Source of the DNA: Obrimoposthia wandeli
Taxonomy: Eukaryota
DNA: 64,000 nucleotides
Direction of reading: 5' to 3'
Assembly: GCA_977020255.1 (NCBI GenBank)
Contig: CDROCS010000253.1
Coordinates: 558,001 to 622,000, forward strand
Position numbers and translations under genes: made by a program. The notes beneath the pieces were generated by a model. It had not been told where the DNA came from, made no database searches, and saw only the letters and a list, made by a program, of their open reading frames with translations. Each line of letters starts with the position of its first letter. Position 1 is the first letter of the stretch. Of the stretch, positions 1 through 64,000 are shown piece by piece.

Positions 1-121
1 GAATAGCGGTAGCCGCCAAAAAACCTAAAATTACGACAACTATTACCAGCTCAATTAAGGTAAAACCCCTCTGGTCATTACTGTTGCGAACAGTGTTGCT
101 GTGCATATTGCTTTGGATCAT
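1..121 (-). CDS. mshB: Type IV prepilin, 5' part only (first pilin of the MSHA structural operon, MshB by position)
   Basis: Not in the ORF track. Manual translation from ATG 121 (or 106): MIQSNMHSNTVRNSNDQRG|FTLIELVIVVVILGFLAATAI, a class III signal/N-methyl-Phe motif. Lies directly after mshF; runs off the window edge. The symbol comes from synteny only. Confidence 0.8.
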   Translation of the reverse strand, partial: MIQSNMHSNTVRNSNDQRGFTLIELVIVVVILGFLAATAI

Positions 122-219
122 TGAGATAACCTTGTTATATGAAACTACACTTTAACTTAATAATGCTACGTGTTAGTTCTAAATGTAAACCTTTAACTGG
201 CCTAGCCGTGAATATTAAC

Positions 220-248
220 ATTATGATTCAGGGCTATCCATATTTCAA
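220..248 (-). promoter_or_regulatory. Putative sigma70 promoter for the pilin operon
   Basis: Minus strand reads TTGAAA-17 nt-CATAAT about 100 nt upstream of the pilin start, in the mshF-mshB gap. Confidence 0.55.
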
Positions 249-329
249 CGTAGAATAAATTTAATTACTTGTATTAGCATAATAAATTATTATTTACACT
301 AAAGAAAACCTTACTCTACCCGACGTAAA

Positions 330-821
330 TTAATTAACTTGTTTTACTTTACCTGTGTCACTACGATAATCAAAATATTGCCCATTAGCAAGGCTATAAC
401 GACATAAACGACCGTTTTTAATAGCATTATTCTGAATTTCAATTGCTATTACTCTTGATTTTACCACCTGTAGTGGCATGGCTAATGTTTGTTGCCAAAT
501 TTGATGGCAAGCCAAACTGGCATGCTCATTATCAACCCAACCCATATTGTTCACATGAATAAATTCTTTTACATCACTATTTAATCGATTTAACACTACG
601 GTATTCGGCTGTTTGTCCATAAGCCATTGCCCGTGTATTACGTTAACTTTACTGGTAAAGCTTTGTGCTAAGCCTACAAAGGCGGTATTCGTTATTTTTT
701 CTTGCTGGCTAAAAAAAACATCGACTAACAGCTTCATCATTATAGCAACTATTACCACAACGATTAAAAATTCAATAATTGAACGTTGCTTTTTCTCAGC
801 GTACTTACGTGCTTTTTCCAT
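330..821 (-). CDS. mshF: MSHA biogenesis protein MshF (pilin-like)
   Basis: Degenerate pilin-like N-terminus (QRSIIEFLIVVVIVAIMM) and a C-terminal Cys pair; located between mshG and the pilin. Start moved from 863 to ATG 821 to avoid overlapping mshG. Confidence 0.7.
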   Translation of the reverse strand: MEKARKYAEKKQRSIIEFLIVVVIVAIMMKLLVDVFFSQQEKITNTAFVGLAQSFTSKVNVIHGQWLMDKQPNTVVLNRLNSDVKEFIHVNNMGWVDNEHASLACHQIWQQTLAMPLQVVKSRVIAIEIQNNAIKNGRLCRYSLANGQYFDYRSDTGKVKQVN

Positions 822-832
822 GAGTTTTGCTA

Positions 833-2059
833 TTAACCTTGCATAGCCGAGGCCATATCCCACATAGGAGTAAATATACCTAATGCTAACACGAGTACCA
901 TAACAGCAACGACGACTAAGAGCAGCGGCTCAATTCTTGCGGTTAGTGTTGCCAAATCATAATCAACTTCTCGCTCGTAATAATCCCCCACCTCAGTAAG
1001 CAATTCATCAACTCGGCCAGTTTCTTCGCCTACAGCCACCATCTGCAAGACTAAAGGCGTAAATAAGGCACTGGCTACAGCAGAGCGCAATAAACTTTCT
1101 CCACTTTCGATACCTTGACGCATGGCGGATATTTTTTTCTGCATGTAACTATTATCGACCGCCTCAGCCACCAAGGTTAACCCCGTAGTCATAGGTACGC
1201 CCGCTTTTAATACGATGGCAAAACTATGAGAGAAACGCGCTAATATTGAGCGTTCGATAATACTGCCAATAATAGGGATTTTTATCTTACGTCTATCCCA
1301 CTGGTATCGCCCTTTCTTTGTTTTTATAGATTGGTTGATCATAAAAAATACAAACATAACGCCAAGCAACATATAAGGCCAGTAATGTATAAACAAGTTA
1401 GAGCTCGCAATAATAAATCGCGTAGCAAATGGTAACTCAGCCCCTAAGCGAGAAAACATATCGGCAAAGGTTGGGATGACAAAGATATTTAAAATGACTA
1501 TCGCTGCAGTTATGGCAATGAGTACCATACTAGGATAACGTAATGCAGCTTTAATGCGTTTTCGGGTGTCTAATTCACGTTCAAGATAAGTAGTTAATTT
1601 TAAAAAAGCTTGATCTAATTGTCCGGTGTTTTCACCCACATGCACTAAAGAAACAAATAGATGGTCAAAAATCTTAGGGTGATTATTGAGTGCTGAAGAA
1701 AACGTATAACCTCCTTCAAGCTGCTTTCCTATATCCGTTAATGCTTTTTTCAGCGCGATTGAATTCGCCGATTCAACCATGCCATTAATTGCTCGTAATA
1801 TCGGCACACCAGAGCGCATTAAAGCATACATTTGTCGACAAAAAACGATCAGTTCTTCTAGTGAAACTCGACCATTATTGAGTAATTCAAAGACATCAAT
1901 ACTAGCAGCATTATTGCCTTTTATCGCTGCAACAATAGAGATGGGGGTAATACCCTTTTTAAATAACTTTTCCGCGGCAACATCTGCATTGGCAGCATCA
2001 ATGCTGTCTTTTACTTGGCTACCGCTGGCATTTCGCCCTGTATAATTAAATGACGCCAT
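833..2059 (-). CDS. mshG: MSHA inner-membrane platform protein (PilC/GspF family)
   Basis: Two GspF repeats (GENTGQLD, GEETGRVD) and 3 TM segments; follows mshE. Confidence 0.93.
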   Translation of the reverse strand: MASFNYTGRNASGSQVKDSIDAANADVAAEKLFKKGITPISIVAAIKGNNAASIDVFELLNNGRVSLEELIVFCRQMYALMRSGVPILRAINGMVESANSIALKKALTDIGKQLEGGYTFSSALNNHPKIFDHLFVSLVHVGENTGQLDQAFLKLTTYLERELDTRKRIKAALRYPSMVLIAITAAIVILNIFVIPTFADMFSRLGAELPFATRFIIASSNLFIHYWPYMLLGVMFVFFMINQSIKTKKGRYQWDRRKIKIPIIGSIIERSILARFSHSFAIVLKAGVPMTTGLTLVAEAVDNSYMQKKISAMRQGIESGESLLRSAVASALFTPLVLQMVAVGEETGRVDELLTEVGDYYEREVDYDLATLTARIEPLLLVVVAVMVLVLALGIFTPMWDMASAMQG

Positions 2060-2112
2060 AAAACTCTCTATGTTGTAACATACGTTACTTGCTTAAATTT
2101 TTATTAAGCTGA

Positions 2113-3825
2113 CTAATTAATATCAATTGTTTCAACTAGGCGCAATACTTCTTCTACCGTTGTAACGCCTGTTGCGGCATAATCAAAAGCCGCTTTCGCT
2201 AATGGCGTGAAACTAGGGTTTTCTTTCGCTAATTTAGCAAATAATTCACTGTCATTACGCTTTAGAGCAGCCATCATGCCTTCATTCATTTCAAGTAGTT
2301 CAAAAACACCAACTCGGCCTTTATAGCCAGTATATTGACAGGTTTGACAACCTTTACCTTGCATAAACTGAGTGTTTCTCGCCCGTTCACCAGCTAAGTT
2401 TGTTAACCAAAATAATTCTTGCTCATCTGCTTGATATTCAATGGCACATGAATCACAAACTCGACGGACAAGTCGTTGAGCTATAACTGCACGTAATGCG
2501 CTACCGACTAAAAATCCAGCAGCTCCCATATCAATTAAACGTAAGGCACTCGTTATTGCATCATTGGTATGTAATGTTGATAAGACTAAGTGACCGGTTA
2601 TCGCGCCCCGCAAGCCTATTTCTACCGTTTCCTGATCACGCATCTCACCAACCATCATAATGTCGGGATCTTGGCGAAGCGCGGTACGTAAGATACTTGA
2701 AAAAGTTAAATTTATCTTAGTGTTAATTTGTACCTGGTTAATGCGGGGTAAGCGATACTCAACGGGATCTTCCACCGTGATAATTTTTTTACTGGCTTCG
2801 TTTAATTCACTCAAAGCGCCATATAATGTCGTTGTTTTACCGCTACCTGTAGGGCCTGTCACTAAAACCATGCCATGAGGGCGATGAATTTGTAAGCGCA
2901 CACGTTTGACAATATCTGCCGGCATGCCCGTTTGCTCAAGTGATAATAAACCTGCAGATTGGTCTAATAAACGCATTACCACTGATTCACCGTATTGAAC
3001 AGGCATCGTAGACATACGAACATCAATGTTATGGCCACTAATATCTAAATTGAAACGGCCATCTTGTGGGATACGTTTTTCTGATATATCAAGCCCAGCC
3101 ATTAACTTAAGACGCAACACCATAGCAGAAGCTATTTTATTTTCTTTGAGGATTTTTTCTTGTAAGACACCATCAATACGCTGACGAATTCGTAATTGAT
3201 GTTCTTCTGGTTCAATATGAATATCTGAAGCGCGCATTTGCACCGCATCTTCAAACACTGACTGCAGTAACTTACCTACGGTAGCATCGCCACCTTCATC
3301 AAGAAAGGTCGTTGCAAGGTCAAAACTAGAAGATTCTTCATATTCTTCTTCCAATTGGCTAGCAAAAGATTCAATTTCAGCCGTACGACGGTATAAGTTA
3401 TCGAAGGCATCAAAAATCTGAGACTCCATCACTACCGCAAGCTCAATACGCTTAGGCGACAACATACGCTCTAACTGATCTAAGCCACTTAAATCAGCAG
3501 GATCACTCATCCCTAGTAACACTGAAGCGCCTCTGTCTTCAATAATTAAGGCTCTTAAGCGTCTAGCATGAACTTCAGGTAGTAAACTGGCAACATTGGG
3601 TGATATTTTATGTTGCGATATATCCATAAATGGCACATGTAATTGCTGTGCCAAAAACTGTAATAATTGTCTTTCTGATAAATAATTGAGCTCAATTAAG
3701 GTGTCACCGAGTTTACGACCCGTTTGTTTTTGACTTGATAACGCCTGCATGAGTTGATCATTAGAAATGATATTTTTATCAACTAGTAAGTCACCTAAAC
3801 GCATCTTTAATTTGGGAGCTGCCAT
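2113..3825 (-). CDS. mshE: MSHA assembly ATPase with N-terminal MshEN domain
   Basis: RLGDLLV N-terminus, Walker A GPTGSGKTT, TVEDPVEY, LRQDPD, STLHTND, tetra-Cys motif. Confidence 0.96.
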   Translation of the reverse strand: MAAPKLKMRLGDLLVDKNIISNDQLMQALSSQKQTGRKLGDTLIELNYLSERQLLQFLAQQLHVPFMDISQHKISPNVASLLPEVHARRLRALIIEDRGASVLLGMSDPADLSGLDQLERMLSPKRIELAVVMESQIFDAFDNLYRRTAEIESFASQLEEEYEESSSFDLATTFLDEGGDATVGKLLQSVFEDAVQMRASDIHIEPEEHQLRIRQRIDGVLQEKILKENKIASAMVLRLKLMAGLDISEKRIPQDGRFNLDISGHNIDVRMSTMPVQYGESVVMRLLDQSAGLLSLEQTGMPADIVKRVRLQIHRPHGMVLVTGPTGSGKTTTLYGALSELNEASKKIITVEDPVEYRLPRINQVQINTKINLTFSSILRTALRQDPDIMMVGEMRDQETVEIGLRGAITGHLVLSTLHTNDAITSALRLIDMGAAGFLVGSALRAVIAQRLVRRVCDSCAIEYQADEQELFWLTNLAGERARNTQFMQGKGCQTCQYTGYKGRVGVFELLEMNEGMMAALKRNDSELFAKLAKENPSFTPLAKAAFDYAATGVTTVEEVLRLVETIDIN

Positions 3826-3833
3826 AATCTGTC

Positions 3834-5093
3834 CTACTGTCCTATTACTTGTATGCGTTGCTTAACAAAATTTTCTGAAGAAACGGATAAATCATTTTTT
3901 GTTAGTGCTTTTTTATAAGCCACAATAGCCAAATCAAATTGACTGCTTTTATCGTACAAAACGGCTAAACCTAGCTGCCAACGGCCTATATCAGGTTTCA
4001 TCGCTATTAACATTTTATACGCATCAACGGCCACTTTATTTTGTTGCGCTTGTTGTGCGGTATTTGCCAGCATAACTTGATATTGCTCATCTTTTAACTG
4101 AGCAAGAGGTTTTAAAGTATTCAGCGCCGCCGTAAATTGCCCTTGCTTTAAATGAATGCGTGCTTTCATTTGACGTAAGCTGCTGTCTTTACCATTTAAG
4201 GCAATGCCTTGTGATAATAAATTCACCGCATCTTGATAAGCTTGGCGGCCAAACCATAAAGCAGCCAGTTTTTTACGCGTTTGGCTATCGCTGGGTCTGA
4301 TGATTACCACATCTTCCAGTAATTTTTCAGCCCTCTCGACTTGCTTTGCTGCCAAGGCTTTTTCAGCGAGTGTTAATTTTTGCTCAGCCAGTTCATCCGC
4401 GGACAATTGACGTCGTGACACCGACATTTTATTTACTTTGGGCTGAGATATGGGTGTAGATTTGGGTTTTACCTCATTAGCCACAGTATGACTATGACTC
4501 AAGATATCCCCCGAATGACTATGAGTATCAACGATAAATTTAGCTTTTTTTGCTGGGTTTACTTGGCTAGCGTTATTATTTACCAAAGGTTTTTCCGCTA
4601 TTACTTGTGTAGTTGTCGCCGCACGCTCATTTAATAAGACCTTACCTAAGTTATTTGACTCGGTGCTTTGGCGATTTACTACTACGCTTTTTTGTTGATT
4701 CTCTTGTTCAGGATCTGGCTTGTTTTCTTGTTCATGCTCGGATTTAATGACTGCTATGCTTTTTGAAACTTTGTCAGTGTTATTTTCGTTGCTGCTTATT
4801 TTTTTGGTAATATTCACTTGGTTATTTATAGCTTCAGGTACATTTCTTACTGAACTCATTTCGTTATCACTAGCACTGAGAGTTATTTGCTCAGCTTTTA
4901 AAGCGTTATTTTCACTAATTAATTGCCAAATATAAAAGCTAATCAAACAAAAAGCTAAGACAAAAATACCAGTAACTACCGAGATTTTTCTTGGTGAATG
5001 CGCTACGGCAACATTGCCTGACTGCGTAGAATGGCTATTAGACTCAGGATTACGTTGTTCTAAATCCTTCAGCATCTGATTAATTACGCTCAT
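3834..5093 (-). CDS. mshN: MSHA biogenesis protein MshN (TM anchor, linker, TPR-like repeats)
   Basis: MSVINQMLKDLEQR start typical of MshN, one TM helix, C-terminal TPR-like helices; lies between mshM and mshE. Confidence 0.88.
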   Translation of the reverse strand: MSVINQMLKDLEQRNPESNSHSTQSGNVAVAHSPRKISVVTGIFVLAFCLISFYIWQLISENNALKAEQITLSASDNEMSSVRNVPEAINNQVNITKKISSNENNTDKVSKSIAVIKSEHEQENKPDPEQENQQKSVVVNRQSTESNNLGKVLLNERAATTTQVIAEKPLVNNNASQVNPAKKAKFIVDTHSHSGDILSHSHTVANEVKPKSTPISQPKVNKMSVSRRQLSADELAEQKLTLAEKALAAKQVERAEKLLEDVVIIRPSDSQTRKKLAALWFGRQAYQDAVNLLSQGIALNGKDSSLRQMKARIHLKQGQFTAALNTLKPLAQLKDEQYQVMLANTAQQAQQNKVAVDAYKMLIAMKPDIGRWQLGLAVLYDKSSQFDLAIVAYKKALTKNDLSVSSENFVKQRIQVIGQ

Positions 5094-5992
5094 ATTTTAA
5101 CCACCCAAGTATAATAAGCCAATAACAATACACTTAATATGCCTAAAAATGAAAAAACCAATACGTTGCTTCTCGAATATTTCTCAATACTTTCAGTATC
5201 CTTTACCGCAGCGTTCAATAACTTGACCGTCATTTTGTAATGTCCTTGACCATAAGCAAGCATTAGCATTTTGTGGCACAAAATATTAACTAATCGTGGC
5301 ACACCTTGGCTAACACGAGCAATATTTTGGCATATGCTTTTCGGAAAAAGTTCTGCTCCTTTATACCCTGCCACGTGTAATCTATGCTGAATATATTGCT
5401 GTACTTCATGCGCATTCATCGCTCTTAATTTATAGGCAAAGGTAATACGCTGTCTTAATTGTCTAAATTCTGTTTTTGCCAAACGCTCGTCAAGCTCTGG
5501 CTGTGCAAACAAAACCACTTGTAATAACTTACGTGTTTCTGTCTCTAAATTAGTAAATAATCTTAATGCTTCTAAGCTATCTTCAGGTAATGCTTGCGCT
5601 TCATCCAGTATCAGTACGACTGAATGTCCATGACTATGCAACTCTAACAAACGTGTTTGAATACACTGAGTCAACAATTGCACTGACATGTGTTGCGCAT
5701 GTTTAACACCCAGTTCTTCGGCAACAGTTCGTCTTAATTCATCAGGATTTAGGTAAGGATTAGGAATGTACGCCGTAACAAAGTGTTCCGGTATTTCATT
5801 AAGCAGCTTTCGACACAGTAAAGTTTTACCCGTACCTACTTCGCCAACAACTTTAATGAAGCCTTCTCCCGTTTGCAGTGCTGTTGACAGCACGGCAAAC
5901 GCTTCATCATGCATTACCATTGGCAAATAAAAATTTGTATTAGGAGTTAAGGTAAAAGGCAACTCTCCTAAGCCAAAATAATATAAGTACAT
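5090..5992 (-). CDS. mshM: MSHA biogenesis ExeA-like AAA ATPase
   Basis: MYLYYFGL..PF..TP start, Walker A GEVGTGKT, Walker B LILDEAQ, QLRQRI, GVPRLVN, C-terminal TM. Confidence 0.92.
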   Translation of the reverse strand: MYLYYFGLGELPFTLTPNTNFYLPMVMHDEAFAVLSTALQTGEGFIKVVGEVGTGKTLLCRKLLNEIPEHFVTAYIPNPYLNPDELRRTVAEELGVKHAQHMSVQLLTQCIQTRLLELHSHGHSVVLILDEAQALPEDSLEALRLFTNLETETRKLLQVVLFAQPELDERLAKTEFRQLRQRITFAYKLRAMNAHEVQQYIQHRLHVAGYKGAELFPKSICQNIARVSQGVPRLVNILCHKMLMLAYGQGHYKMTVKLLNAAVKDTESIEKYSRSNVLVFSFLGILSVLLLAYYTWVVKI

Positions 5993-6068
5993 AGAAACTC
6001 TACTCAGTGAACTAATTAAGCTAAATCAAACAAAAACTGTACGCTTATTTGTCATTTTCAGCTGTATT

Positions 6069-7880
6069 TTATTCTGCCGCTTGGCAAACATTATGCTCTT
6101 TTGCATATTCTGCATCAGCGCATTGCGCTTGGCATTCTTGTGTTAACTTACCCTCATCAGATAACTCACACGCCTCGATTTCTTCTGGAAACCACTTTGT
6201 TAATAAGCTGCGTGCATCTTGTAATTGGTTTTTCCAAGTATCTTGGCCCACTACAATAGGTTTTAGCATGATAACTAATTCGCGTTTTTGCGACTTTTGC
6301 GACTTATTCTTAAATAACTCACCAAGAAAAGGGATATCACCTAATATCGGTGTTTTAGATTCTATATCAATGTTATAGGTTTCAATTAAACCACCAATGA
6401 CCACTACCTCACCTGAGTTAGCACGGATAATGGTATCTGATTCTCTCACGCTACTCTGTGCTAGTGGTAATATCAGTTGTTCGCTACCAATTTGAATCGT
6501 TTTGTTTTGCTCTTCAGTAATAGTCACTGAAGGGTGAACATGTAAAATAACACTACCGTCTTTACTAATTTGTGGTGTCACATCTAACGCGATGCCAGAG
6601 AAAAACGGGGTTAATTCAACTTCTGGTGTAGTAGTCGTTGAAGTCCCGGTAGTAGTGGTACTGGAAACCTCAGTAACAAAATACTCATCCTCACCTACTT
6701 TGATCACCGCTTTTTGATTATTCGTGGCGGTAATCCGTGGACTTGAAAGTACTTGAACATTACCTTGGGTTTGTAACAGCTCAATAACACCTGAAAAGTC
6801 ACTACCACTGGTTTGTTTACTAAACGCCATGCTATTAACACCACCGATAGTATTGGAAATAACATTGCCTACAACATTACCTGTGGTTGAGTAAACAATG
6901 TCAGCACTACCGACTTGATCAAGTACTTTGTTCCACTTAATACCTTGCTGAAAGTCATCATTAAGCGTCACTTCCATAATCTTCGCTTCAATAATCACTT
7001 GGCGATGTAAATGGCTTTCAGTCGCAGTTATAAACTTCTTAACTGCGGTAAGTTCTTGTGGTAATGCACGCACTGTCACCAAACCTGCTTGTGGTGAAAC
7101 AATAACTGAACGACCTTCCCCTGTACCAACAAAAGCGGTTAATGACTCTTTCAATTCATCCCAAAAATTAGATTCATTTTCAGTATATAAGTTGATGCCA
7201 CTATTTTGGTTGCTCGAACCACCATTACCATTTTGGTTGTTATTCCCACCACCATTACTATTACCATTATTGTTACTATTGTTATTGCCGTTACTGCTAT
7301 TGCTGCTGTTAGGATCGTTTTCAGAGACGCCACCAGAATTGATGGTAGTACTAGATGAACCAAAGCGTTTAAGGAATAAGTAATTTAACGCGATAGTTTC
7401 AGTGCGTATGCCGGGGGCGAAAACTTTTATTATGTTGCCACGGCGAATGATTTCATAACCGTATACATCTTCAACAACGATTAAGGCCTCTGACAACGTA
7501 ACATTATTTAAACTTAACGATATTTGTCCGCTTACATCCGGGTGAATAACTACGTTATAACGTGAGCCTCTTACTATCGCTTGAAAAAAGTCTTTTGCAT
7601 CTACTTCTGTCGCTGAAATCTCCAAGCGTTTTTCAGCTAACATGCCTTGTTTTGCTTGACTCATACCATTTAACATCAGCTCTTGTTGTACTGAAGTTGG
7701 CACTTGCGTTAACGGTTTAGGTCCATTAAGTTTTTGTGTTTCTTTAATGGCTGCATCCAAGTCTTCTTTTATTTCGACGGGATGATTAGGCACTGATTGG
7801 CAACCGACTAAGGCAAAGAATAGCGTTGATAAGGCAATGTTTAATTTTAGTTTTTTCATAGGGGGACTTATTTTTATCAT
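6069..7880 (-). CDS. mshL: MSHA secretin (lipoprotein)
   Basis: Lipobox LVGC, secretin core (VLSSPRITATNNQKA, PFFSGIALDVTPQI, IPFLGELF) and an Asn/Ser/Gly-rich linker. TAATG-coupled to mshK. Confidence 0.94.
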   Translation of the reverse strand: MIKISPPMKKLKLNIALSTLFFALVGCQSVPNHPVEIKEDLDAAIKETQKLNGPKPLTQVPTSVQQELMLNGMSQAKQGMLAEKRLEISATEVDAKDFFQAIVRGSRYNVVIHPDVSGQISLSLNNVTLSEALIVVEDVYGYEIIRRGNIIKVFAPGIRTETIALNYLFLKRFGSSSTTINSGGVSENDPNSSNSSNGNNNSNNNGNSNGGGNNNQNGNGGSSNQNSGINLYTENESNFWDELKESLTAFVGTGEGRSVIVSPQAGLVTVRALPQELTAVKKFITATESHLHRQVIIEAKIMEVTLNDDFQQGIKWNKVLDQVGSADIVYSTTGNVVGNVISNTIGGVNSMAFSKQTSGSDFSGVIELLQTQGNVQVLSSPRITATNNQKAVIKVGEDEYFVTEVSSTTTTGTSTTTTPEVELTPFFSGIALDVTPQISKDGSVILHVHPSVTITEEQNKTIQIGSEQLILPLAQSSVRESDTIIRANSGEVVVIGGLIETYNIDIESKTPILGDIPFLGELFKNKSQKSQKRELVIMLKPIVVGQDTWKNQLQDARSLLTKWFPEEIEACELSDEGKLTQECQAQCADAEYAKEHNVCQAAE

Positions 7881-8254
7881 TAGTTAGCTACCGTATTTTC
7901 TACGACGTTACTTTTAAAACCTTTACTTTTAAAAACTTTAATTTTTAATCGTTTAGATTTACTACGTAAGATCACGCTATGACTGTTAATTGCGGTGATG
8001 TGATACTCACCAACATAGTCAAACATTTTGTATATTTTGCCATTAATAACCGCAGTATGAATGCCATCACCATGAATGATTGAACTCAATACAAAGCCAC
8101 CATCACGTTTTATTTGGTTATTACTACCTGAGCCACTAACACCAAAAGGCTTAGTAGGGTCAACATCTGCAGCAAAGCTTACCGATGAAGCCAATACTAT
8201 CACCACAGCAACTAAGCTTGTGGTTAACAATGAATTAAAATGAGCTTTAAACAC
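7880..8254 (-). CDS. mshK: MSHA biogenesis protein MshK
   Basis: Signal peptide, DPTKP motif, AVING..Y..GE motif; position between mshJ and mshL. Confidence 0.8.
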   Translation of the reverse strand: MFKAHFNSLLTTSLVAVVIVLASSVSFAADVDPTKPFGVSGSGSNNQIKRDGGFVLSSIIHGDGIHTAVINGKIYKMFDYVGEYHITAINSHSVILRSKSKRLKIKVFKSKGFKSNVVENTVAN

Positions 8255-8939
8255 CGATAAACTCCTTCTTCAATCCTAAGCTATAGATAGTTATGTCTAT
8301 TTCACTACGTGGATACTCTTTGACTTCGAATTGAAAATCTTGCCAAAAAAACTTCCACGTTAACTGTTCAAGTTGGCGCAAGTAATTACGTAATTGAAAG
8401 TATTTACCCGACAATTTTATCTTAATACCATGCTTATATAAATTTAAACCACGTTGCTCGGCTGTTGCTGAATGCTGGTCCACTTCATCGTTCGACTGAT
8501 CGACGCTTAGATTTAATAAAGGTTTAGCTCCTATCAATTCAAAGGAAAGTAACGACACACCGGGTTCTAATTTAAGTAGTTTAAGTAAGGCTTCACGCAT
8601 CTCACTAGGGCTAATAAGATCAGTTGTTAGCAGCACTAATTGGTTGTCAATCTTGGCTAACTTAGTTTCAAGTTGAGCAATTTGTTTAACAATATCGACA
8701 TTAGGGTCTTGCTGCAACGCTGTTTTATATTCATTGATAGTAAAGTTAAGAGTTTGATTACTCGACGTTATTACTCGGCTTTGCTTATCAAAAGTGATTG
8801 TTTTAGCACTTTTATCATCAATAAAAAAATATGACATAATGAAAAATATTGCCACTATCCCGGTAAGCAGCAATAAAAACTGCTCTCGACTTGTCAGTTG
8901 AAGGAACTTATCACTATAGCTTTTCCATTGTTGCTTCAT
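8247..8939 (-). CDS. mshJ: MSHA biogenesis protein MshJ (PilO-like)
   Basis: LTSREQ + TM start, LYKHGIKIKLSGKYFQL..YL..LE motif; operon position. Confidence 0.88.
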   Translation of the reverse strand: MKQQWKSYSDKFLQLTSREQFLLLLTGIVAIFFIMSYFFIDDKSAKTITFDKQSRVITSSNQTLNFTINEYKTALQQDPNVDIVKQIAQLETKLAKIDNQLVLLTTDLISPSEMREALLKLLKLEPGVSLLSFELIGAKPLLNLSVDQSNDEVDQHSATAEQRGLNLYKHGIKIKLSGKYFQLRNYLRQLEQLTWKFFWQDFQFEVKEYPRSEIDITIYSLGLKKEFIGV

Positions 8940-9541
8940 TAGCCTTTACTCCCTGCCGCTACTGAGCTAACAACAAACTCGGTAATATTCTGCTCATTTT
9001 TAGCCAATTTAAACTGCACAAATGCTTTGCCTGATAATAATCGAGATTGCTTAAAACCTGCTAACCATGCGGGTACCGCTTGAGGATTTCGGGCTAATCC
9101 GGTAAAACTCATGTCTTTTGCATTAATGTTAATAGTTTGTAATCTAATATCTTTATGATGCATAGCAGATAAATCATTCATTGCCATAACAAAACCTCCG
9201 GCAAAAGTCTCATTTGAATCAGTGAGCTTATGTAATAATGCATCTTTATGCTGCATCACCAACTTTATAGTCTCGAGATTTCTTTTTAATTCTGGAGATA
9301 CTTGCCTATTTTGCAATTGTGTTTCTAATTGCTTAGCAAGCTTTTGTTTTTGCTGTTTTTCTTTTAACAAACCATCATATTTTACCGCTGATTGACTGTA
9401 ATTTAGTTCAGTAACAACAGCCCAAATCAACATAATAGCTAACAACCCCAACCAAACACCTGTGACTCTTGTCAGTGTTAACAAAGGTTTTTCAGGGAAA
9501 AGCTCAGCCTGTAATAAATTAATACTGTGTTTAGCTGTCAT
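8939..9541 (-). CDS. mshI: PilN-like MSHA alignment protein (C-terminal half of MshI as a separate gene)
   Basis: INLLQ motif, one TM helix, coiled coil, GLARNPQAVPAWL PilN-type motif; coupled to both neighbours. Confidence 0.75.
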   Translation of the reverse strand: MTAKHSINLLQAELFPEKPLLTLTRVTGVWLGLLAIMLIWAVVTELNYSQSAVKYDGLLKEKQQKQKLAKQLETQLQNRQVSPELKRNLETIKLVMQHKDALLHKLTDSNETFAGGFVMAMNDLSAMHHKDIRLQTININAKDMSFTGLARNPQAVPAWLAGFKQSRLLSGKAFVQFKLAKNEQNITEFVVSSVAAGSKG

Positions 9542-10503
9542 AATGTGCCCCCCGCTAAAACTTCTGCCTCTGTATTGAAAGGGACATTATCTAAACTAGC
9601 GCCAATAGCTGCAGCATATTCTCTATGTTGATGATACGGGCGAGGTAATTCCAGTAAAGTCACTGGTACAGCTGAATTCTCAGCTAGCTTTTCAATAAAT
9701 ACATCTTCTAATTTAATAGGGAGTAGCACTTTAATTGCTTTTATCGGGGCTTGTTTTAACTGACGTTCAAAGTAATCGGTAGAACGTTGTATTTCTAAAC
9801 TAATATCATCAATAATGGAAAAGGATAATTCTTCTGCTGTTTTACTGCCAATTTGAGCAAAACCACGTAAACGACGTTGGAAGAATATTTTTTTCTGTTT
9901 AACAATTAATAAAACAATCTCTTCATTAGGCTGTTGGCAAACCAATAAATTAGCATCATTTTGCGGCGTTAATAAATTAGCAAAAGCAAATTCTTGAGTA
10001 GTGATTGCATTTACCTTCACTGCACCTTGCTCTGTCGCTTCCATTAGCTTTTTCAGTTCATCTAATGATGCACAAACTACATTGATTTTTTCTTTACCAC
10101 CGGCAAGCAGTGGCGCATCATAATAATCTAGTACCATATTATTAGGTGAAATACTGACCAAATCTTTAATTTGCCATTTCAAAGCACTGTTCATTTCATT
10201 TTCAGGTAAACTCGGTTTGTCTATTTGTACTACTTGAGATTGCGCTTCATTCAGTACTAGGCAGGCAGTCCCTTCAAGTTCACAATTATTATGCAGTGTT
10301 TGAATGGCTCTTGAAAAATTAGCCGAGTTAGCTTTTTCATGCTCAAAGATAACTTTGGCTACTGTATTTTCATCAACCGTATTATCATTTTTTTGCTGAG
10401 GAATTGAGCACAAGGAGACACCCTGTTGCTGAAAAGCAATACCAAGACGCTGACTCGGACTGTTTTTTGAAAAAAGTTGACTGACTTTCGTTAAAAATGA
10501 CAT
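9538..10503 (-). CDS. mshI: PilM-like MSHA protein (N-terminal half of MshI)
   Basis: ALKWQIKDLV, LEIQRSTDYFERQLKQAPI motifs typical of MshI; first gene of the operon. Confidence 0.8.
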   Translation of the reverse strand: MSFLTKVSQLFSKNSPSQRLGIAFQQQGVSLCSIPQQKNDNTVDENTVAKVIFEHEKANSANFSRAIQTLHNNCELEGTACLVLNEAQSQVVQIDKPSLPENEMNSALKWQIKDLVSISPNNMVLDYYDAPLLAGGKEKINVVCASLDELKKLMEATEQGAVKVNAITTQEFAFANLLTPQNDANLLVCQQPNEEIVLLIVKQKKIFFQRRLRGFAQIGSKTAEELSFSIIDDISLEIQRSTDYFERQLKQAPIKAIKVLLPIKLEDVFIEKLAENSAVPVTLLELPRPYHQHREYAAAIGASLDNVPFNTEAEVLAGGTL

Positions 10504-10759
10504 TTATCGGCAATATCGCTTCATAGCTGAAATTAGTAGCAATACTACCCTTTGTTGTACCTGTAGAGCAAGCATTACTAATGACTATTAACTATGTTTA
10601 TTAGTCATTTATAGTACGAATAGTACTTGGAGTCATGAATACTTTTTAATTCAAAATTATTCTGTTCAAAATAATTATCAAAAGAAAATAAAGTTAAAGA
10701 ACTATAGCGTTTATAATAACTACCATCCTTGTTACTAATTAATATTTCAGTAAATAATT

Positions 10760-11719
10760 ATGTATAAGCCATTGTCTATATTGCAAAAAATACAACATCC
10801 TCTCTTTGATAAATATAACCTTGATGTTCGAGTAAAACGTGATGATTTGCTGCACAACATCATTTCGGGCAATAAATGGCGTAAACTAAAATACAACTTA
10901 GCGCATCTTAAAAATAACGATTACCAAGGTGCACTAACTTTTGGTGGCAGTTACTCAAATCATATTCATGCCTTTGCTTACGCCTGTAAGCAACAGAGTA
11001 TCCCATGCATTGGCGTTATTAGAGGGGAAGCGCGCTATGAGAATAACTTTACTTTACGCTGGGCGAGACACTGGGGCATGCAATGTCATTTTGTCGACAG
11101 AAAAACATACCGTCGCCGTTTTGAGACAGACTTTATCGATGAATTAAAAGCTTTATATCCTAATTACTTTGTTATTCCTGAAGGTGGCAGTAATTCACTT
11201 GCTATACCAGGCGTTGCCGAGGTGTTGACTGAATTAAATAACCAAGTAGATTTCGATACTTTGATCACCCCTGTGGGTAGCGGCGGCACACTAGCTGGTC
11301 TAATCGCAGGAGACAGTGTCGCCAATAACAAACAACATAGGATTTTAGGTATTGCTGTATTAAAACAGGCGGAATATTTAGTTGACGAAATTAAGTGTTT
11401 ACTTACCCATGAAGTTAGAGAGCATGGTAATTGGCAGTTATTAACTAATTTTCACCGCGGTGGTTATGGCAAGTTCAGTGCTGATGATGCCAAACGAATC
11501 ATCACCTTCAACCAACAAACTGGCGTATGCTTTGAGCCGGTATATTCAGGTAAAATGCTCTTAGCTTTTCTTGATTTAATAATACAAGGTTATTTTAAGC
11601 AGCAAGAGCGTATTGTTTTATTGCACACGGGTGGGTTACAAGGACTAGGTGGTATGATTGAACAAAAGCGGCTAGATGCTAAAGACTGGCCATCATTGCC
11701 TAAATTTGGCAATGAATAG
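10760..11719 (+). CDS. PLP-dependent D-cysteine desulfhydrase / ACC-deaminase family protein
   Basis: KRDD, GNKWRK (PLP Lys), GGSYSNH, PEGG, GSGGTLAG, PVYSGK, HTGG. Confidence 0.85.
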   Translation: MYKPLSILQKIQHPLFDKYNLDVRVKRDDLLHNIISGNKWRKLKYNLAHLKNNDYQGALTFGGSYSNHIHAFAYACKQQSIPCIGVIRGEARYENNFTLRWARHWGMQCHFVDRKTYRRRFETDFIDELKALYPNYFVIPEGGSNSLAIPGVAEVLTELNNQVDFDTLITPVGSGGTLAGLIAGDSVANNKQHRILGIAVLKQAEYLVDEIKCLLTHEVREHGNWQLLTNFHRGGYGKFSADDAKRIITFNQQTGVCFEPVYSGKMLLAFLDLIIQGYFKQQERIVLLHTGGLQGLGGMIEQKRLDAKDWPSLPKFGNE

Positions 11720-11724
11720 CCCTT

Positions 11725-11775
11725 TAGACCCATGTCACCTCAAGATGCAGGATTCAGCTGAAATTAGAAACGCCT
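11725..11775. repeat. Truncated end of an ERIC-like miniature inverted-repeat element
   Basis: TAGACCCATGTCACCTCAAGATGCAGGATTCAGC. 11742-11758 is an exact 17-nt reverse-complement match to 49165-49181, and it shares CAAGATGCAG with the terminal repeat at 59005. Confidence 0.65.
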
Positions 11776-11801
11776 TCAGCGCTTAGACAGTAAAAACGGA
11801 G

Positions 11802-12557
11802 CTAAAACTTTAACTGATAGCGGCCTTGGTTATCTGGTCGGCCAAGAAAAGATAGTGAGGATTTCAGTTGAGAGGGAAACTTAGCGCCGGGCTTTAAATA
11901 GCCTTTTCCTGATATTTTTTGAGTGGCTAAAACTAAGACACCATCAAAGCTCAAACCTAAATTATTCTTAGGAGATACTTTGGCTAACAAATTACCTTGA
12001 TCACAGCTTATCTTGGTTGCAAATTTACCTAGCTTTATATTTTGCTCTAAAGCAACCACACCAGCACGCGACCAAGTCACATCACCTTCAGCTTTTGAAC
12101 ATGATAATTGCTTACCTGTCACTATAACTAGCTCTGACAAAGATAACTCGACATTTCCTTGAGCGCTAAGGGGAATAGGTAATGGCAACTGCTGTGCAAT
12201 ATCATTCGCTGATATATAGAGCTCTACCTCAGTTAATACAAACTGCTCAGAGGAAACGGTCAGATTAAGTTTCCCTTCAGGACCCGACAGCATGGCATCA
12301 CCAAAAGTAACATCAATACTTGGAGAAAAGCTGAGTAGTGACCAAAAACTCACCACTGTTGTTACTTTTTCAATAGCATTATTATTTATTGTTACTCGTG
12401 CAATTTCACCTTGCCAAATAGATCCTGAAACACCATCGAATACTATATTTTTAGGGTAGGTAATATTATTGATTACCAGCGCTAGCGGCGTATTTGCGAC
12501 TAAAAATGCGATATAGCTAGTTAAAAAAATTGCCGTAAAGGCAAACCACTTCTTCAT
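11802..12557 (-). CDS. gspN: Type II secretion protein N
   Basis: N-terminal TM, GVSGSIWQG motif; last gene of the gsp operon. Confidence 0.88.
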   Translation of the reverse strand: MKKWFAFTAIFLTSYIAFLVANTPLALVINNITYPKNIVFDGVSGSIWQGEIARVTINNNAIEKVTTVVSFWSLLSFSPSIDVTFGDAMLSGPEGKLNLTVSSEQFVLTEVELYISANDIAQQLPLPIPLSAQGNVELSLSELVIVTGKQLSCSKAEGDVTWSRAGVVALEQNIKLGKFATKISCDQGNLLAKVSPKNNLGLSFDGVLVLATQKISGKGYLKPGAKFPSQLKSSLSFLGRPDNQGRYQLKF

Positions 12558-12644
12558 GAATACTCTCTGTTTTGCTTTTGTTATTACTAGCCAGCTAAAT
12601 TACTGCCATTACGTTGTAGGCATGGCGTTCAGATATAATGACTC

Positions 12645-13115
12645 TTATGTTTTTGCTAAGTGCAGACGACGCACTTTTACTTCGCCGACTTTATCACCTT
12701 GAGTTAAATCAATGGCTTTAACTTGCAAGCCTTCATTATTGGCTAAGTGCTCTAGCCAAAACAATAGTTGAGTAAAAGGCGTGCTATCTATCCATACTTG
12801 TAATTCATCCCCCTGGGGCTGCATACGCGTAATGGTTAATTTATAGGTTTTTGCACTTCGATTAGCTACACTTGAAATGCTACCACTGAGCTTTGATTTA
12901 CCACCAGAGCGCTTAGCTTGCTGATACAAAGCGGTGTTTTCTTGCACCCAAGTTAACAACTGCTGTTGTCTAACCAACTTACGATTAGCTTCAACAAGAC
13001 TATTATTTAACGGTTGCCAAATAGCGCTATAAAAAATAAAGACGATAAAAACTAATGTCATCACCGAAACAAGACGCTGTTCTCTGCTGTTTAGTTGTTG
13101 CCACCAGACTTTCAT
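12645..13115 (-). CDS. gspM: Type II secretion protein M
   Basis: WWQQLNSREQRLV + TM, RMQPQG..LQVWI motif. Confidence 0.92.
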   Translation of the reverse strand: MKVWWQQLNSREQRLVSVMTLVFIVFIFYSAIWQPLNNSLVEANRKLVRQQQLLTWVQENTALYQQAKRSGGKSKLSGSISSVANRSAKTYKLTITRMQPQGDELQVWIDSTPFTQLLFWLEHLANNEGLQVKAIDLTQGDKVGEVKVRRLHLAKT

Positions 13116-14461
13116 TATGATGCTTCCTTATTACTGCTATTACTTCGTTGCTTGGCTGAGCCTTTTTTGGTTGCCTTATTACTTCCTTGATTAATAATAC
13201 TGAAGGAGCCTGTCACTTGATCACCTTGATTACTTTGCGAACCTTGCTTAACGGTCAAATTAGCTGCCGCTAATGCAACACTAAACTGTTCAAAAGCTTG
13301 ATAATCTTTTGCTGTTGCTTGAATACGTAATTCTTGTCGCTTACCATCAAACTTTAATGACTCTGGTTTTAATGCAGGTACTTTAGCAAAAGCTGGTTGT
13401 AATTTAGCAAGCATGGCCAAAAAACCTTGCTTATTACCGATGCCACCTAGTAAGGCTAACTCTCGATTCAATTGGGATTTTATTGTTGAAACTCGTACGC
13501 GTTTTGTTTTTGGAAAGGCTTTTTTATAACTGGTAACAATGTTTTCTTTAACCCTTTCTTGCTCTGCATTTAGCTGCCATAGTTGTGTACTTTTATGCCC
13601 TAAACTAAGCAGGAGAGCAAATATAGCAACACCTGCAACCCACAACCATTGTCGCCCGGCATGACTACGGTTTTCTTTAATCTTGTATTGACCTTGCAGT
13701 AAATTAAAGTGATTTAGCTTACTGCCATAATTGGTCGCCATTAGCGCTAGCGGTAACTCTTCTGGCATCGCTTTTACTGCTAATTTTTCACTATGTTCTA
13801 AGTTTGAATAGGCTTCAATGTTGGCACTGTTGAGCTGTTCATTTTCGTTATAGCCTTCATCGTGCTCAGCGGCCTCTGTAGAAAAGGCCTGACATTGTAA
13901 TTGCCATACTTTGGCATCTACAGTAAAACCTTGCCAAGTATTTTGACGCACAATAACTTGCTGTTGATTTGCATCACCAAGAGAAATTGCGCTCCACCCT
14001 TCTTTAGTAAATGGCATAGCCAATACATCAGGTAAAATACATTTAGTATATATCTCAGCATCTGCCAACCATGACAACCATTGTTGCATCTGATCATGAG
14101 CAACAATGGCGGTAAAACAATTATTTCCCCGTTCATCGCTAGCTAAATCAGCATAAGCAAAAAATAACTGCTCAACGTCTTCTGCCAAGCTATCTTCTAA
14201 CATATACGGCGCCGCTAAGCGTATTGCTCTGGATGATTTTGCTGGCACTTTTAACGACTTTAACAGCACATCACAACCAGGGACTAATATTTTTACCTGC
14301 CGTTTCTCAGCTTTGCTAGTAAGCTCACTGAGTTGCTGAGCATCTTTGAGCTCACCGCTGGCTATGATTTCTTGCGCATTGCTACTAGTTTCAACCACGA
14401 TCAACCAATGAACAATATCGTGTGCTTGACTTCCTAGACGGATGAATAATATTTCTGTCAC
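13115..14461 (-). CDS. gspL: Type II secretion protein L
   Basis: ILFIRLG start, PYMLEDSLAEDVEQLFFA, FNLLQG + TM, LKFDGKRQELRIQA. Confidence 0.93.
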   Translation of the reverse strand: MTEILFIRLGSQAHDIVHWLIVVETSSNAQEIIASGELKDAQQLSELTSKAEKRQVKILVPGCDVLLKSLKVPAKSSRAIRLAAPYMLEDSLAEDVEQLFFAYADLASDERGNNCFTAIVAHDQMQQWLSWLADAEIYTKCILPDVLAMPFTKEGWSAISLGDANQQQVIVRQNTWQGFTVDAKVWQLQCQAFSTEAAEHDEGYNENEQLNSANIEAYSNLEHSEKLAVKAMPEELPLALMATNYGSKLNHFNLLQGQYKIKENRSHAGRQWLWVAGVAIFALLLSLGHKSTQLWQLNAEQERVKENIVTSYKKAFPKTKRVRVSTIKSQLNRELALLGGIGNKQGFLAMLAKLQPAFAKVPALKPESLKFDGKRQELRIQATAKDYQAFEQFSVALAAANLTVKQGSQSNQGDQVTGSFSIINQGSNKATKKGSAKQRSNSSNKEAS

Positions 14462-15567
14462 TAATTACGCCCTATAGTACGACTAATTACTTGAATTTGT
14501 TGTGTATCATTAACTTTCATTATTGAACTCATAGAAAAATAGCTATTATTAAAACGCGCACTGGCTTTTAATTTAAAATATTCGCTATCAATCACGAACT
14601 GTGCTTTTTGCCACTTTTCCATCGTAACGTTACTTAATTCAGGCAGCTGATAAAAATCGTTTACATTGTCATAACCTGAACTGTCACGTGCGCTAAGGAT
14701 TTCCTGTGCAGCCTCTAAACTTGAATCAAGCAAAGCTTGCAATAACTCAGGTTTTTCTGCCTCGAGTGTATTGATGTTTATTAAATGCTGAGCATTTTGT
14801 GGTAATACGCATACATATGGCGTCAATGCTAAGATAACTTCAGGGGTAAAGTGTTCAATTAATCTTAATTCATTAACACTACCTAAATAACTATTAGCCG
14901 CAAGATAAGGAAACTCACGCGACGCATAGTCATTATCCTCCGCGCCACCTGCACCCGTTATCATATCATTACTATCTAACCAATCGGTTAGCGCATTAAC
15001 CATAGCTTCGGCTTCAAAATTGCCAATGCCTTCAATAGCTAAGTTGATGATAAGTCCTTCTAACACGGTTGCGGCTGGCAACTGTTTATCACTACCTGAT
15101 TTACTTGATGAAGCTGTAGCACTATCCTTTTTGCTCTTAGATTTTGATGAACCTGGAGTCTTTGCCGAGGGACTATCAGCAGTCTCAGCTTTTGTTTTTG
15201 CGGTAGGGTGTAATGCATTAAGATTCAAACAACTTTGTAAATCGGTTATTTCAGCACTTATTTCGCCAAAATCAACTGGAAAAGTAATACCTTTTTCAGC
15301 CCATATTTGTTCAAGATGAGTCACTTCGGGCTCATCTTTAAACGCTTTAATTAACACACGTTTGGCAAATTCCTCCGCGCCCAAAGCATACCAATAGGCT
15401 TGCTGATTAAAACTGATGTTAGTACTACGCTGCATTTGTGTTTGTAATCGAGTCGTCATTTGCGCCGCAATAATGGATGCTAGCGCAACAATAAGCATTA
15501 CGGTAATTAAGGCGACACCTCGCTGACCTGTTCGATTAAAATTGAGTGATGTGAGTTTAATAACCAT
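14461..15567 (-). CDS. gspK: Type II secretion minor pseudopilin K
   Basis: QRG|VALITVMLIV, QQAYWYALGAE, DLQSCLNLN, DWLD, ININT. Confidence 0.93.
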   Translation of the reverse strand: MVIKLTSLNFNRTGQRGVALITVMLIVALASIIAAQMTTRLQTQMQRSTNISFNQQAYWYALGAEEFAKRVLIKAFKDEPEVTHLEQIWAEKGITFPVDFGEISAEITDLQSCLNLNALHPTAKTKAETADSPSAKTPGSSKSKSKKDSATASSSKSGSDKQLPAATVLEGLIINLAIEGIGNFEAEAMVNALTDWLDSNDMITGAGGAEDNDYASREFPYLAANSYLGSVNELRLIEHFTPEVILALTPYVCVLPQNAQHLININTLEAEKPELLQALLDSSLEAAQEILSARDSSGYDNVNDFYQLPELSNVTMEKWQKAQFVIDSEYFKLKASARFNNSYFSMSSIMKVNDTQQIQVISRTIGRN

Positions 15568-15570
15568 AAG

Positions 15571-16230
15571 TTAGGTCTTACTCTTATCATCAGCAGCAAG
15601 ATCACCAGCGATTAAAAATTGACGACGAATTAAGCCATAATCTTCTGTTTCAATTTCAATGGCAATCGCTTGCGGTAAAGTTTGCCCAGACCATTTTTTT
15701 TGCCACTTGTTACCATCATAAAATTCAAACGCTAAACTAGTTACTTGCGTAATTAAGGGTCTTATTCTTGGCTCTTGACCTACAACTGCATCGACAAAAT
15801 TATAATGTAAACGCTCTAGGGTTTCATCAACGAGTCGATAAGCTACGCTTTGTATATCGCTGCGCGGCAGTAATAGTCCTGGATTAGTCCAACCATTTCG
15901 CACAAAGGCGATAGCCTGCTCATCCGCTAAAAAACTATCATCTGAGGTTTGTAAAAAACGTTTACTCGGCTCTTCGCCATTCACACGCATAGAGCGTTTA
16001 GCTATTTGGGTAAAATCTCGTTCCATTAATAAAAAGGCACGTTGTAATTCATTTTGTCTTTCACTTCGAAGCTTTGAATTTTCATCACCACGTAAGACGG
16101 TATCAAAAATGGTAAAGCTGGCCAAACTTACCACTGAAAATATCGCAATAGCGATCAGTACTTCGAGTAAGGTAAAACCTTTTTGAGCGGGTCTACCTAC
16201 AGTATGAATCTTATTAATACTTACTTTCAT
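15571..16230 (-). CDS. gspJ: Type II secretion minor pseudopilin J
   Basis: QKG|FTLLEVLIAIAIF, GWTNP...RS..Q.VAYRL. Confidence 0.93.
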   Translation of the reverse strand: MKVSINKIHTVGRPAQKGFTLLEVLIAIAIFSVVSLASFTIFDTVLRGDENSKLRSERQNELQRAFLLMERDFTQIAKRSMRVNGEEPSKRFLQTSDDSFLADEQAIAFVRNGWTNPGLLLPRSDIQSVAYRLVDETLERLHYNFVDAVVGQEPRIRPLITQVTSLAFEFYDGNKWQKKWSGQTLPQAIAIEIETEDYGLIRRQFLIAGDLAADDKSKT

Positions 16231-16613
16231 CAGGGTTTATCCTGAGCGAGGTAAGTCATTAAACTAGCACTCACTAACTCATCGTCTTCGTTTAATCGCA
16301 CTTGCATATCAACAGCTCGTAGTTCCTTATTCGCTGTTTTAATAACCTTCTGCTGCCAATACCAAGTTCTGCCCGCCATCTCAACTTTGCCTTTACGGTT
16401 ATTTTTCGGTGGCCAATTTTTATCTAAACGCACGCTAACAAGTTGATTAGATGCGACCCAATTAGCAAACATCTGCTCTTCTAAATGGCTAATATGGCGA
16501 TAATTATTATCGGCAACACCAAGCAGTGCCACGCCAGCGATAGCAAAAACGGCCATGGCTAACATGACTTCAATCAGGGTAAATCCACGCTGCTTGCTCA
16601 AGTTAATTATCAT
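16230..16613 (-). CDS. gspI: Type II secretion minor pseudopilin I
   Basis: QRG|FTLIEVMLAMAVFA, A.WVA.NQL, EMAGRTWYW. Start probably ATG 16613 rather than 16631. Confidence 0.9.
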   Translation of the reverse strand: MIINLSKQRGFTLIEVMLAMAVFAIAGVALLGVADNNYRHISHLEEQMFANWVASNQLVSVRLDKNWPPKNNRKGKVEMAGRTWYWQQKVIKTANKELRAVDMQVRLNEDDELVSASLMTYLAQDKP

Positions 16614-17235
16614 CAAGCACAGGTCCCTCAATCGTTAATGGCACATTGTATAAACCGGTAACGCGATAAGCTAAATTTTCCGCCCCTTCAATAGTTGCCA
16701 GCTCTTGTGTTAAACGAAAAGTGACACTAAAAGGGCTAAGGTCGCCCCCAGAGAGAATATAGACTTGCGGGATTATTTTTTTCTCTTGCTCTTCTTTTGA
16801 GAGCAAGGTGAAATCGTCTTCATCTTTTTCTTTAAAAGTATCAGCATCAAAGAGCATTGGCTCTTCAATGGGTAAATCATCTAGTTCTATACTTAGCTCT
16901 ATTTCTTCAGATAACGTGACATTGGCTTGCCAATCTTGTTCAGGAATTTCAGCCCATTTTGTGCCGTCATAACCAACAAACTGATAGCTATCTTTTTTAA
17001 CAATTAACCCTAATTCAATATTATTAAGCATGCCATATTCAGCAGCCACTTCAAAAATCGCAGCAAAACGAGCACTCTCATGCTGTAACTTGTCCTCAGG
17101 GTTATTACCGGAAAAGTTAAATTGCACCAAGCTGGCCATAAGACCAATCAGCACTACCACCACCATCACCTCAATTAAGGTGAAGCCGCGATTTTTGCTT
17201 ACCGGTCTTGCTGAAGTTGAATGTTTAAGGTTCAT
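16603..17235 (-). CDS. gspH: Type II secretion minor pseudopilin H
   Basis: NRG|FTLIEVMVVVVLIG, PQVYILSGGDLSPF. Start moved from 17340 to ATG 17235. Confidence 0.9.
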   Translation of the reverse strand: MNLKHSTSARPVSKNRGFTLIEVMVVVVLIGLMASLVQFNFSGNNPEDKLQHESARFAAIFEVAAEYGMLNNIELGLIVKKDSYQFVGYDGTKWAEIPEQDWQANVTLSEEIELSIELDDLPIEEPMLFDADTFKEKDEDDFTLLSKEEQEKKIIPQVYILSGGDLSPFSVTFRLTQELATIEGAENLAYRVTGLYNVPLTIEGPVLDDN

Positions 17236-17430
17236 AATAAAATAACAATGGTTGAAGTATCTTTCACATATTTTACATAATGGTGTTAAAACCAATTTCA
17301 GGTCAAAAGGATAAAGGTTGAGCTTGAAGCGGTAAGGCATAATTTACAGGAAAAGGCACGGAGTTGACGCTAGTCAATGAGTACCTTTGACGCATAAATT
17401 AAGCTTTACAGCAAAAAGATCGGCCTTTAT

Positions 17431-17862
17431 TTATTGGAAATCGCCTAAATTCCAGTTGCCAATATCATCTTCTGTACCGGCTTCGCCATCTGGTCCGACT
17501 GAAAAGACATCCATTTTACTCTGCTCGCCTGGATTCAATAAAACATACTCATTGCCCCAAGGATCTTTTGGTAAACGTTTAATATAACCATCTTCAGGAA
17601 AACGGCGTGGTTCTGGCTCAATATCTGTTTGATCAACTAACGCCTCTAAACCTTGCTCTGTCGTTGGATAATCGTAATTATCCATCTTATATAAACTCAA
17701 AGACGTCTCTAGTGCAGTAACATCTGATATGGCTTTCTGCATATTAGCGCGCTCTTGGCTACCCATTAAATTAGGTACAACCATACTGGCTAAAATACCT
17801 AAAATAACAATGACCACCATCACTTCTAATAAAGTGAAACCTTGTACTTTTTTCATGTTCAT
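17431..17862 (-). CDS. gspG: Type II secretion major pseudopilin G
   Basis: QG|FTLLEVMVVIVILGILASMVVPN, YPTTEQGLEALV, LPKDPWGNEY, DDIGNW. Confidence 0.97.
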   Translation of the reverse strand: MNMKKVQGFTLLEVMVVIVILGILASMVVPNLMGSQERANMQKAISDVTALETSLSLYKMDNYDYPTTEQGLEALVDQTDIEPEPRRFPEDGYIKRLPKDPWGNEYVLLNPGEQSKMDVFSVGPDGEAGTEDDIGNWNLGDFQ

Positions 17863-17920
17863 AGTGTTTTCCTAACGTCTGATAAATTAATGTAAAAAGA
17901 ATAAAATTGTCAAATGGGTT

Positions 17921-19162
17921 CTAACCACCCACTAGGCTATTAAGTTGTAAAATAGGTTCTAAAATTGCCATCACGATAAAGAGTACCACTCCCGCCATGC
18001 AGACCATAAGCGCTGGTTCAAATGCTTTTAATGAAATACTCACTAACGCGTCAAATTCTCTATCCTGGTTATCTGCCGCACGGCCTAACATATGTTCTAA
18101 TTGACCACTTTTTTCGCCACTAGCAATCATGTGCAACATCATCGGTGGAAACAACTTAGTTTGCTCTAACGACACACGTAAACTCGAACCTTCACGTACC
18201 TTATCGGTAGACGCTTTCACTTGTTTTTTAATATATAAGTTATCGAGTACCTCCCCTGAGATTTTCATACTTTCTAACAAGGGCACAGCACTGGCTGTTA
18301 ATATACTGAGTGTTCGGGCAAAGCGAGCCGTATTAATGCCTCTCGCTACTTTACCAATACCAGGTATTTGTAATAAGTACTGATGAAAAGCCATTTCAAA
18401 ATGGGGCTTTTTCAATAACTGTGAAAACAACAACACCACTGCAGCAAATAGTATTACCAGCACTAGACCATAATCACGAAGAAAATCACTACTGGCAATC
18501 AAAAATTGGGTAGTACCGGGTAAATTCTCACCCATGTGTTCAAACTGACCGACAATTTTTGGTACGACAGCCGTTAACAAAATAGCAATTACGCCAACAG
18601 CAACGACCGTCATTATAATTGGGTAAACAAGAGCTTGGATAAGTTGTGAACGCATCTGTTGACGTTTCTCGGTATAATCCGCCAAACGATTAAGTACTTT
18701 ATCAAGGTGACCTGATTTTTCGCCTGCTGCAACCATTGCTCGATACAAGCGATTAAAAGCTTTAGGATATTCCGCCATGCTTTCAGATAAACCGTAGCCT
18801 TCAGTCACTTTAGTGCGAACGCCCATGATCATACTTTTAATACGGTTTTTTTCACATTGCTCTGCAACCGCAATTAACGACTCTTCTAGCGGTAGTCCTG
18901 ATTCAATTAAGGTTGCCAGTTGGCGTGTGATAAGTGCTAACTCTGCTGCAGAAACTTTTCCGCCACTACTTTGGCTAAAACTAGCCGATAAGCCCTTTTT
19001 ATCATTCGATTTTTTGTTATTAGCTAGTGTTGCAGTAACTTCGGTCGGCATTAAACCTTGCTCGCGCAATAAACCACGCACTTGCCTAGCCGTATCGCCT
19101 TCGATAACACCTTTTTTTATTTTACCGCGGCTATCTACCGCTTGATATTCAAATGCTGCCAT
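17921..19162 (-). CDS. gspF: Type II secretion inner-membrane platform F
   Basis: MAAFEYQA, AGEKSGHLD, SGEKSGQLE motifs. Confidence 0.96.
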   Translation of the reverse strand: MAAFEYQAVDSRGKIKKGVIEGDTARQVRGLLREQGLMPTEVTATLANNKKSNDKKGLSASFSQSSGGKVSAAELALITRQLATLIESGLPLEESLIAVAEQCEKNRIKSMIMGVRTKVTEGYGLSESMAEYPKAFNRLYRAMVAAGEKSGHLDKVLNRLADYTEKRQQMRSQLIQALVYPIIMTVVAVGVIAILLTAVVPKIVGQFEHMGENLPGTTQFLIASSDFLRDYGLVLVILFAAVVLLFSQLLKKPHFEMAFHQYLLQIPGIGKVARGINTARFARTLSILTASAVPLLESMKISGEVLDNLYIKKQVKASTDKVREGSSLRVSLEQTKLFPPMMLHMIASGEKSGQLEHMLGRAADNQDREFDALVSISLKAFEPALMVCMAGVVLFIVMAILEPILQLNSLVGG

Positions 19163-19165
19163 AAA

Positions 19166-19204
19166 TGCTTATATTCAGTGCTTATATTAGTTGTTTATAT
19201 TGAG
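19166..19204. repeat. Three imperfect 13-bp tandem repeats directly upstream of the gspF start
   Basis: TGCTTATATTCAG / TGCTTATATTAGT / TGTTTATATTGAG, read directly from the sequence. Confidence 0.75.
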
Positions 19205-19235
19205 TCTATTGGGCTCATAATGAATAATTACTTTT

Positions 19236-20765
19236 TTAATCTTCACGAGTAACTCGCAAGACCTCTTCCAAAGTGGTTTGCCCTAACATGACTTTATCAA
19301 AACCATCTCGGCGAATACTGGCACTGGAATGTCGTACGTATTTTTCAATAGCTTGTTCACCTTGACCGTTATGAATAAGTTCACGTACTTTTTCATCAAC
19401 GGGTAATAATTCATGAATGCCCACTCGGCCTCGATAACCTTTAAAGCTACATTCAGTACAACCAACAGCCCGATAAATTACTGATTCATTATCATCAGGC
19501 AATGCTAATAATTGTCTTTCTTCTTCATCAGGCAAGTGACTTGCACGGCAATGTGGGCAGAGAGTACGTACGAGACGCTGCGCTAAAACGCCTAATAAAC
19601 TTGATGACAGTAAGAAAGGTTCTACCCCCATATCTTCCATACGCGTTATTGCGCCCGCGGCAGTATTGGTATGTAACGTAGATAAAACCAAATGTCCCGT
19701 TAAACTTGCCTGCACAGCAATTTGTGCCGTCTCTAAATCTCGAATCTCACCGACCATCACTACATCAGGATCTTGACGTAAAATGGCACGTAAACCACGC
19801 GCAAAAGTCATGTCCACTTTTGTATTAACTTGGGTTTGTCCTATACCTTCAATCGCATATTCTATCGGGTCTTCGCAGGTTAAAATATTACGTTCTTTCT
19901 CATCTATCTGCGTCAATCCTGCATACAGCGTGGTACTTTTACCTGAGCCAGTAGGGCCTGTAACTAAGATAATGCCATGAGGCTTTTCGATAAGTGCGGA
20001 AAAATTAACACGGTTAGTGTCGGTCATACCTAAATGTTTTAAATCTAAACGGGCTGCGTTTTTATCTAATAAACGTAATACCACACGTTCGCCATGACCT
20101 GTTGGCATAGTCGATACACGCACATCAACGGCACGTCCACCTATACGCAACGAAATACGACCATCTTGTGGAATACGTTTTTCCGCTATGTCGAGCTTTG
20201 CCATGACTTTAATGCGAGAAACGAGTAAGGATGCAAGTTTTCGATTAGGCTTAAGTACTTCTCGCAACACGCCATCAACACGAAAACGTATTTGTAAGGT
20301 ATTTTCAAAAGTTTCAATATGAATATCCGAAGCTCTTTCTTTGATGGCTTCGCTAAGCATGGCATTGATCAATTTAATGATTGGCGCATCATCTTCATTT
20401 TCAAGTAAATCTTCACTTTCAATGAGTTCATCGGCCAGTGAGTATAAATCAACTTCATTGCCAATATCTTCCATCATTTGCTGCGCTTCAGAAGAGTCTC
20501 TTTGATAAGCTTGCGTTAGTAATAATTCGAAAGCGGGCAGCTGTAAAAAATCAAAGGAAAAAGGTGCTTTGAGTATGCGACGAACTTCTAAAATAATATC
20601 AAAATTAACATCATCCAGGCAGTGTAAAATGTAATCTCCGCTTTGTTCATCGGTAGAAACTAAAACACTGTGGCGTTTAGCAAACGCAAACGGCAATAAC
20701 CAAGTACTATTCACTGGTACTTGCTCTGCCTCATCAATAGCAGTTACTTCAACCTCGCCAGCCAT
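19236..20765 (-). CDS. gspE: Type II secretion ATPase E
   Basis: [43 protein letters not shown]. Confidence 0.97.
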
Positions 20766-22861
20766 TATTGCTTCTCTTCCGCAGCAACGCCTTCTGTTGC
20801 TGTTGGTGGCTCAGGCAGCTCTATATTTTTCTTTTCAAGTTTCTGCTGATACTCATCAAATGACGGTGGCAAGGTCAAGTTGTCTTGCCACTGCGGGAGA
20901 ATAGGCATCTTTTCATTACTCATTAATGACAAACCTTCTTCATGTTTACGGATTTGGTCTGCACGAATATAGTTATATTTTGATTCACTTATTTCTGTCA
21001 TTAACGCTGAATCACGGACAATAGTAGCGCGTAAAAACACCATTAAATTACGTTTACGCGTACTGTTGCTGGTTGATTTAAATAAGTGACCAATAATTGG
21101 AATATCACCTAGGATGGGAACCTTTTGCACGCTTTCTTGTACATCTTCATCGATCAAACCACCAAGTACCACGGTATCACCGCTTTCAGCCATCACTGTG
21201 GTTTTGATTTCTCTTTTGTTGATTGAAATATCAACGCCTGTGGTACCACTGACTGAAGACACTTCTTGCTCAATAACCAATTGCACCGCATTACCTTCAT
21301 TAACCTGTGGTGTTACGCGAAGCTTAATGCCGACTTCTTGGCGGTCTACTGTCTGGAAAGGGTTAGTGTTATTACTACCTGTTTGTGAGCCAGTAATAAT
21401 AGGCACTTCTTGACCGACAATAAAATAGGCTTCTTCGTTATCTAAGGTAGTAATACTGGGCGTGGCGAGGATATTTGAATTAGTATTGCTGCTTACGGCT
21501 TGAATAATTGCGGCCCAATCTCCGGTAACAATACCGGTAACTAAACCACTGGCAGAGCCTAATGCTGCACCTAATGCAGTGAAGTCACCTTCAATATCAT
21601 TGCCCGCAGGATTAACAGTCGTAGTACCATCAACTGTTACCGTTGAACCAGGTGTCCCGGGTTTGCTTTCTGCTGCCTTAACACCTGCCGCAACAGAGGA
21701 AATAGTAGCAGGTCCATTAGTAAATTGGGTAAAACCAAAGTTTTCATTGCCCCACTGCACCCCTAAACTCACACCGTCAGTTTCATAGACTTCAACAATA
21801 ATCGCTTCAACTAAGACTTGCGCGCGACGCACGTCTAATTGACGAATCACCGCCTCTAATGAACGTAACATATCAGGTTGTGCGGTAATGACTAACGCAT
21901 TGGTTGACTCATGTGCTTCAATACTGACGTCGCGTTTTTTATTGTTACGCGTTTTAGCTTTTGTGCTTTCGGCATCTGAAGCTATTGAATCACTAACACC
22001 TTGCAGCACTTTTACTAAATCTTCAGCTTTTGAATATTTAAGGTAATACACGCGAGTATTGCCATTACTTTCTAGCTCGCTATCCAAACGTTTAACCAAA
22101 CGTGCTACTCGCTCACGGGCTTTAACTTCACCACTAACAATGACACTATTAGAGCGATCATCGGCAACAATTTTAGGAATTAAAAAGGTCGGCTGGCCCG
22201 ATTTACCACCGGAAGGCTTGTTCATCGCTTCAATGATACGTACCATTTCACCTGCTGAAGCATATTTTAGTTTGATGATTTCAACATCTTGGTCACCCGC
22301 TCTGTCAACGCGTTCAATAATTTTTACCAGTCTATTAACCGTTGATGCTGTACCCGTTAACATAATCACGTTAGCAGGATCGTAGTTAACGACATTGCCA
22401 CCACCCGCCTGGTCTGATAATTGCCTTAAAAGTGGCACTAATTCACGTACCGTAACATTTTTAACCTCAACAACACGGGTAACCATCTCATCACCCATGA
22501 TATTGCTTTTATCACCTACCACAGGAATAGCCGCGGTTTTCGCGTCTTTATTACGAATAATTTTGACAATGTTATTATCCATTTCTACGGCAGCATAACC
22601 GTAGACTTCTAGGACATTGAGGAAAAATTGATAATATTGTTTTTCCGATAATAAATCATAACTACGAACATTGATTTTCCCCCGGACATTTGGGTCAACT
22701 ATCATGGTCTTTTTCAAGTTTTTACCCACAATATTGACGAATTCAGTAATTTCAGTGCCCTTAAAATTAGGAGAGTATTGCGCAGCACTTGCTTGACCAA
22801 CGACACACAAACAATTGATGGCTATCGCTGTCGTTAGAATGAGTAAAAACTTTTTCATCAT
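20765..22861 (-). CDS. gspD: Type II secretion secretin D
   Basis: Signal peptide, N0-N3 domains ([21 protein letters not shown]), secretin core ([26 protein letters not shown]). Confidence 0.97.
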
Positions 22862-22971
22862 TAGGAGTATCTCTGCTTTATTATTTTATTAGACAATCTT
22901 TGTCAGAAAATCTTTAATAGATAATTTTATAGCGTAATTGTTACGTTAATTAATTCGGTTAGCCTAGCAAC

Positions 22972-23922
22972 TTAATCTAAGCTAATAAGTATTTCAGTCA
23001 AACTACCTTGGCGGTCAACCAGTAATGAAATATCACGCGCTTTTTTCATCTCTGCCATCGCTTGCATTGCTTCTGTCGGGGCAATTAAATCAAAACCATT
23101 CATTTGAACAGCTACATCGCCCGCCTTTAAGCCAGAAAGTTTAAAGAACTCTGGATTTTTACCTGGGCGAAGTGTGTAACCAACTATATTTCCGTTTTTA
23201 CGCTTGGGTGAAATACGTAAATAGTCGCTTATTTTTGCCGGATCATTAGCGAGTTCATTACGAAGGTTTTTAGCTGTTGCGGTTAATGCTTTATTGTTTC
23301 TTTGATCAACAACACCCGAACTTGAAGATTTTAATCCTACATTGGAGCGGGTTTTTCTCGAGTTGGGTTTATTAGCAACATCTCGTGCTGGCTGACTATA
23401 ATCGAAACCATCAAGCATCAAGGTCTCTAGCCGACCTGATTGTTTAATTATCACTCGGTCCATTAGCACTTGTTCAAGATTAGCGCGTGTGCCAATAATA
23501 ATATCGCCAATGCCATAGGTCTCTTGCTTACCTTGGTTTTCAATAATGGCTGCAGCAATAGATTTATCATCACTAGCAACTAGACCCGCCAATATTAAAT
23601 TTAATTGAGTTTCTGGCACATTGGCCATTTCAACTTCAAGCGTTTCATCAACCTGCTCATTATATTGACCAAAAAGGTTAAGCAATTGAATTTTAGCAAC
23701 ATCGATTGTCTTGTTTGCTTTGTTAGCATTGACGTTTTTTAAGTTGCCATTCACTGAAGTGTTATCACTTGATTGTGCTTGTGGTATCACTGACCAAGTG
23801 ATTTGTGCACTGACATAAGCAATATAAACTAGTAATAATGCCATCACTAATTGCGCAACTCGTCGATGAGCAAGTTGAGTGAATAATAATGTGAACGCTG
23901 TCATGTTAGTGGGAAATGCCAT
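22972..23922 (-). CDS. gspC: Type II secretion protein C (HR + PDZ-like domain)
   Basis: N-terminal TM, ETQLNL.LAG, GYTLRPGK..F...GLKAGD motif. Confidence 0.93.
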   Translation of the reverse strand: MAFPTNMTAFTLLFTQLAHRRVAQLVMALLLVYIAYVSAQITWSVIPQAQSSDNTSVNGNLKNVNANKANKTIDVAKIQLLNLFGQYNEQVDETLEVEMANVPETQLNLILAGLVASDDKSIAAAIIENQGKQETYGIGDIIIGTRANLEQVLMDRVIIKQSGRLETLMLDGFDYSQPARDVANKPNSRKTRSNVGLKSSSSGVVDQRNNKALTATAKNLRNELANDPAKISDYLRISPKRKNGNIVGYTLRPGKNPEFFKLSGLKAGDVAVQMNGFDLIAPTEAMQAMAEMKKARDISLLVDRQGSLTEILISLD

Positions 23923-24093
23923 AGCTACTTATATTGTTATTATTTTGAAATAATCTATCTATTAATAGCCGAAGCTGAATGTTAGATTTTTGTTAACTAA
24001 ATACGAATGATACTTGACCGCAAGGTTAGCAACAAGTCATAGCCTGATTTTTTAAGCGCTTTGAGCAAATTAAATCGTTAAAGCTAGAGATAT

Positions 24094-24118
24094 AAAGACT
24101 GTCAAAGACTGTTATAAT
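24094..24118 (+). promoter_or_regulatory. Extended -10 promoter (TGnTATAAT) for hslR-hslO with an overlapping 10-bp-period direct repeat
   Basis: AAAGACTGT at 24094 and at 24104, then TATAAT at 24113-24118, 50 nt before the hslR ATG. Confidence 0.5.
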
Positions 24119-24167
24119 CACTTTCAGACCAATACCTTTCATAAAAGTTCCAGCTTACAGGTTTATT

Positions 24168-24572
24168 ATGTCAACAAGTCAAAATCCTCAAAATAACTCA
24201 ATTCGATTAGATAAATGGCTTTGGGCGGCAAGGTTTTATCGCACACGCGCTATTGCCAAACAGATGATTGATGGTGGTAAAATTTTTTATAATGGTCAAC
24301 GTACTAAGTCGGGAAAAGCCGTATCAATCGGTGATATAATAAAAATTAGACAAGGGTTTGAGGAAAAAGAAGTCACCGTTATCGCATTAGCGGATAAACG
24401 CAGTGATGCTACTTTTGCTCAAACCTTATACCAAGAAAGTAAACAAAGCATTGATACCCGTGAGAAAAATGCCCTAGCACGTAAGCAAGGCATTTTACTT
24501 AGTCCTGCGAGTATTACTAAGCCAGATAAAAAACAACGTAGAAAACTACGAGAATTTAAAGAAAGGATCTAA
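24168..24572 (+). CDS. hslR: Ribosome-associated heat shock protein Hsp15
   Basis: RLDKWLWAARFYRTR, KPDKKQRR. Confidence 0.96.
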   Translation: MSTSQNPQNNSIRLDKWLWAARFYRTRAIAKQMIDGGKIFYNGQRTKSGKAVSIGDIIKIRQGFEEKEVTVIALADKRSDATFAQTLYQESKQSIDTREKNALARKQGILLSPASITKPDKKQRRKLREFKERI

Positions 24573-24577
24573 CTGCC

Positions 24578-25450
24578 ATGAGCCAATTCAATGTATTAAA
24601 TCGCTACTTATTTACCGATGCCCATGCCCGTGGTGAGCTAGTACAATTAAGTAGTAGCTTTGAAAGTATTATTAAAAACCATCACTACCCTGTCGGTGTA
24701 GAAAAATTATTAGGTGAACTGCTCAGTGCTACCTGCCTATTAACCGCAACACTTAAGTTTGAAGGTGATATTACCGTGCAATTGCAAGGTGACGGCCCTG
24801 TTGGTTACATGTCAGTTAGTGGTAATAACAAACAGCAAATGCGTGGTATTGCTAAAATGGCAGAAGAAACATCTGCTGAAACGCTGCAAACACTAATTGG
24901 TAAAGGCACCATGATTATCACCATTCGTCCTAGCGTGGGTGAAGCTTATCAAGGCGTTGTTGCTTTAGATAAAGATAATCTTGCTGATTGCTTAGCGCAT
25001 TACTTTGAAGTCTCTGAACAGATCCCCACTAAAATTTGGTTATTCAGTGACACTGAGCAGCAATTAACGGCAGGTGCTTTGGTGCAATTATTACCTGATG
25101 GTGACGGAAGTATTGAAAACAGAGAGAAACAGCAAAGTGACTTTGAACACTTATGCCAACTCACCAATACTATTAAAAGTGAGGAAGTCTTTTCATTAGA
25201 AGCTGAAGCATTACTTTATCGTTTATATCACCAAGAAAAAGTCAATATTTTTGAACCACAAACGGTCAGTTATGTATGTGGTTGCTCTGCAGATAAATGT
25301 TTATCGGCAATATCGCAAATAGAGCCCAGTGAAATAAAAGCCATATTAGCAGAACAAGGTAAAATTTCGATGACCTGTGATTACTGCATCACTACTTATG
25401 ATTTTGACGAACTGAGCTTAAAAAGTTTCATTTCGAAAGTTAATCATTAA
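24578..25450 (+). CDS. hslO: Redox-regulated chaperone Hsp33
   Basis: LKFEG.ITVQLQGDGP, CGCS...C and CDYC zinc motif. Confidence 0.96.
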   Translation: MSQFNVLNRYLFTDAHARGELVQLSSSFESIIKNHHYPVGVEKLLGELLSATCLLTATLKFEGDITVQLQGDGPVGYMSVSGNNKQQMRGIAKMAEETSAETLQTLIGKGTMIITIRPSVGEAYQGVVALDKDNLADCLAHYFEVSEQIPTKIWLFSDTEQQLTAGALVQLLPDGDGSIENREKQQSDFEHLCQLTNTIKSEEVFSLEAEALLYRLYHQEKVNIFEPQTVSYVCGCSADKCLSAISQIEPSEIKAILAEQGKISMTCDYCITTYDFDELSLKSFISKVNH

Positions 25451-25491
25451 AAAAAACAGCTTTTTTGTCGTAAAAAACCGTCGAAACCCAC

Positions 25492-25533
25492 GCTATTAAT
25501 TATCACTTATTCGATATAGTGATAATTAATAGC
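25492..25533. repeat. Perfect 16-bp inverted repeat with a 10-nt spacer
   Basis: GCTATTAATTATCACT-tattcgatat-AGTGATAATTAATAGC in the hslO-pckA gap. Confidence 0.8.
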
Positions 25534-25630
25534 CAACTTAAAAACCGCCACACCCCTTTATTTTACTAAGCTAACGATTTTATTCTAAAAGTAAAGACTA
25601 CATTCAACCTAGCCATTCATTCGATTTATA

Positions 25631-25723
25631 GTGAAAACTTTCACAATAAACTATTTTTTACTTTCGTTTTGCTCACTATTACCCTAAAATACCCCCAATT
25701 AGTACCGCATGAAAACTTTCATG
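25631..25723 (+). promoter_or_regulatory. Two copies of a palindromic operator-like site upstream of pckA
   Basis: GTGAAA-AC-TTTCAC at 25631-25644 and CATGAAA-AC-TTTCATG at 25708-25723; identical 12-nt core. Confidence 0.55.
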
Positions 25724-25784
25724 ACGTACTTCATTAATCGAATTACTTAAATTAAAATTTGTCATACTTAGGAGTTAATTTACT

Positions 25785-27395
25785 ATGACCGCCCCGAAAA
25801 ACTCAATTGATTTGTCACAATACGGCATCGACGATGTTAACGAAGTTGTTTATAACCCATCATATGAGTTACTTTTTAGTGAAGAAACTAAAGCTGACCT
25901 TGATGGTTTTGATAAAGGCGTAGTAACTGAACTTGGTGCAGTTAATGTAGACACAGGGATATTTACCGGTCGCTCTCCTAAAGATAAATATATTGTTCGC
26001 GATGATGTAACTCGCGATACAGTATGGTGGTCTGACCAAGGTAAAAATGACAATAAAGCTATGACTCCTGAAACATGGGATCACTTAAAAGGCTTAGTAA
26101 CCACACAACTTTCTGGCCAACGTTTATTTGTTGTTGATACTTATTGTGGTGCTGATGAAGCAACACGCTTAAAAGTACGTTTCATTACCCAAGTAGCTTG
26201 GCAAGCACACTTCGTTAAAAACATGTTCATTCGTCCTACGGATGCAGAACTTGAAAATTACGAACCTGATTTCGTGGTAATGAATGGCGCGAAAACAGTT
26301 AATGATAAATGGGAAGAACAAGGTTTAAATTCAGAAAACTTTGTTGCTTTCAACTTAACTGAAAAAATTCAATTGATTGGCGGTACTTGGTACGGCGGCG
26401 AAATGAAAAAAGGTATGTTCTCAATGATGAACTACTACCTTCCATTACAAGGCATAGCTTCTATGCATTGTAGTGCTAATGTTGGTGAAGATGGTGATAC
26501 AGCAATCTTCTTCGGCCTATCTGGCACAGGTAAAACAACACTTTCTACTGATCCTAAGCGTCAACTTATCGGTGACGATGAACACGGTTGGGATGATAAT
26601 GGTGTATTTAACTTTGAAGGTGGCTGTTACGCTAAAACAATCAACTTAAGCAAAGAAAATGAACCAGATATTTACAATGCAATTCGTCGCGACGCTTTAT
26701 TAGAAAACGTTACGGTTGATGCAAACGGTAAAATTGATTTTGATGATAATTCAAAAACAGAAAACACCCGTGTTTCTTACCCAATTCATCACATTGATAA
26801 TATTGTTAAACCTGTTTCACGTGCTGGTCATGCGAAAAAAGTTATTTTCTTAACAGCTGATGCTTTTGGTGTTTTACCACCAGTAGCTAAGTTAACGCCA
26901 GAGCAAACAGAGTATTACTTCCTTTCAGGATTTACCGCTAAATTAGCGGGTACTGAACGTGGTATTACTGAACCAACGCCTACTTTCTCAAGTTGTTTTG
27001 GTGCGGCTTTCTTAAGCTTACACCCTACGCAATATGCAGAAGTTTTACATAAGCGTATGGACGATGCAGGCGCTGAAGCTTACCTTGTTAACACTGGCTG
27101 GAACGGTACTGGCAAACGAATTTCTATCAAAGCAACGCGTGCTATTATCGATGCTATCTTAGATGGTTCAATTGATAATGCTGAAACAGAAATAGTACCT
27201 TTCTTCAACTTAGAAGTACCTAAAGTCATTGCTGGTGTTGAGGGTGATATCCTTGATCCTCGTAACACTTATGAAGATGCAAGTGTTTGGAATGATAAAG
27301 CGGTAGACTTAGCGAAACGTTTTGTTAATAACTTTGAGAAGTTTACTGATACTGACAACGGTAAAGCATTAGTTGCTGCTGGTCCTCAGTTATAA
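25785..27395 (+). CDS. pckA: ATP-dependent PEP carboxykinase
   Basis: [48 protein letters not shown]. Confidence 0.99.
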
Positions 27396-27444
27396 AGTAA
27401 TGAGTTAAAAGCCATTAGCTAAATAGTTCTCTGCAAGAGACATT

Positions 27445-27481
27445 AAAGCCAGCTGTTAAGTTATTAACAGCTGGCTTTTTT
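27445..27481 (+). terminator. Intrinsic terminator after pckA (possibly bidirectional)
   Basis: AAAGCCAGCTGTTAA-GTTA-TTAACAGCTGGCTTT followed by T's; lies between the convergent pckA and envZ. Confidence 0.88.
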
Positions 27482-27510
27482 ATGACCTTAATTAATATAA
27501 TTGGTATTAG

Positions 27511-28803
27511 CTACTTAAACACTAGTGGAAGATAAACTTTTGCCTGTAAGCCACCAGAGGGCTTATTAGAGAGTTCAACTTTACCACCATGGGTATCAAC
27601 AATGCGCTTTATAATAGCTAAACCTAGACCACTACCCTCTGTTCCTCGAGCGGTATCGCCTTGGGTAAAAGGTTGAAATAAGCGTTCGATATCCGCGTCA
27701 GGAATACCGGCACCTTTATCACTAACAATGATAAAGGCATAATTTTTTTCTACACCTGTGAACACGTCAATTTCATCTTCGGTATAACGAATGGCATTTT
27801 GCACTAAATTTGCCAGCGCACGTCTAACGGCGACATGACGTAAAGGGATTTTCGCGCATTCACCTGGATGAAAAGTGATCACTCTATCACTTGGTGTTTC
27901 AACGTTCAGCACTTCATCAACTAAAACGTTTAAATCTCCGAGCTCTGCTTTATCTTTTGAGTCATGACGAATGTAATCAATAAATTGGTCGATAATATTA
28001 TTCATATCATCAATATCAGTTTCAATACCCTCTTTAAGAAAGTCATCTGACTCATTCATCATTTCACTCGCTAAACGAATACGTGTTAGTGGCGTACGTA
28101 GGTCATGAGAAATACCCGCCATTAATAAATTACGATCGTCTTCCAACTGTTTAATGCCTTTAGACATATGATTAAAGGCTTGGGTTACCGCCATAACTTC
28201 TGAGGTGCCGCGCTCAATAAGTGGATCAGGAAAATCACCTCGACCAACATCTTCTGCCGCTATTTCTAGTGATTTTAACGGTCGATTAAGTTGTCGTACA
28301 AAAACCCAACCGCCCATAACACTTAATAAGCCAATGACAATCATAAAGAATATTAAGGGCGAGAAACTACCTTTATCCATACCTATTAACGGAATTTTTA
28401 CCCAGAGATGTGGCGCTTGGGGTGCTCGTATCCAAAAAAGATACTCATCCCCTTGTGAAATCCTCACTTCTGCAGGGCCGCCAAGCAATGCCGACATTTG
28501 TTCAGATCGATAAGGATATAATCCCGCATTCGCTAAACCAAACTTATAGGCATCTTCTTCACGATAAACACCAATACCCGTTTCATTATGAAATGCCTTG
28601 GCCATTTTCGGGCTTAACTTGGCATCATCAATATCAATGAAAACAACACGTACCTGTTTAGCCAATAGTTGATTCATTTGTTGCTGGTTTGGCTCAATAA
28701 CATAGAGCGCAAAAGAAATATAAGAAACGATTTGATTGATAAACAGTAAAAAACCGATCAATAAAACCGTTTGTCCAAAAGCACTTCGTGGCAATATTTT
28801 CAT
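27511..28803 (-). CDS. envZ: Osmolarity sensor histidine kinase
   Basis: PRSAFGQT start, 2 [21 protein letters not shown]-box, N/G/F boxes. Confidence 0.96.
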
Positions 28804-28830
28804 ATCTATATATAACTTAACTTGAAAGAA

Positions 28831-29553
28831 CTAAGCTGGACTACCATCGGGAACAAAGACATAACCTAAGCCCCAAACCGTTTGTAAATATCTAGGTTTA
28901 GCAGGGTCCTCTTCAAGCATTCGACGTAAGCGTGATACTTGTACATCAATACTACGTTCTAGTGCTGAATAATCCCTCCCGCGAGCAAGATTCATCAATT
29001 TATCACGTGATAATGGCTCTCTCGGATGAGTAACTAAAGCTTTAAGTACCGCAAATTCACCACTGGTTAAGGGCATACTAAGATCATCTTTTTGCATTTC
29101 ACGGGTAGCTAAATTTAACTGGTAGCCACCAAAGCTAATAATGTTTTCTTCTAAAGCAGGTGCTCCAGGAGCTTCTTGAGTACGACGACGTAACACAGCT
29201 TTAATACGGGCAAGTAACTCTCTTGGGTTAAAAGGCTTTGGCATGTAATCATCAGCACCTAACTCTAGACCAATAATACGATCAACCTCATCACCTTTAG
29301 CTGTTAACATAACAATAGGAATATTATTGGAGTTTTGACGTAAACGACGACAAATTGATAAACCATCTTCGCCAGGTAACATTAAATCGAGTACTAATAA
29401 ATGAAAGTTTTCACGTTCAAGCAAACGATCCATCTGCTCTGAATTAGCGGCACTTCGTACCGTAAAACCTTGCTCCACTAAATAACGCTCTAACAATGAT
29501 CGTAAACGCATATCATCATCTACTACTAAAATTTTAGGTGTTTCTTGAGTCAT
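28831..29553 (-). CDS. ompR: Response regulator OmpR
   Basis: KILVVDDDMRLR..LERYL, DLMLPGEDGLSIC, LTSGEF, RSIDVQVSRLR, QTVWGLGYVFVP. Start probably ATG 29553. Confidence 0.97.
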   Translation of the reverse strand: MTQETPKILVVDDDMRLRSLLERYLVEQGFTVRSAANSEQMDRLLERENFHLLVLDLMLPGEDGLSICRRLRQNSNNIPIVMLTAKGDEVDRIIGLELGADDYMPKPFNPRELLARIKAVLRRRTQEAPGAPALEENIISFGGYQLNLATREMQKDDLSMPLTSGEFAVLKALVTHPREPLSRDKLMNLARGRDYSALERSIDVQVSRLRRMLEEDPAKPRYLQTVWGLGYVFVPDGSPA

Positions 29554-29689
29554 ATGTTGTCTCACCTTGCTCGGTTTGCTTTTTATTATAAATAGTTAGC
29601 CGTTACTATAAGTGATATTGCTGATAATAAGAAACGGGCAAAAGTAAAACAGCCTAAGTATTTGTTACAATTTATGTAACTAGCCTAGA

Positions 29690-30208
29690 TTACTTTAAGT
29701 AGTGAATACTTTGCTCTGTTACGCATTGAGTGAAACTTTTCTTACGCTCGCTATGTGAAAGAGCAGAGACAGCCTGCTTTACCAATTTCATTTTCTCTTC
29801 ACCTTCGGCTTTAGGTAAATGAGCAAGTTGTTCATGAAAGCAACCAAGCAAGCCAAAATTTAATGCCATATCTGATTGCATAGTATCTTCACCTAAACAG
29901 CTAGTTAGCTTATCTGCCAATGTGTTTTTATCCATTTCAGTGATTAAGTAATTTAGTTTATAGTCAACGTTGTCTATTTTTCTCACTTGATTACAAATAA
30001 AAAACATATCAGCAACTGCAACAATAGGAATTAATTGCTGATGTTGCTTACTAAAACGCTTTTTTAGCCATTCATTACGTGTTTCATTATTAACCGGGCC
30101 AGTATCAGTTGTAGAGGTTGCTGTATTTTCAGGAACAAACCACCATGCTTGGCTGGGTAATACGTAACAAGCAAGAACAATAAATAATAATTTTAATTCT
30201 ATTTTCAT
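29690..30208 (-). CDS. Exported hypothetical protein with four mature-region cysteines
   Basis: Signal-peptide-like N-terminus (MKIELKLLFIVLACYVLPSQA) and Cys in FICNQ, TSCLG, LGCFH, TQCVT. Start probably 30208, because ATG 30220 lies inside a repeat remnant. Confidence 0.7.
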   Translation of the reverse strand: MKIELKLLFIVLACYVLPSQAWWFVPENTATSTTDTGPVNNETRNEWLKKRFSKQHQQLIPIVAVADMFFICNQVRKIDNVDYKLNYLITEMDKNTLADKLTSCLGEDTMQSDMALNFGLLGCFHEQLAHLPKAEGEEKMKLVKQAVSALSHSERKKSFTQCVTEQSIHYLK

Positions 30209-30211
30209 ATA

Positions 30212-30270
30212 TATACCCATTCAAGATGCATATTTCAGTGTACTTGAGCAACATCACTTCATCGATGCGT
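30212..30270. repeat. Decayed fragment of the ERIC-like element
   Basis: TATACCCATTCAAGATGCA matches the 59005 terminus with a 6-nt deletion. CTTGAGCAACATCACTTCATCG matches the reverse complement of the internal arm near 59106-59127 with one mismatch. Confidence 0.7.
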
Positions 30271-30361
30271 TTAAAATAAAATTTAAACACTGTTAGGATA
30301 TTGTGCATCACTGATAAAACTAAGTATAGTTAACTTATGTTTAAAAAATGTAGGACGTAGT

Positions 30362-30838
30362 ATGCCCAAACCACTAAAAACCTTAGCGAAGCTATTCTTA
30401 ATAACCATGGCATTATTATTCACTTGTAACAGTGCACACGCCAATGAACCGATAAACGAATTTGAACAAGCTATGGCACAATACCAAGGTAAAGTTGTCT
30501 ATTTAGATTTTTGGGCTTCTTGGTGCGTTCCTTGTCGTAAGTCTTTTCCATGGATGAATACCATGCAAGAAAAACATCAAAAACAAGGGTTTGTAGTATT
30601 AAGCATTAATCTTGATGCACAGATAACATTAGCAAAGAAGTTTTTACAACAAACACCAGCAAATTTTGCCGTTATTTATGATGCTAAAGGAAAGTTAGCA
30701 CAGAAGTTTAAATTAAAAGGTATGCCTAGCAGCTACTTATTCGATCGCCAAGGTAAGCTCATTAGTGCTCACTCAGGTTTTAATGGTAAAAAGCAGCAAC
30801 AGTATGAACATGAGATATCACAGGCACTAGCCCGATAA
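30362..30838 (+). CDS. TlpA-family periplasmic thiol:disulfide oxidoreductase
   Basis: Signal peptide, VYLDFWASWCVPCRKSFP, GMPSSYLFDRQG. Confidence 0.9.
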   Translation: MPKPLKTLAKLFLITMALLFTCNSAHANEPINEFEQAMAQYQGKVVYLDFWASWCVPCRKSFPWMNTMQEKHQKQGFVVLSINLDAQITLAKKFLQQTPANFAVIYDAKGKLAQKFKLKGMPSSYLFDRQGKLISAHSGFNGKKQQQYEHEISQALAR

Positions 30839-30892
30839 GTAGTCTTGGGAATAAAAAGTTGATATTCCTCGCATTAACGTACTGCTAGTTTA

Positions 30893-31672
30893 TTATTTTC
30901 GCGTGTTTTTGGTGTATTTCACCCAGATGTAAAGTCCACTTATTGATAAGAGAATCAATAACAATGCGATAAAATCCATAAAGAACACGCCAATATCACC
31001 CAGAATACGACCACTATGACTATCAATAATTATGCGTTCTAGTGTTAAAAATTGAGCACGATAAGCCAGTTTAGCCTGTTGTATTTTATCGTCAGAAGCA
31101 AGCTCAGATTGCAGCCATTTGGGTGTGTTTATGGGTTGAATAACTTGCCAATCAAAAAAATCACTATCGGTTTGATAATAGCCATTTTCACTTTCAACTA
31201 TCACCTCGCCTTTATTTATACTCATCGCTTTTATCATTTCTGGTACACCTGACTCAGTACCAAGCATGTCAACTAACTCACCGTTAAAGTTGTATAATAA
31301 AATGCTTTGGCGAGTAGCAATAACAAAAACCTCTTGCTGATTATGTTTCAATAACAACTGGCCAACACTCACAATGATAGCATCACTTTCAAACAATAAA
31401 TGCCCTTTAAGCCAAACACTATTATTGGTAACTTGGATAGTCTGTTGTTGATAAAAGCGAATATCTTGAGGTGCGGCAATACCATAATGGTCAAGTAACC
31501 AAGCACTTTTAATCGGCTGATGCGCCAAGGATAAACCATCGGTATGGTTAAGAGCTACCCCGGTAACAGATAAAAAAACAATAAAAAATGCAGCAAAAAC
31601 ACCTAATTTACGATGCCACTTTCTGAAGGTGCGATTTAGGTGTTGGGAGAATGGTTTAACAGTTTTTTTCAT
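30893..31672 (-). CDS. PepSY-associated TM helix protein (short form)
   Basis: RKWHRKLG, SVTGVALNH, DSHSGR, SISGLYIW: conserved His-containing TM motifs of the PepSY_TM family. Confidence 0.82.
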   Translation of the reverse strand: MKKTVKPFSQHLNRTFRKWHRKLGVFAAFFIVFLSVTGVALNHTDGLSLAHQPIKSAWLLDHYGIAAPQDIRFYQQQTIQVTNNSVWLKGHLLFESDAIIVSVGQLLLKHNQQEVFVIATRQSILLYNFNGELVDMLGTESGVPEMIKAMSINKGEVIVESENGYYQTDSDFFDWQVIQPINTPKWLQSELASDDKIQQAKLAYRAQFLTLERIIIDSHSGRILGDIGVFFMDFIALLLILLSISGLYIWVKYTKNTRK

Positions 31673-31775
31673 AAATATGCAGCAACTAAATAAAGGCTTA
31701 TAAGCTTCTTAAGCTAGGGAATAAAAAATAAGTCGTTATTTTGCCTGAGCATGTTCGTTTTAGCTAGTATCTGTT

Positions 31776-32288
31776 TTAAAGAGTCACTTTACTATTTAAC
31801 CACAGAGCAAGTCTGGCAACTTTTGTAGTTGCTCTTACCGATAAAGTTGCGCCCGTAATACCATCAATATGTTGACTGAGCATTTTATCTTTTGTCAGTG
31901 TCGCACGCGTGAATTGTTCACTATAAAAATCATGACGAACTTCATCGCCACGGGTTTCTCTATAAGTAAGTACTTTAAGCTGCTTAATTGCACCTTTGTG
32001 GATGTGTACGGCAATAGTGATAGGCTTTTCTTTACCGACTTCATTTAAAACCCAGGCAGTATCATTATCTTTTTGCCAATAACGTACCCGCATACGATTG
32101 TATTTATGACTCAGTATTTCGGTAATAATTTTTTTATCTTCCGCACTTAACCACAGTACTTGCACTGCAGGTACTTGCTCAGAAAAAGCCCCTTTAAGGA
32201 ATTTTTCAGGTGTTTGATATACGCCTTTAGCCATAACATTCAGTGCTAAAATACAATACAAAAATACAAAAAATAAAAATTTTCTCAC
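31776..32288 (-). CDS. Exported FMN-binding domain protein (flavinylation substrate)
   Basis: IDGITGATLS [S/T]GA[S/T] flavinylation motif, YRETRGDEV. Probable GTG start at 32288 gives a clean signal peptide (ORF track starts at TTG 32336). Confidence 0.85.
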   Translation of the reverse strand: MRKFLFFVFLYCILALNVMAKGVYQTPEKFLKGAFSEQVPAVQVLWLSAEDKKIITEILSHKYNRMRVRYWQKDNDTAWVLNEVGKEKPITIAVHIHKGAIKQLKVLTYRETRGDEVRHDFYSEQFTRATLTKDKMLSQHIDGITGATLSVRATTKVARLALWLNSKVTL

Positions 32289-32367
32289 CGCTTTACTCTT
32301 AACTCTTAATAAATTAAAAAACTCAACACTGCGCAAAGCAGAGTTGAGCCAATATTATTTGTGTTAA

Positions 32368-33546
32368 CTAAAACTGATAACCAAAACCTACGTTAAAACC
32401 TTTTGAATCTTTAGCGCCACCTAAGTCTTCATAATCTGCTTTTAACACTACATTTTCATGTAAGAAATAGTTAACACCAACACTCGTTGATTCAACAGCT
32501 GTTGAATCACTATTACCTGCTTCGTTATCATATTCAGCGTAACGAGCAAATACTCCAATTTTTTCATTCAGTTTATATGAAGGCTCAAGATACCAACCAG
32601 TTTGCTCATCACGGCCTAATGATTGTGCTTCTGTACCATTAATATCCCAACGCGCATATAAAGCACGAACACTAAAATCATTGAGCTGATAAATAGCATG
32701 TGTTTCAAACAACGTCGCATCTGCTGTATCAACACCGGCAGCACCTTGTGTTATATCGCTTTGATATTGTAAGGTCGCAGCAAGCTCTAAGCCAGTTATT
32801 GCTGTGTATTTAACACGACTGGTAAAAGCTAAGTTTTCTGCATTCGCTTTTGATACTTTTTGACGTCCGCTACGAATGTTATATGCCTTACCACCGGTGG
32901 TATCAACTTCTAAACCACTGGTCGCAGCAACATCAATACTAACGCCACCTGCTGGTTTATAATTAAATGCGGCACCCGCTTCCCACCATGTTGCAGGGAT
33001 AATATTTTTCTCAACACCATTACGTTCAACACCGTAGAATGCTGGTGGCTCATGCGTTTCATTAATGATACCAACTGGGATTAAGAATAAACCAACTGTT
33101 GCTGTTGATTCAGCATTAATATCTACTTCAACATAGGCTTGCTCTAATTCTACTTCACCAGCTTTACCGTCGCCTGAAATGGAATGCTCTAATTCAAATT
33201 CTGAGAAAAAACGTACGCTATCTGAAAATTCATGCCCGAAAAATAAAACAAAACGATGGAAATCTATCTGAGCATCTTTATCTTCATAGTTGTTGTAATG
33301 CAACTCGCCGTAGCCACCAATCGTAGTATTAGCAAACATATTGCTAGCACTTTCAGTAACCACTTCAACTTGCTCAACGGTTGCTTCAAGTTTTTGTTCA
33401 GTTTCATCTAAACGCTTTTCTAGTGACTTAAGTACTTCTTGTTGTTGACTGATGACTTTTCGTAGTTCAGTAGTTTCTTCATTCGCTATAGCAGCATTAC
33501 TAGCAAACAATGCAGCAATAATCGAGGCAGTTAATGTTTTGTTCAT
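32368..33546 (-). CDS. Outer-membrane beta-barrel porin with an N-terminal coiled coil
   Basis: Signal peptide, heptad coiled coil, GGYGELHYNN, RFVLFFGHEF, ELEQAYVE, HEPPAFYGVER, alternating beta pattern, C-terminal GYQF. Confidence 0.85.
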   Translation of the reverse strand: MNKTLTASIIAALFASNAAIANEETTELRKVISQQQEVLKSLEKRLDETEQKLEATVEQVEVVTESASNMFANTTIGGYGELHYNNYEDKDAQIDFHRFVLFFGHEFSDSVRFFSEFELEHSISGDGKAGEVELEQAYVEVDINAESTATVGLFLIPVGIINETHEPPAFYGVERNGVEKNIIPATWWEAGAAFNYKPAGGVSIDVAATSGLEVDTTGGKAYNIRSGRQKVSKANAENLAFTSRVKYTAITGLELAATLQYQSDITQGAAGVDTADATLFETHAIYQLNDFSVRALYARWDINGTEAQSLGRDEQTGWYLEPSYKLNEKIGVFARYAEYDNEAGNSDSTAVESTSVGVNYFLHENVVLKADYEDLGGAKDSKGFNVGFGYQF

Positions 33547-33618
33547 GTTATTTATCCGGAATAGTTAATGTTTAATAGAGCGTATTATATTTATTTTTCG
33601 TTATTAAAGCACAAAACA

Positions 33619-33643
33619 AATAACAATCAATAGCATTTGCATT
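33619..33643 (-). promoter_or_regulatory. Candidate overlapping Fur boxes upstream of the porin operon
   Basis: AATGCTATTGATTGTTATT (14/19) and AATGCAAATGCTATTGATT (12/19) versus AATGATAATCATTATCATT, offset by 6 bp. A TATAAT lies on the minus strand at 33584-33589. The AT-rich background lowers specificity. Confidence 0.5.
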
Positions 33644-33712
33644 ATTTATTAGATTAAAAAGTTATTTATTGATTTAAGTCAGCTAAATCGTAGGTAAATA
33701 TGCTACTAAAAC

Positions 33713-33749
33713 AAAAAAACCTATTTCAGTTAAACTGAAATAGGTTTTT
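33713..33749 (-). terminator. Intrinsic terminator after mscS
   Basis: AAAAACCTATTTCAGT-TAA-ACTGAAATAGGTTTTT with a 7-U tail on the minus strand. Confidence 0.88.
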
Positions 33750-33767
33750 AAATAAGAGCGTAATTAA

Positions 33768-34595
33768 CTATTTTTGGTGAAAATATACATCACGTTGAGG
33801 GAAAGGAATACTGATACCTTCTTGGTCAAAAGCAAGTTTAACTTTTTCCATTAAATCAAAGTATACTCCCCAGTAATCTCCAGACTTAACCCAAGGACGC
33901 ACAAATAAGTTTACTGAACTTTCACCATGCTCACCAACCCAGATATCATTAGTTTCATCTTTAAGAATACGTTCGTCTGCGTCAATAAGTGATTTTAATA
34001 AAGCTTTTGCTTTACCAATATCATCGTCATAACCAATACCAAAAATCAAATCAACACGGCGAGTACCATTCACATTGATATTGGTTACACAACCATTTGA
34101 AAGCAAGGCATTTGGAATAATAATACGCTTATTATCAAAGGTTTTTAAAATAGTATTGAAAATTTGAATTTCTTCAACTGTACCAACATGCCCTTGTGCA
34201 TCAATAGCATCACCATTTTTAAATGGGCGAAATAATAAGATTAAAACACCGCCAGCAAAGTTAGCTAAACTGCCTTGCAGCGCTAAACCTATCGCTAAAC
34301 CAGCAGCACCTAAAATAGCAATAAATGAAGCTGTTTGAATACCAATCATTGAAGCAAAAACAATAATTTGTATCGCTTTAAGTAATGTACGCAGAATACT
34401 AATTAAAAACTGATGCAGAGTCGCTTCAACTTTCTTTTTTGTTAAGGCAAGTTGAACTAAACTAACCACTTTATTAATAATAAAATTACCGACGAAATAA
34501 ACAACTATTGCTAATAAACATTGAACGCCAAATTGCAGTCCCATCTCACCAAGCATTTGCATATAATGTTCTATTTTTTCTATATTGATTTCCAT
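33768..34595 (-). CDS. mscS: Small-conductance mechanosensitive channel
   Basis: GLAIGLALQGSLANFAGGVLILLFRPF..GD, IIIPN, RRVDL.FGIGY, ISIPFPQRDV. Confidence 0.95.
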   Translation of the reverse strand: MEINIEKIEHYMQMLGEMGLQFGVQCLLAIVVYFVGNFIINKVVSLVQLALTKKKVEATLHQFLISILRTLLKAIQIIVFASMIGIQTASFIAILGAAGLAIGLALQGSLANFAGGVLILLFRPFKNGDAIDAQGHVGTVEEIQIFNTILKTFDNKRIIIPNALLSNGCVTNINVNGTRRVDLIFGIGYDDDIGKAKALLKSLIDADERILKDETNDIWVGEHGESSVNLFVRPWVKSGDYWGVYFDLMEKVKLAFDQEGISIPFPQRDVYFHQK

Positions 34596-34770
34596 GAAAA
34601 TGATATCCTAAGCCATGTTAAATAATAGTTAACTTCGAGGTTAACCTTTAATTTACAATTGTAAGCTTTCTACAAAATGGTGTAAATTATATTCCGCTTT
34701 ATTTTCAGTCTTCAAGCTCACCTTTAACAACACATTAACTATTAAAAACTAACAAGGAACGTCCTTTATT

Positions 34771-37308
34771 ATGGCAACCCTGCTATCTTTTTTTACCCAC
34801 AAATTTTTTAAAATATTATTAGCTTTATACTTGGGCTTATTTTCGCTTATTTGGCTTATTTCCTCCCCCGTAGCTAAGCACTTTATCCAGCCTATTTTAG
34901 CTGAACACCAATTACAGCTTTCAGATGACGCCAGCATTCGATTTAATCCATTTTTAATGCGTCTCATCCTGAGTGACATAGGTTTATCTAGTACGAAAAG
35001 TAAGCAGCAGGAAACTGTGTTTGCCTTGCAAGAATTAAAACTACAAGTAACCTTATGGCAATTAGCCTTTGATAAAATTGTATTGAGTGAATTTTCACTT
35101 ACGCAAGGTACATTGAAAGTTACGCAGCATAATGATCGGTTAGTCATTGCTGGCATAACAATTCCTCCTGCAACGAAAGAGCAACAAGCTAACGACCCTG
35201 TAAAGGAAGAGTCTTTTAATGAGCCCGTAACAAACCTTCCTTATCAGCTAGTGTTACCTAATTTTCTGTTGAGCCAATTTCATATTGAAATAGAAATAGA
35301 CAAGCAACAACAAAATAAAATCCATCATGTAGAAATTGAGCAACTCACCTTAAGTCAAATAAAGGCAACTCAAACGAAGCAAGAGGGTAACTTATCATTA
35401 ACCACTTTAATCGATAAAACCCAGCTAGTACTTACCGCGAATACGCAATTAATATCAGGTAAAGGCGATATTCAAAGTAATGTACGTATAGATAATTATC
35501 CTATTGGAAAGTTAGCGCTCTATGTTGAAGAACTTACTGAATTAAAAGGCCTCCTCTCTTTTAATAGTCAGCAAACAATTACACTTACTGAGCAAGGTAT
35601 AAATTTTAGCGTGCAAAAAGCCAGCTTAACATTGCAAGATCTACTGTTAGCTTTGGCTGAGCAAAGTTTTACCCTCAAGACCTTCCAACATAATTTATCT
35701 GATGCTGCCATCAACTTACAAGATAACAAGATTGCTCACCTAGCAGGTAATAGCAGCATAACATTAACCGATGCCCTGCTCAGTCAAAATGAGAGTAAAG
35801 CGACCATTACCGCCTTTAAGCAACTTAGCCTCAATGACATCAACTTTGTTTTAGATGATGAACCCAGTATTGATATTGCCGAACTAGTAATGGATGATTT
35901 ACTTTTCTCTAAAAAAACAGCTTTAGCTGATGCTGTTGCCCAGAAAGCTATCAATAGAATTAATAAGCTTTCTGCTGAAGATGGACTTGATATCGCTGCA
36001 GCAGCAATTGTGAGTCTGCCGCCAGTAATGCAATTAAAGCAATTGACAGTAAATAACTTACATATCCACGAAAAAAGTATTCTCATCAATAGTATTATTT
36101 TTGACACCTTAATCGGTGAGATTATTATTAAGGAAAACAAGGATATTGCCAACTTAATTATTTTGGAGGACACATCAAACGAACAAAGCACTGCACAGCC
36201 GAGTCTCACTGAAGAAGTCATTGCAATTGAAACAGAACTAGAAGCTAAGGGAGCCGAGGCAAACCGCGATGGCTTTGTTTTCAGCTTCAAAGAACTTAGC
36301 TTTATTAATGATAATTCTTTCAATTTTACCGATTTCAGTGTTGACCCTATCTATCAGCGCACTTTATTTCTAGACACCTTAACTGTAGGTCCTTTAAGCA
36401 ATAGTAAAGATAAACAGCAAGACCAAACCCCTTATATGCTAGCTGGTCGTAGTAATAAGTACGCCAACTTTAACTTATCTGGCTATATACAACCTTTCTC
36501 AGAACTGGCGACTTATCATATTAAGGGCGATTTTAAAGAGTTTTCATTACCTGCTATTTCTTCTTATTTGAAAGCGTCTACTGGTATTGAAGTAAAAACA
36601 GGTCAACTCGATACCGCTTTAGAACTTACCCTAACTGGTGATGAACTTGAAGGGAATGTTGTCGTGTTGCTACAAGCACTAGAAACGGGCTTAGTTAATA
36701 GTGAAGAAGCAGGAAGCTTAATTGACCAAGGTGCATTACCATTAAATATGGCAATGGGCATGCTAAAAGATGGTGATGGTAATGTAGAGCTTGATGTCCC
36801 GTTAAGTGGCTCTATCTCAGATCCAAAATTTGGTGTAAGTAGTATTATTACCTTGATTACCAAAAAAGCCATTATGTCTGCGACACAAGATTACTTAATG
36901 ACTACCTTTGTCCCCTACGCCAACATAGTATCTATTGCAATAACGGCTGGCGAATTCGCCTTAAAGTTACGCTTTGATGATTTAGAATATCAAGTTAGAC
37001 AAATTGAGCCTGATGACCGTCAAAGTGCCTACTTAAAAGACTTCATTGCCTTAATGCAAGAAAAGCAAGATACCCGTATAACGATTTGTGCTATCAGCAC
37101 ACCAGCGGATATAGGTATTAAAGCAGGTGTTTCGGTAACAGACAAAACAGATATTAAACACTTACTCGACATTGGTGAACAACGTGAACATGCCTTTAAA
37201 GACCATTTAATTGAACAGGGTAAAATTGATTCATCCCGTATTTTGTTCTGTAAGCCTCAAATAGACAGCGACGAAGGAGCAATGCCACGTATTGCAATAT
37301 CAGTCTAA
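34771..37308 (+). CDS. DUF748 / AsmA-like large envelope protein
   Basis: N-terminal TM, RFNPF, repeated beta-rich segments, LKDGDGNVELDVPLSGSISDPKF motif typical of DUF748, degenerate OmpA-like tail. Family assignment is from memory. Confidence 0.7.
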   Translation: MATLLSFFTHKFFKILLALYLGLFSLIWLISSPVAKHFIQPILAEHQLQLSDDASIRFNPFLMRLILSDIGLSSTKSKQQETVFALQELKLQVTLWQLAFDKIVLSEFSLTQGTLKVTQHNDRLVIAGITIPPATKEQQANDPVKEESFNEPVTNLPYQLVLPNFLLSQFHIEIEIDKQQQNKIHHVEIEQLTLSQIKATQTKQEGNLSLTTLIDKTQLVLTANTQLISGKGDIQSNVRIDNYPIGKLALYVEELTELKGLLSFNSQQTITLTEQGINFSVQKASLTLQDLLLALAEQSFTLKTFQHNLSDAAINLQDNKIAHLAGNSSITLTDALLSQNESKATITAFKQLSLNDINFVLDDEPSIDIAELVMDDLLFSKKTALADAVAQKAINRINKLSAEDGLDIAAAAIVSLPPVMQLKQLTVNNLHIHEKSILINSIIFDTLIGEIIIKENKDIANLIILEDTSNEQSTAQPSLTEEVIAIETELEAKGAEANRDGFVFSFKELSFINDNSFNFTDFSVDPIYQRTLFLDTLTVGPLSNSKDKQQDQTPYMLAGRSNKYANFNLSGYIQPFSELATYHIKGDFKEFSLPAISSYLKASTGIEVKTGQLDTALELTLTGDELEGNVVVLLQALETGLVNSEEAGSLIDQGALPLNMAMGMLKDGDGNVELDVPLSGSISDPKFGVSSIITLITKKAIMSATQDYLMTTFVPYANIVSIAITAGEFALKLRFDDLEYQVRQIEPDDRQSAYLKDFIALMQEKQDTRITICAISTPADIGIKAGVSVTDKTDIKHLLDIGEQREHAFKDHLIEQGKIDSSRILFCKPQIDSDEGAMPRIAISV

Positions 37309-37408
37309 ATTATGGCTATCATTAATAGTTCAATGTAGTAATATCAGCTAACTAAGAGTAATTCAATTTAGTAATATCAATTAGTTAAAACATAAGGATA
37401 TTTGAGAA

Positions 37409-38257
37409 ATGAAAGGGTTTAGTAAGTTTTTTATAGCACTATTGTTGCCATTACTTTTAAATAGCCATGCTTCATTAGCAGCACAAGTAGCAACCACCAA
37501 CCAAGAAACAATAACAAACCAACACGGTAAATTAGTCTGGGCCGACCTTTACACTGGGGATGTTGAAGCTTCACTTAAGTTTTATCATGATACCTTTGGC
37601 TGGACAGTTAAAGCGTTTGCAGAAGAACAGGTAAAATATCATTTACTTTATGATGATGGTCAAGCCATTGCTGGCGTGCTTGCTCGTGATTCAAAACGTA
37701 ACAAAACAGATAATGCCTTATGGGTTGGTAGCATAGATATTGATAATGTATCGAGTAGAAGTGAACTCGCCGCTAAAAACAATGCCACTATCATCTTGGC
37801 ACCTCATGACTTTACTCTTTATGGTAAAAGATCGGTATTAGCCGATCCACAAGGCGGCGTTATTGCACTGCTTGAGTTAGACCTTACTAACAAGAACCAT
37901 AAAAAAATAAGCAATAAATGGGATTGGGCACAGTTATTTAGTACTAATACTAAACAAGCCGCTTTATTTTACCAAGACACTTTTGATTATATCTTAGAGC
38001 CAATTAACAGCAATAAAGATAGCTTCTTTTTAATTCGATCGGATAGGGTTCAAGCCAGCATTGTAAAGCTACCCGAATCATTTGAGCAAAGAGATCGTTG
38101 GGTCAACTTTATTGAAGTTAACAATCTCGACATTATATTGTCAAAAGCGACAACCAACGGCGCAACTATCATTTATCAACCGACAGGTAGAGACTTAGCC
38201 ATTATTGCTGATCCAAATGGCGCATTACTCGGTTTAACACAGCAGGAGAGTGAATAA
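37409..38257 (+). CDS. Exported tandem VOC (glyoxalase/bleomycin-resistance fold) protein
   Basis: Signal peptide; two VOC modules (GKLVWADL..FY..TFGW, DPQGGVIAL; WDWAQL, ADPNGALLGL). Confidence 0.82.
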   Translation: MKGFSKFFIALLLPLLLNSHASLAAQVATTNQETITNQHGKLVWADLYTGDVEASLKFYHDTFGWTVKAFAEEQVKYHLLYDDGQAIAGVLARDSKRNKTDNALWVGSIDIDNVSSRSELAAKNNATIILAPHDFTLYGKRSVLADPQGGVIALLELDLTNKNHKKISNKWDWAQLFSTNTKQAALFYQDTFDYILEPINSNKDSFFLIRSDRVQASIVKLPESFEQRDRWVNFIEVNNLDIILSKATTNGATIIYQPTGRDLAIIADPNGALLGLTQQESE

Positions 38258-38484
38258 TGAAACAACTTAAGATCTTATTACTTACCTCGACTGTTGTTAT
38301 TGTTACCTTATTATTAACCGCTTGTGAAAATACCCATGTAAGTGGCTCAATGAGCTATGGTATGGGATATGGTGCGGGTTATCCAATGTACTATGGCAAT
38401 GGTTATCATCGTCATACCAACATTGTCGTTGTTAAACCAGCTAGAAATAATCGCTCTCGACCTAGCAGAGTTAGGAGACGTTAA
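38257..38484 (+). CDS. Small Gly/Tyr-rich, Arg-tailed lipoprotein
   Basis: Lipobox LLTAC, GYGMGYGAGYPMYYGNGY, basic C-terminus. TAATG-coupled to the VOC gene. Confidence 0.72.
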   Translation: MKQLKILLLTSTVVIVTLLLTACENTHVSGSMSYGMGYGAGYPMYYGNGYHRHTNIVVVKPARNNRSRPSRVRRR

Positions 38485-38554
38485 TAATTACCGCAGGGGC
38501 CTTGTCTTTCGAGGTTATTTTATCTATCACTACCCTGATTGAAGAGAAACGTTT

Positions 38555-39283
38555 TTGAAAATAATGACTCGCCAAGATAATTTTATTTATCTCACCTTTG
38601 CTTTAATTTTATTATTACTTGGCACTTCATTAGCTCAGCAGTTTTTTGAAGATTCAGTGCAACGTTTAGTGCAATCGGCCACGATAGTTACACTCTTAGT
38701 CGCTGTTTGGGGTGTTGATTCAAAAGACTTTGTACTGCGAAAAACATTTATTTTCCCCATTGCTATTTTAGTGTTTTCTTTTTTTAGCGCTTGGCTTGAT
38801 GATGCTGGCTTTGACCAACTCTATTTATTACTGCTACTCAGTTTTTTTATCTCAAGCGCCTTACGTACAGCTAAACAGGTATTATTTACTGGTGATATTG
38901 ATGGTAATAAAATTTTAGGTGCTATTTGTTTGTATTTATTAATGGGACTAATTTGGGCGGTGTTATACACCTTAGTGCAACTGACCCTTCCTGGTTCATT
39001 TACTAACATCAGCAATAACAATGAATGGTTTACCTTGTTTCCCGATTTTATCTATTTTTCCTTTGTTACTATTACTACCTTAGGTTTTGGTGATATTTCA
39101 CCCATTTTACCTATTCCAAGATTTCTCGTTTATTTCGAAGCAATCGTTGGCCAGTTTTACTTAGCCATATTAGTTGCGAGTTTAGTGGGTTCACATATGA
39201 GTAATTTCGGCGCAAACAGTAATCCACCTAAGCAGAGTTTACTGAAAAATGATCCACCTAATCATGTTTCACCTAAAAAATAG
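38555..39283 (+). CDS. Potassium-channel family protein (Ion_trans_2 pore)
   Basis: YFSFVTITTLGFGDISP selectivity-filter motif, multiple TM segments, no RCK domain. Confidence 0.88.
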   Translation: MKIMTRQDNFIYLTFALILLLLGTSLAQQFFEDSVQRLVQSATIVTLLVAVWGVDSKDFVLRKTFIFPIAILVFSFFSAWLDDAGFDQLYLLLLLSFFISSALRTAKQVLFTGDIDGNKILGAICLYLLMGLIWAVLYTLVQLTLPGSFTNISNNNEWFTLFPDFIYFSFVTITTLGFGDISPILPIPRFLVYFEAIVGQFYLAILVASLVGSHMSNFGANSNPPKQSLLKNDPPNHVSPKK

Positions 39284-39351
39284 CACTACACAATACATCG
39301 AATAATAATCCAGCAAGTATAATAATAAGTAATTAACGTAAGGAAACTATC

Positions 39352-40464
39352 ATGAAAAACCGACAAGAGTTAACCAGTGATCAGGCATTTAACCGCCGGG
39401 TTATTGATATCGCCATTAAGCTTGCCGCCATGGCAATGATCATTCTATGGTGTTTTTCTATTATTAAGCCTTTTATATTAATTACCATTTGGGCTGCTAT
39501 TTTAGCCGTTGCTTTATATCCTTTGCACGAGAAGCTCACCGGGGTACTTAAAGGTAATAAAAAAATCGCCTCAACCATTGTTGCCCTTGTAGGCATATCA
39601 ATTATCGCTGTTCCATCCATTAACCTTTCTTCTTCTGCTATTGATTCTGCCCAATATGTCTACAACGGTCTTGAGGATGGCACCTTAAAAATTCCAGCCG
39701 CTGACGAAAGCATTAAGGAATGGCCACTAGTGGGTGAAAAACTGTTTAACCTTTGGCAAGATGCTTCACAAGATATCCAAAAAGTTGCCGGGCAATATCC
39801 TGACCAATTAAAATCACTTTCAAGCACATTATTATCCGCAGTAGCTGGTATTGGCGGCGGTATATTACAATTTATTGTTTCATTAATTATTGCAGTAGTG
39901 TTTATGGCAAAATCAGCTCCATTACATCAAGGTGTGAGTAAGTTAATGCGACGCTTGATGAATGACTTTGGCGATAGAACCATTAGTACCACTATTGCCA
40001 CTATTCGTAGTGTCGCTACTGGCGTACTTGGCGTTGCGGTAATTCAATCACTGATGTCGGGCGTTGGTTTAATGATTGCTGATATTCCTGGTGCTGGTAT
40101 CTGGGCAATTGCCGTACTTATTTTAGCTATCGCACAATTACCACCCATTCTAATTTTAGGCCCTATTGCGGCGTATTACTTCTCTGTGGCAGATACTACA
40201 CCAGCCATCGCCTTTTTAATTTTTAGTATTATTGTTAGTGCCAGTGACGCTTTCTTAAAACCACTGTTTTTAGGGCGCGGTATGAGTATTCCGATGTTAG
40301 TTATTTTACTCGGTGCTATTGGCGGTATGCTACTTTCAGGCATCATCGGATTATTTGTTGGCGCTGTAGTCTTAGCATTAGGTTATGAATTAATGATGGA
40401 TTGGTTAAGCCATACTCTAAAAGATGAAGAAGCAAATACTGAAGCTGAGCAAAGCGAATCTTAA
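39352..40464 (+). CDS. AI-2E family transporter
   Basis: PF...IWAAILAVALYP, FLKPLFLGRGMSIPMLVILLGAIGG...SGIIGLFVGAVVLA. Confidence 0.9.
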   Translation: MKNRQELTSDQAFNRRVIDIAIKLAAMAMIILWCFSIIKPFILITIWAAILAVALYPLHEKLTGVLKGNKKIASTIVALVGISIIAVPSINLSSSAIDSAQYVYNGLEDGTLKIPAADESIKEWPLVGEKLFNLWQDASQDIQKVAGQYPDQLKSLSSTLLSAVAGIGGGILQFIVSLIIAVVFMAKSAPLHQGVSKLMRRLMNDFGDRTISTTIATIRSVATGVLGVAVIQSLMSGVGLMIADIPGAGIWAIAVLILAIAQLPPILILGPIAAYYFSVADTTPAIAFLIFSIIVSASDAFLKPLFLGRGMSIPMLVILLGAIGGMLLSGIIGLFVGAVVLALGYELMMDWLSHTLKDEEANTEAEQSES

Positions 40465-40525
40465 ACATGATATCTCTAATAGCTTGCTCATAAGCTCACG
40501 TGATTAATCACGCGATCAGTTAAAT

Positions 40526-40562
40526 AAAAAACGGCATAACCAGTAATGGTTATGCCGTTTTT
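40526..40562. terminator. Bidirectional intrinsic terminator
   Basis: A6-CGGCATAACCA-GTAA-TGGTTATGCCG-T5 between convergent genes. Confidence 0.9.
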
Positions 40563-40581
40563 ATTTATTAATTTAAATAAG

Positions 40582-42594
40582 TTACTTTTTCAACGTTACA
40601 GGTAACTTACCTAGCGCCTTATTTTCATTAACAATAACCGCCATGCTGGCATTAAACCCTGGGCTTATTATTTGCTTATTTTCACTCTGATAGATTCTAT
40701 CATCAAAGTTTAATAACACGGCATCAGCGAGGTCGCTATATTCATTAATTAAGAATGGTGAACCTTTAGCAATAAGAATTGAAGGCGTTCCTAACTGACG
40801 CGCTAGCGTTAACTGCTGTTTTAATAACGTTGCATAGCTCAATTTTTTCTGTTGCTGAGCAGCACTACCATAACTTGGCGTTAAATCATCCATACCGCCT
40901 AAATCAACTAAACTCGCTGTTTTAATATCGACGGTAGTAATAACCACATCGGCTTTGCTTAATAACGCCTTAATGTGCTTATCAGACTCGCCGTTATCGG
41001 CAAGAAAGTGGCTAATACTAATATTTTCGACTTCACTTGCGGGCATTACCTTGGCTAAAACATGCTTTACTGCATAAGTGAGCGCGTCTAATTCTTGCTC
41101 AGTTGCGACGACAAGATGTAACCGTTTTACGCCAGCGACATTAAGCGGTAACAGTTGGTTATTTTTCAATAATGTTACCGCAGCATCAGCAAGCGCTTGC
41201 TCTGTCATAATATGATTTTCATTGGCAATAACCGCGTTAGCCGATAGCAGTTTTTGCGCTACTGACTCATTGGCTACTTCAACATATTGCTGCTTATATC
41301 GGTTTAATCTCGCAAGAGATTGGTCAAATTCGGTTAACTGATAATCATCCTGCTCAATACGCGTTGCTAAGGTTTTAGCGACTGCTTTAATAAAGTGGTA
41401 AAAATTGTTGATATCATAGGGAGTTCTCACTTTAAATGGCATCACCGCAAGATCTGCACCAGCAACAAAAGTTTCAACGATAGCCTCAACGTCAGTGAAA
41501 AAGTGAGTAACACCTGCCATATCAAGGGCATCGGTGGCAATAATACCATCAAACTCCATTTCTTCTCTCAACAGTGTTGTTAAAATTTTACGAGACATTG
41601 TTGCTGGACGAATAAGTTTTTCACCACTTTTACTAACAAATAAACTGTCATCAAGGGCTGGGTATTGAATATGAGCCGTCATGATCATCGCTGGCTTAGC
41701 ATGCTTGATTGCCCAAGCAAAAGGGGCAAGATCAACCTTATCTATAGTCGCTCTATCATGATCAACTCTGGGTAAACCTAAGTGACTATCAACATGCGTA
41801 TCACCATGACCAGGAAAGTGCTTCAATGTCGCCATCACGCCTTGCGCTTGAATAGCGTTCACCGCGCTAGCACCAAGCTCGGCAACTTGCCCCGCTGACT
41901 CACCAAAAGATCGGGTATTAATCACCGGGTTATCAACATTAGTATTTACATCAACCACTGGCGCATAGTTATTATTGATACCTAAGGCTTTTAACTCTCT
42001 AGCGATAACCCTATTAACTTGCGTAGCAAAGTGGGTACCATGCTCAGGGTAGCTAGCGCCAATGGCCATATTTCCGGCAAAACCAGTCATTTTAGCAAAA
42101 CGAGCCACTCGCCCCCCCTCTTGATCCATTGAGATAATCAAGGGTTTACCTTGCGCTGACTTTACTGCTGCTTGTTGAATATCGTGGGTTAACTTAACCA
42201 CTTGCGCTATCTCTTGCACATTTTCAGCAAACAAGACGATACCACCGACATTACTGGTGCTTATCATCTGTGCAAGCTCTTCGGGCAGCTCAGTAACAGC
42301 TTGTCGACAATGTTTTGATGTTGGCACACTGGGTTTGCCATTTATATCCGCACAAAAATAACGAATATCGAGTGACATTCTTTGGGCAATTTTTCGCTCA
42401 AATGGAGTAAATGTTGAAATGCTCGTGGTCTTATTGGTCATATTTTTTTCTGTTGCCTGACTTTGACAAGCGCTAAGCGCAATGGAAACTATCATCATTA
42501 GCACTTTTGGCACTAAGTGAACTCGCTCATTACTAGGTAAAAAAGTAGGTACTGAACTCGGTGAATTTCTTAATAAATGATCCATCAAAGACAA
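40582..42594 (-). CDS. GH3 beta-N-acetylhexosaminidase, two-domain lipoprotein (NagZ-like)
   Basis: DQEGGRV, KHFPGHGDTHVDSH (NagZ His/Asp dyad motif), MTAH, ATDAL, lipobox ALSAC. The true start may be downstream of 42594. Confidence 0.9.
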   Translation of the reverse strand: MSLMDHLLRNSPSSVPTFLPSNERVHLVPKVLMMIVSIALSACQSQATEKNMTNKTTSISTFTPFERKIAQRMSLDIRYFCADINGKPSVPTSKHCRQAVTELPEELAQMISTSNVGGIVLFAENVQEIAQVVKLTHDIQQAAVKSAQGKPLIISMDQEGGRVARFAKMTGFAGNMAIGASYPEHGTHFATQVNRVIARELKALGINNNYAPVVDVNTNVDNPVINTRSFGESAGQVAELGASAVNAIQAQGVMATLKHFPGHGDTHVDSHLGLPRVDHDRATIDKVDLAPFAWAIKHAKPAMIMTAHIQYPALDDSLFVSKSGEKLIRPATMSRKILTTLLREEMEFDGIIATDALDMAGVTHFFTDVEAIVETFVAGADLAVMPFKVRTPYDINNFYHFIKAVAKTLATRIEQDDYQLTEFDQSLARLNRYKQQYVEVANESVAQKLLSANAVIANENHIMTEQALADAAVTLLKNNQLLPLNVAGVKRLHLVVATEQELDALTYAVKHVLAKVMPASEVENISISHFLADNGESDKHIKALLSKADVVITTVDIKTASLVDLGGMDDLTPSYGSAAQQQKKLSYATLLKQQLTLARQLGTPSILIAKGSPFLINEYSDLADAVLLNFDDRIYQSENKQIISPGFNASMAVIVNENKALGKLPVTLKK

Positions 42595-42597
42595 AAC

Positions 42598-43254
42598 CTA
42601 CTGACTAAAAGCAAGGACATATTTTACCAGTTTATTGATACCTACTGCCGCTTCACTGATCGATTCCGCCAGCATATAAGCGGGGGTAGTCACTATCTTA
42701 TGCGCTTCATCAACCACTACGTCAGTAACATCACAATCAATATGCGTTAAACCTTTAGCAGAAATTAATTTTGCCGTCGCATTATCTTTACCAATAGTGC
42801 CTTTTACGCCAGCAGGATAAATCATGGGTAATAAAGCCGGAGCAATACACATAAAACCTGCTGGTTTTTCTACTTTAGCGAACGCTTTAGCGGCGGTTAA
42901 TACTTGCTCGTTAACACTATAGTTTTCATTGTCTAAAGCAAAACTACTTAAGTTCTTTGCTGCGCCAAAACCACCAACAAAAATAATCGCATCAAACTCT
43001 TTCTCACTCAGTTCAATTAAATCTTCGACATCACCACGACCAATGCGCGCAGCTTCAACCAATACATTGCGGCTTTCATCTTCGCTCACTTCACCGGTAA
43101 GATGATTAATAACATGGTGCTGAGCTATATTGGGCGCAAAACAACGATAAGTTGCGCCCTGCTGTGATATCGCGAGCAAGGTAATGACAGCTTCTTGAAT
43201 TTCACTGCCATCATAGACACCACAGCCGCTTAGAATTACTGCTATATTTTTCAT
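42598..43254 (-). CDS. elbB: ElbB / DJ-1-PfpI family glyoxalase
   Basis: AVILSGCGVYDGSEI.EAV, GGFGAAKNLS, GFMCIAP, TTPAYML. Confidence 0.93.
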   Translation of the reverse strand: MKNIAVILSGCGVYDGSEIQEAVITLLAISQQGATYRCFAPNIAQHHVINHLTGEVSEDESRNVLVEAARIGRGDVEDLIELSEKEFDAIIFVGGFGAAKNLSSFALDNENYSVNEQVLTAAKAFAKVEKPAGFMCIAPALLPMIYPAGVKGTIGKDNATAKLISAKGLTHIDCDVTDVVVDEAHKIVTTPAYMLAESISEAAVGINKLVKYVLAFSQ

Positions 43255-43274
43255 TTTTAATCCTTTCTTTTTAA

Positions 43275-44486
43275 CTATTTTTTATTGTTAAACCATACCA
43301 TTAGCTGACAGCATAATACTACCAACACAGCGAAGAACATTAACAAGGCAAACGGCTTTGCGCTGCCATCATAAAAGAACGCTAAAATGGGTCCCGCTAG
43401 GGCGCCAATTCCCCAACGAAGGGTACCAATAACCGCAGTTACTGTACCTGAATGCTCTGGAAATTTAGTTAGAATTAAGGCATCGCTGTTTACCGCTATC
43501 ATGGAAATACTGCCCATTAGTGGAAAGATTGCCACCACCGTATATATTAACGGTAAATCAAATACATTCACCAACATCAATGCCGTTGCAGCCATTGTTG
43601 CTAGAGTTAAACCACAACGTAACATCGTCCTTGAGCCTTTGCGCACCACAAAACGTGTATTGGTAAAATGCGCCGTCATTAACGCTAGAATATTTAGAGC
43701 AAACAACAAGCTAAAAGTATATTCTGAGACCTTAAAAATGGTTAAATACACAAAAGGAATAGCGGTAATGTAAGTGAAAAAAGCCAGTGCTATCATCATG
43801 GAAGAAATGATATCTAGTCGTGCTTCAGCATTACTTAACACTCTTTTATAGCGTTGTATAAAACTCAACTCAATTTTTGTAACCGCTTGCCCTGCTGGCA
43901 ATGCCACATAACTCGCATTCGGTAGATAATAACTAACCAGTACCAGTACAATTAAACTGTAAGCGGCTAAGACATAAAAAATAAGCTGCCAACTATGTGC
44001 CAATAACAACACACTACCGATGCTTGGCGCTATCATCGGGGCTAACATCATGATCATACTGACATACGATAGTCCTTTCGCTGTATTCTTACCGTAATAT
44101 TCACGTACCGCCCCCGGCACAACAACCGTTGCAGCACTACTGACAAAAGCTTGAAAAAATCTAACCGTAAGAAATTGCTCTATATTGTTCACAAAAGGTA
44201 ACAGTAGGCTGGCGATAAAAAATCCGCCTATCCCCAATATAACCAGATTTCGACGTGGATGTTTATCTGCCATAGGACCAAATAATATTAAGCCCAGTGC
44301 ATAACCCAATAAATAAATGCTTAAGCTATTTTGCACCATGCTCATGGGCGTATTTAAATGCTCGGCTAGCGTTGGCATAGCCGGTAAATACATATCTACC
44401 GCTAAAGGAGATACCGCTAATATTGAGGCTAATAAAGGTAATAATAGCTTCAAAGAAACGTTAAGCTGCGCTGATGCCGTGGTCAT
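43275..44486 (-). CDS. Bcr/CflA family MFS efflux transporter
   Basis: PLAVDMYLPAMP, GP.ADK..RR, APMIAPSIG; about 12 TM segments. Confidence 0.9.
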   Translation of the reverse strand: MTTASAQLNVSLKLLLPLLASILAVSPLAVDMYLPAMPTLAEHLNTPMSMVQNSLSIYLLGYALGLILFGPMADKHPRRNLVILGIGGFFIASLLLPFVNNIEQFLTVRFFQAFVSSAATVVVPGAVREYYGKNTAKGLSYVSMIMMLAPMIAPSIGSVLLLAHSWQLIFYVLAAYSLIVLVLVSYYLPNASYVALPAGQAVTKIELSFIQRYKRVLSNAEARLDIISSMMIALAFFTYITAIPFVYLTIFKVSEYTFSLLFALNILALMTAHFTNTRFVVRKGSRTMLRCGLTLATMAATALMLVNVFDLPLIYTVVAIFPLMGSISMIAVNSDALILTKFPEHSGTVTAVIGTLRWGIGALAGPILAFFYDGSAKPFALLMFFAVLVVLCCQLMVWFNNKK

Positions 44487-45958
44487 TGTTTTTCCATCAG
44501 CTGTGCTTCTTTTTGTTTACTGGTGTATTCGTATACTAATTTACCTAATACCTTAATGGCCACTGCAACATCTTCTCCCCATTTCACGCCATAACTTATC
44601 CGCATGTAATTTTGATACTTTCCTGACGGAGAGAAAATTGCCCCAGGGGCAAAACTTACCCCTTGTGCTAACGCCTGTTGAAAAAACTCACTCGTTTTGA
44701 CATGTGATTGACAACGCAGCCAAAGCACACTGCCACCTTGGGGTTTTGAAATACACACCTCTGGTGGAAAATGTTCGGCAAGTAGCGCCCGCATACGCTC
44801 ACAGTTATATGCGAGGGTTTTGCGTAATACGCAAAGGTGGCGATCATAATCACCGCTGAGTAAGTACTCATTTAAGGTCCATTGCTGCAACATAGACGTC
44901 GAGCTTGATTGCGCTCTTTTTATTCGTTGTGCCTGTTCTTCAAATTTACCTGGTAATAGCCAACCAATGCGATAGCCTGGTGCTGCTGTTTTGGAAAATG
45001 AAGAGCACGTCATCACCAGTCCTTTTTCAGAATACAACTGTGCAGGTTTTGGTTTGTTATCGGTAAAGTATATTTCGCTGTAAACCTCATCTTCAATTAA
45101 CGGGATATCGTGTTGTTCTAATAGATAAACCATCGCTTGGCGTTGTTCATCTGTTTTCATTGAGCCTAACGGATTGTTTATCGCTGTGGAAAATAAACAC
45201 GCTGTGATTTCATATTGGCCGATTGCCTCCGCTAAGTCTTCGACACAAACACCGTCTTCAGTGCAGGTATAAACTTCCAGCGCTTTCATACCTAATGTTT
45301 CAATCAATTCGATCATGCCAAAAAAGCACGGCGATTCAATAGCAATAATATCACCACGTTGAGCAACACATTGTAGGGCAATAGAAAGTGCCTCTTGCGC
45401 GCCATTGGTGATGACAATATCCTCGGGATTTATCTCTACACCTTGGTCTTGATAGCGAAATGCCAACTGCATACGCAATTTAGCATCGCCCGTTACCGGA
45501 CCATAACTGACCGCCTTTTCTGATACTTTACTTAATACTGAGCGCATTAATCTGGCAAGGGCTTTATCCGGTGGATGTGCTTGAATAGGATTTGAGATCC
45601 CCAAAGCAATAGTATTAGGCAAATGCACCGCCGCATGAACTTGTTCAATCATACTGCGACCTTGTACTTCTACAGGGTCACATTGCGCCCATTTTGCTGG
45701 TCTTGGCTTTAATGTGCGTGCTTGCACGGCTTGTAAGTAGTAGCCCGATTGTGGCTTTGCACAAACTTGTCCTTGTCGTTCTAATTCAATATAAGCCTGC
45801 TTAACCGTTGGTACACTTATATCAAACTGGCGACTTAGTTTACGTAAACTAGGTAGTTTATCACCTGGGTGTAATGCACCTATTTTCTTTTGGTGTTCAA
45901 TAAAATCAATTATTTGTTGATATAAATATGCCGAGGAGCTTTTATCTAATAATTTCAT
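44483..45958 (-). CDS. MocR/GntR PLP-dependent transcriptional regulator
   Basis: wHTH LPSLRKLS...S.PTV..AY.ELE, ITNGAQEAL, EDEVYSE, SSFSKTAAPGYRIGW. Confidence 0.93.
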   Translation of the reverse strand: MKLLDKSSSAYLYQQIIDFIEHQKKIGALHPGDKLPSLRKLSRQFDISVPTVKQAYIELERQGQVCAKPQSGYYLQAVQARTLKPRPAKWAQCDPVEVQGRSMIEQVHAAVHLPNTIALGISNPIQAHPPDKALARLMRSVLSKVSEKAVSYGPVTGDAKLRMQLAFRYQDQGVEINPEDIVITNGAQEALSIALQCVAQRGDIIAIESPCFFGMIELIETLGMKALEVYTCTEDGVCVEDLAEAIGQYEITACLFSTAINNPLGSMKTDEQRQAMVYLLEQHDIPLIEDEVYSEIYFTDNKPKPAQLYSEKGLVMTCSSFSKTAAPGYRIGWLLPGKFEEQAQRIKRAQSSSTSMLQQWTLNEYLLSGDYDRHLCVLRKTLAYNCERMRALLAEHFPPEVCISKPQGGSVLWLRCQSHVKTSEFFQQALAQGVSFAPGAIFSPSGKYQNYMRISYGVKWGEDVAVAIKVLGKLVYEYTSKQKEAQLMEKQ

Positions 45959-45994
45959 TTATTTCTCAGAGTAAGCGCCTTGAATATCAACACA

Positions 45995-46013
45995 AACTGT
46001 ATAGGTTACATTT
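45995..46013. promoter_or_regulatory. Candidate operator between the divergent mocR and eamA genes
   Basis: AACTGTA-TAGGT-TACATTT, an inverted repeat with one mismatch. Confidence 0.4.
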
Positions 46014-46149
46014 TCATATTTTTGTATATGTTATTAAATCAAAATATCATTAAAATGTCACGCTTATCCTATTGATTACCATTTCGTATAGAGAAAATTA
46101 CTTTCTTATACAGATTGGTATTAGCTCAACTTATGGAGTGGCAAAGCTA

Positions 46150-47067
46150 ATGAACAATACACTTTTATACGTAATTACCGTCATAATCTGGGGATCAACT
46201 TGGATTGCTATTAATTACCAATTAGGTGAAGTCGCTGCTGAAGTATCTCTTGTTTACCGATTTGGTTTAGCTGCTTTAATTATGTTCGCTTATTGTCGTT
46301 TCAAGAAATTACCACTGAAGTTTTCAGCCAAACAACATCTGCAACTATTTGCTTTTGGTTTAACGCTGTTCGGCTTTAATTATTATTTACTTTATAACGC
46401 ACAAACTCATATTAACTCAGCATTGACCAGCATTGCATTTTCCACTTTGATGATGGTTAATATTGTTAATGCACGAGTTTGGTTTAAAACTCGCATTTCG
46501 AGCCAAGTATATTACGGTGGCGCGCTTGGCTTAATGGGTATTGTTACTTTGTTTTGGCCACAAATAAGTAATCTGCATTTTGGTGACAGTACTTTACTGG
46601 GCTTAGGTTTTTGTCTAATTGGCGTAATGTTCGCTTCAACTGGCAACATGATTTCTATCAAAAATCAGCACGACAAAATGCCAGTTCTACCTGCCACTGC
46701 TTGGGGTATGATGTATGGCAGTTTATTTATGTTTGTTCTTGCCCTTGTTCAAGGCCAAACCTTTAACTTTTCTTATACCGTTGAATACATCAGCTCATTA
46801 TTGTATTTATCAATATTTGGTTCTGTTATTGCTTTTGGTTGTTATTTAACATTATTGGCTCGTATCGGCGCACATAAGGCTTCTTACGCCACCATTATGT
46901 TTCCAGCTGTCGCGGTGGTTCTCTCAAGCTTTTTCGAAGGTTTTATCTGGGATAGTTATACTTTTATCGGCTTAAGCTTAATGTTAGCGGGTAACTTGGT
47001 GGTACTAGCCAAGCCGGGTATGCTAAAGCGTTTCAATTTTACGAGTTTAAAAACAAGTAAAGCCTAG
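46150..47067 (+). CDS. EamA/DMT family transporter
   Basis: IWGSTWIAI, YRFGLAA, GSVIAF.CYL.LL.RIGA.KASY; 10 TM segments. Start probably ATG 46150. Confidence 0.9.
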   Translation: MNNTLLYVITVIIWGSTWIAINYQLGEVAAEVSLVYRFGLAALIMFAYCRFKKLPLKFSAKQHLQLFAFGLTLFGFNYYLLYNAQTHINSALTSIAFSTLMMVNIVNARVWFKTRISSQVYYGGALGLMGIVTLFWPQISNLHFGDSTLLGLGFCLIGVMFASTGNMISIKNQHDKMPVLPATAWGMMYGSLFMFVLALVQGQTFNFSYTVEYISSLLYLSIFGSVIAFGCYLTLLARIGAHKASYATIMFPAVAVVLSSFFEGFIWDSYTFIGLSLMLAGNLVVLAKPGMLKRFNFTSLKTSKA

Positions 47068-47288
47068 TGATACCAAAAATTTATGATTAAATTAATCGCG
47101 TTAGGCATGTTAAAGCAAAGCACAAACTTGCTATAATATGCCTGTCGTTTTAAATGATGACATTAAATATTACACGACTTATTACGCGGAAATTAATACG
47201 AAAAATTGCCAAGCTCGACGGCAAATCGATTAACAACCAAACTAATTTAAGCTAAGCCAAACAACTTTAAAGTAATTTAGGTAACCTA

Positions 47289-48257
47289 ATGCAACGACTA
47301 GCCCCAGCTTTACGTCAAGACAATGTACCTCTTGATTTAATTTCATTAATAAAAACTATTTTAGCTGCCACGAAAGAAATTTCGTTTCGTGTTAGCCAAG
47401 GCCACTTAGGTGACGTGATGGGCTCAACCCTTGATGAAAACATTCAAGGCGAAGTTCAGAAACAATTAGATGTGGTTGCCAATGAATTATTCAAAGATAT
47501 TTTACTTGAGTCTGGTTTCGTTAAAGCGATTTCATCAGAAGAAGAAGACCACTCAGTTGCTGGTGATGAAAATGGCAAATATATTGTTTCTTTTGATCCC
47601 CTCGATGGTAGCTCTAACATAGACATCAATTCATTAATTGGTACTATTTTCTCTATTCATGAAGCTCCTACAGACATCGCTGCTGGTGATGATGACATGT
47701 TCAAACAAGCCGGTGACAAACAAGTATGTGCGGGTTATGTACTTTATGGTCCATCAACGATGTTAGTGATGACAACAGGTAGTGGCACGCACTTTTATGT
47801 ATTAGACAGAACCCACGGCGGTTTCTTATTAGTTGAGCGTAATGTACAAGTACCTGCTGATACACAAGAGTTTGCAGTTAATATGTCTAACCAGCGTTTT
47901 TGGCAGGCACCTATGCAAAATTATATTAATGATTTACTTGCGGGTGATACCGGTCCACGTGAGAAAAACTTCAATATGCGTTGGATAGCTGCCATGGTGG
48001 GTGATATTCATCGTGTTTTATGTCGTGGTGGTATATTCACTTACCCTGCCGATAGCAGAAAGCCTGAGCAACCATACAAACTTCGCTTAATGTATGAAGC
48101 TAACCCAATGGCATTTTTACTTGAGCAAGCAGGTGGTTTAGCGATGACGAGTGAAGGCCGTATTATGGATATAGAACCAAATAGTATTCATCAACGTGTT
48201 GAAGTTATTATGGGCTCTAAGAATGAAGTTGAGAAATGCTTAAGCTACTATAAGTAA
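47289..48257 (+). CDS. fbp: Class 1 fructose-1,6-bisphosphatase
   Basis: [41 protein letters not shown]. Confidence 0.97.
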
Positions 48258-48291
48258 GCTTAAACAGCGTTTTCCAAAAAATTAGATTAAT

Positions 48292-48328
48292 AAAAAAGGC
48301 TTGTTGTTTTAAACAATAAGCCTTTTTT
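48292..48328. terminator. Bidirectional intrinsic terminator
   Basis: A6-GGCTTGTTGTT..AACAATAAGCC-T6 between fbp and rlmB. Confidence 0.85.
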
Positions 48329-48343
48329 ATGGTTTGTTAATGA

Positions 48344-49099
48344 TTAGATTGAACGTTGGCGTACCATTTCAAACAAACAGATACCTGTTGCCACAGACAC
48401 ATTCAAACTAGAAACAGTACCTGCCATCGGAAGCTTCACTAGTTGGTCACAATTTTCACGAGTTAATCGACGCATGCCTCTTCCTTCAGCGCCCATAACA
48501 AGTGCCATCGGTCCACCGAGTTTAACATCATATAAACAAGTATCAGTTTCTCCGGCTGTTCCAACAATCCATACACCTTGCTTTTGCAGCTGCTTCATTG
48601 TTCTTGATAAATTAGTGACTTGCACTAAAGGTACACTTTCAACCGCGCCTACCGCAACTTTACGAACAGTAGGGGTAATTTGTGCGGCATTATCTTTTGG
48701 CACTATGATGGCTTGTACGCCCGCAGCATCAGCGTTACGTAAACAAGCACCTAGATTATGAGGATCGGTGACACCGTCTAAAATAAGAAAGAATGGTGGG
48801 ATACCTTTTTTTTCTGCGGCAAGAATAATGTCATCGATATCATTTTCTGTATAACTTTTCCCAGGTCTTACACGGGCGATTACGCCTTGATGTTGCTCAC
48901 CTTCGCTTTTTTCATCAAGGGCTTTACGACTTGCTAATTGCGTACCGATACCGTATTTTCTTGATAAATTAATGATTGGCATTATGCGATCATCTTCACG
49001 ACCTTTTAATAGCCATATTTCAATAAAACGCTCAGGTGCTGCGTCCATTAAGGCATTAACTGCATGAATACCAAACACTAACTCTTCATTTTTCGCCAT
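48344..49099 (-). CDS. rlmB: 23S rRNA (Gm2251) methyltransferase
   Basis: [46 protein letters not shown]. Confidence 0.97.
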
Positions 49100-49145
49100 G
49101 ATCTTTCTCTATTTTATATGAACAACGAGGCTAATAAGCCATGTT

Positions 49146-49198
49146 TATACCCAAGCGACTTAACGCTGAATCCTGCATCTTCAAGTGGAGCGAGTATA
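49146..49198. repeat. 53-bp internally deleted ERIC-like element retaining both TATAC...GTATA ends
   Basis: TATACCCAAGCGACT...GCTGAATCCTGCATCTTCAAGTGGAGCGAGTATA in the rnr-rlmB gap. Confidence 0.7.
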
Positions 49199-49206
49199 AC
49201 TATTAC

Positions 49207-51651
49207 TTAAGCACTATTTGCCGTACCTTTACGGGCATTTTTTCCTGGGCGTTTTTTACGTGCACTGCGCTTTTTCGCTTTGCTTTTTTCTTTTGGCTTG
49301 TCTTTAGACTTGCTTTTAGGTTTGTCTTTTTTAGCGGTAGTTGCTTGAGTCCCAGTCTTAGTTTCTGGTTTACCCTCAACTGACTTTGACGTTGAGCGTC
49401 TAGTGCCTTTTCCTTTAGATTTACCTTTAGGCTTGCCTTGGCTTTCTTCCGCTTCAGAACCTTCAAGTCGTAAGTCTATTTTCTTTTCGTCAAGGTTTAC
49501 TGCGGCAACTTGAACCCGAATTTCATCACCAACACGATATTTATTGCCACTACTCTCACCCGTAAGGCACATTCGTACATCATCAAAATGATAAAAATCA
49601 CGACCAAGAGAAGTGATATGGACTAAGCCTTCAATATGTAAATCTTGTAAGCGAACAAACATACCAAAGTTAGTCACTGTTGAAATCACCCCAGTGAAAT
49701 TATCACCAACATGGTCCTGCATAAACTCACATTTGAGCCAATCAGCAACATCACGCGTTGCTTCATCAGCGCGTCGCTCGGTCATAGAACAATGCTCACC
49801 CAGCTCAATAACTTCCTCTAAGGAGTATTCATAGCTGCCTTCGTTGGCATCATTTTTAGCTTCTTTTTCTAAAATAGCTTTAATTACTCGATGCACTACT
49901 AAATCAGGGTAGCGACGAATAGGTGAAGTGAAATGGCTATAAGATGGTAGCGCTAAACCAAAATGGCCTTCATTATCACTTTGATAGACCGCTTGGCGCA
50001 TTGAGCGTAACAACATGGTTTGAATAAGCTCTTGATCAGGACGACCTGCTACTCTAGCTAAAATATCTCCGTAATCTCTTGGCTCCGGTTCTGCTTTTGA
50101 AGGCAGTGACAAACCAAGTTCATTTAAATAAGTGACAAAATTACGGTATTTATCTTCACTTGGTTTCTCATGAACACGGAATAAGCCTGGTTTTTCATGT
50201 TTTTCAATAAATTTTGCCGTCGCGACATTGGCCAAAATCATACATTCTTCGATGATTTTGTGGGCATCATTACGGATAAGTGCTTCAACGCTGGCAATTT
50301 TTTTATCTTCGTTAAAGATAAAAATAGACTCTTGTGTTTCAAACGCGATAGCGCCACGTTTAAGGCGAGCATCGGTTAGCGCGTGATACATCTGTTCAAG
50401 GTTTTTTAAATCAGGAACTAAAGGTTGGTATTCTTGACAAAGCGCTTCATCACCATCGAGAATCGCCGCAACTTTAGTGTAAGTAAAACGGGCATGAGAA
50501 CGCATTACTGCGGGATAAAATTTGCTGCCTGATAATTTACCGGTAGCACTAACTGTCATTTCACACACCATACATAAGCGATCTACGTCAGGGTTTAGTG
50601 AACATAAGCCATTAGAAAGCTTTTCTGGCAACATAGGGATAACTTGGCTAGGAAAATACACCGAGTTACCACGTGATATCGCTTCATCGTCTAAAGCGGT
50701 ACCGTGCTGAACATAATAACTGACATCAGCAATGGCAACCCATAAGCGCCAACCACCTGATTTTTTAGGCTCACAATAAACTGCATCATCAAAATCTCTC
50801 GCATCATCGCCATCAATAGTTACCAGTGGCAGATCACGTAAATCTTTACGTGGTAGTTTAGATGATTCTTCAACTTCATCAGCAATACTAGCCACTTCAG
50901 CTAATACCTCATGCGGAAATTGATGCGGTAAATCATGGGCGCGCAAGGCTATTTCAATTTCCATCCCAGGAGCAAGGTGATCCCCTAAAACTTCAATCAC
51001 TTTACCAATGGCATGGGAGCGTTTAGTCGGTCGTTGTACTAATTCAACCACCACCATCTGTCCGTGTCTAGCACCCATTTTTGTTTGTGGATCAATTAAT
51101 ACTTCTTGTTTGATCTTACTGTCTTCTGAAACAACAGAGCAAACATGATGATCAACATATAATCGACCGACTATAGGTGCTTTTCTCGGTTCTATAACTT
51201 CAAGTATTTTGACTTCTTTACGACCTTTACGATCGGTACGGTCAACCAAAATGGCTTGCACGATATCGCCATGAAAAACACGCTGCATTTCATGAGAGGA
51301 GATATAAAAATCTTTACCTCTTTTATCGGTAATCGATGAATCATCCGGAGAAAAGAAACCAAAACCGTCACGATGGCCAATAACTTTGCCGCTCAGTAGG
51401 CTATTTTTTTCCGGCAATGCATATTGTTTGAATTTATTAAAGATCAACTGACCACTGTTTTCCATCGCACGTAAACGACGCTTCAAACCAATAAGTTGAT
51501 ATTCTTCATCATACTTTAGTGTTTTGACCAAGCTATTAAAGCTTGGTGGTGGCGAGCATTTTTCGATGATTGATAGCAATAATTCGCGTGAGGCGACTGG
51601 CTTTTCATATTTTTTGGCTTCGCGTTTAGCGTGTGGATCGTTATAGGTCAC
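49207..51651 (-). CDS. rnr: Ribonuclease R
   Basis: GHRDGFGF, TIDGDDARDFDDAV, GNSVYFP, HFTSPIRRYPDL, S1 domain, Lys-rich tail. Confidence 0.98.
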   Translation of the reverse strand: MTYNDPHAKREAKKYEKPVASRELLLSIIEKCSPPPSFNSLVKTLKYDEEYQLIGLKRRLRAMENSGQLIFNKFKQYALPEKNSLLSGKVIGHRDGFGFFSPDDSSITDKRGKDFYISSHEMQRVFHGDIVQAILVDRTDRKGRKEVKILEVIEPRKAPIVGRLYVDHHVCSVVSEDSKIKQEVLIDPQTKMGARHGQMVVVELVQRPTKRSHAIGKVIEVLGDHLAPGMEIEIALRAHDLPHQFPHEVLAEVASIADEVEESSKLPRKDLRDLPLVTIDGDDARDFDDAVYCEPKKSGGWRLWVAIADVSYYVQHGTALDDEAISRGNSVYFPSQVIPMLPEKLSNGLCSLNPDVDRLCMVCEMTVSATGKLSGSKFYPAVMRSHARFTYTKVAAILDGDEALCQEYQPLVPDLKNLEQMYHALTDARLKRGAIAFETQESIFIFNEDKKIASVEALIRNDAHKIIEECMILANVATAKFIEKHEKPGLFRVHEKPSEDKYRNFVTYLNELGLSLPSKAEPEPRDYGDILARVAGRPDQELIQTMLLRSMRQAVYQSDNEGHFGLALPSYSHFTSPIRRYPDLVVHRVIKAILEKEAKNDANEGSYEYSLEEVIELGEHCSMTERRADEATRDVADWLKCEFMQDHVGDNFTGVISTVTNFGMFVRLQDLHIEGLVHITSLGRDFYHFDDVRMCLTGESSGNKYRVGDEIRVQVAAVNLDEKKIDLRLEGSEAEESQGKPKGKSKGKGTRRSTSKSVEGKPETKTGTQATTAKKDKPKSKSKDKPKEKSKAKKRSARKKRPGKNARKGTANSA

Positions 51652-51746
51652 TATAATGGGTCAGTATTTAAGGATAACTACTTGTCAGTATACCATAAAC
51701 TTATTATAGCAAGTCTATTAAGTTAGTTCCCATTCAGAGCTGTTAG

Positions 51747-52382
51747 TTAATTTGTATAACTGGTTCTTTTCGCTTGTTCTATGACTTTACTAGGCATTTT
51801 CCTAGCAAGACCAGATAGTAAGACACTGATTTTTTTATGTATTAACTTATCGCCTGTTAAAGAATGATGTAATTGAGAATATAGTGCAGGATAGTCTAAC
51901 GGGCTACCATAGCCTTGCTCATATATATCTGCCAGTCGCATCTGTGCAGCTAAGTTATTTAAACTTGCCGCTGTTTTTAAATAAACAATAGCGCGGTCAA
52001 TATCTACCTGCATAAACTTACCCGTATGATAATAACGTCCTAACTGCTCTAAACCTTCGGCTAAGCCCTGATCAGCGGCTAAATGCATGTAATGCAGTCC
52101 TAGCGGAATGTCTTTTTTGACACAAACACCATAAGCCAACATATCACCCCACAAATATTGGTAAGAGGGCATATGAGCTTTATTTGCACGCGCTTCAATA
52201 TCTTGTACTAATTGGCACTCATCAAGTACTACTTGGCTCAAATGTTTGTTGTCTTTGATCAAATCAAGCAATTGATTATCAGTATAAATCTGCACTGCTT
52301 GCATGTTTTTCTTGATAGCTGATGCTGAAGAACTGGCAAATAAAAACATAACAAAGAGAACAAATAAAAATAATATACGCAT
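51747..52382 (-). CDS. motX: Sodium-type flagellar motor component MotX (Sel1-like repeats)
   Basis: CQLVQDIEARA, YQYLWGDMLAYGVCV, LEQLGRYY, YGSPLDY resemble Vibrio MotX; located next to rnr. Confidence 0.85.
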   Translation of the reverse strand: MRILFLFVLFVMFLFASSSASAIKKNMQAVQIYTDNQLLDLIKDNKHLSQVVLDECQLVQDIEARANKAHMPSYQYLWGDMLAYGVCVKKDIPLGLHYMHLAADQGLAEGLEQLGRYYHTGKFMQVDIDRAIVYLKTAASLNNLAAQMRLADIYEQGYGSPLDYPALYSQLHHSLTGDKLIHKKISVLLSGLARKMPSKVIEQAKRTSYTN

Positions 52383-52418
52383 AACAATCCTAACTAGGCT
52401 GAACCAGCTGACTCCTTT

Positions 52419-52445
52419 GTATCGGCAATCAAGCGGTAAGTATGA
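52419..52445 (-). promoter_or_regulatory. Possible sigma28 promoter for motX
   Basis: GCCGATAC (7/8 to GCCGATAA) about 37 nt upstream of the start; the -35 element is weak. Confidence 0.45.
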
Positions 52446-52635
52446 AATTTATTTCAATCAGATAATAATATTAAAGCAATTTTGACGCCAACACAGAATT
52501 TTAAAGCTATTATTAATTTAAACGAGAAGTTTACTAAGTTAGTATTATTTAGCGTACAGTAAGAACACTTGCTAAAATTATCAATTTTACACATAAGTAT
52601 TTTAGAACGTTTAAAATGAGAATCCCCTAATAATA

Positions 52636-53817
52636 ATGGTTTTGCGCATGCTAATTGAAAAAGACATTTCTGAATTAACGGTTGGCCATTATATGGTAAA
52701 TATTATTCAACAAGAGGGAAATTTCTCTTTAACTGCTGCTGGACACATCAAAAGCAAAGCAGTTATTAATCGTCTCAAAAGTAAAAAAGTTTACCGTGTT
52801 TTAATAGACGATAGCAAAACCTTAATGCCTAGTAACATCGAAAAAAATGTTAGCTCCGACAAAACCTCAATAATTAATAACAAAGACCTTAAACACGCAA
52901 AAGCAATTTTTGACCAATCTAAATCTATTCAAAAAAAGTTATTTCAGGATGCACTTAGTGGTAGTAGTTTAGACCTATCACCGGTAGTGGAGGTGACAAA
53001 TAAGTCAATCGATGCCATATTTAACAGCCCTGATTCACTTGCCTGTATGTTAAATATTCGAGAAAAAGATGAATACCTATTAGAGCACTCTGTTGCAGTG
53101 TCTGTCTATATCACCCTTTTCGGTCGTTATTTAGGCTTAGAAAGACAGATTATTGAGCAACTTTCCATTGGCGCATTCCTTCATGATATTGGTAAGATAA
53201 AAATACCTGACGAAATCCTCAATAAACCCGGTAAATTAACCGATGATGAATTCACCATCATGAAAACTCATGCCAATCATTCCATAGATATCATTAAAGA
53301 AACCCCTGGCGTTAGCGCACTTAGCCTCGAGGTGGCGGCTTTACATCATGAGAAACTCAACGGCTGTGGTTATCCTTTTCAAGTTAAAGGGGAAGATATC
53401 AGCCAGTATGGTCGCATGATTGCCATTTGTGATATTTTTGATGCATTAACCGCTACCCGTGTTTATAAAGAAGGCTTTGCTCACGGTAAAGCTTTTGCTA
53501 TTTTGCGAGAGTTAGGCAAGCAAGGACAATTAGATAGCGAATTAGTAGACCATTTTATCAAGTGTGTTGGCGTTTTCCCCGTGGGTTCATTAGTACAATT
53601 AAAATCAAATAAATTAGCATTGGTGCAAGCGCGCAATAATAAAGATCCAACAAATCCACAAGTTCACTCCTTTTATAGCGTCAAGCTAAACCAATTCCTC
53701 AACAAAGAAGAAATTGATCTATCAGGCAGTGAGGATTTCATTGTAAAAGGTGTCAGAGCAGAAGAGTTTGATCTTGATATGAAGCAAATTGTCGATATGT
53801 TGCTGATGGAAGGTTAG
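52636..53817 (+). CDS. HD-GYP c-di-GMP phosphodiesterase with a DUF3391-like N-terminus
   Basis: EHSVAV, LHDIGK, HHEKLNGCGYP, DIFDALTATRVYK. Start may be 52648. Confidence 0.9.
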   Translation: MVLRMLIEKDISELTVGHYMVNIIQQEGNFSLTAAGHIKSKAVINRLKSKKVYRVLIDDSKTLMPSNIEKNVSSDKTSIINNKDLKHAKAIFDQSKSIQKKLFQDALSGSSLDLSPVVEVTNKSIDAIFNSPDSLACMLNIREKDEYLLEHSVAVSVYITLFGRYLGLERQIIEQLSIGAFLHDIGKIKIPDEILNKPGKLTDDEFTIMKTHANHSIDIIKETPGVSALSLEVAALHHEKLNGCGYPFQVKGEDISQYGRMIAICDIFDALTATRVYKEGFAHGKAFAILRELGKQGQLDSELVDHFIKCVGVFPVGSLVQLKSNKLALVQARNNKDPTNPQVHSFYSVKLNQFLNKEEIDLSGSEDFIVKGVRAEEFDLDMKQIVDMLLMEG

Positions 53818-53848
53818 ACTTTTTATAAAGAGATACACATTACATAGA

Positions 53849-53910
53849 AACGTATAACTCAAGGAGAGTAAACTCTCGTTAAGTTATACGTTACCCAAGC
53901 AAGGAGAGTA
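53849..53910. repeat. 44-bp near-perfect palindrome plus an 11-bp direct repeat between convergent genes
   Basis: AACGTATAACT..GAGAG-TAAA-CTCTC..AGTTATACGTT (53849-53892); CAAGGAGAGTA at 53860 and 53900. Confidence 0.7.
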
Positions 53911-53925
53911 GTGCGGAGTAAAGAC

Positions 53926-56900
53926 CTAGGCAGCGCTACCCACTTCTTTAATTCCCTTAACTTGAGCAGCTTGATTACCTTCTTTTTTTAGCGTTATTGT
54001 TGTAGTTGCCTGTTTATCTTCTTTACGCTTATCTCTTAACACCAATAGACAAGGTGTTAGCACTAAGGTTAATACCGTAGCAAAAGCTAAGCCGCCAGCG
54101 ATAGCTGTTGCTAGTTGTGTCCACCACTGTGTTGATGGAGCACCAAAGACAATAGTACGCTCAAAGAAATCTAAGTTTACCTGTAATACCATAGGCAGCA
54201 AACCCAAAATGGTGGTTATTGTGGTTAACAGAACAGGCCGTAAACGCTGCGCGCCCGTTCGTAAAATGGCATCAACAACTGGATAGCCCTCTTTACGTAA
54301 AACATTATAGGTATCAATCAACACAATATTGTTATTGACAACAATACCCGCTAACGAGATAACACCAATACCGCCCATCACAATACCAAACGGTTTTTGC
54401 ACTAATAAAAGTGCTAAAAATACGCCAACAGTTGAGAATATGACGGCACTTAGAATTAATAGTGCTTGATAAAAGCTATTGAATTGAGTCACTAAAATCA
54501 TTGCCATTACAAAGAGCGCGATAGCAAAAGCATTAACTAAAAACGCTTGAGATTCCTGTTGATCCTCATTCTGCCCCTTAACATCAATATCCACTGACGG
54601 GTGTAACCCAAGTGTCGGTAACTGTTCTTGCAAACTAGGCAATTCATTCAATAGTTGAGCACCGGCAATTAAATTTGCCTGTACAGTAACAACTCGCTTA
54701 GCATCAACACGACGAATAGTATCAACTTTAGGTGCGGCTCTACGCTCGACAAAACTGCCAACAGGCACTAAACCAGACGTTGTCTTTAAGCGTAGTGAAT
54801 CTAAACGACTTATATTACGTTTTTCTTCAGGAAAGCGAACTCGAATATCCAGTTCATCATCAACATCGTCAGGGCGATATTCACCAAGCTTTAAACCGTT
54901 AGTAACCATTTGCACACTTGAACCAACTAATGCGGCATCTGCGCCATAAGTAGCGGCTTTATTTCGATCAATAATGAGCTGCCATTCTATGCCTGGTTTA
55001 GCGCCAGTATCTTCTATGTCGGTGAATTTACCTGTGGCTTGTAATGCCTCTCGTATAATTTTCACCGATTTATCGAGTTCTCCAGGAAAACGCGAGCTCA
55101 ATTCAAGTTTAAGGTCCTTACCACTTTGTGGACCGTTTTCATTTTTTCTCACTTCAATTTCAACGCCGGCTAAGTCATCCGTTAACGCGTGAATATTGGC
55201 TACTATGTCATCCGCTGAACGTCTTATCTGCCAATCAACAAAGTTTAATTTAAAAGTACCAATTTGGTTATTACCACCCGTTCGAGTATATAAGGTTTCA
55301 ATTTCCTCTAGCGGTAAAATACGTGCTTCTATAGAACGCATAATCACGTCTTTTTCTTTGATGGATAAATCGCCATGGGAACGCACCACCATAGTAGCAC
55401 TTTGTGGCTCAACCTCAGGAAAGAAGCTCACGCCAAGACCTGATGTTCCATAGAGCCACATCACCACAAAAGATATCGCAAAGGTACCAGCAACTATTTT
55501 CCAAGGATGTCTAATTGCCGTTGTCAGTACACGAATATAACGACCGGTAAAACCCGATAACTGATTGAATTCTCCCGCTTCAACATGTTCTATTTGCTGT
55601 TGTTCATTTTGACTAACGATGCGTGCTTTACCCAACACAGTGCCTAATGTGGGTACAAAGATCAACGCCATTGCTAAGGAAGCAGATAACACGGCAATGA
55701 GTGTGAATGGTAAGTATTTCATGAACTCACCCATAATGCCCGGCCAAAACATCAAGGGTGCAAACGCTGCTAATGTTGTTGCCGTTGAGGCAATGATCGG
55801 CCATGCCATGCGACGAGCGGCTGTAGCATAAGCAACACTTTTACTATGCCCTTCATTCATTTGTCTGTCTGCAAATTCGGTGACAACAATGGCGCCATCA
55901 ACGAGCATTCCCACTGCCATGATCAGGCCAAATAGCACCACTATATTTACTGTCATTCCTGCTAGGGCGATGACTAATATTCCGGTTAAAAAGGCCCCTG
56001 GAATGGCTAAACCAACCAACAAAGCTGTGCGGCCGCCTAAAGCAGCAATAATGACAATAACAACCAATAATACCGCTGAAAAAACGTTATTTTGCAAATC
56101 TGTCAGGGTATTTTTGATTTCTATTGATTGGTCACCAACATAATCGACTTTAACTTGTTGTGGCCATTTGACACGGCTTTCATTAACAATCTCTTTAACT
56201 TTATCAACCGTTTCAATCAGGTTCTCACCAGAACGTTTTTTGACTTCTATCGAAACAGAACGATGACCATTTAATCGGGCAAAGCTGGTGGGATCTTTAT
56301 AAGCACGACGCACCGTGGATACATCTTGAAAGGTGATCACGCGATCGCCATCAACCTTAATAGGCAGCTCAAGTAAGTCTTGAATATTTTCAAAAACAGA
56401 AGGCACTTTGATGGCAAAACGCCCTTTGCCAGTATCCATTGTTCCTGCGGGCACTAAGCGATTGTTACGCTCAACAAGGTTATAAATATCAGTTTGGTCA
56501 AGCCCGTAACTTTCCATTAATAATGGATCGACAATGATTTCAACCATATCTTCACGGTCGCCACCAATCTCAACTTCTAGCACTTCTTGCATGCCTTCAA
56601 TTTTATCTTTTACGTTACGCGCTATTGTTATCAAGCCTCGCTCAGTAACTGCGCCAGATAAAACAACAGTGAGTGCTGCTTCTTGATTAGCCATGGTGAC
56701 TTCATTAACCACGGGCTCTTCAGTCTCATTAGGCAACTTAGCTTTGGCTAAAGTCACTTTATCTCGCACATCGGCAAGTGCTTCTTTAGGATCAAGTCCG
56801 GCAATAAACTCTAAGGTAACAGAGGCATGGCCTTCACCAGCATTTGAACGCATTTCTTTAATGCCAGCGATAGATTTAAGCTCATTTTCCATCGGCCTTA

Positions 56901-57093
56901 CGAGCATACGTTCAGCATCTTCAGGAGAAATACCATCATGCACCATAGACACATAAATAATAGGAATGGTGATATCTGGATTGGCTTCTTTAGCAATGTT
57001 GTTATAGGTAACTGCACCAGAAATAAGCAGTAGTACAAATAACATCAATACAGAGCGAGTGCGGGTTAATGCGGCTTCAATAAGCGTTAACAT
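53926..57093 (-). CDS. RND efflux permease (AcrB/AcrD/AcrF family)
   Basis: 1055 aa, 12 TM, GMLVDGAIVVTE, RLRPVLLTT. Confidence 0.95.
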   Translation of the reverse strand: MLTLIEAALTRTRSVLMLFVLLLISGAVTYNNIAKEANPDITIPIIYVSMVHDGISPEDAERMLVRPMENELKSIAGIKEMRSNAGEGHASVTLEFIAGLDPKEALADVRDKVTLAKAKLPNETEEPVVNEVTMANQEAALTVVLSGAVTERGLITIARNVKDKIEGMQEVLEVEIGGDREDMVEIIVDPLLMESYGLDQTDIYNLVERNNRLVPAGTMDTGKGRFAIKVPSVFENIQDLLELPIKVDGDRVITFQDVSTVRRAYKDPTSFARLNGHRSVSIEVKKRSGENLIETVDKVKEIVNESRVKWPQQVKVDYVGDQSIEIKNTLTDLQNNVFSAVLLVVIVIIAALGGRTALLVGLAIPGAFLTGILVIALAGMTVNIVVLFGLIMAVGMLVDGAIVVTEFADRQMNEGHSKSVAYATAARRMAWPIIASTATTLAAFAPLMFWPGIMGEFMKYLPFTLIAVLSASLAMALIFVPTLGTVLGKARIVSQNEQQQIEHVEAGEFNQLSGFTGRYIRVLTTAIRHPWKIVAGTFAISFVVMWLYGTSGLGVSFFPEVEPQSATMVVRSHGDLSIKEKDVIMRSIEARILPLEEIETLYTRTGGNNQIGTFKLNFVDWQIRRSADDIVANIHALTDDLAGVEIEVRKNENGPQSGKDLKLELSSRFPGELDKSVKIIREALQATGKFTDIEDTGAKPGIEWQLIIDRNKAATYGADAALVGSSVQMVTNGLKLGEYRPDDVDDELDIRVRFPEEKRNISRLDSLRLKTTSGLVPVGSFVERRAAPKVDTIRRVDAKRVVTVQANLIAGAQLLNELPSLQEQLPTLGLHPSVDIDVKGQNEDQQESQAFLVNAFAIALFVMAMILVTQFNSFYQALLILSAVIFSTVGVFLALLLVQKPFGIVMGGIGVISLAGIVVNNNIVLIDTYNVLRKEGYPVVDAILRTGAQRLRPVLLTTITTILGLLPMVLQVNLDFFERTIVFGAPSTQWWTQLATAIAGGLAFATVLTLVLTPCLLVLRDKRKEDKQATTTITLKKEGNQAAQVKGIKEVGSAA

Positions 57094-57101
57094 AATAGCT
57101 C

Positions 57102-58286
57102 CTAGTCTTGTGCAGCGTTAGTGGCAGCCGCTTGCTTATCAGCACCATGACCTGCGCTATGACCTACGTTAACATCTGCTTTGTCATCTATTTGGTCGAA
57201 GATGGCTGCAACTTTATCGCCAGCTCGCACGAAGCCTTGCCCTAGAACAATAATATCGGCTTGCTCGCCAAGACCTGTTAACCATATACCATCATTTTCA
57301 CTTTTAATAATCACAATTGGCGTAAATTGCACAATAGATTTTTTTACTGATTTAACGCCAATATTACCTTTTTCATCTAAAGCCAGTAATGCAGGAGATA
57401 TTTTTATCGCCGACATTTTAGCTAAATCGATAGTTAATTCACTGCTTAATCCTGCTAATAATTGCGCTTTTTTATTATCAATGGCCACTTCAATTTTAAA
57501 AGTATTGGTCGCATCATTACCAACACTGGCTATGTAACGCAGCTTACCTTGTGCTTTTTCGCCATTTAATAAAGTGACTTGTGCCATTTGGCCAACAGAC
57601 AACTGAGTTATTTGTAACTCGGTTACATGAGCGCGGACAATGAGCGGGTCTAAATCAGCAATCATGGCAATATCATCACCGGAGGCAACATAATCGCCTA
57701 CTTCGACATAACGCGTATTAAGAATACCAGCAAAAGGTGCCTTGATAATGGTATTGGCAATGTCTAACTCTAATCTTTTTATTTCAGCTTTAACTGACTC
57801 GAGATCTGCATATGATTGCGCTAACTGCACTTTACCTTGATAACCTTGTGCATTTAACTTTAATGCGCCTTGATATTCCACTTCACGTTGGTTCAATAAT
57901 GCATGGCTTCGTGTTAATTTCGCTGGTAAATCATTTAAAGCAATTTTTGCAATAACCTGCCCTTTGGCAACTTTTGAGCCCCTTTTTGCTAATACCTCAA
58001 TAATTTTCCCACGTATTTCTGCTTTTAAAGTAGTAATACGATTAGGCTCGGTACGACCATAAAGCTCAATTGTTTTATGAATATTTTGTCCAAATCGAGT
58101 TTCAACTTTAACTTTTGCTGTTACCTGCTTTTCATCGTGACTAGGAATTTGTGCTTTTATCTCAGATTTTTTCTCAGCAGCACTCGGGCCAGAAGCCATC
58201 CATAGCACTAACACAAAGGTAATTAATACTGCAATAAGGTAAGGTCGTTGTGCTAACCAGCTAGAATTTAGGGTAAATTTCATCAT
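57102..58286 (-). CDS. RND periplasmic adaptor (MFP)
   Basis: TM anchor, LKAEIRGKI, IIKAPFAG, VEVGDYV. Start moved to ATG 58286, which has a GGAG Shine-Dalgarno. Confidence 0.92.
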   Translation of the reverse strand: MMKFTLNSSWLAQRPYLIAVLITFVLVLWMASGPSAAEKKSEIKAQIPSHDEKQVTAKVKVETRFGQNIHKTIELYGRTEPNRITTLKAEIRGKIIEVLAKRGSKVAKGQVIAKIALNDLPAKLTRSHALLNQREVEYQGALKLNAQGYQGKVQLAQSYADLESVKAEIKRLELDIANTIIKAPFAGILNTRYVEVGDYVASGDDIAMIADLDPLIVRAHVTELQITQLSVGQMAQVTLLNGEKAQGKLRYIASVGNDATNTFKIEVAIDNKKAQLLAGLSSELTIDLAKMSAIKISPALLALDEKGNIGVKSVKKSIVQFTPIVIIKSENDGIWLTGLGEQADIIVLGQGFVRAGDKVAAIFDQIDDKADVNVGHSAGHGADKQAAATNAAQD

Positions 58287-58495
58287 AATATCTCCATATT
58301 TATGGCGAATATCATAACGTGTTTTATCAGGGGGAGATAAACTAACTTGCAACAAAGTGTTAATTTTTTTGTTAGTTTTTGTAAAAAATAACAATGCCGA
58401 CAAGGTGTCGGCATTTATCGTATTTTGCAATGGCTTGTCATAACAACAAAGCTTTATGCGTTATGTTGAAGTAATGACCTTATCTAGTTAGAAGG

Positions 58496-58837
58496 CTAGA
58501 TAGAAAAAGAGGAACCACAACCACAAGTTGTTGTTGCATTTGGGTTATTTACCACAAAACGGCTACCTTCTAAACTTTCAAGATAGTCAACTTCGCCATC
58601 AACAAGGTATTGTAAACTCATAGGATCGATTACCATCATAACGCCTTGTTTTTCAATGGTCATATCGCCATCATTCACTTTTTCATCAAAAGTAAAACCA
58701 TATTGAAAACCTGAACAACCACCACCAGTAACATAAACACGTAACTTAAGAGCAGGGTTTTCTTCTTCTGTGATTAGCGAAAGGACTTTGCTCGCGGCAG
58801 AATCTGTAAATTTAATGGGTAATTCTAGTTCTGACAT
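58496..58837 (-). CDS. erpA: Fe-S cluster insertion protein ErpA
   Basis: [30 protein letters not shown]. Confidence 0.96.
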
Positions 58838-58914
58838 GGTGCTCTACTTAGTACAACAAAGTACGAAAAAATACGCTATAAAGTGGGATGGACAACAACA
58901 AGGTTAATTATCTT

Positions 58915-58939
58915 AAACCTGACTATTTTAGTCAAGTAT
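58915..58939. promoter_or_regulatory. IscR type-1 binding site upstream of erpA
   Basis: AAACCTGACTATTTTAGTCAAGTAT matches ATASYYGACTRWWWYAGTCRRSTAT at 24/25 positions. erpA is an established IscR target in E. coli. Confidence 0.85.
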
Positions 58940-59004
58940 TATTCTTTGCCATAATTAGACTAACTCGTATAAAAAAACTCACTTAACGGGCGTTTATGCG
59001 GAGA

Positions 59005-59268
59005 TATACCCGTCACCATTCAAGATGCAGTTTTCAGAGTGCTTGATTAATTTCAATCCAAGGCGCTGTGATGAAATAATGGTTGTTCCCTTATAAATAA
59101 CAGCAACGATGAAGTGATGTTACTCAAGCGCTTCTTTGATGGGTTTAAAATCACTTTATACGGCGTTAAATAATCAAACCATAGAATGACTATGCTTAAA
59201 TTATTTGCCTTGCCTAAAGTGATTTTAATTCCCACTGAAATCCTGCACTTTGATTGGTAACGGGTATA
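59005..59268. mobile_element. 264-bp non-autonomous miniature inverted-repeat element (ERIC/IRU-like MITE)
   Basis: TA-terminated 26-bp terminal inverted repeats (22/26 identical) and two internal inverted arms, including a perfect 14-bp pair at 59145-59158/59215-59228. No credible ORF; three related fragments elsewhere in the window. Confidence 0.8.
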
Positions 59269-59278
59269 GTATTAAGCG

Positions 59279-59998
59279 CTATTGATTGACTTGCCAAGAG
59301 ACACTTTTTTCTTTCTTGGCATACTTTTGCCAGCGCGATTTAGTTAAGATGGCTGAGACTAAGACATTTTCAGGGGTAAAGTTAGCGGGTAAGGTAAACT
59401 CACCATTAATAATCTGAAAATATTGAAAACTAAATTTAAGATCTTTTTTGTTTAGTTTTGCGACTTCTGCCAGCTTAAGCTTCACAGGTTTGTCAGCTTG
59501 TCGACCTTCAAAGGTTAATTCAATATAACCTTTACTATAACGACGCTTTAATTGCTGTTGCACTAAAGTTACTTGAAAATGATATTGATTGGGAATTTTG
59601 CTCGCTGCTATTTTGACATTCTCAACGAATAAGCCTGCAGCTTCTTTTTCTGGCGCCATTATTTTTTCGTAAAAAGCCAACTGCTTTTTCACTTCAAATT
59701 TCTGCTTAGCGGCTTCTTTAAGTAAGTCTTGCATCTCTATATTGGCAAGCTGTTCAACCGTTAATTCAACTTCTAATGTGTGAATTCGCGCTATGCTCTC
59801 TTCTTGTTGCTGATAAAGCTGATCCAGCCTAAGCTTTTGTTGCTCAAGATTAGTAACTTGAAAGTGATGATAATAATTACCCAAACGGTAGCCGGTAAAT
59901 AAACAAAGACCAATAACTGTTATTAAAAACAAAGCCGATTTAAAAGTACCTAAGCGTTCAATAACAACACCCAAATTTATTTTTGCTAACCATTTCAT
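59279..59998 (-). CDS. Membrane-anchored coiled-coil protein (DUF6776-like)
   Basis: One TM, long coiled coil, QLAFYEKIMAPE, FSFQYFQ...G.F.LP..FTPE motifs; erpA neighbourhood. Start probably ATG 59998. Family name is from memory. Confidence 0.65.
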   Translation of the reverse strand: MKWLAKINLGVVIERLGTFKSALFLITVIGLCLFTGYRLGNYYHHFQVTNLEQQKLRLDQLYQQQEESIARIHTLEVELTVEQLANIEMQDLLKEAAKQKFEVKKQLAFYEKIMAPEKEAAGLFVENVKIAASKIPNQYHFQVTLVQQQLKRRYSKGYIELTFEGRQADKPVKLKLAEVAKLNKKDLKFSFQYFQIINGEFTLPANFTPENVLVSAILTKSRWQKYAKKEKSVSWQVNQ

Positions 59999-60007
59999 TT
60001 GTAAAGT

Positions 60008-60015
60008 ATTATAAT
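60008..60015. promoter_or_regulatory. Palindromic ATTATAAT giving a TATAAT on both strands between divergent ATGs
   Basis: TATAAT on + at 60010-60015 (6 nt before ATG 60022) and on - at 60013-60008 (9 nt before ATG 59998). Confidence 0.5.
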
Positions 60016-60021
60016 CCTGTA

Positions 60022-61746
60022 ATGATAATATCAATCGCAACAATAAGAAAACACTTAGCTGTGCCAAAAACCTCTTGGCAAATTTGCTTACTTGCCATTA
60101 TTGGTGGCTGCGCTTCAGCTTTATTAGTGGTGCTATTTACCCTAACTATTGAAGAAATTCAACAGCTCTACTTAATCAAGCGCGACAACTATAACAGTTT
60201 AGATGAGCTAAGTCGTTTTCATTTACCACTCATCGGCTCACTTATTATCCTCTTAATGGCTTGGATTACTGGTTATCAATACATACGTACTGGCATCCCC
60301 TTTGTGCTACATCGGTTAAAAGTAGCCCACGGTATTATCCCCTTTAAAAATACTTTAAATCAATTCTGGGGTAGTGCAGTTGCGTTAGCTTCTGGTTTTT
60401 CTGTGGGCCGTGAAGGGCCAGCAGTACACCTTGGCGCTGCATGTAGTAGTTATTTAGGCAGTGTACTAAAACTCCCCTATAACAGTACCCGCACTTTATG
60501 CGCCTGTGGCATAGCAGCAGGTATTGCCGCAACATTTAATACCCCGATAGCCGCGGTTATTTTTGTCATGGAAGTGGTCATGCGAGAATACAAAGCGCAT
60601 GTTTTTGTCCCTGTGATGCTCGCTTCAATTGTTGGCTCTTTGATTACCCGCAGTGTTTTTGGCACCAGTCATAATTTTCAACACTTTAATACCATAGCGC
60701 TTGAACAACAGCATTATTTCTCTTTAATTTTATTAGCGATAGTCTTAGGGATTTTGGCGGCTGCGTTTAATAAGTATCTGGTGGTAATAATTAAAAAAGG
60801 CGTTAAATACCACATAGTACCGCGCTTAATGCTTGCTGCACTTATTACGGGTACGCTAGGCTACTTAGTACCTGGCGCTATGGGCACAGGCACAAGTGCC
60901 ATTGATATTTCTTTAATGAACAACTTACCGTTAGGTTTTCTGTTCAGCTTACTTATTGCTAAATTATTAATGACAATGTTTGCCCTAGGTTTAGGTATTC
61001 CTGGTGGCATTATTGGACCAACCATAAGTATTGGTGCAATTACTGGTGCTCTTGTTGGCGCTATTGTTATGCAAGTATTGCCCGGAGAGCATATCAGCAG
61101 TGATTTTATTTTAATGGGCATGGCTGGCTTTATGGCTGCCAGTTTAAATGCCCCCCTCGCCACCTTACTTGCTGTTGTTGAGCTATCAGGCCAACTTGAG
61201 CTAGTAGTTCCTGCCATGATCGTTATTACCATTGCCAGTATTGTATCGAGACAACTTTGTAAAAATGAATCTATCTTCATCATGCAGTTAGATGCGCAAA
61301 ACTTGCTCTACCGCAAGCCCCCCATTGAAGAATCATTGCAAAATATTGGCGCTTTGGCGGTAATGAAAGATAATTTATTAATTTTAGAGCAAGCAAGTCC
61401 TCGTACCATCATCGGAGAGCTCCTTAATAGTCATGAGTCACAATTAATTATTAACAAGGAATTGACTAGCCAAACTAATAAGCAAAATAATTATTATTGG
61501 GCGCAATTAGATGCAGAAATCGTTGATGATGGTGGCGAAGATATTGAATATAATCTCGCTAAAAAATTAATACTGCACAAACTCATTCCACTGAGCCATC
61601 AAGTCACTTTAGCAGAAGCTTATTTGGCACTAGTAGAACAGCGTTCGGGCGCTGTATATATTTACCATGAAGATATTAATGACTGTATTGGCTTGGTGAC
61701 TTTTGAACAACTCAGAATTTATTTAGAAGAAGGAAAACTCAATTAA
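60022..61746 (+). CDS. ClC chloride channel/transporter family protein with a degenerate C-terminal domain
   Basis: TGIP, GREGP, FNTPIAAVIFVME, GIPGGIIGP, NAPL..LL.VVELS. Start probably ATG 60022. Confidence 0.92.
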   Translation: MIISIATIRKHLAVPKTSWQICLLAIIGGCASALLVVLFTLTIEEIQQLYLIKRDNYNSLDELSRFHLPLIGSLIILLMAWITGYQYIRTGIPFVLHRLKVAHGIIPFKNTLNQFWGSAVALASGFSVGREGPAVHLGAACSSYLGSVLKLPYNSTRTLCACGIAAGIAATFNTPIAAVIFVMEVVMREYKAHVFVPVMLASIVGSLITRSVFGTSHNFQHFNTIALEQQHYFSLILLAIVLGILAAAFNKYLVVIIKKGVKYHIVPRLMLAALITGTLGYLVPGAMGTGTSAIDISLMNNLPLGFLFSLLIAKLLMTMFALGLGIPGGIIGPTISIGAITGALVGAIVMQVLPGEHISSDFILMGMAGFMAASLNAPLATLLAVVELSGQLELVVPAMIVITIASIVSRQLCKNESIFIMQLDAQNLLYRKPPIEESLQNIGALAVMKDNLLILEQASPRTIIGELLNSHESQLIINKELTSQTNKQNNYYWAQLDAEIVDDGGEDIEYNLAKKLILHKLIPLSHQVTLAEAYLALVEQRSGAVYIYHEDINDCIGLVTFEQLRIYLEEGKLN

Positions 61747-62192
61747 TGGACACGTTTTTAATCAACAATATCCTCTGGCTTAAAGCATTTCATGTTATTT
61801 TCATGGTGGCTTGGTTTGCTGGTATATTTTATTTACCTCGTTTATTTGTCAACCATGCAGAAACCTCGTCTGATGAGGTCGCTCAGCAATTTAAAGGCAT
61901 GGAAAAACGCTTACTGTATTTCGTTACTCCTTTTGCCATATTCACGCTACTTCTAGGCTTAGCCATAATATATGCCTATGGGTATAACTGGTTTGTTGCC
62001 GCAAAATGGCTACATATCAAATTAAGCTTAGTGATAATACTTTTTACCTATCATGGTTACTGTTTTAAATTAGTCAGTACCTTTAAACAAGATAAGAATA
62101 CCCGCTCAGGACGTTTTTATCGAATATTCAATGAGATTCCGGTACTGATTTTGTTTGCGATTATTATTTTAGCTTACGTTAAGCCCATGTAA
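61746..62192 (+). CDS. hemJ: Protoporphyrinogen oxidase HemJ
   Basis: WLKAFHVIFMVAWFAGIFYLPRLFV.H, MEKRL, FYRIFNEIP. TAATG-coupled to the ClC gene. Confidence 0.95.
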   Translation: MDTFLINNILWLKAFHVIFMVAWFAGIFYLPRLFVNHAETSSDEVAQQFKGMEKRLLYFVTPFAIFTLLLGLAIIYAYGYNWFVAAKWLHIKLSLVIILFTYHGYCFKLVSTFKQDKNTRSGRFYRIFNEIPVLILFAIIILAYVKPM

Positions 62193-62230
62193 TTATAAAT
62201 TATTTAGAGATTTTGAAGGTAAGATAACTT

Positions 62231-62584
62231 ATGTGGTATTTATATTTGGGTTACCTGGTAATACAGTTTTATGCTATTGCCGATGTATTCTCAAGAAACT
62301 CGCTTGCAGCCAGTGCTGTGGTTTTTTCAATAGCGGTATTTTTCATTTGGTCCTTTATACCTATGCTGGGTTATGTTTTAGCCAAAGTATTAGGCGCACA
62401 TGGATATGCAAAAAGACTAACATTACTTCTCGCAGGTGTGATCATTGCCCTGATTGAAAATAGCTTAAGTTACTTTAATTTATTAACGGATAAACAATAT
62501 AATATTGGTACAGCAATAGTATTTATATTGTGCTTTGTTATAACCTACCTACCATTAAATAAAAAAGAAGCCGTAAGTTTGTAG
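62231..62584 (+). CDS. Small hypothetical membrane protein (about 4 TM)
   Basis: 117-aa hydrophobic ORF with plausible start context; no motif recognised. Confidence 0.55.
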   Translation: MWYLYLGYLVIQFYAIADVFSRNSLAASAVVFSIAVFFIWSFIPMLGYVLAKVLGAHGYAKRLTLLLAGVIIALIENSLSYFNLLTDKQYNIGTAIVFILCFVITYLPLNKKEAVSL

Positions 62585-62713
62585 CAAAAAAAACAGCAAC
62601 ATTGTAGAAGACTTCATTTTTCATACATTGCAGTTATAATCATAATAGGATAATTTATCGAGTTGTTAACAAACCGTTAATTCCTCTAGTTTACCGTATT
62701 AGGAAACATTGTA

Positions 62714-64000
62714 ATGAAGTACTTTTTATTCGCTGTGTTAGCGCTCTCAACATTATTGTCATCAGCAAACGCCACTAACCAATCTACCTTGCTGTTAGCA
62801 AAACCTAAAATTGTCGGTGGCGAACTTGCTAGCAAAGATGAATTTCCCTGGATGTCTGCATTGGTTTTTACCTATAACGATGTCAATACCTCTTTAGACG
62901 TCGCTGGCACTCAGTACGAGAATAAACCTTTTTCAAACAGTCCTTCAGGTCAAGCTAGTGCCACTATGGTTGATTGTGGTATTGGTGATGCTTTATGTGC
63001 TTTAGCTAACAATAAAATATGTTTAATTGCCCGTGGTGAAATAGATTTTTCAGTAAAAGTTGATAATTGCCAAGCCGCTGGAGGTATCGGTGCGATTATA
63101 TTTAACAATGTTTCAGGTGTTATCAATGGCACTTTAGGCGAGGATTTTACTGGTAACATTCCGGTGGTTGCCGTGAGCCAAAATGACGGTGCTATTTTAC
63201 TTAATACACTTGATAGCACAGCAACAATTAATATCTCCGCAAATCAAGCTATCGTGCAAAGCGCTAGTTGTGGAGCAAGCTTTATCGGTGATAAGTGGCT
63301 ACTTACTGCTGCACATTGTGTTGAAGATGCCAATATTGAGTTTTTAAAAGTAAATATTGGTGAATATGATTTAAGTAATGGCGCTGATAATGCTAAAGCA
63401 ATTAAGCGTATTTACCTGCACCCTGAATATAATGAAGGGGCTTCTTTTAATAATGATATCGCACTGATTGAACTAGTAGAAACTATTGAAAACCCTGCGG
63501 TTAAACTACTCGACTTCAATACCAGTAGAGAGTTAGCTATTGCTAACAGCTCTGCAACGGTCATAGGTTGGGGCAACAAAATAGCCTACGGCCCAGAAGA
63601 AGAATCTCCAGCGAATAGCCAACCAACGATATTGCATCAAGTAGAGTTATCACTGTTAAGCAATCAGCAATGTAAAGAGACCTTAGCCCAAGGAGAAAGT
63701 AATTTACAAAACACTACCATATTACCTGAGCAAATAGGTATCACCGATAGTATGATCTGCGCTAGCTACTTGGGTGGAGGTAGAGGCTCATGTCAAGGTG
63801 ATAGTGGTGGTCCCTTGATAGTCAGTACTAATCAAGGTTGGCAACAAATAGGAATCGTTAGTTTTGGTAAGGGTTGCGCCGATGCCGAATTTCCAGATGT
63901 TTATGCCCGTGTCGGCAAGTTTACTGACTGGATCAACAATATCACCCAAGGCATCGCCGTTGAACCTAGTTATGACTTTGCGATTACTCCACAAAACAAA
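62714..64000 (+). CDS. Secreted S1 (trypsin-fold) serine protease with an inserted PA domain, 3'-truncated by the window edge
   Basis: Absent from the ORF track because there is no stop. Manual translation gives a signal peptide, KPK|IVGG (62810), TAAHC (His 63314), NDIAL (Asp 63455) and GDSGGP (Ser 63803); the frame stays open to the end. Confidence 0.95.
   Translation, partial: MKYFLFAVLALSTLLSSANATNQSTLLLAKPKIVGGELASKDEFPWMSALVFTYNDVNTSLDVAGTQYENKPFSNSPSGQASATMVDCGIGDALCALANNKICLIARGEIDFSVKVDNCQAAGGIGAIIFNNVSGVINGTLGEDFTGNIPVVAVSQNDGAILLNTLDSTATINISANQAIVQSASCGASFIGDKWLLTAAHCVEDANIEFLKVNIGEYDLSNGADNAKAIKRIYLHPEYNEGASFNNDIALIELVETIENPAVKLLDFNTSRELAIANSSATVIGWGNKIAYGPEEESPANSQPTILHQVELSLLSNQQCKETLAQGESNLQNTTILPEQIGITDSMICASYLGGGRGSCQGDSGGPLIVSTNQGWQQIGIVSFGKGCADAEFPDVYARVGKFTDWINNITQGIAVEPSYDFAITPQNK

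Follow-up and report, generated by a model that had tools for sequence, protein, structure and literature searches.

Gene content and conservation of the locus

The window, the whole stretch of 64,000 nucleotides that was analysed, comes from a Colwellia-like marine bacterium and carries on its minus strand a co-directional trio of open reading frames (32368-33546, 31776-32336 and 30893-31672). They encode a porin, an FMN_bind protein and a PepSY_TM protein, and the main features of the locus are the following:

33715..33749, minus strand: intrinsic terminator of the upstream mscS gene (16-pair stem 33749-33715 with a 3-nt loop, then a T-run), the upstream boundary of the unit
33619..33637, minus strand: Fur-box-like palindrome AATGCTATTGATTGTTATT, starting 91 nt upstream of the porin ATG, with 4 mismatches to AATGATAATNATTATCATT
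33584..33589, minus strand: TATAAT hexamer just downstream of the Fur-like box, a possible -10 element by consensus match only
32368..33546, minus strand: outer-membrane porin, 392 aa (signal peptide 1-21, helix 22-64, 16-strand barrel 74-392)
32314..32350, minus strand: hairpin (32350-32320) followed by TTTTTT (32319-32314), between the porin stop and the start of the FMN gene
31776..32288, minus strand: exported FMN_bind protein, 170 aa (Sec signal peptide, residues 1-20)
30893..31672, minus strand: half-size PepSY_TM protein, 259 aa (TM1 ~8-42, periplasmic all-beta domain 71-178, TM2 ~226-258)

Three co-directional genes with these identities had been predicted from the nucleotide sequence, and HMM searches bear this out, all three proteins exceeding the curated Pfam cut-offs. 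The strong terminator thought to insulate them from mscS is equally real. As had also been remarked, no ABC, Ftr or Feo iron transporter is encoded alongside: none of these, nor ApbE, is present among the annotated ORFs of at least 180 aa across ~13-58 kb of the window, and ApbE is likewise missing from the recurrent flank families of orthologous loci. CXXCH motifs do not occur in the three proteins, and cysteine is absent apart from one signal peptide.

The FMN protein family is found in the genomes of at least 294 species. Neighbourhood analysis of 80 loci fetched from other species, spanning several orders and including Colwellia, Thalassotalea, Shewanella, Cellvibrionales and Cycloclasticus among others, confirmed the trio in every one, with the porin, FMN_bind and PepSY_TM genes in the same order and on the same strand (80 of 80) and with flanks that vary around them (at least six different genomic contexts). 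Co-conservation of the trio is thus strict; the arrangement is far beyond chance, and a chance neighbourhood does not account for it.

The original prediction treated the genes as an operon, which in its plain form does not hold. A terminator-like hairpin divides the porin gene from the FMN/PepSY pair: the spacer folds at -19.7 kcal/mol (z = -2.6), and a hairpin of -7 kcal/mol or lower with a T-rich tail occupies the porin-FMN spacer in 54 of 79 loci, against 8 of 79 for the FMN-PepSY spacer (103 nt long in the window, with a median of 72 nt across loci). This element looks like an internal attenuator or partial terminator. The hairpin and its T-run keep their position 3' of the porin gene and suggest attenuated read-through rather than a simple operon. 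Since they stand between the porin and the redox pair, expression of the porin could be independent of that pair.

An acidic, histidine-rich porin

Two segments of the porin gene bear on its function:

33355..33483, minus strand: N-terminal periplasmic helix, residues 22-64, a predicted coiled coil modelled by AlphaFold2 as a single helix
32980..33087, minus strand: loop L3, residues 154-189, the presumed constriction loop, with short helices, between strands 5 and 6

The porin matches Pfam Porin_O_P (39.2 bits, cut-off 20.9; E 6.4e-10). Its AlphaFold2 model (pLDDT 78.9, and > 85 over most of the barrel) places the helix before a 16-strand barrel, in agreement with the outer-membrane barrel and periplasmic coiled coil originally proposed. 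The helix has low pLDDT in the monomer model and a conserved heptad pattern, with conserved a/d-type positions L28, I32, Q35, L39, L42, L46 and T49, and the N-terminus gives a weak match to that of FapF. Comparable extensions are known from DcaP of Acinetobacter and from FapF.

The porin, with a mean column identity of 60% across genera, is better conserved than either of its two partners, and its most conserved segment is L3, which averages 92% identity over 81 orthologues; this loop hardly varies and holds many Glu and His residues (E163, H165, E166, E174, E179). The mature protein contains 60 D+E against 29 K+R (net charge ~-31); the positions conserved at 90% or more include 27 acidic and 11 basic residues; of seven conserved His, five are invariant and two reach 96%; and Glu is abundant on the polar faces of strands 1, 3 and 4, as judged by sequence and not from structure. 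With so acidic and His-rich a sequence, the porin looks more like a channel for cations or metals than like an anion pore of the OprP type.

This composition bears on the names that the protein carries in the sources, "OprO/OprP family phosphate-selective porin" or "porin", under which it could be an ordinary phosphate porin whose adjacency to two redox genes has no functional meaning. It does share with OprO/OprP (PF07396) and other 16-strand trimeric porins the Pfam match, the 16-strand barrel and the inward-folded L3, and OprP (2o4v) is among the many porins matched by Foldseek (OmpK36, OmpC, OmpU, ChiP, OprP; E ~1e-13, TM ~0.6). The model, however, superposes on OprP at TM 0.59 and on other general porins equally well or better; a profile search of the PDB did not reach OprP by sequence; OprP lacks the coiled-coil extension; and the excess of acidic residues, conserved ones included, points away from an arginine-ladder anion pore. 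Nor is there a sign of PhoB control: the window holds no Pho box at 3 or fewer mismatches, and Pho-box matches upstream of the porin gene in 76 orthologues are no better than in shuffles, a Fur-type box standing there instead. Set beside a linkage that is unbroken across orders while the flanks change, these observations leave the phosphate reading, already disfavoured, hardly credible, and the widespread database label "phosphate-selective porin" would be corrected.

A putative periplasmic flavin carrier

31839..31865, minus strand: flavinylation motif DGITGATLS, with the predicted FMN-bearing residue Thr148 (codon 31847-31845)

The second protein matches Pfam FMN_bind (39.9 bits, cut-off 22; E 6.7e-10) and, weakly, RnfG (~20-23 bits against cut-offs of 102-230); a profile search found no solved relative by sequence. 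Its gene almost certainly starts at the GTG at 32288 and not at the mechanically listed TTG at 32336, because relatives are ~170 aa long, the resulting signal peptide is clean, ending in VMA before KG, and this start lies downstream of the intergenic hairpin. By sequence, the hydrophobic N-terminal signal peptide with its VMA/KG cleavage site, the conserved A20 and the lack of a lipobox mark the protein as extracytosolic. The DGITGATLS motif noticed earlier is present and conserved, D142, G143, I144, T145, G146, A147, T148 and S150 each reaching at least 95% in 80 orthologues; the coordinates first given for it (31840-31866) were one base off, the motif running from 31865 to 31839. Thr148 is the predicted attachment residue according to what is established for ApbE targets. 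Two further invariant motifs, GKEKPIT and RGDEVRH, are specific to the family. The profile match, the D-x-x-[S/T]-G-A-[S/T] motif and the extracytosolic location are the features of ApbE-flavinylated FMN_bind proteins, and we infer from the sequence that this protein is flavinylated by ApbE.

The FMN_bind domain, the [S/T]GA[S/T] motif and the extracytosolic location are shared with RnfG, NqrC and proteins of the Listeria PplA type, the last of which pass electrons to ferric iron. In contrast to these, the trio protein is soluble and periplasmic, has a single domain and carries a signal peptide that can be cleaved; it is neither the membrane-anchored subunit of a pump nor a lipoprotein.

A half-size PepSY_TM protein

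31613..31615, minus strand: His20 codon, WHR motif, cytoplasmic side of TM1 (invariant in 81 sequences)
31544..31546, minus strand: His43 codon, NH motif, periplasmic end of TM1 (N42 and H43 invariant in 81 sequences)
31139..31462, minus strand: periplasmic domain, twelve strands in three four-stranded sheets (DSSP on the model)
31016..31018, minus strand: His219 codon, DxHSGR motif, periplasmic start of TM2 (D217, H219, S220, G221 and R222 invariant)

The third protein matches both Pfam PepSY_TM (52.2 bits, cut-off 28.8; E 1e-13) and PepSY_TM_like_2 (PF16357; 34.4 bits, cut-off 27; E 2.9e-8). The His motifs read from the sequence beforehand (WHR, LNH, DSHSGR) are all present, and H20, H43 and H219 are the only three invariant histidines in a family of 81 orthologues with ~30% overall identity. 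A profile of these orthologues detects the structure of FoxB (7ABW) with E = 1.9e-5, a match confined to the two TM motifs. In the alignment His20 is the counterpart of FoxB H9/R10 and H198, at the cytoplasmic haem site, His219 aligns with FoxB H339, and R222 aligns with FoxB R342. FoxB is a di-haem ferric-siderophore reductase, and its R342 contacts the propionate of the periplasmic haem (bioRxiv 10.1101/2021.01.28.428567, the source for the haem contacts).

The AlphaFold2 model (pLDDT 90.5) has two TM helices, so that a four-TM-helix bundle with two bis-His haem b sites is not found within the single chain. The periplasmic domain of the model resembles half a beta-propeller, with three blades. 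Every significant Foldseek match of this domain is a WD40 or other beta-propeller protein, among them 6r5y, an eight-bladed propeller made from two four-bladed fragments; Pfam detects no PepSY domain (PF03413) in the protein, and the all-beta domain matches only beta-propellers. The expectation of a FoxB-like protein thus stands for the PepSY_TM match and the aligned haem motifs; it fails in that the protein is not a small FoxB, a half-propeller replacing the PepSY domains. Because the protein is in effect half a FoxB (two TM helices, three invariant His, a three-blade half-propeller), it probably functions as a homodimer, and since there are two TM helices and one copy of each haem motif, FoxB-like di-haem binding would require one.

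Predicted iron regulation and alternative functions

Upstream of the porin gene, a Fur-type box with 4 or fewer mismatches is found in 60 of 76 loci, whereas the rate is 1.7% in shuffles, 2.1% in random genomic 250-mers and 5.6% in other intergenic regions. Most orthologous loci have better boxes (1-3 mismatches) at the corresponding position, and the distance (~-85 to -95) is conserved in Shewanella and in distant genera. The same type of box precedes TonB-dependent receptor genes and feoAB in the same loci. By sequence, then, the locus has what marks a Fur regulon, a Fur-box palindrome in the promoter region that is conserved in orthologues. The window's own site is degenerate, and because it has 4 mismatches and those of the closest relatives 4-6, Fur regulation may be weaker in this lineage; at the TATAAT hexamer a promoter scan reported no full promoter. 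The gene neighbourhoods also point to iron: feoB adjoins the trio in 4 loci, in two different layouts whose feoB lineages are only 46% identical to each other, and in the other 76 of 80 loci an inner-membrane iron transporter is not linked to the trio. With a Fur-type box conserved across genera and feoB recruited in two layouts, the evidence for the link to iron that the original prediction proposed is now stronger than could have been known from one sequence.

These findings bear on a reading in which the redox pair acts apart from the porin and has as its substrates for reduction ferric siderophores or xenosiderophores taken in by TonB-dependent receptors, whose genes lie elsewhere or, in some Shewanella, next door; the porin would have a separate job, such as influx of Fe2+ or other cations, linked only by shared iron regulation. 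All characterised PepSY_TM reductases (FoxB, FpvG, FsrB, HiuB) act on siderophore-bound iron delivered by such receptors, a receptor gene with its own Fur box lies directly upstream of the trio in 11 Shewanella loci, the hairpin partly uncouples the porin from the redox pair, and the acidic pore suits Fe2+. Yet the receptor is limited to those 11 loci, whereas the porin, which shows the highest conservation in the trio, is retained in 80 of 80 without loss or replacement, and the PepSY_TM protein has a half-propeller rather than the PepSY cavity that binds ferrioxamine in FoxB. We regard this alternative as unlikely.

A further possibility is that the module reduces Cu(II), Mn(III/IV) or another periplasmic oxidant, in the manner of CrpH-type PepSY_TM proteins that support the supply of copper to haem-copper oxidases. 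A 2026 study ties another PepSY_TM subfamily to copper and not to iron, which counts against an iron module; in Bordetella, the PepSY_TM protein CrpH is connected with copper starvation and with the function of oxidases, and the authors of that work stress how widely periplasmic domains and substrates vary across the superfamily. A His/Glu-rich porin would suit several divalent metals. The box upstream of the trio is nevertheless Fur-type and matches those before feoAB and TonB-dependent receptor genes of the same genomes, it is feoB and no copper gene that has been recruited beside the trio, and copper chaperone and oxidase genes are absent from all flanks examined, so that a role with another metal or oxidant appears very improbable.

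Fur control would also fit an iron-sparing switch, in which a flavin carrier and a small b-type cytochrome take over a task of iron-rich periplasmic c-type cytochromes (protein repair, respiration) and the porin admits the substrate of that task. The replacement of ferredoxin by flavodoxin offers an analogy, and the layout, a haem-b membrane protein with a periplasmic partner, is similar in MsrPQ, assigned in the 2024 flavinylation paper to one structural group with PepSY proteins. A reductase or repair enzyme is, however, never linked to the trio in the flanks examined, where the only functionally suggestive recruits are feoB and the TonB-dependent receptor; we consider such a switch highly improbable.

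Relationship to known systems

The FoxB-type proteins (7ABW, FpvG, FsrB, HiuB; PF03929 / COG3182) have in common with the trio protein the PepSY_TM match, the TM1 "WHRxxG" and TM2 "DxHSGR" motifs, which align at haem-site residues, and a link to iron regulation. They differ in having at least four TM helices, where the trio protein has two and one copy of each motif, in carrying PepSY domains in the periplasm in place of a three-blade beta-propeller-like domain, and in their partner, a TonB-dependent receptor rather than a porin and an FMN_bind protein. All PepSY_TM proteins compared in the CrpH paper have at least four TM segments.

Related clusters had been said to be noted bioinformatically, and indeed PepSY-like flavinylation-associated systems have been catalogued by Meheust et al. 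2021 (PMC8238504), defined there as a PF03929 or PF16357 gene in a cluster with a signal-peptide-bearing FMN-binding or ApbE gene. The trio, with its adjacent FMN_bind and PepSY_TM genes, falls under this definition, and like Shewanella oneidensis so1188-1190 it combines a PepSY-like membrane protein with an exported protein of the ApbE-substrate type. For PepSY-like proteins in clusters with flavinylated proteins, a role in assimilatory iron reduction has been proposed (PMC8238504), and Fur-repressed examples of such systems are known. The catalogued clusters mostly contain DUF2271 (2833 of 3220), DUF4198 and ApbE, some with TonB-dependent receptors or VIT1 (PMC8238504), whereas in the trio the flavin carrier is FMN_bind, ApbE is unlinked and a dedicated porin is obligatory; a porin is mentioned neither in that paper nor in its 2024 follow-up. 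The trio is a new form among these systems, and our literature search found no paper on it and no functional study of the porin/FMN_bind/PepSY_TM three-gene form, as the original prediction had supposed.

MtrCAB-type porin-cytochrome conduits offer a conceptual likeness, in that a barrel of the outer membrane has a genetic link to redox proteins of the periplasm and the membrane. In contrast to these, the trio lacks CXXCH, its 16-strand porin is too narrow to sheathe a protein, and its cofactors would be flavin and haem b.

A model for the function of the module

The trio is most likely an uncharacterised system that reduces periplasmic iron for uptake. In the mechanism that we propose, iron limitation would lift Fur repression and the porin would be made in excess, because some transcripts would end at the spacer hairpin while the rest ran on into the FMN and PepSY-TM genes. 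A PepSY_TM homodimer would rebuild a FoxB-like four-helix bundle, with a haem on the cytoplasmic side held by His20 of each chain and another on the periplasmic side held by His219 of each chain, topped by a six-blade propeller formed from the two three-blade halves. Electrons from a membrane or cytoplasmic donor would cross the inner membrane through this dimer to the flavoprotein, which would itself be flavinylated on Thr148 by an ApbE that is presumably encoded elsewhere in the genome. We infer that the substrate is Fe(III), inorganic or loosely chelated, that the porin, a dedicated trimer rich in acidic residues and His, lets it across the outer membrane, and that the flavoprotein reduces it to Fe(II), which would be imported by a transporter encoded elsewhere, most likely FeoB. 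As a whole this mechanism, a module under Fur control that is distributed over the cell envelope and acquires iron by reduction, has in our view a slightly better than even chance.

Some observations run against it. Cations such as Fe2+ suit an acidic pore but would need no reduction, and Fe(III) in seawater is not a simple cation. The symmetries of a trimeric porin and a dimeric cytochrome do not match, which speaks against a fixed complex.

A bolder version would be siderophore- and TonB-independent reductive iron uptake in marine gammaproteobacteria, in which the acid- and His-lined trimeric porin captures inorganic or weakly bound iron, its ~6-nm coiled coil serves as a docking site for the flavoprotein and for the dimeric, propeller-capped cytochrome b, and iron is reduced at the porin exit and passed as Fe(II) to FeoB. 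Although quite unlikely in this full form, it would, if true, give bacteria an equivalent of the way in which yeast and plants acquire iron by reduction, with a porin, a covalent flavin and a half-size PepSY_TM cytochrome of a new class as its components.

It is an open question by what means marine heterotrophs acquire iron outside the siderophores that they can recognise, and even in model organisms little is established about the steps of reduction in the periplasm. The module is compact and lies behind a predicted Fur site, and it offers a possible metal-selective porin, a soluble periplasmic reductase that is predicted to be flavinylated, and a PepSY_TM cytochrome of minimal, two-helix size, which could reveal how duplication gave rise to the four-helix FoxB fold. 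It is found in culturable bacteria, including Colwellia psychrerythraea, Shewanella amazonensis, S. algae and S. xiamenensis.

Organization and conservation of the trio

The three co-directional genes of the original prediction are present as minus-strand open reading frames within 30893-33546, in a window whose source is a Colwellia-like gammaproteobacterium, and the proposed domains are borne out by HMM searches, in which Porin_O_P, FMN_bind and PepSY_TM all score above the curated Pfam thresholds:

32368-33546, minus strand: porin, 392 aa, Pfam Porin_O_P
31776-32288, minus strand: exported FMN-binding protein (middle gene), 170 aa from GTG 32288, Pfam FMN_bind
30893-31672, minus strand: inner-membrane PepSY-TM protein, 259 aa, Pfam PepSY_TM with a second match to PepSY_TM_like_2

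Among NCBIfam models, the porin has a weak FapF N-terminal match and the middle protein a similarity to RnfG that is below threshold. In the mechanically derived ORF list, the FMN gene begins at TTG 32336 (31776-32336, minus strand) and overlaps an intergenic hairpin. The real start is most likely GTG 32288, since nearly all relatives are about 170 aa long and signal-peptide logic favors this codon, which is preceded by an AAGAG-type ribosome-binding site and gives a signal peptide ending VMA/KG. The flavinylation motif DGITGATLS had been correctly recognized but placed one base off; it occupies 31865-31839.

A profile search with the FMN protein recovered relatives from 294 species-representative genomes, and the neighborhoods of the best 80 loci, those closest to the query, were inspected. 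In 80/80 of these the porin gene lies directly upstream and the PepSY_TM gene directly downstream on the same strand, as expected from the proposed co-conservation. The loci cover Colwellia, Thalassotalea, Shewanella, Parashewanella, Cellvibrionales, Cycloclasticus, and unclassified Pseudomonadales and Alteromonadaceae; the nearest, with 84–88% identity in the middle protein, come from Colwellia psychrerythraea, C. demingiae and an uncultured Colwellia MAG. The flanking genes vary by lineage: ompR, envZ and pckA in Colwellia; DUF3581, a TonB-dependent receptor, PBP1 or hrpB in Shewanella; rpsB with tsf, fusA, or a CLC/redoxin/HemJ block elsewhere. Given this invariant linkage within lineage-dependent surroundings, the gene arrangement identifies the trio as a self-contained, co-inherited module.

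Structural features of the encoded proteins

The porin was modeled as a 16-strand barrel of the general-porin class, with a TM-score of ~0.6 to OmpK36, OmpC, OmpU and OprP; its profile had no significant match by sequence in the PDB. An N-terminal helix (residues 22-64) shows conserved heptad positions. Mean column identity is 60%, far above that usual for outer-membrane proteins, and reaches 92% across genera in loop L3 (154-189). The mature protein contains 60 Asp+Glu against 29 Lys+Arg, the positions conserved at 90% or more include 27 acidic, 11 basic and 7 His residues, and Glu is abundant on the polar faces of strands 1, 3 and 4. Such an acidic composition is contrary to what would be expected from the database label "OprO/OprP phosphate-selective porin" and would suit a cation- or metal-specific pore.

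The FMN protein is, as judged from its sequence, soluble and periplasmic. Conservation is at least 95% in the flavin attachment motif with its flanks, in the family-specific motifs GKEKPIT and RGDEVRH, and at three His residues. A PDB search with its profile gave no significant match, so that no solved relative was reached by sequence.

The PepSY-TM orthologues share only ~30% identity between Colwellia and Shewanella, and H20, H43 and H219 are invariant in 81 of them. No significant PDB match was obtained with the single sequence; the orthologue profile matches FoxB (7ABW) at E = 1.9e-5, through two transmembrane motifs only. WHRxxG corresponds in the alignment to FoxB H9/R10 and, less strongly, to the region of H198, and DxHSGR to H339/R342. 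H198 of FoxB is a ligand of the cytoplasmic haem, whose propionates are contacted by R10, and the periplasmic haem is contacted by R342. Whereas FoxB and all other PepSY_TM proteins compared have at least four transmembrane segments, the window protein has two; as a single chain it departs from the FoxB family in two structural respects but keeps the haem-site motifs. In the AlphaFold2 model (pLDDT 90.5), helices 8-42 and 226-258 enclose twelve β-strands arranged as three four-stranded sheets. Foldseek matches to this model are exclusively β-propeller proteins, one of them a propeller built from two four-blade fragments. The simplest reading of the model is a homodimer, in which a four-helix, two-haem bundle would be capped by a six-blade propeller.

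FoxB is a ferric-siderophore reductase, and the main rival to a unitary iron-reducing module is that the flavoprotein and the PepSY-TM protein serve siderophore-bound iron, the porin having a role of its own in cation uptake. The kinship with FoxB speaks for this division of labor and the constant attachment of the porin gene to the redox pair speaks against it; we regard it as rather unlikely. We favor, with moderate confidence, the reading of all three genes as a Fur-controlled periplasmic iron-reducing module, which is the best explanation of the trio. As far as computation can show, the original prediction is thus largely upheld.

Transcription and predicted iron control

The strong terminator proposed to insulate the trio from mscS was recovered as a 16-pair hairpin with a T-run at 33749-33715, ending the upstream mscS gene. 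The 3' end of the PepSY-TM gene has no convincing terminator (folding z = -0.9). The genes are linked on one strand in all 80 loci, as an operon would be, but that term needs qualifying, as there is an internal hairpin between the porin and FMN genes. In the window, this 79-nt spacer (-19.7 kcal/mol, z = -2.6) holds a hairpin at 32350-32320 followed by six T. Hairpins that fold at -7 kcal/mol or better and have a T-rich tail occur in the same spacer in 54/79 loci, with differing sequences, and in only 8/79 loci in the FMN–PepSY spacer, which is short and sometimes replaced by an overlap. We read the porin–FMN hairpin as a putative conserved attenuator or partial terminator that would set a high ratio of porin to redox proteins. 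Some read-through from the porin into the FMN gene is implied in the window, since the space before the latter is too small for a promoter of its own.

The strict E. coli Fur 19-mer consensus has no match in the window at up to 3 mismatches, and a Fur signal emerged only with the 7-1-7 form AATGATAATNATTATCATT and cross-species comparison. Sites with at most 4 mismatches to AATGATAATNATTATCATT were counted in the 250 nt that precede the porin gene.

Frequency of Fur-type sites upstream of the porin gene and in control sequences
Upstream of the porin gene: 60/76 loci (79%)
Composition-matched shuffles: 1.7%
Random genomic 250-mers: 2.1%
Intergenic segments elsewhere in these loci: 5.6%

TonB-dependent receptor genes and feoAB served as a positive control; within these loci they have a box of this type with 2–3 mismatches. 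The sites lie at about -85 to -95 from the porin in Shewanella and distant genera, and mostly at -120 to -200 in other Colwellia loci. The site in the window itself, at 33637-33619, shows 4 mismatches and, by sequence comparison, is clearly a degenerate homologue of better Colwellia boxes. The excess over the controls therefore strongly predicts iron control for the family, and more weakly for the genome of the window. Pho boxes are not enriched upstream of the porin in the window and orthologous loci, and Pho regulation of the trio was set aside for lack of a signal.

A subset of the boxes upstream of the porin (in loci L011, L012, L037, L074, L080 and L081, and at window 33619-33640) reads AATGC(A/G)AAT...TTTGCATT, a palindrome whose GCAAAT half-sites differ from the canonical Fur hexamers. 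Such boxes could represent a form of the Fur box particular to a lineage, or could be bound by another regulator of the Fur family.

Linkage to feoB and relation to known systems

The stated lack of a Feo, Ftr or ABC iron transporter alongside the trio holds for the annotated ORFs of at least 180 aa across ~13–58 kb of the window, among which there is no apbE either. In four of the best 80 loci feoB adjoins the trio, in two layouts: upstream in two Alteromonadaceae MAGs, and, as feoAB, directly downstream of the PepSY-TM gene in two Thalassotalea (L035, 5549-8100; L040, 5737-8288). The Thalassotalea PepSY–feoA spacer contains a near-perfect Fur box, AATGAGAATCATTATTATT, with 2 mismatches, ~97 nt after the PepSY-TM stop codon. 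The low identity between the two feoB lineages, only 46%, suggests that feoB was placed beside the trio twice, independently.

The trio is a variant of the PepSY-like flavinylation systems already catalogued bioinformatically by Meheust et al. 2021 (PMC8238504), who listed 3220 such clusters, dominated by DUF2271, DUF4198 and ApbE, and proposed a role in iron assimilation. Neither that paper nor its 2024 follow-up mentions a porin, and in the portion of the 2021 supplement available as text no mention of PF07396 or Colwellia was found. Three features appear to be new: the obligatory acidic coiled-coil porin and the internal attenuator, as predicted from sequence, and the half-size, propeller-capped PepSY_TM protein, as modeled. 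No paper on the trio was found, in keeping with the earlier statement that no functional characterization of this three-gene form was known. The Fur-regulated S. oneidensis operon so1188-1190, considered as a counterpart, was rejected: it is of the PepSY-like type with a CbiK/DUF4198-like periplasmic protein. In Alteromonas iron transcriptomics, the PepSY proteins discussed are only those with 4–8 transmembrane segments beside TonB-dependent receptors, and CrpH (2026) illustrates that a PepSY_TM subfamily can serve copper.

Neighboring genes

On one side of the trio lie a type II secretion operon (gspC to gspL), hslO and pckA (window 13115-27395; locus L081, 8931-14576). This neighborhood seems common to Colwellia and at least one Shewanella lineage, since the S. 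xiamenensis trio adjoins pckA, hslO, hslR and gspCD as well. The position of the S. xiamenensis trio by pckA, hslO and gspCD gives no support to so3406-3408 as the counterpart, the corresponding MR-1 region presumably being a different one; no mention of the tags SO0158-0161 was found in the papers searched.

A 176-aa exported protein without a Pfam or NCBIfam family (29690-30220, minus strand) is conserved in 28 Colwellia-group loci, where its gene separates the trio from ompR, and is absent from other genera; this probably reflects synteny rather than membership in the module. Convergent with the PepSY-TM gene is a TlpA/ResA-like periplasmic thioredoxin gene (30362-30838, plus strand). Its homologues occur near the trio in 12 loci, in two distant ones as part of a CLC channel/redoxin/HemJ (UPF0093) block; it is absent from most loci and was rejected as a functional partner. 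Farther away, an ordinary RND efflux pair, a 1055-aa AcrB-family pump and a membrane-fusion protein, occupies 53926-58430 (minus strand). Divergent from mscS, an 845-aa DUF748 protein with a weak N-terminal match to the LIC_11026 family (34771-37308, plus strand) is kept only in the closest Colwellia loci. In the exported protein encoded at 37409-38257 (plus strand), two glyoxalase/bleomycin-resistance-like domains are accompanied by a match, below threshold, to KbpA, an AfsK-binding protein of actinobacteria; such a match is odd for a gammaproteobacterium.
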